DNA of 63,602 bases, filler included, from Candidatus Tectimicrobiota bacterium (GCA_016193065.1; 8 parts of 8 records of this genome joined end to end with filler, not necessarily neighbours in it), one strand, 5' to 3'. Positions 1-63,602 are shown, counted from the first letter of the whole stretch. Numbers and translations are program-made. The notes: generated by a model from the sequence alone, not told the origin.

Positions 1-671
1 ATCTCTGCGGCGGACGTGGTGGCGGGGATCACGGTAACTTGGCAGCCGTGCTCCACGAGCTTCCGTAAGATGTTTAACTTGATCCCGAAGTCCATGGCGA
101 TCACGGAGAACCGAGGCTCAGGAACCGGATGGCGATAGCCCGATTCCAGGTTCCAGGTCCCCTGGTTCCACTCGTAGGAAGTCCGGCAGGTCACTTCCTT
201 GACCAGGTCCCTGCCGATGAGTCCCGGGCAGGCCCGGGCTTTGGCAAGAAGGCTTTTTGGATCCAGATCGATGGTCGAGATGACCCCTTCAATGACGCCT
301 CTCTCCCGGATCCGCCGGGTCAAGGCCCGGGTGTCGATCCCCTGGATTCCCACGATCCCGTGCTTGCGCAAGAACTCGGAAAGGCCCGTTTTACTGCGCC
401 AACTACTGGGATACGGCGACGCCTCCTTGACGATGAAACCTTCCACCATGGGACCTCGGGATTCAAAGTCTTCCTCGTGGAGGCCGTAGTTGCCGATCAG
501 GGGATAGGTCATGGTGACAATTTGCCCTTTGTAGGAGGGGTCCGTCAGGACCTCCGGGTAGCCTGTGAGGCTCGTGTTGAAGACCACCTCTCCGGCCGTT
601 TCTCCTTCCGCTCCGCAGGAGGTTCCTTTGTATACCGTACCGTCGGCCAGCGCCAGGAGGGCCTCAGCCAT
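1..671 (-). CDS. carA: Carbamoyl-phosphate synthase small subunit, 3' end outside window (alternative start 677)
   Basis: Minus-strand translation [16 protein letters not shown]...[37 protein letters not shown] is the canonical CarA N-terminus; follows pyrC. Confidence 0.95.
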
Positions 672-712
672 CGCCATTGCTCCCGTCTGCGCGAATATTC
701 AGTTCCACCTCT

Positions 713-2056
713 TTAGTACACAATCTTGCGCGGTAAATTGTCATAGCTCCAAGACGTCCGGGCGCTGCGCTCCCGCAGATTCTCTGCTTCGTAAACAATC
801 TCCCCGGCGCGCAAGGTGCAGACCGCTTTGCCCTGCACCTCCCAGCCGTCAAAGGGGCAGTTGCGGCTGCGGGAACGAAAGTTCCTCACGTCGATCACGT
901 ACCTCTTCTCCAGGTCAAGTATGGCCAGGTCGGCATCGGATCCCACCGCGAGACTCCCCTTGGGGATTGACAGGATGCGGGCTGGCTCCACGGTCATCTT
1001 GGCGATCAGTTGGGAGAGCGTGAGCACTCCTTCCTTCACCAGACGGAGGCAGAGGGGGAATGCCGTCTCCAGGCCGATGAGCCCGAAGGGAGCCATGGAA
1101 AAGTCCAACTCCTTGGCGGCCTGTTCGTGGGGGGCGTGGTCGGTGGCGATGGCATCAATGGTTCCATCCCGCAATCCTTCCCGCAGGGCGGCGCCGTCCG
1201 CAGCGGTGCGCAGGGGAGGATTGACTTTCGTGGTGGTGTCAAACGAGCGCACGGCCTCATCCGTGAGGAAGAGATGGTGGGGAGTGACCTCGCAAGTCAC
1301 CGGAACCCCGCGACGTTTGGCATCCCGGATCAGGTGGACGGAGCCCGCCGTGCTCACATGGGCAATGTGGAGCCTTCCCCGGGTCAGCTCGGCCAGCAGG
1401 ATGTCCCTGGCTACCATGATCTCCTCGCAGGCGTTGGGGATCGGATTTAAGCCCAGCTCCGTCGAGACGAAGCTTTCGTTCATGACCCCGCCGGGACAAA
1501 TGGTCTTGTCCTCGCAGTGGGAAATGACCGGCAGGCCAAACATGGAAGCGTATTCCAGAGCCCGGCGCATGAGATGGGAATCCCGGACCGGCTGGCCGTC
1601 ATCGGAAATCCCCACGATCCCCGCTTCCGCCATCTCCCCGATCTCGGCCAGTTCCTCTCCGCCGAGCCCCTTGGAGACGGCTCCGATGGGGTAGACGTTG
1701 GCGGAGCCTTCCAGACGGGCTTTTTCCAGGATGTACTCGGTCACGGTGCGGTTGTCGTTCACGGGCTGGGTGTTGGCCATGCAGGCCACGGAGGTAAAAC
1801 CGCCTGCTGCGGCTGCAGCCGTGCCCGTGCGAATGGTCTCCTTGTAGTCAAATCCCGGCTCCCGCAAATGAGTGTGCATGTCCACAAATCCCGGAACCAC
1901 ACACCTCCCGTGGGCAGCGAGGATTTCCTCGGCGAGCAGAGTTCCCGGAGGTCCCAGAGCCGCGATGCGCCCCTTCTCGATCAGGAGATCCATCTCAGCA
2001 TCGATTCCCCGGGAAGGGTCCAGAACGTGACCGCCCCTAATGAGCAGCTTTTCCAT
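713..2056 (-). CDS. pyrC: Dihydroorotase (type I)
   Basis: [24 protein letters not shown] and ATDHAPH motifs; pyr operon context. Confidence 0.96.
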
Positions 2057-2987
2057 AGGCTCCTCGCGAAAGTAAGTAGAGTAAGGCCATGCGCACCGCC
2101 ACCCCGTTGCTTACCTGCTCTAAAATGAGGGACCGGGTGCAATCGGCAATTTCGGGGGAAATCTCCACTCCCCGGTTTACGGGGCCGGGGTGCATGATCA
2201 GAACATCGGGTTTTGCCCGGTTCAGACGGTCCCGGTTGAGCCCGAACAGGCGGGCATACTCCCGCAGGGAGGGGTACAGCCCCCCGTGCTGGCGTTCCAT
2301 CTGGATCCTCAGCATCATGATGACGTCGGTTTTCGTCAGGGCATCGTCGAAGTCGTAGGTCACCCGGACTCCCATTCTCTCCATTTCAACCGGGATCAGG
2401 GTCGGGGGACCGCAGACGGTGACTTGTAACCCGAGCGTTCTCATTCCGTAGATATTCGAGCGCGCCACCCGGCTGTGGGAAATATCTCCCACGATGAGGA
2501 CCTTGAGTCCTTCCAGCTTCCCCTTGTGCTCTTGAATCGTGAACAGATCCAGGAGCCCCTGGGAGGGGTGCTCGTGGGTTCCGTCCCCGGCGTTGATGAC
2601 CGCGCTCTTGACGATGCGGGCGAGAAGGTGCGGGGCTCCCGAAACCGGATGCCGGACCACGATAATGTCCGAGTGCATGGACTCGATGTTGCGAGCCGTA
2701 TCGACCAGGGTTTCTCCTTTCACCGCGCTGCTCTCGGAGACTGTGAAATTCACCACATCGGCGCTAAGACGCTTGGCGGCCAGCTCGAAGGAGGTGCGGG
2801 TGCGCGTGCTCGGCTCGTAGAAAAGGTTGATGACCGTCTGGCCTCGCAGGGTGGGGACTTTCTTCACTTCCCGCCGGGAGATTTCCTGGAACGACTTGGC
2901 AGCCTGCAGGACAGTGAGAATCTCCTCGCTGGACAGATCCTCCAGTCCCAGCAGGTCCTTTCGTGCAAAGTGCCCGTCTGTCTCCAC
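2037..2987 (-). CDS. pyrB: Aspartate carbamoyltransferase catalytic subunit
   Basis: [19 protein letters not shown] and [11 protein letters not shown] motifs. Confidence 0.97.
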
Positions 2988-2990
2988 TCT

Positions 2991-3596
<606 letters not shown>

Positions 3597-3600
3597 TCAT

Positions 3601-3633
3601 AAAAAAACCTCCCCGACCTCCGGGGAGGTTTTT
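3601..3633 (-). terminator. Intrinsic terminator of the pyr leader (attenuator)
   Basis: Minus strand AAAAACCTCCCCG-gaggt-CGGGGAGGTTTTTTT just upstream of pyrR. Confidence 0.85.
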
Positions 3634-3680
3634 CCCTTTGGATTACTTGGCTGCTTTTTGTCTTTCCGCATCCCGGATCC

Positions 3681-3710
3681 CCTTATAGCCTCTCAGGACT
3701 ATTTAAAGGA
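3681..3710 (-). promoter_or_regulatory. PyrR-binding RNA loop
   Basis: Minus strand TCCTTTAAATAGTCCTGAGAGGCTATAAGG matches the UUUAA...AGUCCnGnGAGGYU PyrR motif; lies upstream of a terminator and pyrR. Confidence 0.88.
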
Positions 3711-3790
3711 GAAGTCTGGTTTCTTGATTGCTTTCGCCCGCTTCTTTACCGTCCGCCTCTGGCGGACTGGGAAGCTGAGGGAATTATACC

Positions 3791-4804
3791 CTATTTCATG
3801 TTCCGGGAGATATAGGCTTTTGCCTTCAATTCTCCGATCCATTCTCCATAGCGCTGCCGCACCTTGTGGTCGTAAAGTTCCTGGGAGATTTCCCCCCGGA
3901 CCTCCTCCAAGGGCCGGGGTGCCCCGCCCCTGCGATCGATGACCTGCAATATATGGTAACCAAATTGGGAACGGAAGGGAGGGCTGGTCTCCCCCTTGTT
4001 TAGGCCGAAGGCGATCTTTTCCAAGTCCGGCATCAATTCCCCTTTGCGCACGTATCCCAGATCCACTTCCTCCGCCTGGACCCCCCGTGCGGCAAAGCTC
4101 TTGGTCAATCCGGAAACCGCTGTCCCTTTCAGGATTTGAGTATAGGCCTCTTCGGCAATGCTGGCTGCCTTTTCGAAAGCGTTGGGATCGGTTTCAGGCC
4201 GGGCGTAGAAGAGAAGATGGCGCAGGTGGATTTCCACGTTGCTTAGAAATTTCTCCCGGTTCTTTTCGTAAAACTCCTGAATTTCCTTCTCGCTCACCTG
4301 GATTCGCGAGCGCACCTCGAGGTTGCTGAGGCGGCGCGTCTGAATCTGCTCGCGGAGTCTTTTCTTGTAACTTTCCAGGGTGAGACCCAATTCCTTCAAC
4401 TGTGAGCGCAAAGTCTCGTCATCGAGCCCGTTTCTCTGCTTGACTTCCGCGATGGCGGACTCCACCTCCTGGTCCCCTATGGTGATGTTCATCTTCTTGG
4501 CTTCCTGGACCTGGAGCTTCTCCTCGATGAGCTTCTCCAGCATTCCCTGCTGGATCCGGCGGATCTTTTCCGCCCGCTCCGGGTCCGGCAGGTCCGGCTT
4601 GAGGGTCTCCACCTCTTCCAGGCTGGCCTGTTGGACCTCGCTGATCGTAATAATGTCCTGGTTTACGGTGGCGGCGACGCCATCAATGATGACGGCCCCG
4701 GCCCCACGCGGATTACGTCCGAGAAAGGCGGAGAGAAGAAATAGGACGAGGAGGGTTGAACCGAGATTCGAGAATCGTTTAATGTGATCTGGTTTGACTC
4801 CCAT
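3791..4804 (-). CDS. SurA-family periplasmic chaperone / parvulin-type PPIase
   Basis: Signal peptide, IDGVAATVNQDIIT SurA N-domain, DLGYV...PFRSQFGYHILQV rotamase motif; follows mfd. Confidence 0.88.
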   Translation of the reverse strand: MGVKPDHIKRFSNLGSTLLVLFLLSAFLGRNPRGAGAVIIDGVAATVNQDIITISEVQQASLEEVETLKPDLPDPERAEKIRRIQQGMLEKLIEEKLQVQEAKKMNITIGDQEVESAIAEVKQRNGLDDETLRSQLKELGLTLESYKKRLREQIQTRRLSNLEVRSRIQVSEKEIQEFYEKNREKFLSNVEIHLRHLLFYARPETDPNAFEKAASIAEEAYTQILKGTAVSGLTKSFAARGVQAEEVDLGYVRKGELMPDLEKIAFGLNKGETSPPFRSQFGYHILQVIDRRGGAPRPLEEVRGEISQELYDHKVRQRYGEWIGELKAKAYISRNMK

Positions 4805-4920
4805 TCTCGCTTCCCTGCTCTGCGCGCTCTCGGCAGCAGACCACTACGACATTAAACAAGATGTGCAACATGGGCAGGTTTTCTCACCAAGCGGGGTTTC
4901 CCGACAATCTGACCGGAAAC

Positions 4921-7687
4921 TCAGGTCACCGTAGCACAGCTCTCCAGCCGCTGCAACAGATTTTTGACCTCTGGGAAAACGGTCTCCCAACGCGGAGAAC
5001 TCAGCTTCACCTGCAGAGTATCCTCCCCGATGAAGCGCAGATCAAGACTTTTGCCGGCCAGCTCGAGGATCCGGGCCGCAGATAGAGGAGTGCTCTTGTG
5101 AAAGGTCAACGTCAGGTGCTGATTGCTGCGCTCGACCCGGAGGACTTTCAACGGGGCCGCCATCACCCGAATTTGCACGGTCTGGACCAGTCGTTCCACG
5201 GGAGGTGGCAGGTGTCCAAAGCGGTCACGCAGCTCCTTTTCCATCTCTTCGAGCCGAGCGGGTTCCTGGATCGAGTAGAGCCGCTTGTAAATCATGAGCC
5301 GCTCTTTGGGATCGGGGAGGTAGCTGCGGGGAATGTAGCCGTCCGCATTCACGGAGACCTTGGTCTCCACCTTTTCCGGGACTTTTTCTCCCTTGAGCTC
5401 CGTCACGGCCTCCTCCAGGAGCTTGCAGTAGAGGTCGAACCCCACGGCGGCGATGTGGCCCGATTGCTGGGCGCCCAGCAGATTGCCCGCTCCCCGGATC
5501 TCCAGGTCCCGCATGGCCAGGCGGAAACCAGAGCCGAGCGTGCTCAGCTCCAAGACGGCCTGAAGGCGCTTCTTGGCTTTAGCCGACAGGAAATCTTCTC
5601 CAGGGACCAGAAGGTAGGCGTGGGCCTGCAGGCGGTCCCGACCCACTCTCCCCCGCAACTGGTAGAGCTGGGAGAGCCCCATGCGGTCCGCCCGGTTGAT
5701 GATGATCGTGTTTGCCGCCGGGATATCCAGACCGGATTCGATGATCGTCGAGCACAAGAGAAGATCGATTTTGCGATCGAGGAACCGGACCATCACGCGT
5801 TCGAGAGCCTTCTCCAGCATCTGCCCGTGGGCCACAGCGATGCGGATCTCCGGGAACAGACGGCGCAGGTAGCGCTCCATGGAATCGATGCTTTCCACCC
5901 GGTTGTGAACGAAAAAGATTTGCCCCCCCCGGGAAAGCTCGTTGTCCACGGCCTCCCGCAGGACCCGCTCCGAAAAACGCCGGATCAGAGTGCGGATGGA
6001 GAGACGGTCTGCTGGCGGGGTGTCGATGACGCTCAAATCCCGGAAGCCCACCAACGACATCTGCAGAGTGCGGGGAATCGGGGTCGCCGTCAGGGTGAGT
6101 ATGTGCACCGATTCCCGAAGCTGCTTGAGCCGCTCCTTGTGCCGGACGCCGAAACGCTGCTCTTCGTCGATGACGACGAGACCCAGGTTTTTGAAAACTA
6201 CGTCTTTCTGCAAAAGCCGGTGGGTGCCAATGACGATATCCAGGGTTCCCTCCTGCAGGCGCCTGAGGATTTCTTTTTGCTCGCGGGGGGAACGGAACCG
6301 GCTCAAGACATCCACGCTGATCGGAAAGGGGGCAAACCGGGCTTTGAAGGTCTGGAAATGTTGCTGGGCGAGCAGGGTGGTAGGAACGACGACGGCCACC
6401 TGGCTGCTGTCATAAGCCGCCTTGAAGGCGGCCCGGATGGCCACCTCGGTTTTTCCGTAGCCCACGTCTCCACAGATGAGGCGATCCATGGGGCGGGATT
6501 GCTCCATGTCCCCGCGAACATCCTCAATGGCCGCCTGCTGGTCTTCGGTTTCCTCGAACTCGAAGGCGGCGGCGAATTCCTGGTGCCACTGGGTGTCCCT
6601 GTCGAAGGGCGTGGTGGTGGCGAGCTGGCGGCGGGCATATAGTTTCAGGAGCTCCTGCGCCATTTCCTTGAGGGATTTCTTGACCCGCTTTTTCACCCCT
6701 TCCCAGGAAGAGCTTCCCAATTTGTCCAGTCGGGGCGGTGCAGAGCCCGCTCCGCGGTATTTCTGCACCATGTTGATCATATCCACGGGGAGGTAGAGCT
6801 TGTCGTGGTCGGCGTATTCGATTTCCAGAAAGTCCCCGCGGGTAGCACCCAGAGGGTACCCGGGGTGCGCCTGGGTCTCCAGTGTCTTGAGGCCCAGGTA
6901 GAGACCGATGCCGTAGCTTAAGTGCACCACGAAGTCGCCCACATTGAGATCGCGGAAGTCGTGCACCCGCAAGGCCGGGTACCCGCCTTGCGGGTGCCAG
7001 CCTTGCGGGTACCCGGCCCTGCCATCCCGAGCAAGCCCCGATCGGGGTTTTCGGGCTGCGATTCCGGTGTGGAAAATGTCGTCGTCGGTCAGAAGCCGGA
7101 ACCCCAAGGCCGGCAGGCTGAAGCCACTCGAAAGCTCTCCGAGGCACAGACTCAGGTGGCCATAGGGCACGGGAAGCTCTTCCGGGTTCTCTCCCACGAG
7201 TTCCGCGAACGACTCAAAGAAGGAACCGTCCAGGTCGTTTTCCCGCAGGAGACCCGACAGTCGTTGCCGGCGGGCCGCAGTGGGGGCCACCAGCACGATC
7301 TTCTCCCCCTTTTTGTGCCAGCCCTGCAGATCGGCGAGGAACTCCCTGAGGCGGCCGCCGTAAGGTCTGGCTGCTTCGGTCACAAGGGGGAAGGGGATGT
7401 AGGCGGGATCGCCCGATAGATTCAGTGCACTCAGTTCCACGACCGGGAGATCCTGCGCTGTAGAAAGCTCGGCCAGGGAGATGTAAAAGGCCTCCGCGGT
7501 GGGCAGGAAAGGTTCTCTCGGCTTCTGGCGGCCGGTGGATTCCTGAAGATCGGCCCGTAGCTCCTTTTCGATCTTTCTTAGTTCCTGAGGCTCGTCCAGC
7601 ACCAGCACGGGACTCTTGGGAAAATAGGAGGCTAGAGTTTCCAGATGCGGATAGAGAAAAGGGCTGAGACTCTCGATACCGGGGAAA
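4921..7687 (-). CDS. mfd: Transcription-repair coupling factor, 5' truncated by contig end; carries two palindromic in-frame insertions
   Basis: GDFVVH RID domain, GDVGYGKT, DEEQRFG, TATPIPRT, QLRGRVGR and TRCF C-terminal domain. Confidence 0.97.
6845..6868. repeat. Short variant of the GGGTACCC palindromic element inside mfd
   Basis: GCACCCAGAGGGTACCCGGGGTGC, read as HPGYPLG in a loop that is shorter in typical Mfd. Confidence 0.65.
6963..7016. repeat. Compound GGGTACCC palindromic element inside mfd
   Basis: Contains exact CGGGTACCCGCCTTGCGGGTG (6976-6996), identical to 22838-22858 and 44274-44294; 6963-6975 is the reverse complement of 6985-6997. Confidence 0.85.
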
Positions 7688-7787
7688 NNNNNNNNNNNNN
7701 NNNNNNNNNNNNNNNNNNNNNNNNNNNNNNNTTAATTAATTAANNNNNNNNNNNNNNNNNNNNNNNNNNNNNNNNNNNNNNNNNNNN
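7688..7787. other. Artificial contig linker
   Basis: N run + TTAATTAATTAA (stops in all six frames) + N run, 100 nt, identical at seven places. Confidence 0.99.
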
Positions 7788-7991
7788 GACCTGCCGGCGA
7801 AACCGCCGCAGGATTTCCAGGGTCCTCTCCATGGCCTGGCGCTGGAGCTTCCTCTCCTTCCAGAGCCCCTCCGACAACCGGGAAATGGCCTGGCTGCTGT
7901 GGCAAATCCTCAGGGGCACACCCTGCTCCTTGCATGCCACCAGGAGCCGCACTGTGTTGGAGCCCAGATCAATTGACGCAAACGTCCCCAT
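7788..7991 (-). CDS. Ppx/GppA-family phosphatase, N-terminal part (truncated by contig end)
   Basis: MGTFASIDLGSNTVRLLVA...SRLSEGL is the Ppx/GppA phosphate-1 motif. Confidence 0.85.
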
Positions 7992-8055
7992 GTTCTTTCC
8001 CGAAAGACCGGTTCCACCGGACCATACAAACACACTTAACCCTGATAGGTCCAAT

Positions 8056-8241
8056 CCCCTCTCCCTATCCCTCTCCCCTTGAGACTGTGTCATAAGTCCG
8101 TTCATGGTTCGACAGGCTCACCACGAACGGAGAAGGAGACCCGAAATTCAATCACTTAGCCGTTCGTCCTGAGCTTGTCGAAGGGCGAACGGCGGATTGC
8201 GACACAGTCTCCTTGCAAGGGGAGCGGGGAAGGGTGAGGGG
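8056..8241. repeat. REP-like CCCTCTCCC/GGGAGAGGG-type palindrome interrupted by a MITE
   Basis: Removing 8081-8214 restores the perfect palindrome CTCCCCTTGCAAGGGGAG; related uninterrupted copies at 55271-55309 and 57497-57543. Confidence 0.75.
8081..8211. mobile_element. 131-bp MITE-like element
   Basis: Perfect 11-bp terminal inverted repeats GAGACTGTGTC/GACACAGTCTC, 3-bp direct repeat CTT (8078-8080, 8212-8214), internal inverted TTCGACAGGCTCA / TGAGCTTGTCGAA units. Confidence 0.78.
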
Positions 8242-8285
8242 TCTATATTCGTTCTCCAAATGGATGCTGCTTCTCCCAACCCGGA

Positions 8286-9500
8286 TCACGAGAGATCGGG
8301 CGAGCCAACCAGGAGGATGCGGCGGAGGATCTCCAAGGCAGACGTGCTGGCCCGCCGCCACAGGGCCGGGGGCTCCGGCAACGGAGCCGTCCTCTGGAAT
8401 TTCCCCCAGGGTCCTAGAAAAAGGAAATGAGCCCGCCAGGGAGCATGAGAGCCGGGGCCGCACTTGTTTTCCGTTACCGCGAGCCCCAGGACTCCCGAGG
8501 CCTGGAAATCCGCCATCAGGGCAAGGCAGGCTCCCTCCATCTCCGGCTTCTTTTCTTCCGAAGAGTCGGCAGAGGTCAAATGAGGCCGCACGACACCGCC
8601 CTGGAGAAACCCTACGCTTCCGGGTACTGCCGCCAGCCGGCTCAAAAGAAAACCGCCGCTGCCCCACTCCGCCACCGCCAGACGAAGCCCTTTCGCCAGC
8701 AAGATCCCGCCGACGACTGCTTCGAGGGTCTCCTCATCCTGCCCGAACACGCGATTCCCAAGGCGCTGCAGAATTTCCCGGCAGGTTCCCGCCACGAGCC
8801 CCTCCACGGATCGCGCTTCCTCCCCTCTCGCCGTGACCCGGATATGGGTCTCCCCCTCCCGGGCCAGGAGGCCGACGGCTGGATTCGTGGACCCCGTCAT
8901 GAGATCGCCAACGATCTGATCCACGCGACTCTCCCCTAAACCAGCCACCTTGAGGGTTCGGGTTAATGTAAGACCACGAAGCCCGAAGCGGCTCTGCAGG
9001 AAGGGCAAGACCACCTGCTCGAGCAGGAACACCATTTCCGCAGGAACTCCGGGCAAGGAGATGAGGACGTTTCCGCCGTGTTCGGCGATAAAACCAGGCG
9101 CCGTGCCCCGGGGGTTCTCGATAGGGATGGAACCGGCTGGGATGTAGGCCTGCTTGCGATTATTCGGGGTCATGGAGACCCCCAGGCGTTGGAAGCGCTC
9201 TTCGATCTTAGCGAGAAGCTCGGGATGAAACTCCAGGTCGACCCCGAGGGCCCGGGCAACGATCTCCCGGGTAAGGTCATCCTCCGTGGGACCGATCCCC
9301 CCCGTGGTGATCACCACCCCAGATCGTCTCAGGGCCAGGGATAGAATTTCCTGAATCCGTTCCCGGTGGTCCCCGACGGCGCTCTGATAGCAGACGGGTA
9401 TGCCGATCGTTCCGAACTGGCGGGCGATAGTCGCGGCGTTCGTGTCCACCACATCTCCCGCCAGGAGTTCGGAGCCAATGGAGATTACTTCAGCCTGCAC
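8286..9500 (-). CDS. cinA: CinA-family competence/damage-inducible protein (MoCF domain + degenerate PncC domain)
   Basis: IGSELLAGDVVDTN, TGGIGPTEDDLT and LPGVPAEM; C-terminal AVAEWGSGG replaces AESCTGG. Confidence 0.9.
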   Translation of the reverse strand: MQAEVISIGSELLAGDVVDTNAATIARQFGTIGIPVCYQSAVGDHRERIQEILSLALRRSGVVITTGGIGPTEDDLTREIVARALGVDLEFHPELLAKIEERFQRLGVSMTPNNRKQAYIPAGSIPIENPRGTAPGFIAEHGGNVLISLPGVPAEMVFLLEQVVLPFLQSRFGLRGLTLTRTLKVAGLGESRVDQIVGDLMTGSTNPAVGLLAREGETHIRVTARGEEARSVEGLVAGTCREILQRLGNRVFGQDEETLEAVVGGILLAKGLRLAVAEWGSGGFLLSRLAAVPGSVGFLQGGVVRPHLTSADSSEEKKPEMEGACLALMADFQASGVLGLAVTENKCGPGSHAPWRAHFLFLGPWGKFQRTAPLPEPPALWRRASTSALEILRRILLVGSPDLS

Positions 9501-9598
9501 ATTTCCCTACCTGGGATGAACGGGATGCGTCCGGGGAGGAGGAAGCCCTCCTCCCCGGGCTGGCATGCTTTCTCCCCGACCTCCTCCCCTGCCTGGGA

Positions 9599-12075
9599 TC
9601 AGCAGCGCGACCAGCCGCAATGATAACAGACGACGCAACCTGTCTCGTGGGCAACCCCGCCCCCGCAATCGGGGCAGGTGGAGATAAACGCCAGAGGTCG
9701 CCTGGAGTCATGGCCGTTCCCGGGCGCCGGGGAAGCGGATTTCGCCTTCGTCGGAATCTTGGGCAACCCGGCGGTCGGTTTCAGGTGAGCCATGTACCCG
9801 CCGTTTTGCTGGCGCTCCAGATGGCGCTCCAAGGCCTTTCCAATCGCATCGGGCGTGGACAGGATCAGCTCTCCGTTCTCCCAGACCGGCAGGGGTCCTG
9901 AAATTCCCTTGAGCTGCTGAATGATCTCCCGGGGATCGATCCCCGCCCGCAGCGCCAGCGAGATGAGCCGGCTGATGGCTTCCGACTGGGCCTGGGCATT
10001 GCCCCCCGCTTTGCCGATCGTCGTAAACACCTCGCACAGCCCCTCGCTGTCCTCGTTGATGGTGATGTAAAGGTTCCCCTCTCCCGTGCGAATCCTCTCC
10101 GTAACCCCGCGGGTGATGGCCGGCCGCGTGCGCGGATGAAACCCGTTGGACTTGTGAGCCGTCTGGGAGCCGTTCCCCTCGGACTCGACGATCAGGGTCG
10201 CAGGAGCCTCGGATTCCGCCGCCGGTGACTTGAGCTCCTCTTCCGCTTCTGCCGCTTCCGCTTGTAGGCCGTGAGGTAGATGTCGGCGACGGTTTCCACC
10301 GAGACATCCTCCGGGAGGTTCACCGTGGAGGAGATGGCGCTGTCCACGTAGTTTTGAATGACGCCCTGCATCTTCACCCGGAAGTAGGGATCGATTTCGT
10401 GGGCCGTCACCACGTGGGGGGGGAGGTTCTCGTCGCCGCCAAAGAGCTTCTGAATCAGGTGGTGGTACACCTTATACTCCTGGAAGCTCTCTCCGTCCGC
10501 GTTCTTCACGCGCCGTCTGTAGCTCGTGCAGAAAATGGGCTCCACCCCCGAGCTGGAGCGGGCCACAATGGATCCGGTGCCCACCGGGGGAACGGTAATC
10601 ACGGTGCCGTTGCGGATCCCCGAGCGCCGGATCTCTTCGCGGATCTCCTCGGGCAGGGCCTGCACGAATCTGCTCTGGGAATAGCCCTCCCAATTAAACA
10701 CGGGGAACGGACCCTTCTCCCGGGCCAGATCCACCGAGGTCCGGTAGGCCGAATCCCGGATCGTGCGCATCATCCTGTCGACGGTTTGCAGGGCTTCCTC
10801 GGAGTCGTAGCGGATCTTCATGCACACCAGAGCATCCGCGAGCCCGGTAATTCCCAGGCCCACCCGGCGATCCGACGCCACGGCCTCTTTGATCTTGTCC
10901 AGAGCGTGGTTATCCATGTTGTAGTCGATCACGTCATCGAGGAACCGGGTGGCGACGCGGGTCGTTTCCGCCAGATCCACGTAATCGAAGCTGCCGTCTT
11001 CCCGCACGAACGCGGTCAGGTTCAAGCTCCCCAGATTGCAGGCCGTGTAGGCGGCCAGTGGCTGCTCGCCGCAGGGATTCGTGCTGGACAGCGGGTTCAT
11101 GTACTCCAGATTGTGATACTCGCGCATCGTATCCCAGAAGATCACCCCGGGCTCGGCCGAGGCATGGGCGTTTTCGATGATCTTCTTCCACAGATCCCGG
11201 GCCCGGACAGTGCGGAACACCTTCTCCCCCCAGCGCAGGGAAAAATCCTCGTCGTTGAGAACCGCCTGCATGAACTCGTGAGTGACCAGGACGCTGATGT
11301 TCGCGTACTGGACCTTGCGCCGCTCGGGATCGTTCTTGATCGTGATGAACCTCTCGATATCGGGATGATCCACCCGCAAGGTCAGCATCAGGGCGCCCCG
11401 GCGCCCGGCCTGGGAAACCGTGTTCGTGCTCTCGCTCAGCAGGTTCATGAACGCTGTGGCCCCCGGGGATTTGTCCACGGTGGCGTTGACCGGTGCCCCC
11501 TCGGGGCGCAAGATGGAGAGGTCGGTCCCCACTCCCCCTCCGGTGCGGTACACGAGGGCCGACTCCATCAAGCAAGTGTAGATCCCTTCCAGGCTGTCCT
11601 CGACGATGGGGATCACATAGCAGTTGGACAGGGTGGGCCGGCGCCGGGCATCTTCCCGCCCCGCCGCATGCATGACCCGTCCGCCCGGGACAAATTTAAA
11701 ATCGATCAGGATGGACATGAACTGGTAGTACCAGTAGTCCCGATTGGATTCCACGCTGGCGACGGCGCGGGCAGTCCGGTCCCAGAGATGAAACGGTCCC
11801 GTCTCACCCGGAGCCAGATATTTGCTGTTCAGCACATTGACCGCCAGGTCGTCGTCCCCGTAGTACTCGGAGGCATCCAGGGCCTTGACCAAGAGCATCC
11901 CGCCGTGATCCGAGCGCAAGCATTTGCGCTCCAGGTCGCGCAGGAGTTCCTGGCTTGGCCTCGAGTCGGCAGCCGGCCGCTCCAGTTGCCCTTCTTCGAC
12001 CGGAGCGGGGCTCTCTGGGATCGCCGGCACCGTCGTCGCCCCCCATTCTCCCCGCTGTACCAGCTCCTGGGTCAT
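9599..12075 (-). pseudogene. nrdJ: Adenosylcobalamin-dependent (class II) ribonucleotide reductase, frameshifted by an internal deletion near 10260 as assembled
   Basis: TLSNCYV, GGGVGTD, TNPCGEQPL and RRVGLGITG. After LTAYK the frame shifts; the C-terminal TSCPD / Zn-ribbon domain (CPDC...CYHCGWSRC) is in another frame. Confidence 0.88.
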
Positions 12076-12264
12076 CCTGAATCCTCCTCACGGTCCAAAA
12101 GTTCGCAAATCGCTGTGGACTCCCCTCCCTGGGGAGCCACATCCTTTGTTTGAAAGGGCTTCTAGGCCGGCAATGAAGAGCCAGAACGCCTGTTTGTCCG
12201 ATCGTTATCTACACCAGGCAAGGGAGCCTTTGAATACCCTTTTGTTACCTTGCTTGTTATCCTC

Positions 12265-12293
12265 TTAATAATCCGGAAGAAACAGGGTGTCAA
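12265..12293 (-). promoter_or_regulatory. Putative sigma70 promoter of nrdJ
   Basis: TTGACA-17 nt-TATTAA on the minus strand. Confidence 0.5.
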
Positions 12294-12299
12294 TATTTT

Positions 12300-12347
12300 T
12301 TTCAATATGTTGTTGTTTTTTTCTAAAGTTTCCACAATATGTAGTGG
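12300..12347. promoter_or_regulatory. Tandem NrdR boxes
   Basis: CCACAATATGTAGTGG (12332-12347) and TTTCAATATGTTGTTG (12300-12315), 32 bp apart, upstream of the RNR gene. Confidence 0.8.
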
Positions 12348-12498
12348 AAAAGCTGTGACTAACCTGGGGATAACCTGAGATAAAAAAGGGGGTTTTGGGG
12401 TTCCAAGCCCCCCTCGGCGGGAGGCCGGCAGCCCCGGATTCCTTCCTTTTAGAAGGTAAGTTATACTAAGGCGCCCGCCCGGCGCCGCAGGAGGAGTC

Positions 12499-13614
12499 AT
12501 GATCATAGGGGTTCCCAAAGAAATCAAGACCGACGAACACCGCGTTTCCTGCGTCCCGGCGGGGGTGCAAGCTCTCTGCGAAGCGGGGCACCGGGTCCTC
12601 GTGCAGGCCGGGGCCGGCTCCGGTTGCGGCCTCACGGATCGGGACTTCGAGCAGGCCGGGGCCCGGATCGTCCAAAACTCCGCCGACATCTTCGGGGAAG
12701 CGGAGATGATCATCAAGGTCAAGGAACCCCAGCCCTCCGAATACCCCCTGCTCCGCCCCGGGCAGATCCTTTATACCTACCTTCACCTGGCAGCCAGTAA
12801 GGACCTGACCCAGGCGCTCAAGGAACGGCAAATCATCGCCATTGGCTACGAAACCATCCAGCTCGCCGACGGGTCCCTCCCCCTGCTCACTCCCATGAGT
12901 GAAGTAGCGGGCCGGATGGCCGTTCAAGTCGGCGCCTACTTCCTGCAAAAACAGGAAGGGGGCCGCGGGGTGCTTCTCAGCGGCGTGCCTGGAGTTCCCC
13001 CCGCAGAAGTCCTGATCCTGGGCGGGGGCACAGTGGGGGGGAATGCAGCGCGAGTGGCTGTGGGACTCGGCGCGCAGGTGACCGTGATCGATTCGAACCT
13101 GGAGCGCTTGCGGCACCTGGATTCCTTATACCGGGGGCGCCTGATCACACTGCCTTCCCACCGCCACACCGTTTCCGCCGCCATCCGCACGGCTGATCTC
13201 GTCATTGGAGCCGTTCTCATCCCCGGTGCCAAGACCCCAAAAATCGTGCAGCGCGCTCACCTCAAGACGATGAAAGAAGGGGCCGTGATCGTGGATGTGG
13301 CCGTCGATCAGGGAGGATGCGTGGAGACCAGCCGTCCCACCACCCACAGCAAACCGACCTTCGTGGTGGACCGGATTCTCCATTACTGTGTGGCAAACAT
13401 GCCCGGCGCGGTGGCGCGCACATCTTCCTTCGCACTGGCGAACACGACGCTTCCCTACGCCCTGGTCATCGCCAACGAGGGGCTGGTGAAGGCCGTTCGC
13501 AAGGATCCAGCCCTGGCCCGCGGTGTGAACCTCTACTGCGGTGAAGTGACCTACCAGGCCGTGGCGGCGGATCTGGGCTACACGTACCGGCCGCTCACCG
13601 AACTCTTGTCTTGA
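12499..13614 (+). CDS. ald: Alanine dehydrogenase
   Basis: MIIGVPKEIK, KVKEP, PLLTPMSEVAGRMA, DVAVDQGG and HYCVANMPGAV. Confidence 0.96.
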   Translation: MIIGVPKEIKTDEHRVSCVPAGVQALCEAGHRVLVQAGAGSGCGLTDRDFEQAGARIVQNSADIFGEAEMIIKVKEPQPSEYPLLRPGQILYTYLHLAASKDLTQALKERQIIAIGYETIQLADGSLPLLTPMSEVAGRMAVQVGAYFLQKQEGGRGVLLSGVPGVPPAEVLILGGGTVGGNAARVAVGLGAQVTVIDSNLERLRHLDSLYRGRLITLPSHRHTVSAAIRTADLVIGAVLIPGAKTPKIVQRAHLKTMKEGAVIVDVAVDQGGCVETSRPTTHSKPTFVVDRILHYCVANMPGAVARTSSFALANTTLPYALVIANEGLVKAVRKDPALARGVNLYCGEVTYQAVAADLGYTYRPLTELLS

Positions 13615-13689
13615 CAGGTTTCACACTTTTCCGGATGATCGTGCGGAATTATCCGAAGACCTTCCCCCTGACAGAAAAGGAGCAAGCCG

Positions 13690-14244
13690 ATGGGGCTGAA
13701 ATCGGATCGCTGGATCAGGACCATGTCTCTCGAACATGCCATGATCACCCCGTTCGAAGAGAAGCAGGTCTCCCAAGGGGCCATCTCTTACGGAGTGTCT
13801 TCCTACGGGTACGACATCCGGATTGCCGACGAGTTCAAGATCTTCACGAACATCAACACCACGATCGTGGATCCCAAGAGCTTCGACCCCCGATCCTTCG
13901 TGGATTTCAGGGGGCCCGTGTGCATCATCCCACCGAACTCTTTCGCTCTGGGCAAGACGGTGGAGTACTTCCGCATTCCCCGCAACGTGCTCACGGTCTG
14001 CGTGGGCAAATCCACTTACGCCCGCTGCGGTATTATCGTGAACGTGACCCCGTTCGAGCCCGAATGGGAAGGGTACGTGACGATGGAAATCTCCAACACA
14101 ACCCCCCTGCCGGCCAAAATCTACGCCAACGAGGGGATCGCCCAGGTTCTTTTCTTTGAAGGGGACGAGCCCTGCCAGGTCTCTTACGCGGACAAGAAGG
14201 GGAAGTACCAGGCCCAGCAGGGACTCACGCTGCCCAAGATTTAA
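13690..14244 (+). CDS. dcd: dCTP deaminase
   Basis: [33 protein letters not shown] and [13 protein letters not shown]. Confidence 0.96.
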
Positions 14245-14297
14245 CAAGATGCCGAAAAATTCCATTTCCTTGTTCGAAAGCTTGTCCTGACAGGTCT

Positions 14298-14426
14298 CGT
14301 TGACTTTCTTTTTTACGGGATGTACCCTTCAGTCTTGAATCCTTAACATCTAACGAGCCGATGATCAGCGCAAGCCTCCGCAAACCTCCATTGCTCGTGT
14401 CGCTCTGCGGGTATCGCGGGAAATGG
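14298..14426 (+). repeat. Promoter/leader direct repeat, copy 1
   Basis: TTGACT-17-TACCCT then CTTGAATCCTTAACATCT...GCAAACCTCCATTGCTCGTG...AAATGG; homologous to 19061-19179. Confidence 0.85.
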
Positions 14427-14433
14427 CATTCAC

Positions 14434-15354
14434 ATGATGCGTGAACCTCTCATAGAGGCAGTCAAAAAACGTATCCTCCTCGGCGACGGAGCCATGGGCA
14501 CCCAACTGATGGAGTCCGGCCTGCAAATGGGAGCATCGGGAGATCAGTGGGTTCTCACGCAGCCCGAGAAAGTTCGCGCCATCCACGCCGCCTACGTTGA
14601 AGCCGGAAGCGAGCTTCTCCTGACCAACACGTTTTCTGCTTCAGCCCTCGCCCTGGCACGACACGGCCTGTCGGATCGCACCTACGAACTCAATCTAAAG
14701 GCGGCCCGACTGGCGCGGGATTGCATCGGTCCGACGGGCTACGTCGTCGGCGACATAGGTCCTTTCGGAGGGTTCCTTGAACCCCTGGGCAATACCTCCC
14801 GAGGGGAGTTGCAGGAAGCCTTCGCCCTGCAGGCCCTGGGCCTCATCGACGGGGGTGTGGACGCGATTATCGTGGAGACCATGACGGCACTGGAGGAACT
14901 TGGCGTGGCGATTGCGGCGATCCGGCAGGTCGATCCAACGATGACGATTGTCGGCTCGGTCACCTATGACCGCGTCGCCGACGGCGGATTCGCCACGATG
15001 ACCGGAGTCAAGATACGGGATGCCGTCGACTACATGACGCAGTTGGGCGTACAAATCCTCGGCTGCAACTGCGGCACGGGGATTCACATCGGTGATTACG
15101 AGCAGATCGTGGCCCGGTATCGCGAACTTTCCGATAAGCCGATCATGGTACAGCCCAATGCCGGCCAGCCCCGGCTGGATCGTGGGCGCATTGTCTACGA
15201 TGAAACGGCCGACAGGATGGCGGTGGGTATCCCCCCCCTCATTCAGGCGGGCGCATCCATCATCGGTGGCTGCTGCGGTACGACCCCGGAACATATCCTC
15301 AGGTTCGGCCAGCGCATTTTCCCACTGCGCACCTCTGAAACGGGGATTCCATGA
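14434..15354 (+). CDS. Homocysteine S-methyltransferase family protein (stand-alone MetH Hcy-binding domain)
   Basis: LGDGAMGTQL, LTNTF, GCNC, QPNAG and GGCCGTTPEHI (Zn-binding cysteines). Confidence 0.92.
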   Translation: MMREPLIEAVKKRILLGDGAMGTQLMESGLQMGASGDQWVLTQPEKVRAIHAAYVEAGSELLLTNTFSASALALARHGLSDRTYELNLKAARLARDCIGPTGYVVGDIGPFGGFLEPLGNTSRGELQEAFALQALGLIDGGVDAIIVETMTALEELGVAIAAIRQVDPTMTIVGSVTYDRVADGGFATMTGVKIRDAVDYMTQLGVQILGCNCGTGIHIGDYEQIVARYRELSDKPIMVQPNAGQPRLDRGRIVYDETADRMAVGIPPLIQAGASIIGGCCGTTPEHILRFGQRIFPLRTSETGIP

Positions 15355-18300
15355 GCAGACAGGCGACCCTCACCGGCCGCTCCACACAAGCCCGTGAGGC
15401 CACCGTATCTTCCGGCGCCGCCGCCGCCAAAACCCAAGCCCTCCCCGTGCCCAATCCCCTTCGTGATCTCTTTGCACTCGGTAAGATGCCGGTCATCCTC
15501 GAACTGCCTCTCACGGAAGAGGATCTCATTGGTTATCAATACTTGCGTCAGCGGCACCTCGCCAGCGGGTATCAACTTTCCGAGCTTACCCTGCTCGGGC
15601 AGTATCTTCGCCAGCTTGATAGTTACCGGGATCAACTGACCGACCCCGAAAGAAAGCTGGTCAGGAAACTCCAGGTCTATGCCGATCTGCTCAGTGCGGG
15701 CAAAATCGACCTGGTGGGAATCGACGACGGCGCGCGGGGCCGAAATGCGCTGGACAATGCCGTCGTTGTCGCCCTCCTCTCCGGCTTGGGTGCCGACCCG
15801 GCCCGCCTCATGCCCCATGTGGTGGCCCGCAACCGTCAGTCCCAACAGATTCGCAGCCGGCTCATGAGCTTCGCACGGCTTGGGGTGCGCAATGCGCTTC
15901 TTCTCACGGGGGATTTGCCGGCGGAGCCGGGAGTGCCCGCGCGCTTCCCCCTGGACTCGATCGGCATGTGCGAACTGGCCCGGGAGATGCAGATCGAAGG
16001 ACAACTCCCCGAAGAGTTCCTCATTGCCGCGGCGGGGCATCCCAATCCGGAGGCCGATCCGCGCGGACTGCGCACGCTGCACAAGGCCCTGGCCGGTGCT
16101 CGGGTGATCATCACCCAGGCCATCTACAGCCTCGATCTCTTCACCAACTGGATGGACTCGCTCGCCCACAACGGCGCGCTGGATATGGTTCACGTGCTGG
16201 CCGAGATCATCCCGATCACTTCAGACTCCCAACTCCAAAGCGTTTCGGAAGTGCCGGGAATCCGGATCCCGAGCGAACTGATCGCCCGGTTCGAGACTGT
16301 CGAACAACGGTTGAAAGATGCAGCCAGGGCCGGCGGACATTCGCCGGACTGGGTGAAACAACAATTGCGACGGGAGGCGGTGCGGGTTACACGAGAGTTG
16401 TTCCACCAGGTGCGCCGCGTACCCGGAGTCAGCGGACTCTATCTCGGGTCTGTTGGATACTTCGACATTCACGTGGAATTGCTCAAGGAAACCCCTCTGA
16501 TTCCTGAGCATTCGGAAGGCCTCCATAAGACAACCAAGCTCTCCGGACTCGAGCGCCAGCGCGTGCTCGCGCAACTGCCCGCGGTGGAAGCGCTCGTCCA
16601 AAGAATGCTCGAACAATCCAGATCCCCGGTGCGAACACGAATGCAGGCCTGGTCTCAGAAACTGGCGGCCTCGCAGGGTTTCGTCAACTTTCTAAAGAAA
16701 CTGGAATCACCGAAAGTCCCGATCTTCGGCTGCAAGAAATGCGATCGCTGCGACCTGAGTCCCGACGCGCTGGTCTGTCCCCGCGGCTGCGCCAAGCAGA
16801 TGTCTCACGGTCCCTGCGGGGCGCCGCGCCTGGTAAACGGCCGCATGCTCTGCGAGGACACCTCCCGCGAATGCACCTGGGCGCGAATACGGCTCCGCCG
16901 CGAGCAATTCGGCGTACCCCTGGCCGAGCAGCTTGAATCGCAGCCGGCCCCGGCTCCGGGGTTTTACGAGGAGGAGACCTTCAGCTCCACATTGCCTGTA
17001 CTGCTGAACCAGAAGCGCGGCCCCAACTGGAGCCTGGCCTGGCGAGCTCCGCTCGCCCGCATCCTGGGGCTCGTCAAGAAGGGGTTCCACTTCCGCACGG
17101 TTGGTACGCCATTGGACCTCGTCACGCTGGCGGCGAGCAAATCAAACCAGATGCGGGCCATGATCGCCAGGAACCCGAACATGGACCCGGAAGAGCTGCT
17201 CGTAAAAGTGCTGGCCCTGATCGGAGCGCCCGGTGCCACTCACCTGATCGAATCCAAACTTGTGTCTTTAGGGCTTCCGGCGGAAGGAACCGTTTCCGAC
17301 CTGTCGTTGCGGGAAGTGTTCCAGATCGCCGAGGCACTTCCCGCCATGCGGGGTCGAACGACCGGGCCATCCGGCGTCACGGACCGAAACAACCTCAGCA
17401 CTCGGAGCGAGGAGATCCTGGCGGCTATCGGTCAGGGGCGGCAGCTTCGCCGTGCGATGCGCCGGGAACTTGCCAACGTCCTGATCCAGCATATCAGCTC
17501 TCTCGGGGTGAGGGTCACCTACGCCGAAGACGTGCTGAACCCTGGTCAGGTCGACGAGTTCCTGGCTGCCCTGACGGTACTCAAGGACGAGCTGCAGGTC
17601 GTTCGCCCGCGGCTGGCGGCGGCAGCCGTGGAGCTTTCGGTTTATTTCACCCGCATCCACTACAAGCATCATTACCGGCCGCCGATCTTGATCCGTCGTA
17701 CCTGTGATGGTTCGCTCACGCTGACAAACCGGGTCGTGCTTACCATTGACATGAAACAGTCTCGGTCCTCCGCCGCGTTTTGCGCCCATCTCCGCGAGGC
17801 CTTCGCCCGTTTGGCGGAGGGGCGGGAAGAAAGCGACTCGGCCGTCGTGCTGGAGCCCTTTGCCGGGGAATCGCGGAGCCTTTGCTGGCAGTTCAACAAC
17901 GAGTTCTGGCGCCGTCTCCGTGACTTCGAGCAGGCGACGGGTGTGAACTATGACGCCTCCATCGGGGGTTCGACGGACCACAACCTGGCCTACGTTCGGT
18001 CCACCGCCAGGTGGTATTTCGACAAGATCCACGACCACAAGCTCGGAAACGAGCGCCTTTACATCCTGGAAATCGGCGTCGCATCGACGCTGCGGGCACA
18101 AACCTTCATCGAAGAATACCGGCGCATCTGTGAGCTCACCGGAACGAATTACCACCAGAATACGACCTTCCTGCTGGCCGATTCCCACGAGGAAATCCTG
18201 TTCGCGGCCAGGGAGGAACTCTTGAAGGTGCACCCCCACGTGGAGGCCGTCCGGATCGACGCCGGAAATCCGCTGCACGCCCTGGAACCCTATCGCGGCC

Positions 18301-19040
18301 TGGTCATTTACACGCACCTCTGCAACGTCTATGACAACCTCCCCACAGACAAGCTCGCACGCGCGGATGGGGCATTGTACCTCGTGGAGGGACGCTTATT
18401 CCTGCGGCATGACGAGCTGGATCGCAGCGCGGAAAAGCACGGTCTCGACCACGCGACCCGAGAGGAACTGCGCGACCGTCTGTCCTCCCTCTCCGCCAAA
18501 GATTCGAATTCAGTCGGCCGCTTACTGGACTGGTTGCGGGATACGATTGCGCGCCAGGGACGGGAACCACTCGAGTATGTTTCCCTCTGGATCGACCTTT
18601 TCTCGGCGCTGAACCTGGAAGAGCGATACGTGAGGATCGCCGACCCACAGCAGATTCCGCTCGGCCCCATCCCCGGAGTACCCGATCCCGGTGCGGTTAT
18701 CGCCGGTCAACTGGCAGGGAGCCGGAACCTGATCGTCCATCTCAACCAGGTGGCTCTGGCGGGATTCGCCGACCTACTGCGTATCCTCCATCCTTACGGT
18801 ACGCTTGAGGTTGTGGATCTGTTCGTGCAGCGCTTGGACGAATATCACCGCGGGTTCAAGGGGCCGGCCAAGTACGATGGAACCACCGTGAACTGGCTGA
18901 ACGGTCCGCTGTTCCGGGCCATCGCCGAGGCCCTGGGATGTACGGTGCGGCTTACCTCCTTCAGGCCCTTTGACCCGAAATCGGCTTCCGTCATCCTGCT
19001 CGCATCGCGCCAGGATCCCGCCCAAGTCCAACTCGACTAA
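15351..19040 (+). CDS. 1229-aa fusion: MTHFR-like domain + Cys-rich MTHFR_C/MetV-like domain + unknown region + class I SAM-methyltransferase-like domain
   Basis: LLLTGD and IITQAIY (MetF); FGCKKCDRCD..CPRGCAKQMSHGPCG..CE..ECTW; YILEIGVAS and NVYDNLPTD; ATGA overlap with the upstream gene. Confidence 0.75.
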   Translation: MSRQATLTGRSTQAREATVSSGAAAAKTQALPVPNPLRDLFALGKMPVILELPLTEEDLIGYQYLRQRHLASGYQLSELTLLGQYLRQLDSYRDQLTDPERKLVRKLQVYADLLSAGKIDLVGIDDGARGRNALDNAVVVALLSGLGADPARLMPHVVARNRQSQQIRSRLMSFARLGVRNALLLTGDLPAEPGVPARFPLDSIGMCELAREMQIEGQLPEEFLIAAAGHPNPEADPRGLRTLHKALAGARVIITQAIYSLDLFTNWMDSLAHNGALDMVHVLAEIIPITSDSQLQSVSEVPGIRIPSELIARFETVEQRLKDAARAGGHSPDWVKQQLRREAVRVTRELFHQVRRVPGVSGLYLGSVGYFDIHVELLKETPLIPEHSEGLHKTTKLSGLERQRVLAQLPAVEALVQRMLEQSRSPVRTRMQAWSQKLAASQGFVNFLKKLESPKVPIFGCKKCDRCDLSPDALVCPRGCAKQMSHGPCGAPRLVNGRMLCEDTSRECTWARIRLRREQFGVPLAEQLESQPAPAPGFYEEETFSSTLPVLLNQKRGPNWSLAWRAPLARILGLVKKGFHFRTVGTPLDLVTLAASKSNQMRAMIARNPNMDPEELLVKVLALIGAPGATHLIESKLVSLGLPAEGTVSDLSLREVFQIAEALPAMRGRTTGPSGVTDRNNLSTRSEEILAAIGQGRQLRRAMRRELANVLIQHISSLGVRVTYAEDVLNPGQVDEFLAALTVLKDELQVVRPRLAAAAVELSVYFTRIHYKHHYRPPILIRRTCDGSLTLTNRVVLTIDMKQSRSSAAFCAHLREAFARLAEGREESDSAVVLEPFAGESRSLCWQFNNEFWRRLRDFEQATGVNYDASIGGSTDHNLAYVRSTARWYFDKIHDHKLGNERLYILEIGVASTLRAQTFIEEYRRICELTGTNYHQNTTFLLADSHEEILFAAREELLKVHPHVEAVRIDAGNPLHALEPYRGLVIYTHLCNVYDNLPTDKLARADGALYLVEGRLFLRHDELDRSAEKHGLDHATREELRDRLSSLSAKDSNSVGRLLDWLRDTIARQGREPLEYVSLWIDLFSALNLEERYVRIADPQQIPLGPIPGVPDPGAVIAGQLAGSRNLIVHLNQVALAGFADLLRILHPYGTLEVVDLFVQRLDEYHRGFKGPAKYDGTTVNWLNGPLFRAIAEALGCTVRLTSFRPFDPKSASVILLASRQDPAQVQLD

Positions 19041-19060
19041 CGGCGCCTCCACACACGCCC

Positions 19061-19179
19061 CGTTGACTTTCTCTTCTCCAAAATGTATCCTTTGCCCTTG
19101 AATCCTTAACATCTCAAGACCAGAGGATCAGTGCAAACCTCCATTGCTCGTGCTCCTCTGTGGGTGTGCCGGCAAATGG
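19061..19179 (+). repeat. Promoter/leader direct repeat, copy 2
   Basis: TTGACT-17-TATCCT plus leader homologous to 14298-14426; CCTCCATTGC can pair with GCAAATGGAGG. Confidence 0.85.
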
Positions 19180-19197
19180 AGGAACAGGAGGTCCACG

Positions 19198-20004
19198 ATG
19201 AACAAGCCACGTTTTGCTTCGATCGCGTTTTGCTCCCTTTTCGTGCTCCTGGGTGTTTTGTATACGCGCCACGCGCAGGCTGCGATCAAGACGGAGACCG
19301 TAGAATACAAACAAGGCGAGACCCCGCTCGAAGGCTTTCTGGCCTACGACGACTCCATTCAGGGCAAGCGCCCGGGCATTGTCGTGGTGCCGGACTGGAA
19401 CGGCGTGGCCGATTACTCCAAGAAGCGCGCGCAAATGCTGGCCCAACTGGGTTACGTCGCATTAGCCGCCGATATCTACGGAAAGGGGATTCGTCCAACC
19501 GCTTCCAGGGAGGCCGCGCAAGAAGCGGCCAAATACATGAGCAATCGCCCGCTGTATCGCGCCCGCGTTCAGGCGGCCCTCGATCTACTCCGCAGGAACC
19601 CGCGGACCGACTCCGGCAAGCTCGCGGCCATCGGTTACTGCTTCGGAGGCGCGGGGGCGCTGGAGCTCGCTCGAAGCGGCGCGGACCTGGCGGGCGTTGT
19701 TACCTTCCATGGCAGCCTCGCCACGCCGACGCCGCAGGACGCAAGAAACATCAAGGGTCGCGTGCTCGTGCTGCATGGGGCGGATGATCCGTTCGCCCCG
19801 GCGAAGGAAGTGGAGGCCTTTCAGAAGGAAATGAGTGACGCCAAGGTGGACTGGCAGGTGGTCCTCTACAGCGGAACGGTGCACACTTTCACGAATCCGG
19901 CGGCGGGCAGCGACAATTCCAGAGGCTCCGCCTACAACGAAAAAGCGGACAGGCGTTCCTGGATCGCCATGCAGCAATTTTTCCGGGAAATCTTCACGAA
20001 CTGA
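19198..20004 (+). CDS. Secreted dienelactone hydrolase family protein
   Basis: SD AGGAGG, signal peptide (AQA), GYCFGG nucleophile motif, HGADD and HTFTNP. Confidence 0.92.
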   Translation: MNKPRFASIAFCSLFVLLGVLYTRHAQAAIKTETVEYKQGETPLEGFLAYDDSIQGKRPGIVVVPDWNGVADYSKKRAQMLAQLGYVALAADIYGKGIRPTASREAAQEAAKYMSNRPLYRARVQAALDLLRRNPRTDSGKLAAIGYCFGGAGALELARSGADLAGVVTFHGSLATPTPQDARNIKGRVLVLHGADDPFAPAKEVEAFQKEMSDAKVDWQVVLYSGTVHTFTNPAAGSDNSRGSAYNEKADRRSWIAMQQFFREIFTN

Positions 20005-20032
20005 TTCTTGAGCGGCATCGAAGCGGACCTGT

Positions 20033-20163
20033 CTCCCGGCCAAGATCTACGCCAACGAGGGGATTGGGGGGCTTTCCCTTGAGAGGGACTCGATCTGCCG
20101 GACGTCTTACGCAGACAAGAAGGGCAAGTACCAGGCCAACAGGGGCTCACGCTGCCGAAGATC
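20033..20163 (+). pseudogene. Degenerate copy of the dcd 3' end
   Basis: Translates [11 protein letters not shown]...[19 protein letters not shown] with a frameshift; homologous to 14107-14241. Confidence 0.9.
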
Positions 20164-20208
20164 GGACGAGGCGACGAACAAGCAGTTTTCATGCTCCTCA
20201 TCTTCCTC

Positions 20209-20236
20209 CGTTCGTGCTGAGCCTGTCGAAGCATGA
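20209..20236. repeat. REP-like unit (CGTTCGTGCTGAGCCTGTCGAAGCATGA)
   Basis: Same family as the units inside the 8081-8211 element and at 62973-63021. Confidence 0.7.
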
Positions 20237-20341
20237 TCCTTTTATCCTTCCGACCCGTTTACCTTACACCTTTCTCCGCCCAGCGCGGACAAACTCCACG
20301 ATTTCCTCACCGCACCGGGCTTTTGGGCGGTACGCAGGTGT

Positions 20342-20632
20342 CTACCGTGAAGAATGTAGTTCTTCTTCAATCTTGTCCGCTACGAACATCTTCAGCAGCG
20401 ATTGATAAGGGACATCGCGCTTGTTCGCCAGTATCTTTAATCTCTCGATCATCGACTCCGGCAGGCGCACTGAGATTGTCCGTGTCGTAGGCCGCAAGTT
20501 CGGAAGCTTGACGCGCTTTGCCCCGCTCCAATCAACGTAGTCGGTAGAGTCGTGCGACGACCAAAACTCTCGTTCCTGATCTTCGCTTTCAAACTTTGGT
20601 ATCTTACGGATCCGCTTCTTCACTTTGGGCAC
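20342..20632 (-). CDS. BrnA/CopG-family antitoxin
   Basis: IPKFESEDQEREFW..HDSTDY and TISVRLP..VPYQSLLK; overlaps the brnT-like gene. Confidence 0.88.
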   Translation of the reverse strand: MPKVKKRIRKIPKFESEDQEREFWSSHDSTDYVDWSGAKRVKLPNLRPTTRTISVRLPESMIERLKILANKRDVPYQSLLKMFVADKIEEELHSSR

Positions 20633-20930
20633 GCTGATACTCCTTCTGTTCCCGCCTGCTCATATCCCGGGCGGAGATCACCCGGACGAGCTTCCCGCGT
20701 ATAGTTAAGCCCACAAACAATAAGCGCCCTTCGTCGCTCTGGCCGAGCACATAGAACCTGGGCTCAGTTCCTGAATGTCTGACATCGGGCACCACCAAGA
20801 GCGGCTCGTTGAAAAACACCTCTTCACACTCAACCCGGCTCACCCTATGCTTGATCCAGTTCTTCTCGGAGTTTCCCTCGTCCCACTGGAAGCCGGTGCA
20901 ACCAAAGAGCTGTTCGAGCTGATTCGCCAT
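20604..20930 (-). CDS. BrnT-family ribonuclease toxin
   Basis: GFQWDEGNSEKNWIKHRVS..EEVF and RVISARDMSRRE. Confidence 0.9.
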   Translation of the reverse strand: MANQLEQLFGCTGFQWDEGNSEKNWIKHRVSRVECEEVFFNEPLLVVPDVRHSGTEPRFYVLGQSDEGRLLFVGLTIRGKLVRVISARDMSRREQKEYQRAQSEEADP

Positions 20931-20936
20931 GATTTA

Positions 20937-20965
20937 TGTATACATTGGATATATACGAATGTCAA
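20937..20965 (-). promoter_or_regulatory. Promoter/operator of the brnTA-like pair (probably leaderless transcript)
   Basis: TTGACA-17-TATACA ending 6 nt before the ATG, overlapped by inverted repeat GTATAC-ATTGGAT-ATATAC. Confidence 0.55.
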
Positions 20966-21069
20966 GAAGGTGCGGGATGAGCTCTCAGTTGATGATAACG
21001 AGCAATCTCCCTGAGGATCGAATGATCTTCACCGTATCTACACAGTGCGTCACATTCCTTGCACAAGTC

Positions 21070-21306
21070 ATCACTTCTTTCTCACGCCGGGCCGGAGCCA
21101 CCAGGTAAAAATGGCATGTGCAGCCCGGGATCGACCGTGCCAGATCTTCAAGCCGCAGGATCTCGGAATAGATAGGTTGCAAGCCGGCTCATTTCGGCCA
21201 ATACCTGCTCCTCGCGGGTAGCAGAGAGACAGGCTTCGAGAAACGCGCCAAACTTTCCCTTGTTGTCGTCATTCAAAAACTTGCTTTTGCTCCGTAATCG
21301 CAGTGA
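21070..21306 (-). pseudogene. Internally deleted remnant of a restriction-endonuclease-like (PD-(D/E)xK) gene
   Basis: Two out-of-frame pieces: KFGAFLEACLSATREEQVLAEM and IYSEILRLEDLA..FYLVAPARREKEV; family assignment from recall only. Confidence 0.45.
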
Positions 21307-21406
21307 NNNNNNNNNNNNNNNNNNNNNNNNNNNNNNNNNNNNNNNNNNNNTTAATTAATTAANNNNNNNNNNNNNNNNNNNNNNNNNNNNNNNNNNNNNN
21401 NNNNNN
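21307..21406. other. Artificial contig linker
   Basis: N/TTAATTAATTAA/N. Confidence 0.99.
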
Positions 21407-21407
21407 A

Positions 21408-21554
21408 CCGATTTCTCCAGGGGACTTACGTCGCTACCTGATTCATGAGGACGGCAAGATGCGGGTTCCCGTCTTGATCTTGGGAGACACCCTGATCCGC
21501 GGGTACCTTCCTGAGATGTATGAAAAGGCTCTATCAGATTTTCAGAGCCGGTAA
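21408..21554 (+). CDS. C-terminal part of an ArsC/Spx/glutaredoxin-like protein (5' truncated)
   Basis: ...LIHEDGKMRVPVLILGDTLIRGYLPEMYEKAL thioredoxin-fold tail. Confidence 0.5.
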   Translation, partial: PISPGDLRRYLIHEDGKMRVPVLILGDTLIRGYLPEMYEKALSDFQSR

Positions 21555-21571
21555 GAGAAGGAATTTCTCGC

Positions 21572-22282
21572 CTAATCCGCCAGGAGCCGGCAGAACCTAC
21601 CGAAAGTTTCCCGCGCCAGAACCTGCAGATGGGAGACTCTCCGCGGGAGATCTTCAAGAATCGAAGTTTCCTGGATGTAATCCTTGACCTCTTGCAGCTC
21701 TCCGGAAAAGAGAGAACAGAATTGATTGACCATGGCCTCGGTGATTTCCAGGTGAAAAAGGAGGCCGTAGGCCCGAGACCCGATCCGGAAAGCTTGATAT
21801 GGGTAGAGCTCTGAGGAGGCCAGGGGAAATGCGCCGGCAGGGAGCTCGAAGATATCCCCGTGCCACTCGAAAGCCTCAAATTGTCGCGGGAATCCCATGA
21901 AGAGGGGATCCCGGGTCGCATCGGCGGTTAGTTGGAGGGTGTACCAGCCGATCTCTTTACGGGGCCCGGCAGTCACCTTCCCTCCCGCCGCTTTCGCGAT
22001 AAGCTGAGACCCGAGGCACACCCCGAGGATTGGCATCTCGTGGGCCAGGGCTTCCTTGAGGATCCGATCCTCCTCCACGAGCCAGGGATATTGGTCTTCG
22101 TCGTGAACTCCCATGGGACCGCCCATCAGCAGGAGCCCCGAGTAGGGGGAGAGGGAGACAGGGAGACCTTCTCCCTCGTATAGCTTCATCTTCCGGTAAG
22201 GGACTGCCTGCTGGACAAAAACCTCCTCGAAGGTACCCGGAGTTTCGGACCAGAAATGCTGCAATATAAGCAGCGGTCTCAT
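21572..22282 (-). CDS. Class I glutamine amidotransferase domain protein
   Basis: MGGPMG, LGVCLGSQL, WHGD and FHLE catalytic triad motifs. Confidence 0.9.
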   Translation of the reverse strand: MRPLLILQHFWSETPGTFEEVFVQQAVPYRKMKLYEGEGLPVSLSPYSGLLLMGGPMGVHDEDQYPWLVEEDRILKEALAHEMPILGVCLGSQLIAKAAGGKVTAGPRKEIGWYTLQLTADATRDPLFMGFPRQFEAFEWHGDIFELPAGAFPLASSELYPYQAFRIGSRAYGLLFHLEITEAMVNQFCSLFSGELQEVKDYIQETSILEDLPRRVSHLQVLARETFGRFCRLLAD

Positions 22283-22917
22283 AATTGTTGGACCCTCTGC
22301 TTCTTCCGGTAACCATCGTTACCGACAGTTCCCGGACGGTTTTGCTCCAGACGGAGCAAGAATTTCTTAATCAGGAGCCCCCCCGCGTACCCGGTGAGGT
22401 CTCCGCTTTTCCCCACGACTCGATGGCAGGGGATCATGATGGCCACCGGGTTGGCCCGGCAGGCCGCGCCCACCGCGCGACTGGCTCCAGGAGCGTCAAT
22501 CCGGCGTGCAATCTCTCCGTAGGACGTGGTCTCTCCGTAAGGGATCGAACACAAAGCTTCCCAGACTTTGCGCTGAAACGGTGTGCCCTGCGGGGCCAGA
22601 GGGGTAGAGAAGGTCGTCAGCTCGCCACGAAAATAAGCCTCCAATTCCCCACGAGCCTCAAGCAGCGCTCCCTCTTCGGGGAGGAGCAGGTCCTCACGAA
22701 GGGGGAAAAATAAGCTCCGCGCAAGTCCGGCCGGGGCTCTAAGGAACTGGATTGCCGTCACGTGTGAATGGCTTCCCATCAGGATGATAGGCCCCACGGG
22801 AGAGGCGAGCCGGGTACCCGCAGAGCGGGTGCACTCTCGGGTACCCGCCTTGCGGGTGTCCCGCGCCTCCCGGTACTCGGGACACTGAATTGCGATGTGC
22901 TCCAGGCGAAGTTTCAA
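22279..22917 (-). CDS. ogt: Methylated-DNA-protein-cysteine methyltransferase, with two palindromic insertions near the N-terminus
   Basis: GTPFQRKVW, IPYGET, RAVG and IPCHRV active site. Confidence 0.92.
   Translation of the reverse strand: MKLRLEHIAIQCPEYREARDTRKAGTRECTRSAGTRLASPVGPIILMGSHSHVTAIQFLRAPAGLARSLFFPLREDLLLPEEGALLEARGELEAYFRGELTTFSTPLAPQGTPFQRKVWEALCSIPYGETTSYGEIARRIDAPGASRAVGAACRANPVAIMIPCHRVVGKSGDLTGYAGGLLIKKFLLRLEQNRPGTVGNDGYRKKQRVQQL
22811..22858. repeat. Two tandem 21-nt GGGTACCC palindromic elements inside ogt
   Basis: CGGGTACCCGCAGAGCGGGTG (22811-22831) and CGGGTACCCGCCTTGCGGGTG (22838-22858). Confidence 0.88.
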
Positions 22918-23082
22918 GTTCCCTCCTGGCGATCAGGAGACAAATTGGATTCCTGTTTCGTTGATCCGAAATTCGGCGAGCTCGTCGCTGCACGTGCTGC
23001 CCCGATGTTTGGCCACATGGAGAGCCCGGCTGATCTTTCCCCATTAGGCGAGACCATGATCGATGATCACTCTTCAGGAATT

Positions 23083-24330
23083 CTAGGCCTCCAGGATGGC
23101 CGGCTTGCCCAGCTTCATCATGGCAATCCACAAGGCGCCCACCGTGTACGAGGCGGCCATGACGTAGAAGGCCGGAATAAAACCGAACCGGTTCACCAGG
23201 TAGCCAATGGCGACCGCCCACAGCGCGCCGGAGCCGAAACCGAAAGTGAAGAACACGCCGAAGACCACGTCCTTGGGCAACTCCTCGGTGGAATCGGCTG
23301 CCAGGGATTGGAGCATGGGGCTTTCGGAATACACGAAGCAGCCCATGACAAAGAGGATTACCGGCAGGAGCCAGGTGTAGTGACCCAGGTGAATGAACAG
23401 AACCGTCATGATTGTGGAGCAAAGATAGGTCGTGACCAGAACCAGCTTGCGCTGGGGTACTCTGTCCGACACGACTCCCGCCAGCGTGGGACCCGCGACG
23501 CTGCCGATCATCATGATCGTGTAAAGCATCCCCGTGCTCAGCACGCTCATCTTCAACTGCTGGGAAAGATAGAGGGGGACGAAGGTGATGAGAATCCCGA
23601 GCCCCCTGCCGCCCGCCGCAGTGGCCTGGGCCAGCAAGATGAGGAGCATGTTTCGCTTCTTGAGAACCAGGAGGGTTTCCCTGCCGAGATGGGGCTTCTC
23701 CGCCTTTCCTGCCCCGGCATCCGTGGCCCGGTTTTCCTCCCGCACCAGGAAGAGGAGTATGAATCCGATGACGATCCCCGGCAAGGCGAAGGCAGCCAGC
23801 GTGCTGCGCCAGCCCAGGAAGCCCAGAAGCCCGGCTCCCATCAGCGGAACGATCACGGTGCCCACGTTACCGCCCGCGAAGTTGATTCCCAGAGCCTTGC
23901 CCCGGGCCTCCTTACCAAAGTGTTCGAGAATCAGGGAATTTCCATTCGGATGCTGGGGGCTTCCGGCGAGCCGGTTGAGAGTTTGCCAGCCGGTGAGCTG
24001 GAAGAAGTTGGATGCGGTCCCCGAAAGAGCTAGAAACACTCCTTGGAAGATGGCGCCAAAGCCCAGCAGGGTCTTGCGTTTGAAAAATCTCCCCATGTAC
24101 CCGGCCAGCCATTGAAACCCCTGGCCGAACATCCGGCTGATGCCAAGGAGCAGGCCCAGTTGGCTGTAATTGAACTTGAGCTCCGCCATGATGGCTGGAT
24201 ACAGGATCGGCATCAGGGCTGTGTAGGCATGGTTGACGGCGTGGGCCGCCGCCACCATGGACAGGATTACATAGGCACTCCTCATGGATACCGCGCTGGT
24301 TGAAGTCTGAAATGGCTCCCCGTTTTTCAT
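23083..24330 (-). CDS. MFS transporter (Fsr-like)
   Basis: About 12 hydrophobic segments; AHAVNH, HP..NSL, RGKALGI and GVVSDRV motifs. Confidence 0.88.
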   Translation of the reverse strand: MKNGEPFQTSTSAVSMRSAYVILSMVAAAHAVNHAYTALMPILYPAIMAELKFNYSQLGLLLGISRMFGQGFQWLAGYMGRFFKRKTLLGFGAIFQGVFLALSGTASNFFQLTGWQTLNRLAGSPQHPNGNSLILEHFGKEARGKALGINFAGGNVGTVIVPLMGAGLLGFLGWRSTLAAFALPGIVIGFILLFLVREENRATDAGAGKAEKPHLGRETLLVLKKRNMLLILLAQATAAGGRGLGILITFVPLYLSQQLKMSVLSTGMLYTIMMIGSVAGPTLAGVVSDRVPQRKLVLVTTYLCSTIMTVLFIHLGHYTWLLPVILFVMGCFVYSESPMLQSLAADSTEELPKDVVFGVFFTFGFGSGALWAVAIGYLVNRFGFIPAFYVMAASYTVGALWIAMMKLGKPAILEA

Positions 24331-24495
24331 TAGGCGCTGCTCCCCGTTGTGGGATCCGGGTCTTTTCTGTTCGGGCTTGTGGGATATCGTAGCTGGGCCA
24401 GACCAGGATATGAATTCCAGCGCAAATTGTGGGTCTCCAGGGTCTGCCTAAGTAACAGTTTTGGAAAGCCGCCTTTCCAGGAAGGAGGAGTCTTC

Positions 24496-25008
24496 ATGAG
24501 ACACCGAAAGATTGCCGCAATCGTTGTGGTCCTGATCGCAACCCTGGGTTTTTCCTACCTGGCGCAATCCCAAGAGCGGGCCAGATCCCAGTCTAGGGGA
24601 ATGAGAGAAAGAGGGAGCGCAGCCTGGCAGCAGCGTACGGGTCCCGAGGCTCCCTGGATCACCATCATCCTGAGAAACCGGGACCGGCTCCAGTTAACCC
24701 CCGAGCAGGTGGCGTCCCTGGAAAAGCTCCGGTCCGACTTTGCACGTGAGGCAATCCGCAAGCAGGCGGATCTCCGCATTGCCGAGTTGGATCTGAGGCG
24801 CCTTTTGGCAGGGGAACCCGTGGACTTGGCTCAGGTGAAGACAAAGCTGGAGGAAGCGGCCCGGCTCAACACAGACCTGCGCTACGCTCGAATTGAAACC
24901 CTGGAGAAAGGGAAGGCCGTGCTTACCGCGGAACAGCGTGATAAACTACGCAACCTCACCTCAGTCCCCCGAAGTTCTGTCCCGGAACCGCGGGGTAAGG
25001 CTTCGTAG
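24496..25008 (+). CDS. Spy/CpxP-family periplasmic (heavy-metal sensor-like) protein
   Basis: SD AGGAGG, signal peptide, LQLTPEQ and VLTAEQR LTxxQ motifs. Confidence 0.82.
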   Translation: MRHRKIAAIVVVLIATLGFSYLAQSQERARSQSRGMRERGSAAWQQRTGPEAPWITIILRNRDRLQLTPEQVASLEKLRSDFAREAIRKQADLRIAELDLRRLLAGEPVDLAQVKTKLEEAARLNTDLRYARIETLEKGKAVLTAEQRDKLRNLTSVPRSSVPEPRGKAS

Positions 25009-25044
25009 AGGGCGGGTGTGCTTTCTGGCAGAGGAGAAACAACC

Positions 25045-25209
25045 ATGGCGAAAGATCCCGTCTGTAATATGACCGTGGATGAGAAGAAAGCTGCCGCCAC
25101 CTGGACCTACAAGGGCAAGACGTACTATTTTTGTGCGGTCGGGTGCAAGGTGGCCTTCGAAAAAGATCCCGAAAAGTATCTGGCGAAGCAGGGACAAGCC
25201 GGCAAGTAA
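25045..25209 (+). CDS. YHS domain protein
   Basis: MAKDPVCNMTV...YKGKTYYFCAVGCKVAFEKDPEKY. Confidence 0.92.
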   Translation: MAKDPVCNMTVDEKKAAATWTYKGKTYYFCAVGCKVAFEKDPEKYLAKQGQAGK

Positions 25210-25299
25210 CGAACTGGAAGAGCAGCAGTTCGGGTGTAAACGACCCAATGGGTCCAGGAGGGGTTCACCCCCTTTTCTGGTCCTTGACTGCCCGAGGTG

Positions 25300-25658
25300 A
25301 TGAGTCCATACTCGCTGCGGGTGAATTGGCGATTCCGGATTCCGGGAGCGCCGGAAAACAAAAGCACCCTCGTTGCGGACGGCAAGTGAGTTTGCAACTG
25401 TACGGTTTCGGTCCGGAAGCGGATCCGGCCCGGGTGGCGGCCCAGGTAGTTACCGGGGTAGGTTTTTTGGGGGCGGGCACGATCTTGCGCACCGGAGCCA
25501 CCGTGAAGGGGCTTACGACTGCTGCGAGCGTTTGGGCCGTGGCGGCCATTGGGGTTGCCGTGGGGGTTGGGATGTATCTTATGGCCGTCGTGAGCACTTT
25601 TCTGGGGGCGGGAGTCCTGCATTTTTCCAGCAAGGCGGGATCCGGCAATGCCCGTTAG
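25300..25658 (+). pseudogene. MgtC/SapB-family remnant (N-terminal half degraded)
   Basis: DPARVAAQVVTGVGFLGAGTI..GLTTAASVW intact; upstream RER..K..LRT piece is in another frame; no valid start. Confidence 0.75.
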
Positions 25659-25845
25659 GATTCTGCCCTGGTGAAAGGGTTTCTCGCGCTTCCCACTGAT
25701 GAAAATGATCTAGTCAAATAGTGGGCTTGTCCTATTGAACCATAGCTTGATATGGTAAAATATTCACAATCTTCCACGGCCCCCAAAGAGGCCGGGTGGT
25801 TGGGAAACGGGAGTGAGGTTTGTTTCGCGCGGCAGGAGAAGGTTT

Positions 25846-25929
25846 GTGAGTAAGATTCTGGGCTGGTCGTCTCTCGCCATGGTTCTGCTGGGCCTGCTGC
25901 TGGCTCTGGTGTACGCTCCTCCGGACTCG
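25846..25929 (+). CDS. Possible cytochrome c biogenesis CcmC/CcsA N-terminus (truncated)
   Basis: SD AGGAG; MSKILGWSSLAMVLLGLLLALVYAPPDS resembles CcmC TM1 + AP.D. Confidence 0.45.
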
Positions 25930-26029
25930 NNNNNNNNNNNNNNNNNNNNNNNNNNNNNNNNNNNNNNNNNNNNTTAATTAATTAANNNNNNNNNNNNNNN
26001 NNNNNNNNNNNNNNNNNNNNNNNNNNNNN
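25930..26029. other. Artificial contig linker
   Basis: N/TTAATTAATTAA/N. Confidence 0.99.
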
Positions 26030-26574
26030 AGGCCATCGATCCAAAAACGGGAAGCCCGCTGGAACTGGGCAGCGGTCCGTTCTTGCTTGGAGCGGGGCTG
26101 CTGGGGGCGACTCTGATGACGCTCCTTTCCGCGCTCCGCGGGAGAGCCCTCCCGTGCTTTGGAGCCATCGCCTGCTCTTCCCTCGTGGTGATCGTCGTCT
26201 CCCTCACAATGATCGCTCCTCCCATCGACGGGCTTCGGCACGGGCGCCTGGGAGATCTGGCGAAAATGGCTGGAAGGAGAGCCGGGCCCGATGATACAAT
26301 CGTGAGCTACGGTCTCAAAAAGACCAGCGTGGTCTTCTACAGCCGCCGCCTGGTGCGGGAAGTGGACCAGGGAGACCTGCCTCTCCTCAAGACGTTGGCA
26401 CAGGGAAAGGGAAGCATGTGGGTATTGAGCCGGATCGAATACGAGCCGGATCTAAGACAGGTGAATGGCCTGGTGACTCTGGACAAGAACCCCCCCTACC
26501 TGCTGGCTCTGAGGCAGGGAACAACCCCTTCACCGGATCACGGGCAAAGCTCTTCCCCGGCCAGGAAACGATGA
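26030..26574 (+). CDS. C-terminal part of an ArnT/GT-C-like membrane glycosyltransferase (5' truncated)
   Basis: TM segments then SVVFYSRR periplasmic tail; precedes a GT2 and a flippase-like gene. Confidence 0.6.
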
Positions 26575-27551
26575 GTCCGGAATCTTCTCCCACTCTCGAT
26601 CTCACCGTCGTCATTCCTGTTTTCAATGAAGCCCCGAACTTGCGCCCCCTGTGCGAAAACCTCACGAGCGCTTTATCTCCCCTCGGGCGCACTTTCGAGA
26701 TCCTCCTGATCGACGACGGCAGCAGCGACGAGAGCTTGCAGATTTACCCGGAGCTCTGCCGGAAATATGAGCAGGTCAAGGTCATCCGCCTGCGCCGCAA
26801 CTTCGGCCAGACCGCGGCCTTCTCGGCCGGCTTCGACTACGCCCGGGGCCGGATCATCGTCGCCATGGACGGAGACCTCCAGAACGACGCCGCGGACATC
26901 CCGGCGCTCCTGAAGAAAATCGAGGAAGGGTACGATCTGGTGAGCGGCTGGCGGGTGAACCGGCGGGACAAGAAGGTGACCCGCATCCTCCCATCCCGCA
27001 TTGCGAACTGGCTTATCAGCCGCCTGACCGGAGTCCCCCTGCATGATTACGGTTGCTCACTGAAGGCCTACCGGGCCGAGGTTGCCAAGAACCTGGCTCT
27101 CTACGGCGAGCTGCACCGCTTCATCCCCGTCCTGGCCAGCATGTACGGCGCCACGATTGCCGAGATCCCGGTGCAACACCACCCGCGCCGGCTGGGGAAG
27201 AGCAAGTACACGCTCTCGCGGGTCTTCCGGGTCGTGATCGACCTGGGAACGATCCTGTTCCTGAAATGGTTCCTGGACCGGCCCCAGTACGTGTTCGGGC
27301 GCTGGGGCTTGATCCTGTTCAGCGCGGGGCTGGTCATCGACGGCTACCTGGCCGCTCTGAAGATCTTCTGGGGAGAGGACATCGGAACCCGGCCCCTGCT
27401 CATCCTGGGAGTCTTGCTGATCCTGGCCGGCATGCAGATCTTCTTCACGGGAATCCTGGCTGAAATTCAGATCCGCACGTATTACGAATCACAGAAAAAA
27501 CCCCGCTACCACGTGCGCGAGGTCCTCAGCTTCAACGAGACCATCCGTTGA
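26571..27551 (+). CDS. GT2 polyprenol-phosphate glycosyltransferase (ArnC/GtrB-like)
   Basis: VVIPVFNE, DDGSSD, RNFGQTAA, MDGDLQND and two C-terminal TMs. Confidence 0.93.
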   Translation: MSPESSPTLDLTVVIPVFNEAPNLRPLCENLTSALSPLGRTFEILLIDDGSSDESLQIYPELCRKYEQVKVIRLRRNFGQTAAFSAGFDYARGRIIVAMDGDLQNDAADIPALLKKIEEGYDLVSGWRVNRRDKKVTRILPSRIANWLISRLTGVPLHDYGCSLKAYRAEVAKNLALYGELHRFIPVLASMYGATIAEIPVQHHPRRLGKSKYTLSRVFRVVIDLGTILFLKWFLDRPQYVFGRWGLILFSAGLVIDGYLAALKIFWGEDIGTRPLLILGVLLILAGMQIFFTGILAEIQIRTYYESQKKPRYHVREVLSFNETIR

Positions 27552-28486
27552 TGAAAAGGCTGCACTGGCTCCGGGTGGCCGTGAGCATTGCAGTTCTTTG
27601 GGTGATCTTCACCAAGATCCCATTGCGGGCCGTGGGCGACGTTTTGGGGAAGGTCACCCCGCTGCCCCTGTTCTTTGCTTTCCTGTTCTACCTGTGCGGT
27701 CAGACGCTGAGCGCCTACAAGTGGCGGCTTCTGGCCGCCCCTCTGGGATTTCAGCGGCGCTTTCGGGACTACCTGAGCTACTACTTCATCGGCATGTATT
27801 TCAACCTGTTCCTGCCCACCAACGTGGGGGGCGACGTGGGGCGGGGCTACTATCTGGCCGCGGAGAACAAGCAGTGGACACTGGCCTACTACTCGATTCT
27901 GGCCGAGCGCGCGAGCGGTACACTGGCCCTGTTCCTGGTGGCTTCCCTGGGGATTCTCGTTTCCGGCGGGGCGTCGCTTCCGCTCTGGATCTCCTGGGGA
28001 ACCGGGCTGGCCACTGTTGCCCTGTTCGGCTGTCTCCCTGCCGTCCCCGCCCTGCTCAAAGTCCTGCGTGCACGCGTCCGTATCCTGTCGCCCTACATCC
28101 GGGAGGAGATGACCCTGTACTGGAAGACCCCCGATCTCCTCGTCCGCGCCCTTCTCCTGTCAGCCCTCTTCCACCTGCTGCTGGTCCTGATTCATTTCCT
28201 GATCGGGCGCGCCATGGGCTTGCAGCTCCCCGTGTCCTCCTACCTCGTCACGGCCCCCCTGACGGGGCTGGCCGCGTTTCTTCCCGTGAGCTTCAACGGG
28301 ATCGGTATTCGGGAAGCCGCCTACATCTTCTTCCTGGGAAGCTTCGGCGCCGGACCCGCCGTGGCGTTCAGCTTCGGGATCCTCTGGCTCGCCGTGGTGG
28401 TGGCCGCAAGCCTTCTGGGAGGAGGAGCCTTTCTGCTCAAAAGGAGAGAGAAATTTCCCACAACGGAGTCTCGTCCAGACGCTTGA
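27551..28486 (+). CDS. Lysylphosphatidylglycerol-synthase TM-domain / flippase-like protein
   Basis: FNLFLPTNVGGDV, ER..G and PVSFNGIGIRE. Confidence 0.87.
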   Translation: MKRLHWLRVAVSIAVLWVIFTKIPLRAVGDVLGKVTPLPLFFAFLFYLCGQTLSAYKWRLLAAPLGFQRRFRDYLSYYFIGMYFNLFLPTNVGGDVGRGYYLAAENKQWTLAYYSILAERASGTLALFLVASLGILVSGGASLPLWISWGTGLATVALFGCLPAVPALLKVLRARVRILSPYIREEMTLYWKTPDLLVRALLLSALFHLLLVLIHFLIGRAMGLQLPVSSYLVTAPLTGLAAFLPVSFNGIGIREAAYIFFLGSFGAGPAVAFSFGILWLAVVVAASLLGGGAFLLKRREKFPTTESRPDA

Positions 28487-30599
28487 CCTCCAGACTCAAA
28501 AGAGAGCCGCAGCCCGGGCACAGGTGCTGAACCGCTTCCAGGTCCTGGTGGAGCCGGATCAAGGGGCCAAGCTCCTGCGGAGAAATTCGGCGGGCCACCG
28601 CTCTCTCCTTCCAGTTCTTGTCCGGCCCGCCCAACGATACGCCGCAGCGGCAGGCCACTTCGCTCTTGCCGTCCCGGCGCACCAGACTCAGGCCCTCTCC
28701 CAGAGCGGAAATCACTGGTGCGGACGCGCCCGCCTGGTCTCCCGGATCCGGCTTCTTTCCCAAGCGCTCCTCCACTATGGCCCGGCGCAATGCCACCGTC
28801 TCTTCCTCCAAGACCCGGTATGATCCCTGCTCCAGGACCACGCCGTAAATCTGCCGGGCTACCTGCGCTGAAATCTTCCCCTCCGCCACGTCCATCGCCA
28901 CCTGAGCGGGATTTCGTCCCAGGGGATCCCCGACTCCGCCCCCTCCTTGCCAGGTAACCTCAAATACATCACCGGGGCGGAGAAGCACGGAGCCGGGCTT
29001 GGGTCCCAGTGTCTCCCGCTCCCCCTCCACATCGTGCACTCCGGTGGGCAGAATCCCCGCCCGGAAGCGTTCCAGGAGATTGGAGGAAGTGAGCAGGCTT
29101 TGGACGACGCAGGAGCCGGGATAGCCCCCGAAAAGACCCGCGGAGTTCGGCACCTCGACGCCGTGGGTCATGATCAGGGCGTGCAGATCAGGAACCCCAT
29201 GAACCGTGAGGGCAATGCCGGCGCTGCGTCCCCCCTGATGTTTTCCGGGTCCACCCGAATCCCGGGTAAAGCTGCGCCTCAAGTAGAGGATCGGGGCAAA
29301 ATTCTCGTTGGTCTCCACATTGGCGATGTTGGGCAAGGGACAGGAAAAAGATCCCCCGACGTCGAGCCCGTCTTGATCCAGGTAGGCTCCAAAGCCGCCG
29401 GCCAGGGGATCCAGCATGTGGTGGCCGAAGGGCTCTCCATACTGGTTCTTGCCGCCGAAGTTGAGCGTCGCCATGCAGCCGTCGGAGACGGCGATGGCCT
29501 CTTGCCGATAAGCGGGATGGCAGGAGACCAGCCGCGAGCACGCGGAGATGGCCACGTTCTTCACGCACCAGACCGCTTCCACGGTGGCTGCTCCCACCGG
29601 GGCGGGGAACTCCGCGTTGCAGATGCGCCCCTTGGGACACACCACTTCCAGGGGGCGCAGCACTCCTTCATTCCATAGGATGTCATAAGCCAGGATGGGG
29701 AAAACCCCGGAGGCAATTCCGCTGATCAGGCCGGCTTCCGTGCAGTTGATGAACCCGGGGGCCTGGGGGGAGCTGCCGCTGAAGTCGAAAATCAGCCTGT
29801 CCCCTTTCTTGATCATCTGGAGAGCGATGGTGTAGAGGCAGTTTTCGTGGCCGTCGTGCTCCAGGTAATCCCGGGCCCGGTAGACACCGTCGGGTAGCTC
29901 CCGCAAGCGCCGGCGCAGGCGCTCTTCCGATTCATCCAGGAGCTTCCCCATGACCCGCTGGACGACCTCGATCGTGTAGCGGTCAAACAGCGCCACGAGA
30001 CGCTCGGCTGCTACGTGGTTTGCGGCAATCATGGCCTTCAGATCGAGACCCAGCATGGCGGGAAGCCGCGAGGCGCCTAGAATCAAATCCCAGATATCCT
30101 GGCGCACCTCGCCGTCTTCCACGATCTTTACAGCGGGCACCCGCAACCCTTCCTGATAGACTTCCTTGGCCTTCGGGCACCAACTCGCAAAGTCCATGCC
30201 GCCCACGTCCACCTCGTGGGCCCCGGCCCCCGCCCAGGCCACGAGCTGCCCCCGGTAGAACACCGGCCCGACCACGGCCACGTCGTTTTGGTGGATCGCG
30301 CCGCGGTAGGGATCGTTGACAAGGAACATGTCGCCGGGCTTCACCCCAGGGTTTTGAGCCCGGCTGCTCAGGAGGTTCTTGATCATCAGCGACATGGCCC
30401 CGGCCTGGGAGATCACCTGGCGGCCCATGGTGGCCACGGTGCCGTCGGCCAGGTAGAGGCCGTTATTGTAGTCGGTGGCCTCCGTGACGACCGGTGACCC
30501 GGAAACGGCGCGCAAGGCGATGCGCTGTTCCTCGGTAATGGCCAGGAGCTTATTGCGCAGGACTTCGTAGATGATGGGATCGATGTTTTCGTCAATCAC
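28437..30599 (-). CDS. Hydantoinase B/oxoprolinase family protein fused to an acetone-carboxylase gamma-like Cys4 domain
   Basis: NDPYRGAIHQND, HEVDVGG, DSGGPG and GGGGVGDP; C-terminal CRCG..NWKE...CPGCG. Confidence 0.87.
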   Translation of the reverse strand: MIDENIDPIIYEVLRNKLLAITEEQRIALRAVSGSPVVTEATDYNNGLYLADGTVATMGRQVISQAGAMSLMIKNLLSSRAQNPGVKPGDMFLVNDPYRGAIHQNDVAVVGPVFYRGQLVAWAGAGAHEVDVGGMDFASWCPKAKEVYQEGLRVPAVKIVEDGEVRQDIWDLILGASRLPAMLGLDLKAMIAANHVAAERLVALFDRYTIEVVQRVMGKLLDESEERLRRRLRELPDGVYRARDYLEHDGHENCLYTIALQMIKKGDRLIFDFSGSSPQAPGFINCTEAGLISGIASGVFPILAYDILWNEGVLRPLEVVCPKGRICNAEFPAPVGAATVEAVWCVKNVAISACSRLVSCHPAYRQEAIAVSDGCMATLNFGGKNQYGEPFGHHMLDPLAGGFGAYLDQDGLDVGGSFSCPLPNIANVETNENFAPILYLRRSFTRDSGGPGKHQGGRSAGIALTVHGVPDLHALIMTHGVEVPNSAGLFGGYPGSCVVQSLLTSSNLLERFRAGILPTGVHDVEGERETLGPKPGSVLLRPGDVFEVTWQGGGGVGDPLGRNPAQVAMDVAEGKISAQVARQIYGVVLEQGSYRVLEEETVALRRAIVEERLGKKPDPGDQAGASAPVISALGEGLSLVRRDGKSEVACRCGVSLGGPDKNWKERAVARRISPQELGPLIRLHQDLEAVQHLCPGCGSLLSLEVKRLDETPLWEISLSF

Positions 30600-31885
30600 G
30601 GCCAGCTTCCCTTTCCAGGACGACGTTGAGCAGTGAATCCAGGCGGGCTTTCTGCTTTACGCCCACGACCACCGTCGTGCCAAAATATTCGATGACGGCC
30701 GGCCCCGCGACCTCGTTGCCGGCTTTCAGATCGGGGCCCGAGTACACGGGGGTCTCCAGAAAATCCCCGGCTTCCAAAAAATAAATGGGCCTTTTCCCCC
30801 GCCGGGCGCCGGAGGGATCCGGACCTTGCAGAGGGAACTCTCTCAAGCTCGGTTTGGGGAGATTGCCCACCGCTTCGACCCGCAGCGTGGTGATTTCAAG
30901 CCCTGCTTCCCGATACGCGGAACCACGCCCGTAGCGGCGCTGGTAGATTTCTTCAAAGCGCCGGCACAGGAGGTCCACCTGCTCCTCTGTGAGAGGCCCC
31001 GGCGGAGCCGGGACCACGACCTCGTGGGTCTGCCGCCGGTAGCGCATGTGGGCCGTGCGCAAGAAGGCCCACCTCTCCGGCCGGACGCCGCTGCGCTCCA
31101 GGGCCTTGGCCCCTTGCTTCTCCAGATCGGAGAAGATTTTCTCCAGGCGGGTGGCCTCCAGATGCTCCGAGGCCCGGGCAAAGAAGGGCGGAGTGCGCAG
31201 GATCTCGGAGCGCTCGAAGACATAGCGCAGGTCCGCGGCCGCGCAACCATAGGCCGAATAGGCAGTGGCCGCCGGGGGAATTACGGTGGAGCGCACCTCC
31301 AGCTCGGAAGCGTAGGTGGTGCAGTGGGCCGGACCTGCGCCGCCGAAGGCGAGCACGGTAAACTCTCTGGGGTCACACCCTTTTTCCACTAGAACCTGGC
31401 GGAGAAGGTCGGCCATTTGCTGGCCCACGATCGTGCGGATCCCGGCCGCCGCCCGGGAGACGGGAATTCCCAGAGGATCGGCGACTTTTTCCCGGATCAC
31501 CTTTTCGGCGGCCGCCGCGTCCAGGCGCAAGCGCCCGCCCAGGAAGTTCTGCGGGTTCAGGATTCCCAGCACCACATCCGCGTCGGTCACGGTGGGCTCC
31601 TGCCCCCCGCGCCCGTAGCAGGCCGGCCCCGGATCGGCGCCGGCACTGTTCGGGCCCACCTTGAGAACCCCGTCCACCACGGTGGCCAGGCTTCCTCCTC
31701 CGGCTCCGATGGAGCGCAGATCGATCTGGGGAATCAGGAGGTGAAATTTGCCAGCCACGGTTTCCAGCGTCTTCACCGCTTCGCCATCGCAGATCAGCCC
31801 CACGTCAAAGCTCGTCCCCCCCATATCGGTAGTGACCAGGTTGGAGAGTCCCAGGGCTTCTCCCAGGTAGAGGGCGGCTCCCACC
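30592..31885 (-). CDS. Hydantoinase A/oxoprolinase family protein (5' truncated)
   Basis: DMGGTSFDV, SIGAGGGS, GPNSAGADPGPACYG and FGGAGP. Confidence 0.92.
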
Positions 31886-31985
31886 NNNNNNNNNNNNNNN
31901 NNNNNNNNNNNNNNNNNNNNNNNNNNNNNTTAATTAATTAANNNNNNNNNNNNNNNNNNNNNNNNNNNNNNNNNNNNNNNNNNNN
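31886..31985. other. Artificial contig linker
   Basis: N/TTAATTAATTAA/N. Confidence 0.99.
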
Positions 31986-32014
31986 CTCGAAGGATTGAAG
32001 GGAGGTGAACCCAA

Positions 32015-32104
32015 ATGAAGAAGCTGTACGTGGCCATTTTCCTGGCAGCGATGAGCGTGGCAGTTTACGTTCTTCCAGTCATGGCGGACGGGGGCGGCGG
32101 TTAA
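32015..32104 (+). CDS. Small secreted-peptide precursor MKKLYVAIFLAAMSVAVYVLPVMA-DGGGG (29 aa; below the ORF-track cutoff)
   Basis: Very strong SD GGAGGTGA 6 nt before ATG; n-region KK, hydrophobic h-region, P-V-M-A cleavage-type site, 5-residue tail; own terminator. Confidence 0.75.
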   Translation: MKKLYVAIFLAAMSVAVYVLPVMADGGGG

Positions 32105-32127
32105 TTCCTCCCCACACCAAAGGATCC

Positions 32128-32168
32128 AGTAAAGAACCCCAACCGGCTGGTTGGGGTTCTTTACTTTT
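32128..32168 (+). terminator. Intrinsic terminator after the peptide gene
   Basis: 17-bp perfect stem AGTAAAGAACCCCAACC / GGTTGGGGTTCTTTACT, 4-nt loop, then T run. Confidence 0.85.
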
Positions 32169-32193
32169 CCCCAAGCTCAATAAAATCCAGTCC

Positions 32194-32222
32194 TTGACCC
32201 ACGGGAGGTAGTGTGGCAAGAT
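32194..32222 (+). promoter_or_regulatory. Putative sigma70 promoter for SBP-kinase
   Basis: TTGACC-17-CAAGAT with TG extension. Confidence 0.4.
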
Positions 32223-32258
32223 CCCTGAAAAAACGGATCGCCCCTGAAGGGAACCTCC

Positions 32259-33917
32259 GTGCGCCGATTGGTAAACTCCCTTTTCTTCCTGGGCCTTCTT
32301 GCCCTCCTGTTGCTTCCCGCATGCAGCGAGGACAAAAAGACAGCGGGGGAAAATCTCTCGGTCTCCAAGCCCAGGCCGGGAGGCACCTTCCGTCGCCCTT
32401 TGCGCAACGATCCCTCGACGCTGGACCCTGCTCACATTACGGATGTCTACGGATCCACTGTCGCTCAGCAGCTCCACGAGGGGTTGATCCAGTTCGACCA
32501 GAACCTCAACGTGGTGCCGGCTATTGCCCGTTCCTGGACAGCATCTCGGGACGGGCTCACATGGACCTTTGGCCTGAGACCCGGGGTGCGCTTCCATCAC
32601 GGGCGAGAAGTCATCGCGGAGGACTTTGTCTACTCCTTCCGCCGCATCCTAAGCCCCCGGACGAAGTCTGAGCTGACCTGGCTCTTTGATCGCATCGCGG
32701 GAGCCCCGGAATACATGACTGGTAAGGCCAGCCAAGTCAAAGGACTCGAAGCCCTCGACCGATATACCTTGCGGATTCGACTTTCGGAACCCTTTGCCCC
32801 GTTCATCACCCTCCTGGGGATGGCCCAAGCAAAGGTCGTCCCCCGGGAACTTGTGGAGGGCAAGGAATCGTTTTTCGCCAGCCATCCCGTGGGGGCGGGT
32901 CCGTTTCAATTTGCCGGTTGGGAGCGGGGGAAAACGATCCTCTTGGAGGCCAACGAGAACTACTACGAGGGGAGACCCTATCTTGACCGCATTGAATTCC
33001 GGATCTATGCGGGTCTGCAAGACGAAAGGATCCTGGCTGATTTTGAGGCGGGGCAACTGGATGCCGGCTACATCCCCGGGGAAATCGCCCCCCAAAAACT
33101 CCAAGAGATCCTGAACACGAAGAGATACCAGCACCTCCGCAAGCCGATCCTGAGTCTCCTCTTCTGGGGAATGAATACGACCAGACCCCCCTTCAACGAC
33201 CTCAGGGTCAGGCAGGCGCTGAATTTCGCTATCAACGTCAAAGCCATTAATGACTATGCCCGAAATGGCCGTTTCGTTCCCGCCCGTGGAATCCTCCCTC
33301 CCGGAATGCCAGGATTCGATCCGGAACTGCGAGTCTACGAGCATGACCTGGAAAAGGCCCGATCCTTGCTGGCCAGCGTGGGCGCCACAGCCCGAGCTGC
33401 ACTGCCAGAGATTGAGCTCTGGTCAAACGACAACTCACTGGCGGCCCGGAGGGAGTATGAGGTCCTGCTAAAAAATCTCGAGGACTTAAAGATCAAGGGG
33501 AAGATCAAACTGGTGCCTGACTGGCCCACCTATGAGGCCGCCCTGAAACGTGGCGATCCCCTGATCTACCGTTACGCCTGGTATGCCGACTATCCCGATC
33601 CCGACAACTTCCTCTACGTTCTCTTGACGCCAAGCAGCAAGTACAATTTCTCGCGCTACAGGAACGGCAAAATCACCGGCCTGCTCAGTACGGCCCGCCG
33701 GGAAACCGATTACCTGAAGCGGGTTTCCCTCTACCGCCAGGCGGAAAGGCAAATCATGGCAGATGCCCCCTGGGTCCCCATCTTTCATCACACCTTCGAG
33801 TATCTCCTCCATTCCTCCGTGAGGGGAATTGAGATCAATGCCCTGGGTGAGCGGTTCATTCCGATGAAGAAGGTCTGGTTTGCGCCGGGGAATCGAGAAG
33901 CTCGTCCCGGGAGCTGA
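32259..33917 (+). CDS. Family 5 (OppA/DppA-like) substrate-binding lipoprotein with no adjacent permease or ATPase
   Basis: Lipobox LPAC; DPSTLDP, WTF.LRPGVRFHHG, PVGAGPF, VRQALNFAIN and WYADYPDPDNF. Confidence 0.92.
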   Translation: MRRLVNSLFFLGLLALLLLPACSEDKKTAGENLSVSKPRPGGTFRRPLRNDPSTLDPAHITDVYGSTVAQQLHEGLIQFDQNLNVVPAIARSWTASRDGLTWTFGLRPGVRFHHGREVIAEDFVYSFRRILSPRTKSELTWLFDRIAGAPEYMTGKASQVKGLEALDRYTLRIRLSEPFAPFITLLGMAQAKVVPRELVEGKESFFASHPVGAGPFQFAGWERGKTILLEANENYYEGRPYLDRIEFRIYAGLQDERILADFEAGQLDAGYIPGEIAPQKLQEILNTKRYQHLRKPILSLLFWGMNTTRPPFNDLRVRQALNFAINVKAINDYARNGRFVPARGILPPGMPGFDPELRVYEHDLEKARSLLASVGATARAALPEIELWSNDNSLAARREYEVLLKNLEDLKIKGKIKLVPDWPTYEAALKRGDPLIYRYAWYADYPDPDNFLYVLLTPSSKYNFSRYRNGKITGLLSTARRETDYLKRVSLYRQAERQIMADAPWVPIFHHTFEYLLHSSVRGIEINALGERFIPMKKVWFAPGNREARPGS

Positions 33918-33940
33918 CCCGGGGAAAGAGGAGGCGCCCA

Positions 33941-35827
33941 CTGCAATTTCGGTTTCGGGATCTCTCAATCCACACCAAGCTGGTGGTGGCGGTCTGTCTC
34001 CTGGTGGTTTTGCTGATCAGCGGGATAGCCGTCATTGTAGAACGGGGCGAGCGCCGCGCGCTCATTGACCAGGTGCGCAAGCGGGCTGTGGCCACGGCCA
34101 GCAATGTGGCCGCCGTGAGCACCAGCGCCCTGCTCACCTATAACTACGTGACCCTGGAACAAAACGCCGCCAGAGTGGCCCGGGAGGAAGACGTTCTCTA
34201 TGTCATCATCCTGGACAGGGAAGGGAAGGTGGCCGCCCACAGCTCGCGGAGTGAATTGCAGGGAACCGTAATGGCAGATCCCGTAAGCCGCAGGGCCGGG
34301 GCCAGCCGAGAAATCCTGGTGCAGGCAGCGACCTTTTCTGGGACGGCTGATCCTCTCTACGATGTTGCCGTTCCCGTCTACATTAAAGAATCCCCTGAGA
34401 AATGGGGGACGGTTCGCGTGGGGATATCCTTGGGGCCCATGCGCAGGGCCATTGCCCGAAGCCGCCAGGGCATCGCTTTGATGGGCTTGGTGGCCATCGC
34501 CCTGGGGGGGGCCGGCGCCCTCTTGCTGGCTCGCCGAATCACCTCCCCGATTGCCCGGCTCGTGCACGGGGCGGTCGAGGTGGGAAAAGGAAACCTGGAC
34601 CAGCAAATCCCTCTCTCTACCGGGGATGAGATCGGAACGCTGGCAAGAACCTTCAACGAAATGACAAACAACCTGCGCACCAGCCGTCTGTCCGTGGAGT
34701 CGGCGCACCGGGAGTTGAAGTCACAATACAAGGAGATTTCTTTTCTCAAGGACTACAACGACAATGTCTTAAAAAGCATGACCAGCGGCGTCCTTACGCT
34801 GGACCTGGGGGGGCGGATTGTCACAGTGAACCAGGCCGCTGTGCAGATCACGGGACTGGCCGCAGAGGATATGGTGGGAAAGCCGTGCGAACCCCTTTTT
34901 CCGGGAAGCCCCGAACTGCCGGAGGCCCTCCTGGACGTCCTCAGAAAAGAGCGCAGAACACCTCAGGTCATCCATCTGAGATATCCGCGCCCGGACGGCA
35001 AGACCCTGTTCCTGGAGATGACTACGGTGGGACTGCAGGAGGAGACCGGAAAGCTAATCGGGGCTCTCGGGGTCATCCGCGATCTTACCCACGAGCGCGA
35101 ACTGGAGGAACAATTGCGGCGCGCCGACCGCCTAGCGGCCCTCGGCACGATGGCAGCAGGGATCGCCCACGAAATAAAAAACCCCCTAACCTCCCTAAAG
35201 ACCTTCGCGCAGCTTTTTCCCAAGAGGTCCGGCGACCCTGGATTTCAGAAAAAATTTACGGAAATTGTCCCCCACGAACTCGAGCGCATTCATCTCCTCG
35301 CCGAGGATCTCATGGAGCTGGCCCGCCCCACTCAGATGCATCTTCGGCCCGCCGATGTCCACAGCCTGATCGACCGGGTCTTGAAGACCCACGAGGACAT
35401 GATGAAGGGGCAGGGGATCGAGTTCCGCTTCCACCCCGAACCCACGTCCCATCCTCAGCCCCTCGTCGACCCGGAGTACCTCTACCGCGCCTTGACCAAC
35501 CTGGTCCTCAACGCAATCCAGGCCATGCCTGCCGGAGGGCTCCTTGAGATCCGAACCGGGGTCGAGGCTTTCACAAACGGGGATCGAGAAGATCCCCACT
35601 TCGTCCTCCACGTTCGGGACACCGGGACCGGGATCCCCGGGGACAAATTGGGAGATCTATTCACCCCCTTCTTCACCACAAAAGCAAAGGGGACCGGTTT
35701 GGGGCTGGCCATTACCCACAAGATCGTGGAAGGCCACGGGGGGCAGATCCGGGTCGAATCCAGGATGGGCATGGGCACCCAGTTTTCCGTGTCTCTTCCG
35801 CTGAGAGGAATCTCCCGCCGCATCTAG
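33941..35827 (+). CDS. Membrane sensor histidine kinase (TM-Cache-like-TM-HAMP-PAS-HisKA-HATPase); probable CTG start
   Basis: AGIAHEIKNPL H-box, NLVLNA, DTGTGI, PFFTTK..GTGLGL; SD GAGGAGG 6 nt before the in-frame CTG. Confidence 0.93.
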   Translation: MQFRFRDLSIHTKLVVAVCLLVVLLISGIAVIVERGERRALIDQVRKRAVATASNVAAVSTSALLTYNYVTLEQNAARVAREEDVLYVIILDREGKVAAHSSRSELQGTVMADPVSRRAGASREILVQAATFSGTADPLYDVAVPVYIKESPEKWGTVRVGISLGPMRRAIARSRQGIALMGLVAIALGGAGALLLARRITSPIARLVHGAVEVGKGNLDQQIPLSTGDEIGTLARTFNEMTNNLRTSRLSVESAHRELKSQYKEISFLKDYNDNVLKSMTSGVLTLDLGGRIVTVNQAAVQITGLAAEDMVGKPCEPLFPGSPELPEALLDVLRKERRTPQVIHLRYPRPDGKTLFLEMTTVGLQEETGKLIGALGVIRDLTHERELEEQLRRADRLAALGTMAAGIAHEIKNPLTSLKTFAQLFPKRSGDPGFQKKFTEIVPHELERIHLLAEDLMELARPTQMHLRPADVHSLIDRVLKTHEDMMKGQGIEFRFHPEPTSHPQPLVDPEYLYRALTNLVLNAIQAMPAGGLLEIRTGVEAFTNGDREDPHFVLHVRDTGTGIPGDKLGDLFTPFFTTKAKGTGLGLAITHKIVEGHGGQIRVESRMGMGTQFSVSLPLRGISRRI

Positions 35828-35862
35828 GAACTTCTTGAGCCCTTTGTGAACTCCTGACCGAC

Positions 35863-35880
35863 TGCACAAAAAATTGTGCA
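35863..35880. promoter_or_regulatory. Putative enhancer (bEBP/NtrC-like binding palindrome)
   Basis: TGCACAA-AAAA-TTGTGCA, about 170 bp upstream of a sigma54 motif. Confidence 0.6.
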
Positions 35881-35974
35881 CTTTGCACAGTTTCACAACA
35901 TGAGCGGAGCAGGAACTCCACGGGTTCTTTCCCCATCGCTCATCTACCTTTCACTATCTCTACAACAATTTATA

Positions 35975-35987
35975 TATCAACTATTTC
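35975..35987 (+). promoter_or_regulatory. Putative IHF site
   Basis: TATCAACTATTTC (one mismatch to WATCAANNNNTTR) with upstream AT tract, between enhancer and promoter. Confidence 0.5.
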
Positions 35988-36042
35988 TAGCCAACTTCTG
36001 GTCCTCTCCCAGATGATCGTTTTTCTCCCAACTGGGGATAGC

Positions 36043-36058
36043 AGGTACGGTTCTTGCT
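36043..36058 (+). promoter_or_regulatory. Sigma54 (-24/-12) promoter
   Basis: AGGTACGGTTCTTGCT: GG-N10-GC with TTGCT, close to TGGCAC-N5-TTGCW. Confidence 0.68.
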
Positions 36059-36090
36059 AACTGTCAATTCGGAGAGGGGGAGGGAGAGAT

Positions 36091-36339
36091 ATGAAAACTG
36101 TCCGACATAATGGGGAAAAACTTTCTCCAAAATATACAATCCAGGGGTCCTTCTTCGTCCTGAAAGTCTACCAGCGGCCTGGACGAAAGGGAGATGTCGT
36201 TCATGTGGTTGAGACCACATTTCAGACGGGCGACCGGATCATCAGCGACGGGATGACGGCGGAGGAGGCAATCGGGCGAATGTACAGCGCCCTGCCCCTC
36301 GCCATTGAATCAAGGGAATTGGGTGAACGGATTCGATAA
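36091..36339 (+). CDS. Hypothetical 82-aa protein
   Basis: Purine-rich SD; protein-like composition; directly downstream of the sigma54 motif. Confidence 0.65.
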   Translation: MKTVRHNGEKLSPKYTIQGSFFVLKVYQRPGRKGDVVHVVETTFQTGDRIISDGMTAEEAIGRMYSALPLAIESRELGERIR

Positions 36340-36477
36340 GAATCCCTATCGTCTTCCCTCCGGCCCCGGGGCTACGAGTCGACCTTCCGACTTACCCCCC
36401 AATGAGCTCTGGGGCCGGCCCTCCCTTTTTGTTGGATGGAGATGAACCTGGGGAAGAACCGGAGGAGAGAATTTCCC

Positions 36478-37035
36478 ATGAAACGCTTCTCTATTCCCAG
36501 GATTGTTTCCGCCGCCGGTCTATTTATTCTTTGGATTATCAGCCCGGAGATCCTCTGGTCTCAGGAAGCTAGAGGCCAAATTCTGCAAGGCCAACTCAAC
36601 ATCAATCAAGCATCGGAAATGGACTTCCTGCGACTCCCGGGAGTCGGAGAGGTAACAGCCCGCCGGATCGTGTCCTACCGTCAACGGGTCGGAGGATTCA
36701 AGTCAATTTTCGAGCTAAGACAGGTGAAAGGGGTGAGCAGCTCTTTGATCCAGCGCATTTCCCCTTACCTGACTCTGGCTGGAGACTCCACCCTCAAGCG
36801 CCTAGTGGACCTGAATCAAGCCCCGGTCACGACCCTTTCCACCTTGCCCAATATCTCTCCGAAAAAAGCCCGGACCATTGCTTCCTGGCGAAAGGTAAAC
36901 GGTGGGTTTCACAGGGTCGAAGACCTCCTCCTCGTCGGAGTCCTCTCCCCATCCGAGTTTGAGGAGTTGCGGGATTGGGTTCTCGTGGGCCCCATCCCTC
37001 TCCCCCGAACTCCGAGCCCCACAGCCAAGCCCTGA
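36478..37035 (+). CDS. ComEA-like secreted helix-hairpin-helix DNA-binding protein (two HhH modules)
   Basis: Signal peptide; LNINQAS..LPGVGEVTARRIVSYR..GGFKS..EL..VKGV and a second DLNQA..LPNIS module. Confidence 0.88.
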   Translation: MKRFSIPRIVSAAGLFILWIISPEILWSQEARGQILQGQLNINQASEMDFLRLPGVGEVTARRIVSYRQRVGGFKSIFELRQVKGVSSSLIQRISPYLTLAGDSTLKRLVDLNQAPVTTLSTLPNISPKKARTIASWRKVNGGFHRVEDLLLVGVLSPSEFEELRDWVLVGPIPLPRTPSPTAKP

Positions 37036-37107
37036 AGCCTACCCCCAGTCCGCACACTCCCCTCCGAGGGGGTAGCCCCCGCAGGCGACCTCACAGCGTT
37101 GCAGGAA

Positions 37108-37256
37108 GAGACCGGGTGTGCCCCGAAAGGGCGACTTAAAGTTTTGCAGGCGCCGCACCCTGAAGACTTGAACCTCCCCGCATTCGAAGCGCGACCGACC
37201 TGAAATCGTCCTCCCGCGCAAAAGTTTACCGGAGCCCCAAGGGGCACCCCGGTCTC
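37108..37256. repeat. 149-bp element bounded by long imperfect inverted repeats
   Basis: GAGACCGGGTGTGCCCC...TAAAGTTTTGC pairs with GCAAAAGTTTA...GGGGCACCCCGGTCTC. Confidence 0.6.
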
Positions 37257-37295
37257 CCATCTCATTATCTCTCCTGTCGCAAGCGCTTCGTGAGC

Positions 37296-37314
37296 CGGGT
37301 ACCCATCCTGGGTG
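37296..37314. repeat. GGGTACCC palindromic element variant
   Basis: CGGGTACCCATCCTGGGTG. Confidence 0.7.
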
Positions 37315-37470
37315 TGGGCACCCCGAGGAGTGAATGAGGGAGGGTAACAATTCCTCGATGATGAACCGGGAGTGGGCAAGGCGCAGCGGCCTCCTTGCTG
37401 ACACCCCCTCCATATGCTAAGATCCCGCTCGTCTGCCGACACCTTCCTCATTGAAGGGCCAAGGAGAAAC

Positions 37471-38331
37471 ATGGAAGTCATCGGGGTCATCGCCAAGCCC
37501 TCCCGGGAAAACACCCGAAATGTTCTTGAGACCCTGCTCCCCTGGCTACGCCAGCGAACCCGCACGATTCTCATGGACAAGGATACGGCTGCCACGGTTC
37601 AGGAAGCCTCCCCCTTGAGCCGATCCGAGGTGGCGCAGGAAGCTCAGTTGATGCTCGTCCTGGGGGGAGACGGCACTTTTCTCAGTGTGGCCCGCGTGAT
37701 TGGTGAGCGGGGAACTCCAATCCTTGGCGTGAACTTGGGGAGCCTCGGCTTTCTCACCGAGATTACGCTGGAGGACCTATATCCCACACTGGAGAAAGTC
37801 CTGGCCGGCGACTACCGCGTGGAGGAGCGCCTGATGCTGAGCGCTGTCCTCAGCGGCAGGGACCTGGATGCGACCCATCGGCTTGCCCTGAATGATGTGG
37901 TCATTAACAAGGGAGCCCTGGCCCGCATCATCCACCTAGAGACCCATATTAATCAACAATTCGTGACCACCTTCCGAGCCGATGGCCTCATCGTTGCCAC
38001 TCCCACGGGATCAACGGCCTACTCCCTGGCAGCAGGGGGACCCATCGTCTATCCGACTATGGACGCCCTGGTCCTGAGCCCCATCTGTCCACACACTGTG
38101 ACGAACCGCCCCCTGGTTCTCCCGGGAGACTGTGTTGTGGAGATTACCTTAAAAACCCCCAGCGAGAACGTGATGGTGACCCTGGATGGCCAGGTGGGCT
38201 TCCCCATCCAGCATGAGGACACCCTGAAGGTACAGAGGGCTCAAAGCCGGATCCGCGTTGTGCAGCCGTACCGTAAGAACTACTTTGGGATCTTGCGCAC
38301 CAAATTGAAGTGGGGTGAGGGTCCGCCGTAG
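37471..38331 (+). CDS. nadK: NAD kinase
   Basis: GGDGTFL, NLGSLGFL, LNDVV and DGLIVATPTGSTAYSLAAGGP; precedes recN. Confidence 0.96.
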   Translation: MEVIGVIAKPSRENTRNVLETLLPWLRQRTRTILMDKDTAATVQEASPLSRSEVAQEAQLMLVLGGDGTFLSVARVIGERGTPILGVNLGSLGFLTEITLEDLYPTLEKVLAGDYRVEERLMLSAVLSGRDLDATHRLALNDVVINKGALARIIHLETHINQQFVTTFRADGLIVATPTGSTAYSLAAGGPIVYPTMDALVLSPICPHTVTNRPLVLPGDCVVEITLKTPSENVMVTLDGQVGFPIQHEDTLKVQRAQSRIRVVQPYRKNYFGILRTKLKWGEGPP

Positions 38332-38352
38332 TTTTCCCAGACAAGGTGTAGG

Positions 38353-40062
38353 ATGCTCCGGGAACTGCGCATTTCAAACTTTGCGACCATCGAGGACCTG
38401 GCTATGGAGTTCGGGCCGGGCCTGAACATCTTTACGGGGGAAACCGGGGCCGGAAAGTCCATTCTCATCGAAGCCCTGCAGCTTCTCCTCGGGCAGCGGG
38501 CTTCGACCACCTACATCCGCGATGGAGCCAGGCCCACCACTATTGAAGCCCTCTTTGAAGTTTCCGCCCCATCCCACCTGGGCGCCCAACTGCGGGATCT
38601 GGACATGGAGGGAAGCAGAGACGGAACGTTGGTGATCCGCAGAATCCTCTCTCCCGATGGCCGCAGCAAGGCCTACTGCAACGAGCACCTGACCACGCTG
38701 AGCACACTTCAGGCTCTGGGAAACTCGCTCGTGGAGATCCACGGACAGCACGAGCATCAGACCCTTCTCCATACAGACCAGCAGCGCGCCGTCCTGGACG
38801 AATACGGCGGGCTCCAGACCCTGCGCCAGCAATGGGCTTCCACCTTGGACCGCTACCACGAGATTTCCCGGCGCTGGCAGGACCTGGTAAACAGCGAGCG
38901 CCAGCGCGCCCAACGCTTGGACCTTTTGCGCTTCCAGAGCCAGGAGATCGACGGAGCAAACCTTCAGTCCGGGGAAGAGGAGGAACTGCGGGGCGAGCGC
39001 CAGATCCTGCAGCATGCCCAGAAATTAGCCGAAGGGACCCGCACGATGTACATGGACCTCTACGAGGCGGAGGATTCTCTTCTGTCCCGGCTGCGCCGGG
39101 TTGCCGGGTCTCTCGGGGATATGGCCCGATTGGACCCCACTCTTTCTCCGACCCACCAGGAATGCGAGGCGGCCCTTTATCAGATCGAGGAAGTGTCGCG
39201 GGCCTTGGGCCGCTACGGGGATCGGATCCGCCACGATCCGCACCGCCTCCAGGCCGTGGAAGACCGGCTGGCTCTCATCTCGGATCTGAAGCGTAAATAC
39301 GGAACCAGTATTCCCGAGATCCTCCAGTATCGGCAATCGATCCAAGAGGAACTCTTAGACTTGGAGAAAAGCGGGGAGGAGAGCGAAGCGCTACTCCGGG
39401 AGATCAACCTGCTGAAGGCTCAACTACGCGAGCAAGCGGCCGCTTTGTCCGGCCGGCGCCGGGAAAGTGCCCGCCAGATAGAGATGGACATTGTTCGGGA
39501 GTTGGGAGAGCTGTGTATGGAGAAGGCGCAATTTCAGGTGCAAGTGACGGTTCTGCCCGCCGCAGACAGCCCCGTGACCTACGAAGGCCAACCCGTGCGG
39601 GCCACCCCCGGCGGGATCAACCATGTGGAATTCTTCTTTTCCGCCAACCCGGGGGAAGATCCAAAACCCCTAGCCAAGATTGCCTCGGGAGGGGAACTCT
39701 CCCGGGTCATGCTGGCTCTGAAAAATACCCTGGCCCGCGTGGATCGGACACCGGTTCTCATCTTTGACGAGGTGGACGCCGGGATCAGCGGCCGGGTGGC
39801 CGAGAGCGTCGGGCGCAAGCTGAAGAGGGTGGCGGCTCACTCCCAGGTCTTCTGCATCACCCACCTGGCGCAAATTGCCAGTCAGGCCGACACCCATTTT
39901 CTGGTCATCAAGGAAACCCGCAAGGGGAGAAGCCTCACCCGGGTTCAATCCCTCACTTTGGAAGAACGAGTTGAAGAGATTGCCCGCATGTCCGGCGGCA
40001 AGAAGATCAGCGAAGCCACCCGCGAACACGCCCGCCAGATGCTGCGGGCCGGCTCCAAGTAG
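38353..40062 (+). CDS. recN: DNA repair protein RecN
   Basis: TGETGAGKS, HGQHEHQ, ASGGELSR, FDEVDAGISG and ITHLAQIA. Confidence 0.97.
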   Translation: MLRELRISNFATIEDLAMEFGPGLNIFTGETGAGKSILIEALQLLLGQRASTTYIRDGARPTTIEALFEVSAPSHLGAQLRDLDMEGSRDGTLVIRRILSPDGRSKAYCNEHLTTLSTLQALGNSLVEIHGQHEHQTLLHTDQQRAVLDEYGGLQTLRQQWASTLDRYHEISRRWQDLVNSERQRAQRLDLLRFQSQEIDGANLQSGEEEELRGERQILQHAQKLAEGTRTMYMDLYEAEDSLLSRLRRVAGSLGDMARLDPTLSPTHQECEAALYQIEEVSRALGRYGDRIRHDPHRLQAVEDRLALISDLKRKYGTSIPEILQYRQSIQEELLDLEKSGEESEALLREINLLKAQLREQAAALSGRRRESARQIEMDIVRELGELCMEKAQFQVQVTVLPAADSPVTYEGQPVRATPGGINHVEFFFSANPGEDPKPLAKIASGGELSRVMLALKNTLARVDRTPVLIFDEVDAGISGRVAESVGRKLKRVAAHSQVFCITHLAQIASQADTHFLVIKETRKGRSLTRVQSLTLEERVEEIARMSGGKKISEATREHARQMLRAGSK

Positions 40063-40064
40063 CA

Positions 40065-40110
40065 CACCCAGAGCGGGTACCCGCTTTGCGCACCCAAGAC
40101 GGGTACCCGG
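40065..40110. repeat. Cluster of GGGTACCC palindromic elements between convergent recN and trpB2
   Basis: CACCCAGAGCGGGTACCCGCTTTGCG-CACCCAAGACGGGTACCCGG. Confidence 0.8.
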
Positions 40111-40126
40111 GTTTTTCAGCAGCTTG

Positions 40127-41500
40127 TCAGGAGACTTTGGGCAGGGACGCCAAATCCTTCAAAGCCCGGTCGATGGATTCCTGGGGAAGCTCGTAATCCT
40201 CCAGCTTCCCCGACAGGTACGCATCGTAAGCCCCCATGTCAAAGTGGCCGTGGCCGCTCAAGTTGAACAGGATCGTTTGGGCCTTCCCTTCCAGGCGGCA
40301 GCGCTCCGCTTCGTCAATGACCGCCCGGATCGCGTGGGCGCTCTCAGGAGCGGGGAGGATAGCCTCGGAGCGGGCAAAGGTGATTGCCGCCTCGAAAACC
40401 GGGTTCTGCAGGTAAGCCCGAGCCTCCACCAGCCCTTCCTTGACCAGTAAACAAACCAGGGGGCTGTCCCCATGATATCTGAGCCCCCCTGCATGAATCC
40501 CCGCTGGAACAAACTTGTGCCCCAGCGTGTACATGGCTACCAGGGGAGTTACCCCCACCGTGTCCCCGAAATCGTACGTATAGACCCCTCGGGTCAGCGT
40601 CGGGCAGGCGGCCGGCTCCACGGCAATGGCCCGCAGTTGCTTGCCGTGAATTTTATCAGCCAGGAAGGGGAAGGACAGGCCGGCGAAATTGCTCCCCCCT
40701 CCGCAGCAGCCGATGACAATGTCGGGAGTCTCCCCCACGGCGGCAAGCTGTTTCTTGGCTTCCAAACCGATGACCGTCTGGTGGAGAAGCACGTGGTTGA
40801 GAACGCTCCCTAGCGAATAGTGCGTGTCGTCCCGCGTGGCCGCATCCTCAACCGCCTCACTGATGGCGATCCCCAGGCTGCCGGGAGAGTTGGGGTCCTC
40901 CGCCAGGATCTTTCGCCCCCCCTGAGTATCAGAACTTGGACTGGCAACCACCTTAGCCCCCCAAGTTTCCATCATGGAACGGCGATAGGGTTTCTGATGA
41001 TAGCTCACCTTCACCATGTAAACCTTGCACTCCAGCCCGAAGAAATTGCAGGCAAGGGCCAAGGCGCTGCCCCACTGGCCGGCTCCGGTTTCGGTACTGA
41101 GCCGCTTCACACCTTCCTTCTTATTGAAATAGGCTTGGGCAATGGCCGTGTTGGGCTTGTGGCTTCCGGCAGGGCTCACTCCCTCGTATTTGTAGTAGAT
41201 CCGTGCCGGTGTTTTCAGCACTTCCTCCAGGCGCCGGGCCCGGTACAGAGGAGAAGGGCGCCAGAGGGTATAAATTTTGAGCACCTCTTCGGGGATATCG
41301 ATCCAGCGTTCCTGGCTCACTTCCTGCAAGATCAATCCCATGGGGAAGAGCGGCGCCAGGTCATCCGGGCCGATGGGCTTCCCGGTGCCGGGATGAAGCG
41401 GGGGAGGAAGGGGACAGGGAAGATCCGCCGCAATGTTGTACCACTGCCGGGGAATCTCCTTTTCCTCGAGGAAAATTTTGGTGCTGGACGAATCTGCCAC
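40127..41500 (-). CDS. trpB2: Stand-alone tryptophan synthase beta chain 2 (TrpB-like PLP enzyme)
   Basis: [43 protein letters not shown] and NLSGHG. Confidence 0.94.
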
Positions 41501-41598
41501 GGGAAATCTCCTTTCTTGTCAAGAGGGAGTATGGCAGCGAATGCCAGTGATCCAACAGCGCGGTTATCAACCGGTCTTTGCAGCCGGACAGGGTCTCT

Positions 41599-43110
41599 TC
41601 AGCGGAACAGAAGAGACTTGATGACCACCGGCACCACCCCCACGTTTTCGATCTCCCGACCGATGTCGATATAGTCGAAATCCCGCAGTTCCACCTGATC
41701 AATGGAGACCACGTGGGAATCAGGAGCAAACTCATGGACCAGCAGGCTGCCCACCAGCCCTCCCACATCCGAGTCAAACACCATGATGACAGGGAACTGG
41801 CGGTGGAAGCTCTTGGACAACCCCTGGGCAATCCCGGCGGCCAAAGGCCGGATGAGACTGTAGTCGGGCCCGTGATCCCAGTGGATGGCCAGGGCAACCG
41901 GTTTCTCTCCATCCACCAGGTCAAAGCGTCGCAGGGATCTTTCCACGGCCAGGGAGACTTCTTCCGTGGTCAACGCATCTCCATCCAGATCCAGAGAAAC
42001 CACCTGGACATTGTGCATGGGGAGAAGGTGCGGGTGGGTGAGAAAAATCGTGTTGCCGCTCACCTGGATAGTGAATTGGGAGGCGCCGATGACGGTGGCC
42101 CGGATTCTCTCTTTGGGTTCCTCGAGAACCCAGTGGGACCGGCGCTCCAGGTGTTCACGGATGGAGCGGGAGAGGTGACGGCCCAGATCCCCAAAGTCGC
42201 GGGTCTCGTAACCGTAAATGTACTCGGAGACCCCGCCCGAGAAGGTGATGATCTCCGCTTCCCGGTTCCGCTGCGGGGGAGGAGTGATCATCAAGAACTC
42301 CAGATTCCCGGTGAAGGGCTTACCCTCCAGGTACTGAAACAGAAGATCAGCCTGAGCCCGGGCAAAGATCTCCTTCTGGCTCTCGTCAAGCTGCTGGTCC
42401 AGATCCAGATTCAGGCCCACGCTGGCGGCAATGGCCTTTCCCGCCTCCTCCAGCCGGACAATGCGGTTCGTGTTATCCACGGCGACCAGCCGCGCGCCCA
42501 GATTCACCGCGCAGGTCTCCACGATTTCCCCGTGGCGGGCAATGGCCACCTTGGTAGTCCCCCCTCCCACGTCCACATTCATGACCGCCTGGCTTATGCC
42601 GCCCCGGGGCCGGGAACGCTCCACGGCGCCCGCCCCGTAAGTCGACAGTACAGCCTCCAGGTTGGGTCCCGCGGTGGCACAGACGAATTTTCCGGCCTCC
42701 TTGGCAAACAGGCTGGCAATCGCCTCGGCGTTTTCCTTGCGGACGGCCTCCCCGGTGACGATCAGGGCGCCGGTGTCGATCTGGCCCGGTTCCAGATTTC
42801 CCGACCGGTACGCTTCGTTGATATAGCGCCCCAGATGTTCCGTGTCGATCGTGGTCGTAAAGCGCCCCAAATAGGGGGTCAGGAACACGGGAGACTGGTG
42901 GCTCACTTCCCGCTTGATGATCACGTAGCGGCTGGACAGGGCCAAGCCTTGGCGTCGCAACACGATATCCGAGAACGTGAGGTGAGAGGTGGTGGAGCCG
43001 ATATCGATCCCGACGCTCTTGAGCTCGATCCACTCCGGCGTGTTGCGGGACATGAGATCGAGGAGTTCACCGTCCTCGTCGTGATCGTGGCCGACAGGTC
43101 CCCAATGCAT
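41599..43110 (-). CDS. EutA-like reactivating-factor ATPase (ASKHA fold)
   Basis: SVGIDIGSTTSHL, GALIVTGE, FVCATAGPNLE, NVDVGGGTT, FSGGV, IRATVIGA and VPVVIKSLLF. Confidence 0.87.
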   Translation of the reverse strand: MHWGPVGHDHDEDGELLDLMSRNTPEWIELKSVGIDIGSTTSHLTFSDIVLRRQGLALSSRYVIIKREVSHQSPVFLTPYLGRFTTTIDTEHLGRYINEAYRSGNLEPGQIDTGALIVTGEAVRKENAEAIASLFAKEAGKFVCATAGPNLEAVLSTYGAGAVERSRPRGGISQAVMNVDVGGGTTKVAIARHGEIVETCAVNLGARLVAVDNTNRIVRLEEAGKAIAASVGLNLDLDQQLDESQKEIFARAQADLLFQYLEGKPFTGNLEFLMITPPPQRNREAEIITFSGGVSEYIYGYETRDFGDLGRHLSRSIREHLERRSHWVLEEPKERIRATVIGASQFTIQVSGNTIFLTHPHLLPMHNVQVVSLDLDGDALTTEEVSLAVERSLRRFDLVDGEKPVALAIHWDHGPDYSLIRPLAAGIAQGLSKSFHRQFPVIMVFDSDVGGLVGSLLVHEFAPDSHVVSIDQVELRDFDYIDIGREIENVGVVPVVIKSLLFR

Positions 43111-43120
43111 GGCGATCTCC

Positions 43121-44049
43121 TTACTTGTGATCCTTCGGGGACCAGGTCACCTGGAAACCGTTTTTCGCGCACTCGCTCTTAAAGAGGGCGTAAACGTCTT
43201 CGTCCTCATCCTCATACTCGATCTGGTCGCCGCCGAGTTTCACGCTCTTGGCGAGCTTCTCTTCCTCGGGCGCCGTACAGAACTTGCGGCTCCCCCAGCG
43301 CAAGGCCAGGTAGCGGGCCGGCTCCTTGCCCGTGTTGAAGTGCTGGTGCCACCAGCGATCCGGAGGAACCACCATGCTTCCCGCGTCCCAATCGAATTTC
43401 TCTTTCTTGCTCCCCTCGGGCCACAGCAGGGAATAGCCGTGGCCGTTGAGAATGATCACGTGGGCCCCGGGTCCGTGGCGGTGCCCCTTCTTGTAAGTGC
43501 CCACGGGAAATTCCGAGATATGGGCGCACATGGTATTGTTGGCAATCTCGAACATGACGTTGGTGCCGCCCGCGCCCCGCTCCTTCCACTCCAGAAGCTT
43601 GAAGTTGTAAACGTCGGCAACAAAATTTGTGTCCCAAACGCGACCCGGGTACGACTGGCCTTTTCCGGAGAAGAAGTCGTCCTCCCCGCTGTAGCGGTCG
43701 GTGAAGACGAAGTCGTTCTGGAAGATGAAATCGTAGTTGTGGAACATGTTCAGGATCAGGGGCATGTTCGTGCAGCACAGGAAGCGGGCCGGTTTATCCC
43801 CGGAACCGTTGAAGTGCTGGTACCAGGTGTTTAGAGGAGGAGAAAAGAGGCTCCCCTCCTGCCACTCGAAGGTCTGCTTTTTGCCCCCCTCTTTCCACAC
43901 GGAGGTGGCGCCCAGGGTTTCAAAGGGATGTTCTTCATATCCCGGACCCCAAAGCCCGAAATGCTGTCGATCCCCTCCTCCTTGATAAACTTCTGATAGG
44001 AAGTGAGCCCCCCCAGCATGGGGGTTGATTGGCTGATTGAGGAAACCAC
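43121..44049 (-). pseudogene. Bicupin protein, frameshifted by an internal deletion at about 43910 as assembled
   Basis: N-terminus (SD AAAGGAGG, GTG; SYQKFIKEEGI..LKPW) jumps out of frame to GATSVWKEGG..FEWQ..PPLNTWYQHFN; second cupin HRHGPGAH..WWHQHFN. Confidence 0.78.
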
Positions 44050-44172
44050 GAACTGCCTCCTTTCTGATCCTCTCCTCACTAAGCCGGAAAGGCAGAACAG
44101 TTGCCTTTTTTAGACCTGATTGAGTGTTACGGAGAGGTCCACTTACGGGGAACCTTCGAAAAATCCCGCGCT

Positions 44173-44201
44173 AGTCTATAAATCCAGGGGCGGCATGTCA
44201 A
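44173..44201 (-). promoter_or_regulatory. Putative sigma70 promoter of cupin-eutA
   Basis: TTGACA-17-TAGACT. Confidence 0.55.
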
Positions 44202-44273
44202 GAAGTTTATCCGCCTTTCCCCGCCAGTTTCTGCGGGTCCGCGGAAAGGGGCTGACTTCCCACCCTTCGCTTC

Positions 44274-44294
44274 CGGGTACCCGCCTTGCGGGTG
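44274..44294. repeat. 21-nt GGGTACCC palindromic element (intergenic)
   Basis: Exact CGGGTACCCGCCTTGCGGGTG. Confidence 0.88.
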
Positions 44295-44376
44295 TTCCGC
44301 AGCGACCCCTTCGGGGCGCCCCCGAGGATTCGATAAGGAAAGAAATTCCTCGGTGATAAACTGGGGGCGGACGAGG

Positions 44377-45057
44377 TCAGGGAACGGCGTTGCAGAGCGT
44401 CCACACCCGGCCAATGGCCCGCTCCTCAATGCGGTATTTGGTCAGGGCCTCTTCAATTTCCTGGGGGGTTAAGGCTTGGGGCTGTCCCAGGCTCCAGGCC
44501 AGGTGGAGCCGCTTGGCGTTCTCCTCCAGGATAACCGAGCCTCCCACCATCTCCTCGATCGACCGGCCCACCACTACAGCTCCGTGGTTGCGCAACATCA
44601 GGGCTCGGCAACTGCCCAGGGCCTGCGCCATGCGCTCCGCCTGCTCCGGGAAGACGATTAACTGGGGATCCTCAAAAAAGGGGACCCCCCGGTGGAAGAT
44701 CGCTGCCGCAATATAGACCAGTACGATGCGTTTTCCCGTGGTGGCAAAGGCAGTGGCAAAAGGGGGGTGGAAATGAGCCACAGCCCCCACATCGGGCCTG
44801 GCCCGGTAAACGGCGCTGTGGATGATGACCTCCGCGGGAGGATTCAGGTCGGGGCTTAAGGAGCGGCCGTCCGGAGAGACCTCCACCAGGGACTCCGGCC
44901 GGACCTCACCGCTGGGGATTTCCTTGGGGTTGATCAAGAGCCGCCCGGTACCCGGAACCCTGGCGCTTAAATGTCCGTACGCATCCAGTATCCCCTCCCG
45001 GTAAAGGAAGCGGCAAGCCTTGGCCAGTTTGTCCCTGTGGAGTTCCCGTTCGTCCAT
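44377..45057 (-). CDS. Class II aldolase/adducin family protein
   Basis: GHLSAR, EVIIHSAVYRARPDVGAVAHFHP and LRNHG. Confidence 0.92.
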   Translation of the reverse strand: MDERELHRDKLAKACRFLYREGILDAYGHLSARVPGTGRLLINPKEIPSGEVRPESLVEVSPDGRSLSPDLNPPAEVIIHSAVYRARPDVGAVAHFHPPFATAFATTGKRIVLVYIAAAIFHRGVPFFEDPQLIVFPEQAERMAQALGSCRALMLRNHGAVVVGRSIEEMVGGSVILEENAKRLHLAWSLGQPQALTPQEIEEALTKYRIEERAIGRVWTLCNAVP

Positions 45058-45084
45058 CGTTCTCTCCTATCCCTGCTTTACTCC

Positions 45085-45957
45085 TCAGCTCTGCAGATTC
45101 TTCTTTAGAAAAACCATAGCCCGGGCCCAGGCATCCCGGGCCGCTTCGGGATTATACCGGCTCGGATTGGTCTCGTTGTGGAAAGCGTGCTGGGCCCCCG
45201 GATAAATCTTGATCTCGTAGAGCTTGTTGTACTTTTTCAGAGCCTCCTCCAGCTCCGGAACCTTGGAGGTAATCCCGGTATCCCGTTCACCATAAATTCC
45301 AAGAATCGGCCCCGGCAGGTTGCGGACCAGATCAATGGGGTTTGGGTTGCGGCCGTAGAAGACCACCGTGGCCGCGAGCTCCCGGTTTTGGGTGGAGAAC
45401 AGCAGGGAATTGGCCCCTCCCCAGCAAAATCCGATCACCCCGATCTTCCCGGGTATTACGGTGTCAAGCCCTTTGAGATAGGTGAAGCTCGACTGCAGAT
45501 CCTTTATTAGATCCGTGCTGGTTAGTTTGTTGATTGCCGCAATGGCGTCGTCCGGGTTGGTAAATTTGTCAGTGCCGCCCGCCCGCGAGAGCAGATCCGG
45601 AGCCAGGGCCGCCATCCCCTCTTTGGCAGCCCGGCGGGCCACGTCCCGGATGTGATCGTTGATGCCGCGGTTCTCGTGGATGACGATCAGTCCGCCCCTT
45701 TTTCCGGCCGCCTTCGGACGGCTCAGGTAGCCGTGCATGGTGAAGCCATCGCCGGGGTATTCAACTGCGGACGAAATCAGGTTCGGATCGTCCGGCTCCA
45801 CGACGGCAGCCACCGCCGGGTTAAACCGCAGAGATTCCACCAGAGTCGTGGCAGCTGCCGTACTGCCCAGAAGAATCGCTCCCTTCTGAATGAAACTCCG
45901 GCGGCTAATTGCTCCTTCCCCGTACTGTTCTACCAAGTTCTCAATGCTCCCTTCCAT
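45085..45957 (-). CDS. Dienelactone hydrolase family protein (YghX-like, twin-arginine leader)
   Basis: SRRSFI, VIHENRG, GFCWGG and HAFHNE. Confidence 0.92.
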   Translation of the reverse strand: MEGSIENLVEQYGEGAISRRSFIQKGAILLGSTAAATTLVESLRFNPAVAAVVEPDDPNLISSAVEYPGDGFTMHGYLSRPKAAGKRGGLIVIHENRGINDHIRDVARRAAKEGMAALAPDLLSRAGGTDKFTNPDDAIAAINKLTSTDLIKDLQSSFTYLKGLDTVIPGKIGVIGFCWGGANSLLFSTQNRELAATVVFYGRNPNPIDLVRNLPGPILGIYGERDTGITSKVPELEEALKKYNKLYEIKIYPGAQHAFHNETNPSRYNPEAARDAWARAMVFLKKNLQS

Positions 45958-46270
45958 GTCCCCCTCCTTTTCAGCGACAAAGCCATGAACTGCTTTTCCC
46001 CCAAAAACGAATTCGACTTTCTGCGAATATGAAAATAACTCTCCGGGAGAGCTTCCGGTTCCCGTGACAGTTTTCTATCCACCACTGAGCTGGGCGGGTT
46101 CCGTGGCTCCTGGAGGAATCCACCCCACAGGAGAATTCCCCTCGGCGCCTGCCATGGGACGGTTTCAAAAGCGGGTACCCGCGAAAGTAAGGAAACCCCC
46201 GAACATTGTCAAGGGATTTGAGGCATAATGAGGATCGGTTGAAACGCAATACAGTTCATGGAGTGAAACG

Positions 46271-47257
46271 ATGCCCATCCGAGTTATCATAGATACGGAT
46301 CCCGGAGTGGACGATGCGCTGGCTCTCCTTCTAGGTCTCCTCTCCCCCGAGCTTCAAGTGGAAGCCATCACCACGGTGTGCGGGAACGTCTCGGTCGATA
46401 TGGCCACCCGTAATGTTTTCCGCGTGCTCTCTCTTCTTGCGGAAAAACCGTGGCCACCAGTGGCCCGCGGGGCCGACCGTCCTCTCAAGAACGAACTCAA
46501 GACGGCTGCAGCCGTACACGGGGAAGACGGCCTGGGAAACCTGGAGCGGTACCAGCTCCCGGACAGCTCACCCCGCTATCCGGACCCGGAAATTCTCCCC
46601 GCACCTCAGGGGGCCATCCCCCTGCTCTTCAATCTCCTGGACCGGTTTCCCGGAGAAATCTCACTGATCGCTCTGGGTCCCCTGACCAACCTGGCCCAGG
46701 CCATCCTGCGGGATCCCGGACGCATGCAGCAGGTCGGGGAAATCATCCTAATGGGGGGCGCCATCGGAGTTCCCGGAAACGTCACGCCCGTCGCTGAATT
46801 TAACATCTACACAGACCCCGAGGCAGCCCAGATTGTCTTTCGCAGCGGCCTTCCTCTCACCGTGGTCCCACTGGACGTTACCCGACAGGTGCGCCTGACG
46901 CGGAAGGCGATCCTGGAAGAGATCCAACCTCTGGGGACGCGCATCGGGCAGTTCATTGTGGATTCCACTGCCTATTCCCTGGAGCTTTTTGAGCGCATCG
47001 AAGAGATTCCCGCCATCACCCTCCATGATCCCCTGGCCGTAGGAGTTGCCGTCGACCCGTCTCTGCTGAACCTGAAACCCCTTTTCGTGGACGTGGAGAT
47101 CCAGGGAGAGATGACCCGAGGCATGACGGTGGCGGATCTGCGGCCCATCGCGGCAGACCTGAAAGCAAAACCAAACGCGAGAGTGGCGCGCACCGTCGAC
47201 GGAAAACGGTTCCTGAACCTTTTCCGGGAGCGATTATGTCCGGAGTCCTCGTCCTAG
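46271..47257 (+). CDS. Inosine-uridine preferring nucleoside hydrolase family
   Basis: [29 protein letters not shown] and LHDP. Confidence 0.94.
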
Positions 47258-48116
47258 GAAGCGCCAACGCCGATTTCACCATTCAACTGGAGTGCTTGCC
47301 GGCTCCGGGTGAAACCGTAGCCGGGGGGAAGCTCTCCACCTCCTGTGGGGGAAAAGGGGCCAACCAGGCCGTGGCGGCGGCCCGCGCCGGAGCCCGGGTC
47401 CGCCTCATCACCAAGCTGGGGCGGGACTCCAACGGAGAGCGTCTCGCGGGCCAACTGGCAGCGGCCGGGGTGGAGCCCGACGGGATCCTCTGCGATGAAG
47501 ATCATCCGACCGGTACCGCTTTTATCTTCGTGGACCGGCTTGGCAACAACCAGATCGCAGTGGCTTCCGGAGCCAACCACCACCTAAGCGTGGAAGATCT
47601 GCACAGCCTGAAAGCCCTGTTTGCAGGGATGAAGGTGCTCCTGTGCCAACTGGAAATTCCGCTGGCCACCGTGGCCTGCGGGCTGCAACTGGGAAAAGCC
47701 ATGGGGCTTCAGACTATCCTGAACCCTGCCCCGTTCACCCCTCTTCCCCCGGAGCTGTGGACGCACGCCGACATCATCGTTCCAAACCGTGGGGAAGCGG
47801 CAACACTTCTGGGGATTCTGCTGCCCGACATCGGGCAAGCGGCAGCGGCGGCCCGCTCCCTTCTCCGCCGCGAGGATCAGGAAGCGGTTATTACATTCGG
47901 AGACCAGGGAGCCCTCTGGGTTCACAAGGACGGCGCAACCCACATCCCGCCGTTCCGGGTAACTCCCATCGACACGACGGCGGCCGGCGACGCGTTTTGC
48001 GGGACGCTGGCCGCCCTTCTCGCCGAAGGCAAACCAATGCCGGAAGCCCTGCGCTACGCCTCGGCAGCCGGCGCTCTAGCCACCACGGCACTCGGAGCCC
48101 AGGTCTCCCTCCCCTT
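47236..48116 (+). CDS. rbsK: Ribokinase (last codons truncated)
   Basis: [22 protein letters not shown] and [11 protein letters not shown]; coupled to the nucleoside hydrolase. Confidence 0.88.
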
Positions 48117-48216
48117 NNNNNNNNNNNNNNNNNNNNNNNNNNNNNNNNNNNNNNNNNNNNTTAATTAATTAANNNNNNNNNNNNNNNNNNNNNNNNNNNN
48201 NNNNNNNNNNNNNNNN
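48117..48216. other. Artificial contig linker
   Basis: N/TTAATTAATTAA/N. Confidence 0.99.
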
Positions 48217-48404
48217 CCTCCCATTTCTCGCGCCCAAGCGCAGATGATGTTGCTAACTGGAACACCATATGCGCCAACGGCAACGGCTAGCGAGTCCAAT
48301 AGACAGCGTTTTGCTTCCAGCACCACATTATCGGGATAATCACGCAGATCCCGCGCCATAAACTCAATAGCCGTGTGAGCAAGTTGTTCACTGATAGATC
48401 CCAT
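48217..48404 (-). CDS. MmgE/PrpD family protein, N-terminus (truncated)
   Basis: ISEQLA...PDNVVLEAKRCLLDSLAVAVGA. Confidence 0.8.
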
Positions 48405-49305
48405 GTCTGTCTCCTCTTGCAGTTCTATTCTAGTTCGCACCGCATGTATGGCTAACTCTCTCTCAAAGAAAACCGAGCGCCTTGAGAAAGATCCGGAGTC
48501 CTTCCTGTTTTCCAAGAGCAATATTCTCCATTCCGTCTCTGACTGATCACCTTGACCGGGGTCGGGCGCATTGTACGAGGAGGGCGGGGACGGCCGCCGG
48601 GAGGACGGTGATCGCCGCCTCGGCCATCTGCTGTACTGGCACTCTCCGACGCCCGAGGGAGGAGAATTCGCCGAGGGGTGGCCTGTCCACGGCCACGGGC
48701 GAAAGAGCTTCCAGGGTCATCGCGTCTGCCTCACGGACAACGATTTCCGCGCCGTAGGCGGTGTCGTGTGAGCGTTTGCGCCTGCTCGCGTTCGAGGATC
48801 CTCTTGGGCACATCAATTCCTTGGAGCGACAATCGAGCTTTCGCGCCGGGAGGCGCATGATGGCCCGAAGCTCTCTCCGCCGCAGATCTCGACGGTGAGG
48901 CTCCCAGCCCACTTGCCAAAAGAGAGCGAGCGTCCCGTCTCCAAGCGGAGGCCTATGTCTGATCTGCGAATTTCTGCGGCATCGTGAGCGTCTGGTAATG
49001 GTGGCCGAGCCAGAGGACCACGATGTCGAGTGCCTGCAGCGCCTAAAGGCTGCGTTCGCGTGGGCCGGATATAGTAGATGAGCGGCGGGCCACCCTGTCG
49101 ACTCTTCAGGCCCATCACCCGCTAGACCTCGACTCGATCTTCAAAGTTGGTGGTGTTGGGTCAACCCTCCTCCGCCTATGGTGAGGTTCGGCCACAGCCA
49201 GAAAGAGGGCTAATGCGGTAAGCCTCTGATAGAACACACGCGTCCCGGGCGATTCCATCACTTTCTCTGAATTCTACGCTCCAGGCTCTGGTGAAGGGTC
49301 CTGAC

Positions 49306-50205
49306 CTATAGGAGCCCCATATTGCTCAGGATGCCCTTGAGCTTCTGCTCATCCTCAGCATTGAGTGGCACGATAGGCTTCCGGGGAACACCGGCCCGTT
49401 GTCCCATGAGATTTAGTGCGCCCTTAATCACGGGCAACCAGTGGGGATGCCGATCCACTTTGTTGTGGGCGATAAAGTGGACGAATGGAAGCATTTTCCG
49501 TGAGATCGCTCGGGCCTTGTCGACATTCTTCTCGACCGCGGCCGCCTCGTACAGGTCCCTACACAGACGGGGGTATACATTAGGAGCGCCAGAGAGCCAC
49601 CCGTCAGCCCCGGCGAGAAAGGCCTCCATCGGGTTATAGTCATGTCCATAGAGGACGGAGATTCTGTCTCCACATAGGTATTTGAGGTCATGGATGCGAT
49701 CGGCGTCTCCGTGGGCAGCCTTCACGCTTGTGACTACCCCTTCGTCCACCAGCTTGGCAATGTCCCACGAGCTTAGCTCAAAGCCGGCAAACCAGGGGTT
49801 ATTGTAGAGAATGATGGGGATGCTGACGTTTCGTGCCAGTTCCCGGTAGTGATCCATCACCTGAGTCTTGGTGGGTTGCATGTAATACGGGAGGATCACC
49901 ATGACTCCAGCAGCCCCGACCTTCTCCGCGTGTTGGCTGAGCTCGATGGTGTATTTGGTGCTGTAATGACCAGTCCCAGGATAAATCGGCACTCGCCCCT
50001 TGGCCTCGTCCAAAACAATTTCCACGACCCGCTTCCGCTCTTCCAATGTCATGGCGATGAACTCGCCGCAACTCCCACCCGCGGAGATTCCGTGTACTCC
50101 GTTCTCGACGAAAAAGTCCACAAGGTTCCGAAGTCCCTTCTCGTCAATGGCTTCATTTTCGTCAAACGGGGTGACCATGGCGGGGATTATGCCCTTAATT
50201 GCCAT
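49306..50205 (-). CDS. DHDPS/NAL-family aldolase or dehydratase (not canonical DapA)
   Basis: PAMVTPF, GGSCGE (vs GTTGE), LYNNP and Schiff-base Lys in SVKAA. Confidence 0.9.
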   Translation of the reverse strand: MAIKGIIPAMVTPFDENEAIDEKGLRNLVDFFVENGVHGISAGGSCGEFIAMTLEERKRVVEIVLDEAKGRVPIYPGTGHYSTKYTIELSQHAEKVGAAGVMVILPYYMQPTKTQVMDHYRELARNVSIPIILYNNPWFAGFELSSWDIAKLVDEGVVTSVKAAHGDADRIHDLKYLCGDRISVLYGHDYNPMEAFLAGADGWLSGAPNVYPRLCRDLYEAAAVEKNVDKARAISRKMLPFVHFIAHNKVDRHPHWLPVIKGALNLMGQRAGVPRKPIVPLNAEDEQKLKGILSNMGLL

Positions 50206-50704
50206 CACAACGCCTCCTTTGTATCTGCCGCCGAGTCGAGGGCGGCATTACGGCGTCGAGCGAAGCGACGCCAATTCAGGAATTGGCCAGCGCCATCACT
50301 GGGTGGCCCGGGACGAAGCTTCTGTATTCCCTATACACTTGTGGTCCATTATTTTGGCGGCAATCCACGCGTTAACGATCTTGAAAAGCGAGAGACGGGA
50401 CTCCTGAATCGAGGAACGCTTCACGACTCTAATCGACTTGCAGAGCATCGTGAATGCCGGAGACGCGTCTCTCGTACGCGGTTGGCCGACCTTCTTGTGC
50501 CCCCGTAACTACTTCCGCGTCGGTATCCTTTTCATGTTCTGGAGAGGCTCAGGGTGCCCTCTACGTTAGCTCCCGAAACGCATGGCCTCTTTTGAAGCTC
50601 TTGCCGTGCCCTCGATGGGCCGCCCCGAACGGTAACTGAAGACGATAGATAATGACATCATCGCTCAGCGCGCGCGACGGAGCGTGAGCTCAGATCTTCT
50701 CGGG

Positions 50705-51478
50705 TCAGCGACCGTTCGTTGCCCCATAGCCAAGTGTGTCCCAGACTCGCTGTTGGAGCTGCTGGAAGCCCTGAACGAACCTCGTTGCATGATAATCGCG
50801 AGGCCGCGGCAGAGGTATCTCAAAAGAGGCGGCGATTTCTCCAGGTCTCTGTGACATCACAAGCACTCGATCGGCCAAAGCCACAGCCTCCTCGATGTCG
50901 TGGGTCACGAGAACCACCGTTTGCTTGGACTCCTCCAGGATTCTCAGGAAGAAGTTCCCGACGTGGATCCGGGTTTGAGCATCGAGGGCGCTAAATGGCT
51001 CGTCCATCAGAAATACCGACGGTTGCTGGGCAAGCGCCCGAGCGAGGGATACGCGCTTCCGCATACCACCCGATAGTTGGGAAGGATACTTGTCGCAGGA
51101 GTCGCCTAGACGCAACTCCTCCATCAGATGATGCGCCCTAGCGGAGGCATTGTGTTTGTCCCCGCCAGCGAGGCGAACTGCCAGCTCCACGTTCTGTACA
51201 GCTGTGCGCCATGGCAACAAAGCATCCGACTGGAAGACGAATCCAACCCGCAATTTGCCGGCTTGTTCGCCGTGTACCGCAACAGTGCCCCTCGACGGCG
51301 CAAGCAAACGAGCGATCACCTTCAAGAGGGTTGACTTGCCGCATCCACTCGGTCCCACTATGGCTACAAACTCGCCGTGTCGGACGTTGAAGCTCACGCT
51401 CTCTAGGGCCGTGGTCCTATCGATACCCGCGAACTGAACCGACAGGTCTGAAACAACGATAGCGTCGTCGTTGTGCAT
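50705..51478 (-). CDS. NitT/TauT-family ABC transporter ATP-binding protein
   Basis: GPSGCGKST, LSGGMRKR and MDEPFSALD. Confidence 0.93.
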   Translation of the reverse strand: MHNDDAIVVSDLSVQFAGIDRTTALESVSFNVRHGEFVAIVGPSGCGKSTLLKVIARLLAPSRGTVAVHGEQAGKLRVGFVFQSDALLPWRTAVQNVELAVRLAGGDKHNASARAHHLMEELRLGDSCDKYPSQLSGGMRKRVSLARALAQQPSVFLMDEPFSALDAQTRIHVGNFFLRILEESKQTVVLVTHDIEEAVALADRVLVMSQRPGEIAASFEIPLPRPRDYHATRFVQGFQQLQQRVWDTLGYGATNGR

Positions 51479-51700
51479 TGACCTACCACCCTCAAGTGGT
51501 GCCTTCGACGGCCTCGGTTCAGTGCCTAGGACCCGGACCAGAGAAAAGGCCCAAGTTGGTTCGCATGGCACCAGACACTCCACCTGCCTCGCGAGCAGTT
51601 CCCCACGCCCTTCACAGCGGACCCTGCGTCATTGTCTTGCGGAAGCCAAATCGCCCTTTGTGATCAAACTGCATGAGGCCTTCCTCGTACGCAACCTCTC

Positions 51701-52597
51701 CTACATGGACACAGTGCGAATGCCCGTGGTGCCTGTCCGCCACCGAAAGAGTCGCCGCTCGACCAAATTTACGGCGGTGTACATGACGACTGCCATGAGC
51801 GCCATGACCAAAAGGGCGGTCATTGCCCCTGTCATATCGAACATCAGTAACGAGGTGGTGACTAACCAGCCGAGCCCGAATTCAGCGCCGATCATCTCGC
51901 CAATTACCGCTCCAATCAGGGCCATGCCGATGCTGATCTTTACGGCCGATACGATCCAGGGCAGCAGAGACGGGATCGTTACGTAGCGGATCATCTCAAG
52001 CCGATCAGCACCCATAGCACGAACCGAATCGATCAGGTCTTGATCGATCGCCTCCATTCCTTGACGCACATTGAGCATCGCAACGAAGAACACGATGGTG
52101 ATGACTAATGCAATTTTTGACGCAAGACCGAGGCCGAACCAAATGATGAAGAATGGTGCCAGTGCCACGCGCGGGAGGCTGTTCAGGCCCATGAGGTACG
52201 GATCGAGCACGCGAGCGATCAGTCGAACGCGCGCCAGCAAGACCCCCACCATCGCACCCAAGAAGACGCCCACGACGAGGCCAGCCAATGCCTCCTGCAT
52301 TGTCCTCGTTGCATCCCTAGCCAGGGAGCCATCGGCGAGGGTCACCATGAGCCTTCGGAGCACCAACGACGGACTGCTGATCCATACGGGACGGATGAGA
52401 TAGGCGGCAGTAAGCTCCCAGCCGACTACGACCAGCACAAGCAAGGCGAGGCTAAGTAGCCGCTCCAAACCGAGGAGGCGGAACCGCCAGCCCGTATGGT
52501 CGGATGGCATATTCCAGACCGATGAGCCTGGTGACTTTGCAATCTCAACGTTAGCGATCTTCTGCTGCTTCACGCCTTGTGCCTCCCAAGATGGCAT
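51701..52597 (-). CDS. NitT/TauT-family ABC transporter permease
   Basis: LPRVALAP..WFGLG, EAA-like loop and GAVIGE. Confidence 0.92.
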   Translation of the reverse strand: MPSWEAQGVKQQKIANVEIAKSPGSSVWNMPSDHTGWRFRLLGLERLLSLALLVLVVVGWELTAAYLIRPVWISSPSLVLRRLMVTLADGSLARDATRTMQEALAGLVVGVFLGAMVGVLLARVRLIARVLDPYLMGLNSLPRVALAPFFIIWFGLGLASKIALVITIVFFVAMLNVRQGMEAIDQDLIDSVRAMGADRLEMIRYVTIPSLLPWIVSAVKISIGMALIGAVIGEMIGAEFGLGWLVTTSLLMFDMTGAMTALLVMALMAVVMYTAVNLVERRLFRWRTGTTGIRTVSM

Positions 52598-52699
52598 CTA
52601 CTGGAGATTTGCCACCTACAAACCATCCGCAGGGTACCGGGTGGCAAATAAGGGCCACTGTCTGTTGTGTGTTCAATGGCGGCCACAACCCGAACGGAA

Positions 52700-53482
52700 C
52701 TATTTCGGTGCGTGTTCCGTCAATTTGTCGTAGCTAGGGAAACTGTCCTCACGAGACGCGCCGCACTTGATGAGGATCTGCTTGCCAAGCTCCCATTCCT
52801 TCTGAGTCATGACACCATCGAGAGACCAGTAGTTGTCAATGTAGTCCTTGAGCTGAGCTTGGATGTCTTCTGCTGAGAACCTCGTTCCCCAGACGTACGT
52901 GGCAATTTCGGTGGCGTAGCCAGGATCGGTGGCAATCCGATGGAGGGCCTCCTTATAAGCTCTCATGAAGTTCGCGTAGGCGCTCGGGTTGGCCTGAATG
53001 GCCTTGCTCCTGGCGATAAACACATTGGCGACGAATTTCTCATTTTTCATGTCAAGAGCGACTTGAACCTCGCCCCTTTTCAATAAACCCCCCAGAATGG
53101 GGCTTGACTGTAGAACCGCATCAGCGTGCCCCAATTGGAGGGCTGCCAATTGGCTCGGTCCGTCCCCGAGAGCAAGGAGTTGCACGTCTTTTTTGGGGTC
53201 CAGTCCAATCTTTTGTAGCTCGTATCGTATCTGGCAATCACTGAGTGACCCAAATGCAGTGATACCGATCCTCTTGCCTTTGAGATCATAAAGGTTACGA
53301 ATTGGTGAACCAGCCTTGGCGACTAAGGTCCATACACTTGCATGGATTGTCTGACCGATAATGGTCACATCCACGGTCTGTGTCTCAGCAAGCCGGATAA
53401 CCCCTTGAAATCCAATCACTACTATGTCGCCTGTCCCGCCCGCGAACATCTGGGCCGCCAAACCGCCGCCAGTGATATCCGC
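52700..53482 (-). CDS. NitT/TauT (NMT1/SsuA-like) substrate-binding protein (5' truncated)
   Basis: DLKGKRIGITAFGS..GLDPKKDV; upstream of permease and ATPase. Confidence 0.85.
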   Translation of the reverse strand, partial: ADITGGGLAAQMFAGGTGDIVVIGFQGVIRLAETQTVDVTIIGQTIHASVWTLVAKAGSPIRNLYDLKGKRIGITAFGSLSDCQIRYELQKIGLDPKKDVQLLALGDGPSQLAALQLGHADAVLQSSPILGGLLKRGEVQVALDMKNEKFVANVFIARSKAIQANPSAYANFMRAYKEALHRIATDPGYATEIATYVWGTRFSAEDIQAQLKDYIDNYWSLDGVMTQKEWELGKQILIKCGASREDSFPSYDKLTEHAPK

Positions 53483-53582
53483 NNNNNNNNNNNNNNNNNN
53501 NNNNNNNNNNNNNNNNNNNNNNNNNNTTAATTAATTAANNNNNNNNNNNNNNNNNNNNNNNNNNNNNNNNNNNNNNNNNNNN
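53483..53582. other. Artificial contig linker
   Basis: N/TTAATTAATTAA/N. Confidence 0.99.
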
Positions 53583-55231
53583 GCCTGCACAGCAAGGACG
53601 GAGAGAAACTGGAAATTGCCAGCGAGGTGGAGGCCCGGGCCATCGTCGAGGATCTGCGTCGCTACCCGGCCCTCGTGCGCGAAATCCAGCAGCGCGAGCG
53701 GCGCCGCAACCCTGTCCCCCCGTTCACCACGAGCACACTCCAGCAGGAAGCGGCCCGGCAACTGCGCTTCTCGGCCAAAAGAACCATGGCCGTCGCCCAG
53801 CGCCTCTATGAGGGGGTAGACGTCGGGCAAGAAGGCCCCGTGGGCCTCATTACCTACATGCGAACGGACTCCGTGCGCTTGGCCGCGGAGGCGCAGGCCG
53901 AGGCCCGCGACTACGTGGCGCAGAGGATCGGCGCGGAATTTCTGCCCGAGGCTCCCCCTCAGTACCGCAGCAAGAAAGGCGCCCAGGAAGCCCACGAGGC
54001 CATTCGACCCACCTCCGTGTGGCGTCACCCCGAGGACCTGTCCCCCTTTCTGGAAAAAGACGACCTGGCCCTGTACCGCCTCATCTGGAATCGCTACGTG
54101 GCAAGCCAGATGGCTCCGGCGGTGCTCGACATGACCACCGTGATCATAGAGGCCGGGCCCTACGAGCTGCGCGCCACGGGATCCGTCGTCAAGTTTGCAG
54201 GCTTCATGCAACTCTACATCGAGGGGAGGGACGAAGAAGCCCAGCCTCCCGGCGCCAACGGGGAGGAAGAGGGTGAGGGGATCCTTTTTCCCCCCTTGCG
54301 CCAGGGGGAAAACCTCGGTCTCCTGGAGGTCACTCCTTCTCAGCACTTCACCCAGCCCCCGCCGCGCTACACGGAAGCCTCGCTGGTCAAAGAACTCGAG
54401 CAGAAAGCCATCGGCAGGCCCAGCACCTATGCGCTCATCATGAGCACGATCCGGGACCGCCGTTACGTCATCGAGGAGAACCGCAAGTTCGTGCCCACCC
54501 AGCTCGGATTTCTGGTCAATGATCTTCTAGTTGAATATTTCCCCGATATTTTCGACGTGGAGTTTACGGCCCAAATGGAAGAACACCTGGACGAGATCGA
54601 GGAGGGGGGGAAAGACTGGCGGGAGACCCTCTCTGAATTTTACGCTCCATTTCGGGTCGACCTGGACAAAGCCGAGAGCAGGCTCGCCCACCTCAAGCGC
54701 GAAGGGGAGCAGACTTCAGAGACCTGCAATCGCTGCGGCAAACCCATGGTGATCCGCATGGGACGGTACGGGAAGTTCCTGGCCTGCTCCGGGTATCCAG
54801 AATGCCGCAACACCCGTCCGCTCGACGGCAAAAAGGAGGAACCCGAGGAAGTCGTGCAGAGCGATGAGATTTGCGACCAGTGCGGCTCTCCCATGGTCGT
54901 AAAGAACGGGAGGTTCGGGAAGTTCCTGGCCTGCTCCCGCTACCCCGAGTGCAAAGCCACCAAACCTCTGTCTACGGGGGTGCCCTGCCCCCAGCCCGGC
55001 TGCAGCGGCACCATCGTGGAGCGCCGCTCCAAGAGGGGGAGGATCTTCTATAGCTGCAGCACGTACCCCAACTGCGAGTACGCCCTCTGGGACCGCCCGA
55101 TCCCCGAGGAATGCCCCCATTGTCACAACCCCTTCCTGGTCGAGAAGGTCCTGCGCAGCGGTGAGGTCACCACCCGCTGCCCCCGCAAAGGCTGCGGCTA
55201 CCGCCGGGAGATGGTCGAGCAGCCTGTGTAA
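53583..55231 (+). CDS. topA: DNA topoisomerase I (5' truncated)
   Basis: PFTTSTLQQEA, LITYMRTDS, QEAHEAIRPT, GRPSTYA and C-terminal Zn ribbons. Confidence 0.97.
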
Positions 55232-55270
55232 GTTCCTCCCACCGATCCCTTCCCCTGACCAAAACCTTTT

Positions 55271-55309
55271 CCCCTCTCCCCCGAATGGGGAGAGGGCTAG
55301 GGCAAGGGG
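55271..55309. repeat. REP-like CCCTCTCCC/GGGAGAGGG hairpin
   Basis: CCCTCTCCCC-CGAAT-GGGGAGAGGG-CTAGGGCAAGGGG. Confidence 0.7.
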
Positions 55310-55351
55310 TTTCTCGCCTGCAACAGAGAGATCACGCGGAAACGAGGACAA

Positions 55352-55380
55352 TTGACATCATGATTTCATGGTGACATATT
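55352..55380 (+). promoter_or_regulatory. TA operon promoter/operator
   Basis: TTGACA-17-CATATT with inverted repeat CATCATG-N4-CATGGTG. Confidence 0.6.
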
Positions 55381-55406
55381 GTCATTGTTCCACAGGGGAA
55401 TTTCTT

Positions 55407-55670
55407 ATGAAGCGGACCCAAATTCAGCTTGACGAGCGGACCTACGAAGCCTTGCGACGGCAGGCATCTAAGAAAGGGTGCTCAATTTCCTCTCTGGCCT
55501 GTGATCTCCTCGCCCAGTCGATGGGAACCGGTAAAGCCAAGCGGCGACTCACCATCAAGGACTTTACCTTTATCGGGGCCGGGCGCTCCCGTCAGGACCG
55601 ATTCTCACCGGTCTCCGAACGCCACGACGAAGCGCTGGAGGAAGCCTTGACGAAAGAGCATCACCGATGA
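55407..55670 (+). CDS. RHH/CopG antitoxin (VapB-like)
   Basis: MKRTQIQLDE..L...A..G.SIS and VSERHDE; ATGA-coupled to the PIN gene. Confidence 0.85.
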   Translation: MKRTQIQLDERTYEALRRQASKKGCSISSLACDLLAQSMGTGKAKRRLTIKDFTFIGAGRSRQDRFSPVSERHDEALEEALTKEHHR

Positions 55671-56068
55671 TCTTTCTGGACACCTCGGCCATCTATGCCA
55701 TGGCCGACCGGGCGGACCCCCGGCAGGAACATGCCAAAGAACGGTTCCAGGCACTCCTCGACAGTAGTGAGGGAATTCTCACCCATAACTACGTGATAGT
55801 TGGGGCCATGGCTCTGATCCAGAGTCGGCTGGGTTTGGCGGCGGCGCTCAAACTGGCTCACGACTGTCGTGTCTTCGATATCGAGTGGGTGGACGAGGCG
55901 ACTCACGAGGAGGCTGTTCGTCGCCTAGCCCGTCTGGGAAAACGGCGTGTGAGTCTCGTGGATCAGGTAAGCTTCCTGGCCATGCGGCGGCGAGGCATTC
56001 AGACCGTGCTGGCCTTTGACCCGGATTTCGAGAAAGAAGGTTTCCAGTTATTCCGCGGGCGTGGATGA
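55667..56068 (+). CDS. VapC PIN-domain toxin
   Basis: MIFLDTSA, SLVDQVSF and AFDPDF; the usual second acidic residue appears replaced (NYVIVGA). Confidence 0.88.
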   Translation: MIFLDTSAIYAMADRADPRQEHAKERFQALLDSSEGILTHNYVIVGAMALIQSRLGLAAALKLAHDCRVFDIEWVDEATHEEAVRRLARLGKRRVSLVDQVSFLAMRRRGIQTVLAFDPDFEKEGFQLFRGRG

Positions 56069-56196
56069 ATTTGCTCCTCACCCAGGGAACTCGCCCGGGC
56101 AGCCGAGAGATTCTCGAATGAATCGATTATAGGATCTTGCCAAATCTGGGAAAGAAGGCTTGCTGAAAAGGAAGGTGAGCTACGAAAGCAATTCAG

Positions 56197-56385
56197 GTGG
56201 AGCTTCCCGATAAGCTGGCCGCGGAGATCGAGACCTTCGTGAAGACGGGCTGGTTCAGCTCCGAGGCGGAGGTCGTCCGGGCGGCCCTTCTGGAGTTCGT
56301 TCGGCGCAATGGGGTGGACATGCTGGAAGGTCTCATGCGCGATGACATCCGCTGGGCGCTCTCCCAGAAGGGACAGGCCGCGTGA
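56197..56385 (+). CDS. RHH antitoxin-like protein (original start may be the in-frame ACG at 56182)
   Basis: IQVELPDKL..I..FVKTGWFSSEAEVVRAAL. Confidence 0.7.
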   Translation: MELPDKLAAEIETFVKTGWFSSEAEVVRAALLEFVRRNGVDMLEGLMRDDIRWALSQKGQAA

Positions 56386-56738
56386 GGATCGTGGTCTGCG
56401 GCACCGGACCGATCTTCCATCTCCGCGAGGCAGGTCCTTGGAATTCCTGGCGAGGGCTAGTGAAGCCAGAGTCCCCCGGTGTTAGACATCTTGGAATTAT
56501 CCGGCTGGATGCCGAGATGCAGGAGCTAGCCAGGTATTACCTCGATCGAGGGATCTTTTCGGCGGTTGCCCTGAACGATGCTTTGCATGCCGCCTGTGCC
56601 GTGGTTACGCGCCGGGATCTCCTGGTAAGCTGGAACTTTCGGCACTTGGTAAACCGTAGGCGCCGTGTTATGATTAATAACGCAAATGTATCACGGGGAT
56701 ATCCGACAATCGAGATCGTGGCACCCCCAGAAGTATGA
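56382..56738 (+). pseudogene. Chimeric, degenerate PIN-domain gene
   Basis: N-terminal IVVCGTGPIFHL (PIN start lacking Asp) joined to the C-half of another PIN type (DALHAACA..LVSWNFRHLVN..IEIVAP). Confidence 0.65.
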
Positions 56739-56752
56739 GGAGGGAATCCGGG

Positions 56753-56950
56753 ATGTTCGATTATCGATCGGTGGCGAAGCGGGCCGGTATCTCGGAACAG
56801 GACCTTGACCGTCTTTGTCGGGTCATCCGGAAGGATTTCCCCGACGACGAAATGATGTTCGAGCTCCATGCCCTCAGAGCGGCTCTTGCAATCGAGAGCG
56901 GCCAGATCACCCTGGAACAGGCGCTGAAGTCGGACGCTGACGCTGCATAG
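56753..56950 (+). CDS. Small hypothetical protein, possible antitoxin
   Basis: SD GAGGAGG; MFDY...FPDDEMMFELH; follows the PIN C-terminus. Confidence 0.55.
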   Translation: MFDYRSVAKRAGISEQDLDRLCRVIRKDFPDDEMMFELHALRAALAIESGQITLEQALKSDADAA

Positions 56951-57148
56951 AGCAGGGTCTTCACAAATGCCCGTGACTTCCTTCTCGCCCATAATCACCC
57001 CAGCGGCGACCCAACCCCCTCGGCCCAGGACCGCGAACTGACCCAGGCGGTGAAGTCCGCCGCAGCGGCTGTGGGTATCCGATTCTTGGACCACCTGATC
57101 ATCGGCGACGGCACTCCCTTCAGCTTCAAAACCTCCGGCCTTCTTTAG
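56951..57148 (+). pseudogene. RadC/JAB domain C-terminal fragment without start
   Basis: FLLAHNHPSGDPTPSAQD...FLDHLIIGD..FSFK..GLL*; absent from the ORF track. Confidence 0.88.
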
Positions 57149-57299
57149 GCATCCCGAGCGCCAAACAGCGATAAGCTCGAGTCGAGTTAGACCCGCAAAA
57201 GACCTCGCTTGCGGAATGCACTTAGGATACATTTGAGATGGGCTCTGTTGGCTCAACCGAGATTCAGGAGACGACTCTATGGGGAAACAAATTTCCCTC

Positions 57300-57406
57300 C
57301 GGCTCCCGGAGCCATTGCTCAGGCGGGGAGTCTGTCCGGAGGACCGCAGGACCTTGGAGAGCGGCATCGGGAATATCTCCGAGATTTGATCTGTGACCGT
57401 CGCTAG
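57300..57406 (+). pseudogene. Possible antitoxin C-terminal remnant
   Basis: AGSLSGGPQDLGERHREYL resembles VapB-type tails. Confidence 0.35.
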
Positions 57407-57496
57407 AGTCCTCCTGCAGTTTGGCCTCCTCGTCTCCTCATTCTTTATGTAAACCGACACTATTTCCCAGCTCACAAAGACCGCACTCAGCGACTC

Positions 57497-57543
57497 CCCC
57501 TCACCTTCGTCCTCTCCCCCTTCCATGGGGAGAGGGTAAGGGG
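57497..57543. repeat. REP-like CCCTCTCCC/GGGAGAGGG hairpin
   Basis: CCCCTCACCTTCGTCCTCTCCCC-CTTCCAT-GGGGAGAGGGTAAGGGG. Confidence 0.7.
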
Positions 57544-57659
57544 AACTGCCACCGGGCACAGAGTGGATATTCCAAACGGAGTTGCAACAAGTAGAAGGGA
57601 GTCCCCTTGCGCGGGAGGGGAGATCCTTGTAAGGTATAGATTTGGAGGCAAGGGAGAAA

Positions 57660-57989
57660 GTGGCTGTAAACGAGCTGATTGTTCTGGGAGGGGGGCTTGC
57701 CGGAAGCGAGGCGGCCTGGCAGGCGGCCAATCGAGGAGTTCCCGTGCGCCTCTATGAAATGCGGCCCGGGAAGATGACTCCAGCTCACAAAGGTCCCGAA
57801 CTGGGGGAACTTGTCTGCAGTAATTCCCTGCGCTCCGACAATCTGGAAAACGCCGCGGGACTACTCAAGGAAGAAATGCGGCAGGCGGGCTCAATCATCC
57901 TCGCCATGGCCGATCGCCACCGGGTCCCGGCCGGTTCTGCACTGGCGGTGGATCGGGAGGAGTTTTCCCGGGAGATCACCCGGGCACTG
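57660..57989 (+). CDS. trmFO: Folate/FAD-dependent tRNA m5U54 methyltransferase, N-terminus (truncated)
   Basis: [39 protein letters not shown] and VPAG.ALAVDR; downstream of topA. Confidence 0.95.
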
Positions 57990-58089
57990 NNNNNNNNNNN
58001 NNNNNNNNNNNNNNNNNNNNNNNNNNNNNNNNNTTAATTAATTAANNNNNNNNNNNNNNNNNNNNNNNNNNNNNNNNNNNNNNNNNNNN
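57990..58089. other. Artificial contig linker
   Basis: N/TTAATTAATTAA/N. Confidence 0.99.
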
Positions 58090-59361
58090 GAAGCCATTGT
58101 TCTTGGAAAGACCGACCGTCAGGTCCACGTTGGTGGAGATGCCGTCAGCGGGGATGACTTTTTGCAGGAACCCGTCGCCGCTGCCCGCCTTGACGGCCAA
58201 CAGCCCGCCCTCGAGGGCCGTTTCCAGGTACAGGTCCGCGTTGCCGGCCGAATCGAGCGACAGCCCGCCGCGCAGGGAGAGGGCCTTGTATTCGAACCGG
58301 CTGCCGTCGTCCGCGCCGATCAGAAGAATGGGGTCGCCTTCCGTGTCCTCGTTGCGAATCTCAAGAGATAATTCCCCACTGACGGAAGCGACACTCCCGG
58401 AGCCGCTCGATCCCTGCACCGTTTCGACGGGTGAACCGGGCCTCAGTGTAATGGCCACGCCGTCCGCAAAACTGAAGCTCCCCTCGACGGTCAGGTAGAG
58501 ATTGTCGGCCAGCTCCAGACTTTCCCCCGCTTCTCCCGTGAGGTAAGGAAGAATCGCCAGCCCCGGAAGTCCGCCGCCGGCCGCAGGCACGGTGGCAAGG
58601 TGCACTCCCGCTTTGATCTCCACGTCGTCGTCATCAGTGGTATTCAGGATCGGCAGGTGAATGGCAAATTTCGGCTCGTCAGAGTCCGCGGCTTCACCCA
58701 GCAACTCTCTCAGGCTTTCGTCCAGCTCCTCCAGGTAAGCCGGAAGTCTCAGGGATAACGCCAGATCGAGCAGGATCTGCAGCAGGAACTCGTCCTGAAA
58801 TTCTTCCGATCCCCAATCAAAAACGAGCTGGAAGACCCGGCCGGGATCCTGCAAGGCGTCGGCGAACTTCTTCCACACCAGTTCTCTTTTCTTGTGGGCG
58901 CTTGCCTCCTCGGTCTCCCCCTCGTAGGAAATCTCAACGACGCCGAAAATCTCCAGTAGATAGTTTACTCTCGAGTGGTGCGTTCTCAGATATTCCACGA
59001 GGAGATAGTTCACCAGCCGCTCGGAGATTCGGGCCGGAAACCCGAGGGCTTCCAGGGTGGGATCGAAAGGCTCGTTCTTGAGGTCCCCTATGGCATCGAT
59101 CAGCTCGATGACGGCCGTTACCAGGTCCTCGTACAGGCCGGCATCCTCTCCGTCCCCGGAGATCGCCGCCAGGGATTCCTCCAGTTGCGTGATCCGGGCA
59201 GACAGATCCGCGATGGGCGCGGGGATCTCCTCGATCCGCCACCCCATCTCCAGCATGAGAGCCCGGAAGGCGTTCGTGGACGAGGTTGCCTTCTTCAGCG
59301 GCAGCAAGGACTCGCCCAGGATCTTCGCAATCTCGTGTACCGTGCTCATCTCAGGGCTCAT
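58090..59361 (-). CDS. N-terminal part of a large hypothetical protein (resembles DUF6603-containing proteins), truncated
   Basis: Helical N-terminus, then Gly-rich beta-strand region ending GDGFLQKVIP..VGLSKNNGF; ATGA-coupled to the upstream peptidase; family from recall. Confidence 0.55.
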
Positions 59362-61835
59362 TCACTGAAGAGCATCCACCGTTCTCCGCTGGAAGGATGC
59401 TCGCCGTCCAGATCCCCCAGTTTGTCGGGATCCACCTCGTTCACCAGCGCATACTTGCAGGCAAAGCAGAACGGCACGTACTGCACGGGCTGCACGGATT
59501 CTTCCACGTCTCCCGTGAACACGGTAAAATCCACCGGGGTTGTCCCGGAGACGTTCGAAACACTGGAATCCCTCATTCGGCACGTTCCGCCGGGCCGATA
59601 GGCTTTATGATTGAACTCGCCGCCTCCGTCATACACCCCTATGGTCGACGGTTTTCTCAGCTTTCGCTTGATCCCCTTCGGCTTCGTTTCACCGTAATTT
59701 TCTTCCGAAGGGTCTTTTTTCCATCCGAAGGGCTCCCCCTTTTGCTTCAGGTGCTCATACACTTCCGAGGGGATGACCATCAGGATGACTTCCTCCCCGC
59801 CCTGCTGTTCCGTCATCGGGACATAGAGAACGTCCCCCGCTTCGATCTTGTAATCCATGAAATCCAGCGTGCCGTCCTGGCGCTTCAACCGGTAGCTCCC
59901 CGGGGAGGCGCCCGGCTGGAGCTGCAGCGGGCCGATGTCGTAGAAGTCTCCCTCGAGCTCCCCGCTGCCGTCGAAGCGATAATTGATGTCGCGCTTGCGC
60001 AGGTAGGCCGACCCGGACTGGGAGGCCAAAGAGTCCCAGGTCGTGGTCCTGTCCGTATCCAGCGTGATCTCCATCTCATCGGAGGACACCGCACTCGGCG
60101 CGTCTTTCAAAGGCGCACTCAAACCTATTCTCTTCCACTCGCTCCATTTGACCTTGTCGATGTCGATCAACTCCGGATCGCCCGGATCTTGAAGAATGTA
60201 ATGGTGGGTAACGTTCGTCATCCCCTCGATCGTTTCCTGAGACGGCTTGTCCTTTTCCTGCAGCTCGTAGCGGAACGAGTGACCTTCCGCCTCATACTCA
60301 TCTCCGAGATGAAGAGCGTGTCCCAATTCATGGGCCAATGTGGAGGCGACGCGGTCGATGTGAATTCCCTTCTTCGTGAACCGGCCTCCCGCCAGCTCGA
60401 TGGTCATTTCTTCCGGTTCGTGGTCCAATCCCGCGCCCTTTCCGGTTTCTTGCAGGTTGGCGAAGCGGCCGTCCCCGAGCGTCACCTTGACGCTGCTGCC
60501 GCTGCTGGTCCCTCCCCGCCGGTTGTCATTCACCAGAAGGCACACCAGTCTCCGGTCCTCCGTCCCCGCCGCCCATAGCTGTCCGGGAGTGATGGTCACC
60601 CCGTTGCTCCTGGCCGGATTGTTCGCCAGGGAGTTGAGGTACTTGGTCAGAAAACCACCCGAATCCCATTCCTGGGGCATTCTTCGCCGGTCTTCGCGAA
60701 TCGATTTCATTTCGGCCTGCGGCGTGTACCAGCCTTCGGGGTCCAGTTGCTCCGCTTCGCTGAAAAGCCGGGTCGAAACCCGATCCCCGTGCCTCAGCCC
60801 GTACATGAGCCCGAACACCGTGTCCTTTACCTGAAGCAATGGAACGTCGTCCGTAAGGCCGCTGACGTACCGCCACGGGGTTCCCGTGGACGACACAGGA
60901 ATCCCGACGGAAATCCCTCGCTCCGGAGAAGGGTCAAACGCCTTCCAGACGTTGAACCTGTCCTTCAAGTGCTGAAACGGGGAATTGCCGGGCGAATAGA
61001 ACAACCGGTCCGTGAGCAGCAAAACGAGATTGTCGAACAAACTCCGGTCGCTCTCGCCGAAGCCTTCCGACAGAAACAGGATATTCCTCCGTTCATTGAC
61101 GTCGCCGGAACCGTGCACGAGCTCCACCAGGGAGCGTGTGGTCATTCTGTCAATGGAATACACCCGGATCCTGTCCTCCAGGCCCCCGTATTTGACCTCC
61201 AGCATCAGGCCTCCTGCGTCCGGAGTTTCCGGCGTATCGATCGGCTCGGCCAAAGCCCGCGCCACCAAGCGGCCCTTATCGGTAAGGTTGTTTACGTTTA
61301 CGACTCCGGGTGCGCCGCTGGAGAACTCCAGGTAGGGATGCGAAGTGACGTCTCCGATGGAATCGTCGTCGAACCTGGCGTACACGGTGGCGCGATAATC
61401 GCTTTCGCCCCCCTCGCCCGAGGAGGGGATGTACTTCTCGAAGATCTGAATCGTGATCTGATTATTGCCCAGCCACAACTCCCGGATCGCCGTATGCACC
61501 TTGACGCGGACGAGGATCTCGTGAGCCGCGGGTTCGCTGCCGCTGCGGTCCACGTGCCTGATTCGCACCATGGAAGTCCCGACGCCCACGGGCGCAAGTT
61601 GTATGTAGCCCCCCGCATCCGCTTTCTTTTCCGCCGAAACGACGGCGGCGTTTTCCACGTGGACTTCGGTGTCGGCATGGTTTGCATAATTCTCGGTGGA
61701 GTAATCGGTTTCCTCGGCGCCGTCCACGGTTGTCTTCTGCGACACGGTGGCCAGGAGCTTCAGCTTCATGGGAGACCCGTACGTCAGCAGATGTACGTCA
61801 CACGTGGGGTACAGGGTGAAATATTCCACCGTCAC
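59358..61835 (-). CDS. M64 (IgA peptidase)-like zinc metallopeptidase with N-terminal Ig-like region
   Basis: NILFLSEGF, LAHELGHALHLGDEY, GVYDGGG...YRP...CRMR and FCFAC; SD GGAGGAG before GTG 61835. Confidence 0.75.
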   Translation of the reverse strand: MTVEYFTLYPTCDVHLLTYGSPMKLKLLATVSQKTTVDGAEETDYSTENYANHADTEVHVENAAVVSAEKKADAGGYIQLAPVGVGTSMVRIRHVDRSGSEPAAHEILVRVKVHTAIRELWLGNNQITIQIFEKYIPSSGEGGESDYRATVYARFDDDSIGDVTSHPYLEFSSGAPGVVNVNNLTDKGRLVARALAEPIDTPETPDAGGLMLEVKYGGLEDRIRVYSIDRMTTRSLVELVHGSGDVNERRNILFLSEGFGESDRSLFDNLVLLLTDRLFYSPGNSPFQHLKDRFNVWKAFDPSPERGISVGIPVSSTGTPWRYVSGLTDDVPLLQVKDTVFGLMYGLRHGDRVSTRLFSEAEQLDPEGWYTPQAEMKSIREDRRRMPQEWDSGGFLTKYLNSLANNPARSNGVTITPGQLWAAGTEDRRLVCLLVNDNRRGGTSSGSSVKVTLGDGRFANLQETGKGAGLDHEPEEMTIELAGGRFTKKGIHIDRVASTLAHELGHALHLGDEYEAEGHSFRYELQEKDKPSQETIEGMTNVTHHYILQDPGDPELIDIDKVKWSEWKRIGLSAPLKDAPSAVSSDEMEITLDTDRTTTWDSLASQSGSAYLRKRDINYRFDGSGELEGDFYDIGPLQLQPGASPGSYRLKRQDGTLDFMDYKIEAGDVLYVPMTEQQGGEEVILMVIPSEVYEHLKQKGEPFGWKKDPSEENYGETKPKGIKRKLRKPSTIGVYDGGGEFNHKAYRPGGTCRMRDSSVSNVSGTTPVDFTVFTGDVEESVQPVQYVPFCFACKYALVNEVDPDKLGDLDGEHPSSGERWMLFSE

Positions 61836-62180
61836 GGGCGGGCTCCTCCGTTGAGCGCGTCCCCTTTGCCGGACGCCTCCCCCGCGCCACCCGGAATTGC
61901 AATCGTGGCATACCCGGAAAACAAAACCAGCAGGTGGACTCCCCTCCGGAAGCACCCGCCGGTCTGGTTCGTCAGTTGCCTCACGCGCGCATGCCCCCCC
62001 TCAAGGATGGCTCGCATCTGCAGAGCAAATCCGCCCAGGTTTTACGCCCAATAAAGGCTCAATTTGCTCTCCGCCGCCCTCCCCTGTCAAGCACAAAAGC
62101 TGCTGGTTCAAATCGGCGAGTGCGAAAGACTAAACCGGGTCCGATTTATGTCATCCCCGACAACCGGAAGCTCATAGGCG

Positions 62181-62840
62181 TTAGGAGGCGGCCCAGTAGC
62201 CCCACACTTGACTGATGAGGAAAAGGGCGGCGGCGCTGAAAGCACTTGTGAGTGTAACGGGTTTATCTCGCATGCTGGCGTCCCACCAATCATCTCGTTC
62301 CAGGTTCAGCAAAGGCTGCTCCTCCATCTCGAGCTTTCGACCGACGATACGTGCCTCAACTCTGATGGAGGAGGCCATGGCGATCCTCGAGGGTGCGCCA
62401 CAGATTAGGAAGACGAAATATTGCAGCGGAACCACGAAGAGAAGCCAGCCAATCGCCGCGATCACGAATACGACAATCAGCGGGAGTCCCGCGAGAAACT
62501 CCAAGGCAGAAAGCGGAACCTCACGGTTCTTCGAACGGAGATGAGCGCCAAACACGTCTATGGGGAGACCGGCAACTTGCAGGCAAGCACCTGCAAAATC
62601 GTATGGGTTTGCGGAGACCAGGCTTGGGTTCTTGTCCAGCTCACCCCAGGCTGCACCGAAGGCGGCTGTGGCAAGCGCAATAATAGGACCCGCATCCACA
62701 TACCATCGCACGTAGTCAAGACCGAAAAGTTCTCTGAAGATCCAGCGATTCAGAAAACAGATGGCAAGCAAAACCACTAACAATAGGAAGCCCGCCAACC
62801 GTCGCCGCTTGGCAAGAATTGCAGAAACTTTATGATTCAT
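62181..62840 (-). CDS. Hypothetical membrane protein
   Basis: SD AGAGGAG; several hydrophobic segments. Confidence 0.65.
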   Translation of the reverse strand: MNHKVSAILAKRRRLAGFLLLVVLLAICFLNRWIFRELFGLDYVRWYVDAGPIIALATAAFGAAWGELDKNPSLVSANPYDFAGACLQVAGLPIDVFGAHLRSKNREVPLSALEFLAGLPLIVVFVIAAIGWLLFVVPLQYFVFLICGAPSRIAMASSIRVEARIVGRKLEMEEQPLLNLERDDWWDASMRDKPVTLTSAFSAAALFLISQVWGYWAAS

Positions 62841-62972
62841 TGGGAAGACTCCTCTGGCGGTGAGGCTTGGTATCGAAAGGAAAGCTGCCGATTTCCGGTT
62901 CGCGTATTCTAATCCGTCATCATCCGGCAGCACAACGGACTTTTTCGCGCTGGCAGGAGGCTGAAAACCCTT

Positions 62973-63021
62973 CCGTTCACTCCTTCGACCGGGTAGCCGG
63001 CTTCCGGGTGAGGACGAACGG
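62973..63021. repeat. REP-like unit carrying a GGGTACCC-type insert
   Basis: CCGTTCACTCCTTCGAC-[CGGGTAGCCGGCTTCCGGGTG]-AGGACGAACGG. Confidence 0.6.
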
Positions 63022-63058
63022 AGGAGGCTTGATATGATTGATCATTTTTCACACGGGA

Positions 63059-63484
63059 TTACCACCCGGCGACGTCCTTGACACCCGTCATCCTCGTCGG
63101 GTGCACTCTCACGAGCACCTCTCCCTGGGCACTGTTTCTCTTGCCATAGGCCTCCGCCTGGCTCCCCGTGTACCTGCCGGCGATCCGGGTAGCCCAGTAG
63201 AGCAGATCCCCGGGGACCTCCGAAAATTCCGCAGTCCCCTCGATCTGGACATAGGCAAACGGAGGCCTTTCGTCGTCGACGCAGATGCAGACTCTTGGAT
63301 CGCGCCGCATGTTCTTCGCCTTCACGGATTCATGCCAGGTCGTGAAGACAAGATCCTCCCCGTCTAGAGCGAACCAGATGGGAACCACGTTCGGGGGTCC
63401 GTCCTGCCGCACGGTGGCGATTTTCCCAGTGCGGGTCCCCTCCCGCAGAAAGTGCCTGCATTCGGAGTCCGTCATCTTTTGCAT
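63059..63484 (-). CDS. PPOX-class (pyridoxamine 5'-phosphate oxidase-like, probably F420-dependent) oxidoreductase
   Basis: TGKIATVRQDG.P.VVPIWF and K.KNMRRDPRV.ICVDD..PPF. Confidence 0.88.
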   Translation of the reverse strand: MQKMTDSECRHFLREGTRTGKIATVRQDGPPNVVPIWFALDGEDLVFTTWHESVKAKNMRRDPRVCICVDDERPPFAYVQIEGTAEFSEVPGDLLYWATRIAGRYTGSQAEAYGKRNSAQGEVLVRVHPTRMTGVKDVAGW

Positions 63485-63602
63485 TGCTTCCCCTCCAGAG
63501 TTCGGCGGCGCCGTGGATGATACCCCGCTCGCAAGCCCAGGACCACTACCTCTGAAGCTCTTCTCTCCGGGCCACTTCCGGGGGAAGGATGAGAAGGGTC
63601 CA

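Follow-up and report, generated by a model that had tools for sequence, protein, structure and literature searches.

A 29-codon gene that ends in the residues DGGGG raises the question of whether it encodes an exported peptide sensed by the products of the genes behind it. The window, by which we mean the whole stretch of 63,602 nucleotides that was analyzed, consists of contigs chained via N44-TTAATTAATTAA-N44 spacers. An earlier note on this DNA had reported five co-oriented features on one contig, and we found all of them on the single contig spanning positions 31986 to 48116, on the plus strand. The host lineage falls outside the Firmicutes and has its relatives among Tectomicrobia, Nitrospinota, and Nitrospirota. 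Judged by comparison with related loci, the window carries one copy of a conserved module of four genes with a predicted signaling function, its 5′ part lost at the contig edge. As this comparison shows, the module begins with the gene for an NtrC-type sigma-54 response regulator, followed in order by the small exported-peptide gene, the gene for an OppA/DppA-like solute-binding protein (SBP), and that for a membrane histidine kinase that has a periplasmic sCache domain. The 5′ edge of the contig at 31986 lies 29 nt before the start of the small open reading frame (ORF) at 32015, and because the contig ends there, the window lacks the regulator gene along with the peptide gene's promoter and enhancers. 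The module looks like a cell-signaling circuit without prior description, and we found no curated family and no paper describing it. Its genes occur together in dozens of uncultured bacteria, where a sigma-54 switch would drive the peptide gene.

The small ORF (32015 to 32104, plus strand), which has homologous ORFs in 52 of 80 loci, encodes the precursor MKKLYVAIFLAAMSVAVYVLPVMADGGGG, and the earlier description as a gene of 29 codons for a signal peptide plus DGGGG was correct. The leader is signal-peptide-like, with KK, a hydrophobic core, YVLP, and V-M-A, and is followed by the tail DGGGG. A Shine-Dalgarno sequence, GGGAGGTGA, was read from the sequence at 31998 to 32008 (plus strand), and the element AGGAGGTGA is kept in nine related loci (alignment A2). 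Profile searches with the small ORF gave no Pfam or NCBIfam family match. On its 3′ side, folding revealed a terminator-like 17-bp hairpin with a short T run (32128 to 32165, plus strand; ΔG of −32.3 kcal/mol, z score of −6.0, equalled by none of 200 shuffles). Hairpin and T run are kept at the equivalent place in loci of the short precursor class, and a simple terminator scan of the window did not list the hairpin. A weak sigma-70-like promoter candidate for the SBP and kinase genes (TTGACC, 17 nt, CAAGAT; 32194 to 32222, plus strand) aligns with a conserved TTGACA-N17-TATATA of the short-class relatives and was not called in a promoter scan of the window.

Relatives were sampled as 80 fetched metagenome loci encoding SBP relatives. 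A small signal-peptide ORF was present directly upstream of the SBP gene in 52 of them, complete in 50 and clipped by a contig end in 2. In the SBP tree, 53 of the 54 assessable rows of the peptide-bearing clades, that is, rows with enough DNA upstream of the SBP gene, contained the ORF (the 52 loci and the window), as did 28 of the 30 loci in which the kinase is of the full type and 250 nt or more of upstream sequence is available. Scanning homologs of the SBP-kinase pair for small ORFs, which the earlier note had suggested as a check, thus came out in its favor. The peptide classes track the SBP clades, and 18 of the 19 peptide-less assessable loci fall into one clade with a support of 91.

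The precursors form four classes. Short-class ORFs have exactly 29 codons (13/13) and a conserved Shine-Dalgarno sequence at the right distance; relatives also have classes with precursors of 40 to 47 amino acids, and in three of the four classes 10 to 18 conserved residues separate the hydrophobic core from the tail. The membrane segments differ between the classes, and the sole element common to all four is the conserved C terminus, Ala-(Asp/Glu)-Gly-Gly, which is followed by a variable end. The first tail residue is Asp or Glu in 43 of 50 loci, and the tail has 5 residues in 30 of 50. The candidate mature signal comprises the last 4 to 8 residues, with 5 as the commonest length. Among the short-class ORFs, the −3/−1 signal peptidase rule is satisfied before the tail in 15 of 15, the leader residues Y18, V19, P21, and A24 are invariant (alignment A3), and the leader has a lower pN/pS (0.28) than the tail (0.45); the values for the long class are 0.46 to 0.65. 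Tandem copies of the ORF occur in three loci, and the amino acid pattern is held despite divergent nucleotide sequences and a third-position G+C fraction ranging from ~0.4 to 0.97. The fixed length, the conserved Shine-Dalgarno sequence, the pN/pS values below 1, and the tandem copies argue that the small ORF is a real coding gene.

The next gene (32259 to 33917, plus strand) encodes a family 5 (OppA/DppA-like) solute-binding lipoprotein that is a candidate peptide receptor. It matches PF00496 (SBP_bac_5) with an E value of 3e-91 and 306.7 bits versus a gathering cutoff of 32.4 and has a lipobox-like LLPAC sequence. Its NCBIfam scores are below the curated equivalog cutoffs for OppA (183 versus 947 bits), DppA (164 versus 1005), GsiB (150 versus 594), and NikA (133 versus 393); we therefore rejected all four assignments and regard the SBP as a member of the wider family. 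The models Opp5A_nikA and CntA, like NikA, match below their cutoffs. The nearest solved structures are binders of peptides, glutathione, and dipeptides, and PrgZ (4faj) matches the SBP profile with an E value of 1.2e-60. In the structural relative 3m8u, the residue aligned with Asp444 of the SBP is chain residue 410, numbered Asp432 of GbpA in the paper. [quoted passage not shown] Asp444 is invariant in alignment A1, and all 60 of the 60 peptide-associated SBPs have it. It is also found in 18 of 21 SBPs of the peptide-less clade, where the pocket signature is nearly the same, with only five discriminating columns; therefore, those SBPs may bind peptides that the cell does not make itself. The claim that the SBP lacks a transporter held for the eight genes scanned downstream on the contig, none of which encodes an ABC transporter component; the upstream side lies off the contig. 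Among the relatives, locus L012 is exceptional in having Opp-like permeases nearby. The peptide may be the ligand of the SBP.

The gene at 33941 to 35827 (plus strand) encodes a membrane histidine kinase in which a domain search identified, in this order, a transmembrane segment, sCache_3_2, a second transmembrane segment, HAMP, PAS, HisKA, and HATPase. Translation may start at CTG 33941, the start chosen in the earlier note, which has a good Shine-Dalgarno sequence 6 nt upstream, or at GTG 33983. The sCache_3_2 domain covers residues 24 to 159, between the two membrane segments. The kinase had been described as NtrB type; it is not NtrB proper, because the best NCBIfam match is AtoS with 342 bits versus a cutoff of 646. 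With NR(II) reaching only 119 versus 240 bits, it was rejected as an equivalog of either protein. NtrB is soluble, whereas this kinase has a membrane and a periplasmic part. Where enough downstream DNA was available, a homologous kinase gene was located directly 3′ of the SBP gene in 60 of 66 loci, and the pairing of an SBP with an sCache_3_2 kinase holds also in the peptide-less clade. The locus thus shows the arrangement by which binding-protein-dependent kinases are recognized, an SBP gene adjoining that of a kinase with a periplasmic sensor domain.

The response regulator was thought to be encoded elsewhere. In the relatives, however, an NtrC-type regulator gene adjoins the peptide gene directly on its upstream side, the part missing from the window. 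It was found in all four loci scanned with Pfam (Response_reg, Sigma54_activat, HTH_8) and by tblastn in 39 loci, all within the peptide-bearing clades. Of 48 loci, 47 had a sigma-54 match (GG-N10-GC) scoring at least 8 at 40 to 160 nt before the small ORF, a score reached in only 8.4% of 2,000 control windows; the promoter core of the short class is TGGCAC-N5-TTGCT. The peptide-gene promoter is itself preceded by palindromes of the form TGCxxx-N6-xxxGCA. The sigma-54 link proposed for this locus is real, but the conserved promoter drives the peptide gene itself.

Within the window, a pattern search revealed overlapping enhancer-like palindromes, TGCACA-N6-TGTGCA and TGTGCA-N3-TGCACA, at 35863 to 35889 (plus strand). 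The first, TGCACAAAAAATTGTGCA at 35863 to 35880, overlaps TGTGCACTTTGCACA and is the sole match in the window, where 0.04 would be expected by chance; this type is also found upstream of the small ORF in L012 and L027. An IHF-like A/T-rich site, TATCAACTATTTC (35975 to 35987, plus strand), read by eye from the sequence, has one mismatch to the consensus WATCAANNNNTTR. A −24/−12 element of the sigma-54 type, AGGTACGGTTCTTGCT (36043 to 36058, plus strand), matches the pattern with one mismatch. Of the previously noted pair of palindrome and promoter, the former is thus unique in the window, but the latter taken alone is not above chance, with four matches in the window versus 3.9 expected; it lies 165 nt downstream of the palindrome. 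It precedes an ORF of 82 amino acids, orf82 (36091 to 36339, plus strand), which has no Pfam family and is an apparent sigma-54 target here. The arrangement of sigma-54 promoter and orf82 recurs in one relative, L010, which has the full match TGGCATAAGGATTGCA at the equivalent position upstream of its orf82 homolog. The orf82 family is small (64 representative clusters at an E value of ≤0.001); the AlphaFold model consists of a β-sheet and a C-terminal helix (pLDDT of 81.7) and had no clear match in the PDB.

These observations can be combined in a model in which the peptide, once exported and cleaved, is detected by the SBP and the kinase and, via the sigma-54 regulator, turns on its own expression, a reading to which we give about an even chance. 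The 29-residue precursor would be exported by Sec, and cleavage by signal peptidase after the invariant Ala of V-M-A would free DGGGG. The SBP would grip the free N terminus of the peptide using Asp444, and the peptide-loaded SBP would act on the sCache domain of the kinase, which would phosphorylate the sigma-54 activator. The activator would turn on the peptide gene, resulting in positive feedback, and in this lineage also orf82. In relatives with precursors of 40 to 47 residues, release of the tail would take another cleavage step, as it does for Phr peptides. Several points speak against this model. The tail is of very low complexity and would be a poor carrier of specificity. The conserved 10 to 18 residues before the tail in three of the four classes do not seem to be needed by a pentapeptide signal, and in those classes the distance between the membrane and the conserved Ala is too great for signal peptidase acting alone. 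Conservation of the leader goes beyond the needs of a simple export signal. Locus L081 has the regulator, enhancers, sigma-54 promoter, SBP, and kinase without the small ORF. Finally, the peptide-less clade hardly differs in its pocket signature, and the upstream half of the circuit is cut off in the window.

Some of these points would fit a small protein that is not released but stays in the inner membrane (N-in, C-out) as a system-induced feedback modulator of the kinase or the SBP, similar to MgrB acting on PhoQ, with the SBP sensing something else, e.g., environmental oligopeptides. The stronger conservation of the leader and membrane segment relative to the tail, with its four invariant residues and lower pN/pS, agrees with such a role, as do the dependence of ORF expression on a sigma-54 promoter adjoining the regulator gene, the occurrence of SBP-sCache kinase pairs without the small ORF, and a pocket signature that is nearly the same with or without the peptide. 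We nevertheless consider it rather unlikely, since only the tail is common to the four classes while the membrane segments vary, the −3/−1 rule is obeyed in every short-class ORF, and no match to a small-membrane-regulator family reaches its cutoff. Furthermore, in L012, where neither kinase nor regulator is nearby, the peptide gene remains with the SBP gene, not with a kinase gene. The peptide might also be an output rather than a signal, for instance, a glycine-rich peptide secreted to act outside the cell, perhaps in Cu or Ni binding via backbone amides, a metal chemistry known for Gly-rich peptides, in which case a NikA-related SBP might sense either the peptide in complex with metal or some external peptide. 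In favor of this reading, the module's single conserved sigma-54 target is the peptide gene, an acidic first residue before a run of side-chain-free glycines is unusual for a specific pheromone, and family 5 includes binders of nickel and metallophores, whose models NikA, Opp5A_nikA, and CntA gave the sub-cutoff matches. Yet the SBP scores higher with OppA, DppA, and GsiB (183 to 150 bits) than with NikA (133 bits) and is closest to peptide binders in the PDB, metal-related genes are absent from the annotated loci, and the strict adjacency of peptide gene and SBP gene would be unexplained if the products did not interact. This reading appears improbable to us.

A role in DNA uptake in this organism, also envisaged in the earlier note, would require that transcription from the sigma-54 promoter at 36043 runs through orf82 into the ComEA-like gene. 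This gene was present as described (36436 to 37035, plus strand), with two helix-hairpin-helix stretches (HHH_3, E value of 4.7e-32), on the same strand as orf82 and 97 nt 3′ of it. A simple scan called no terminator between the two, and the intergenic fold is marginal (z score of −2.1), but a 14-bp stem with a T5 run is possible there and may terminate transcription. Moreover, the genes after the ComEA-like gene have housekeeping roles and encode NAD kinase and RecN, homologs of ComEA, NadK, and RecN were found in none of the 80 related loci, ~23 of which extend at least 1 kb past the kinase gene, and in L010 orf82 is followed by opposite-strand genes. The noted promoter precedes orf82, as repeated in L010, but an output to comEA is not conserved, and control of DNA uptake by the module is very improbable. 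The ComEA-like gene is a neighbor, and nothing places it inside the module. Hardly credible is the idea that the small ORF is untranslated and that the region acts solely as a leader RNA or promoter-proximal element. This idea could appeal to the extreme shortness of the ORF and its lack of a protein family; no RNA run containing this DNA is listed, a blank that argues neither way. However, the amino acid pattern of the ORF withstands the wide range of third-position G+C, and the fixed 29 codons and correctly spaced Shine-Dalgarno sequence of the short class and pN/pS values below 1 are those of a coding gene.

In its sequence pattern, the module is reminiscent of the Phr/AimP peptides of the RRNPP type in Firmicutes and their phages, which also have short precursors with an N-terminal export signal and whose signal lies where the candidate signal of the module would, in the last few residues; family 5 binding proteins take part in both, and Phr peptides undergo a second cut after export. 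In contrast to these systems, the module has no cytoplasmic RRNPP/TPR receptor and no permease, and its output would proceed via a sigma-54 activator. As the OppA-like protein adjoins a membrane kinase, sensing would take place outside the cytoplasm. The AimP_fam model matches with 11 to 12 bits, far below the cutoff of 35, and an assignment to the RRNPP type was rejected, the neighbors of the peptide gene being the sigma-54 regulator, the SBP, and the kinase rather than a TPR receptor. The SBP also resembles PrgZ and TraC of enterococcal plasmids, OppA-like family 5 lipoproteins that capture a short peptide pheromone. PrgZ delivers its peptide to the Opp permease, and sensing takes place in the cytoplasm, whereas the module has no permease and has a kinase as neighbor.

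With CBP-ChiS, LuxP-LuxQ, TorT-TorS, and AioX-AioS, the module shares a periplasmic SBP whose gene adjoins that of a kinase having a Cache-like domain in the periplasm, without a transporter. CBP, like the SBP of the module, belongs to family 5, and AioR is a sigma-54 activator. The ligands of these four systems are environmental or metabolic (chitin oligosaccharides, AI-2, trimethylamine N-oxide [TMAO], and arsenite, respectively), whereas the candidate ligand of the module is a peptide encoded at the same locus and controlled by the system itself. Passages of a review (PMC8050422) list a single family 5 SBP with a sensor kinase, CBP-ChiS, and give a sCache-like kinase domain for AioX-AioS (Table 1); the word pheromone does not occur in the review. 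A loop of gene-encoded peptide, kinase, and regulator, in which the regulator activates the peptide gene, is also found in AgrD/AgrC and ComC/ComD, where the leader is likewise conserved and the mature part variable. In these systems the kinase itself binds the peptide by a polytopic membrane domain and dedicated processing proteins carry out export; the module instead has an sCache_3_2 kinase and a separate SBP, export would require Sec and signal peptidase, and transcription would depend on sigma-54. MgrB, a small membrane feedback regulator of the sensor kinase PhoQ, is similar to the small protein in being a very small single-helix protein whose gene is activated by its own two-component system. 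The two show no sequence relation, and the small protein of the module differs by its conserved periplasmic C-terminal tail and signal-peptidase-like site.

The part of the module present in the window lies on the plus strand of a single contig, 31986-48116, and the five items that the earlier note had listed, from the small ORF to the ComEA-like ORF, were all found there. The window comprises at least eight contigs linked by N44-TTAATTAATTAA-N44 spacers (within 7688-58089), so that gene neighbourhood across these joins is meaningless; the contig preceding the module ends in minus-strand ORFs that were named hydantoinase/oxoprolinase-like by reading their translations. The small ORF (32015-32104) consists of 29 codons, is preceded by a good Shine-Dalgarno sequence and encodes the product MKKLYVAIFLAAMSVAVYVLPVMADGGGG. 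A hairpin of 17 bp followed by a short T run (dG -32.3 kcal/mol, z -6.0) sets this peptide gene off from the gene of the family-5 solute-binding lipoprotein (SBP; 32259-33917; PF00496, E 3e-91), which carries the lipobox-like motif LLPAC. As only 29 nt separate the contig edge from the start of the small ORF, its promoter is located outside the window, and everything 5′ of its Shine-Dalgarno sequence is missing.

The kinase gene, which ends at 35827, encodes a TM segment, an sCache_3_2 domain, a second TM segment, and HAMP, PAS, HisKA, and HATPase domains. It had been described as an NtrB-type membrane kinase, but its sensor part is not NtrB-like; the protein scored 342 bits with the AtoS model, whose cut-off is 646. 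The first canonical start codon is GTG at 33983, and the residues encoded 5′ of it resemble the conserved N-terminus of the relatives. The CTG at 33941, 6 nt past the strong Shine-Dalgarno sequence AAGAGGAGG, is probably the true start, as had been proposed. Downstream of the kinase gene follow the perfect palindrome TGCACAAAAAATTGTGCA (35863-35880; its sole occurrence in the window; chance expectation, 0.04), a sigma-54-type -24/-12 element (36043-36058), an ORF of 82 amino acids (orf82; 36091-36339), and comEA (36436-37035), whose ComEA-like product contains two HHH_3 stretches.

Relatives of the SBP at ~50% identity number thousands of proteins, the named ones belonging to Nitrospinota and Tectomicrobia. 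An alignment of 37 of them was used to scan metagenome contigs, which yielded at least 600 pattern-matching stretches; at least 514 of these encode an SBP relative. The module is common. The best 80 of these at least 514 stretches (loci L010 to L089) were analyzed further. A kinase homologue was located within 900 nt downstream of the SBP gene in 60 of the 66 loci with enough downstream DNA, and small ORFs with a signal-peptide-like N-terminus were found upstream of the SBP gene in 52 of the 80 (50 complete and 2 cut by a contig end). Among the 30 loci whose kinase is of the full type and whose upstream sequence reaches 250 nt or more, 28 contain the ORF. The SBPs retrieved by a scan of genome contigs with the single SBP were all distant (25-29% identity) and lacked the module, and the genomes of these contigs contained SBPs of 27-34% identity with no adjacent kinase. 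When the top candidates per genome were scored in 401 genomes of one phylum, that of the genome G001, none reached E<=1e-130.

The small ORFs fall into four classes. The short class, like that of the window, includes 12 loci of exactly 29 amino acids and a 33-residue variant in L071. In the long class (41-47 amino acids, 31 loci) the sequence ...APVIESGTSGSTQFFQAIGTA precedes the tail. A class of ~40 amino acids (4 loci, one cut by a contig end) is related to the long class by a common TQVF motif, and in a fourth class of ~40 amino acids (4 loci, one cut by a contig end) ...AYA or ...AWA stands before the tail. The ending is the same in all four: an Ala followed by a short Gly-rich tail, which mostly begins with Asp or Glu (43 of 50 loci), has a length of five residues in 30 of 50 (range 4-8), and varies in its last residue (W 12, D 9, E 8, G 8, others 13). 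The 13 short-class ORFs that include the one in the window have exactly 29 codons each and a conserved AGGAGGTGA upstream; residues Y18, V19, P21, and A24 are invariant in this class, and the V/A-x-A before the tail fits the -3/-1 rule in 15 of 15 ORFs. Between loci the protein pattern remains constant while third-position G+C varies from ~0.4 to 0.97. The ratio of nonsynonymous to synonymous difference proportions was below 1 in every class tested (short class, leader 0.28 and tail 0.45; long class, 0.56, 0.46, and 0.65), with faster change in the tail than in the leader. Tandem small ORFs with identical tails and slightly different leaders occur in L013 (5252-5552), L035 (335-696), and L085 (92-329). 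No Pfam or NCBIfam model matched a small ORF of any class at its cut-off. Judged from the fixed length of 29 codons, the conserved Shine-Dalgarno sequence, the pattern kept across the G+C range, the ratios below 1, and the tandem copies, the small ORF is a real gene.

In a FastTree phylogeny of 81 SBPs (the 80 loci and the window), the peptide classes track the SBP clades. Eighteen of the 19 assessable loci without a peptide gene fall into one clade (support 91). Of the 54 assessable rows in the peptide-bearing clades, 53 contain the small ORF (the window and 52 loci) and one, L081, does not. The search for signal-peptide ORFs upstream of homologous SBP-kinase pairs, suggested in the earlier note, thus gave a positive answer. 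The window SBP groups with the fourth-class SBPs, including those of L010 and L012 (support 90). L081 (2030-2395) retains the regulator, palindromes of the TGCACC type, the sigma-54 promoter, the SBP, and the kinase, with no small ORF in between. The sister clade without peptide genes comprises L016, L019, L030, L072, L083, and 16 further loci. Pfam scans of two of them, L019 and L083, showed a shorter kinase beside the SBP, with sCache_3_2 and HAMP but no PAS, and after it a hybrid receiver-kinase-receiver (phosphorelay) protein in place of the sigma-54 regulator. Three short-class loci (L021, 7797-10184; L025, 4231-6623; L065, 3832-6255) encode two further proteins after the kinase, a single-domain receiver and a PAS-PAS hybrid kinase, which suggests a branched phosphorelay.

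Directly upstream of the small ORF, relatives carry the gene of an NtrC-type response regulator (Response_reg, Sigma54_activat, AAA_lid_14, and HTH_8), which was present in all four Pfam-scanned loci and was detected by tblastn in 39 loci, all within the peptide-bearing clades; in most of the remaining peptide loci the upstream DNA is too short for an assessment. The sigma-54 activator had been supposed to be encoded elsewhere, and the relatives contradict this; the accompanying statement that the window itself lacks the response regulator was borne out, since no NtrC-type regulator was found on its other contigs. Two short-class loci, L029 (1784-2671) and L038 (17-910), have an insertion of an IS200-like (Y1_Tnp) transposase gene that separates the regulator gene from the enhancer region preceding the small ORF.

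The interval from the regulator gene to the small ORF contains a sigma-54 promoter; its sequence in the short class is TGGCAC-N5-TTGCT, 60-70 nt before the ATG. GG-N10-GC elements with a score of at least 8 were present 40-160 nt upstream in 47 of 48 loci from all classes; of 2000 control windows drawn from these loci, 8.4% scored as high. Upstream of this promoter the relatives have 18-bp palindromes of the form TGCxxx-N6-xxxGCA, namely two copies of TGCCTA...TAGGCA in the short class, TGCAC(A/T)-N6-(A/T)GTGCA in L012 and L027, and TGCACC...GGTGCA in L054 and L081. In the relatives, too, the small ORF is followed by a hairpin and T run, and in the short class TTGACA-N17-TATATA lies between this hairpin and the SBP gene. 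From this layout, the predicted order of the module is regulator gene, enhancers, sigma-54 promoter, peptide gene, terminator-like hairpin, probable housekeeping promoter, SBP gene, and kinase gene.

The sigma-54 promoter that had been noted downstream of the kinase gene is present (36043-36058) and is the predicted promoter of orf82. The arrangement is repeated in L010, where a TGCCCA-N6-TGGGCA palindrome, a full TGGCATAAGGATTGCA promoter, and a homologue of 82 amino acids (38% identity, E 5e-16) follow the kinase gene. The supposed output to comEA is not conserved. The window palindrome is of the same TGCACA-N6-TGTGCA type as that preceding the peptide gene in L012 and L027, and the peptide-gene enhancers themselves are missing in both the window and L010. 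The palindrome type fits with control of orf82 by the module's own regulator. L010 alone among 89 loci contained an orf82 homologue in a profile search, which makes orf82 a lineage-specific target; a word-based search retrieved one relative. The family is small and without a name (64 representative clusters at E<=0.001). The confidently predicted structure of the orf82 protein (pLDDT 81.7) combines a beta-sheet and a long C-terminal helix; it gave no Foldseek match at E<=0.001 (best, Pur-alpha at E 0.1), a best VIA-align Z of 6.5, which is in the tool's range for common arrangements, and only hypothetical proteins among the Atlas matches. The 35-nt enhancer segment 35860-35894 recurs with different flanks on other short contigs from groundwater metagenome runs (X1 record 8, X2 record 15, X3 record 24; loose ends at 35860, 35889, and 35894). 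These recurrences may represent further sites in the organism or close relatives and could mark other members of the regulon.

We infer that the SBP binds the exported peptide. Among solved structures, its closest relatives (8upi, GbpA/HbpA, DppA, and OppA) are binders of peptides or glutathione, and the pheromone binder PrgZ matches as well. [quoted passage not shown] This residue is invariant in the alignment of 37 relatives and in 60 of 60 peptide-associated SBPs, and a cut after the invariant Ala of the precursor would leave a free N-terminal Asp or Glu. In L012, moreover, the peptide gene and the SBP gene occur together with enhancers and sigma-54 promoter, although kinase and regulator are not nearby. 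These observations favour binding. Against it count the very low complexity of the tail, the conserved spacer in three classes, which puts the Ala at a distance from the membrane that signal peptidase by itself could not bridge, and L081, which has lost the ORF and kept the rest of the module. The clade without peptide genes also counts against it, as its pocket signature is near-identical (Asp444 in 18 of 21; five discriminating columns). A complex prediction of the SBP with the 29-residue precursor, a chain so short that it is outside the tool's calibration, gave no answer in either direction (score 0.00). The L012 segment (5030-10018) continues after its SBP gene with fragments of another family-5 SBP gene and with genes for two Opp-like permeases; a kinase and a regulator are absent within 6 kb.

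In the proposed circuit, Sec would export the precursor, the signal peptide would be cleaved after the Ala, and the SBP would capture the released peptide and signal via the sCache kinase to the sigma-54 regulator, which would in turn activate the peptide gene. We give such a self-induced exported peptide circuit as a whole an even chance. Somewhat more tentative is the broader reading that uncultured diderms possess a self-contained, gene-encoded peptide autoinduction (quorum-sensing-like) circuit, in which an OppA-like binding protein, formerly a transport component, now serves a sigma-54 two-component system as its extracellular receptor and the variable (Asp/Glu)-Gly-Gly-x-x ends represent lineage-specific signal types. 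The small protein might instead be retained in the membrane as a feedback modulator; we consider this unlikely. Less probable again is that the peptide is an output with another role, such as metal binding by its Gly-rich tail. We regard a non-translated leader as very improbable.

Transcription from the sigma-54 promoter of orf82 might also read into comEA, so that the module would control DNA uptake. A terminator scan of the interval between the two ORFs found none, and the fold there is marginal (z -2.1); the interval does, however, contain a stem with T5 behind it. Genes for NAD kinase and RecN come after comEA in the window, and none of the best 80 of the at least 514 loci, of which ~23 reach at least 1 kb past the kinase gene, contained homologues of ComEA, NadK, or RecN. 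The link to competence that the earlier note had drawn is therefore one of adjacency only, and we regard control of DNA uptake by the module as quite improbable.

The precursor resembles those of Phr and AimP, but the module lacks the cytoplasmic receptor and Opp uptake that define these systems. The feedback loop is like that of Agr and Com, whose kinases bind the peptide directly. Peptide signals acting via two-component systems are textbook knowledge for Gram-positive bacteria; in bacteria with an outer membrane we know of few well-documented cases of a gene-encoded peptide with a two-component system. The SBP-kinase pairing is similar to LuxP-LuxQ, TorT-TorS, AioX-AioS, and above all CBP-ChiS, but the ligands of these pairs are not gene-encoded. 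In the available text of a 2021 review on SBP signalling (PMC8050422), no family-5 SBP other than that of CBP-ChiS is listed together with a sensor kinase. No such module is described in that text or in the titles and abstracts retrieved by full-text literature searches. If the proposed circuit is true, the SBP would be, by the listing in that text, the second of family 5 to serve as kinase receptor after the chitin-sensing CBP-ChiS, with a ligand made by the cell itself. The small-ORF family, its sigma-54 control, and orf82 appear to be undescribed even if the peptide is a feedback modulator. With its compact form and clear regulatory logic, the module is a candidate, open to direct testing, for signalling by peptides in little-known phyla, including relatives of Tectomicrobia, Nitrospinota, and Nitrospirota, from groundwater and other environmental metagenomes.

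The nearest named relatives of the window's RecN belong to Entotheonellia, Tectomicrobia, and Nitrospirota (47-48% identity), followed by Nitrospinota (44%), and one contig encodes a RecN of 83% identity. The DNA is present in four groundwater metagenome runs of one study, two of which may be its source, and in no listed RNA run; public contigs from X1 and X3 extend 373 nt 5′ of 31986, and one from the run X4 extends 81 nt.
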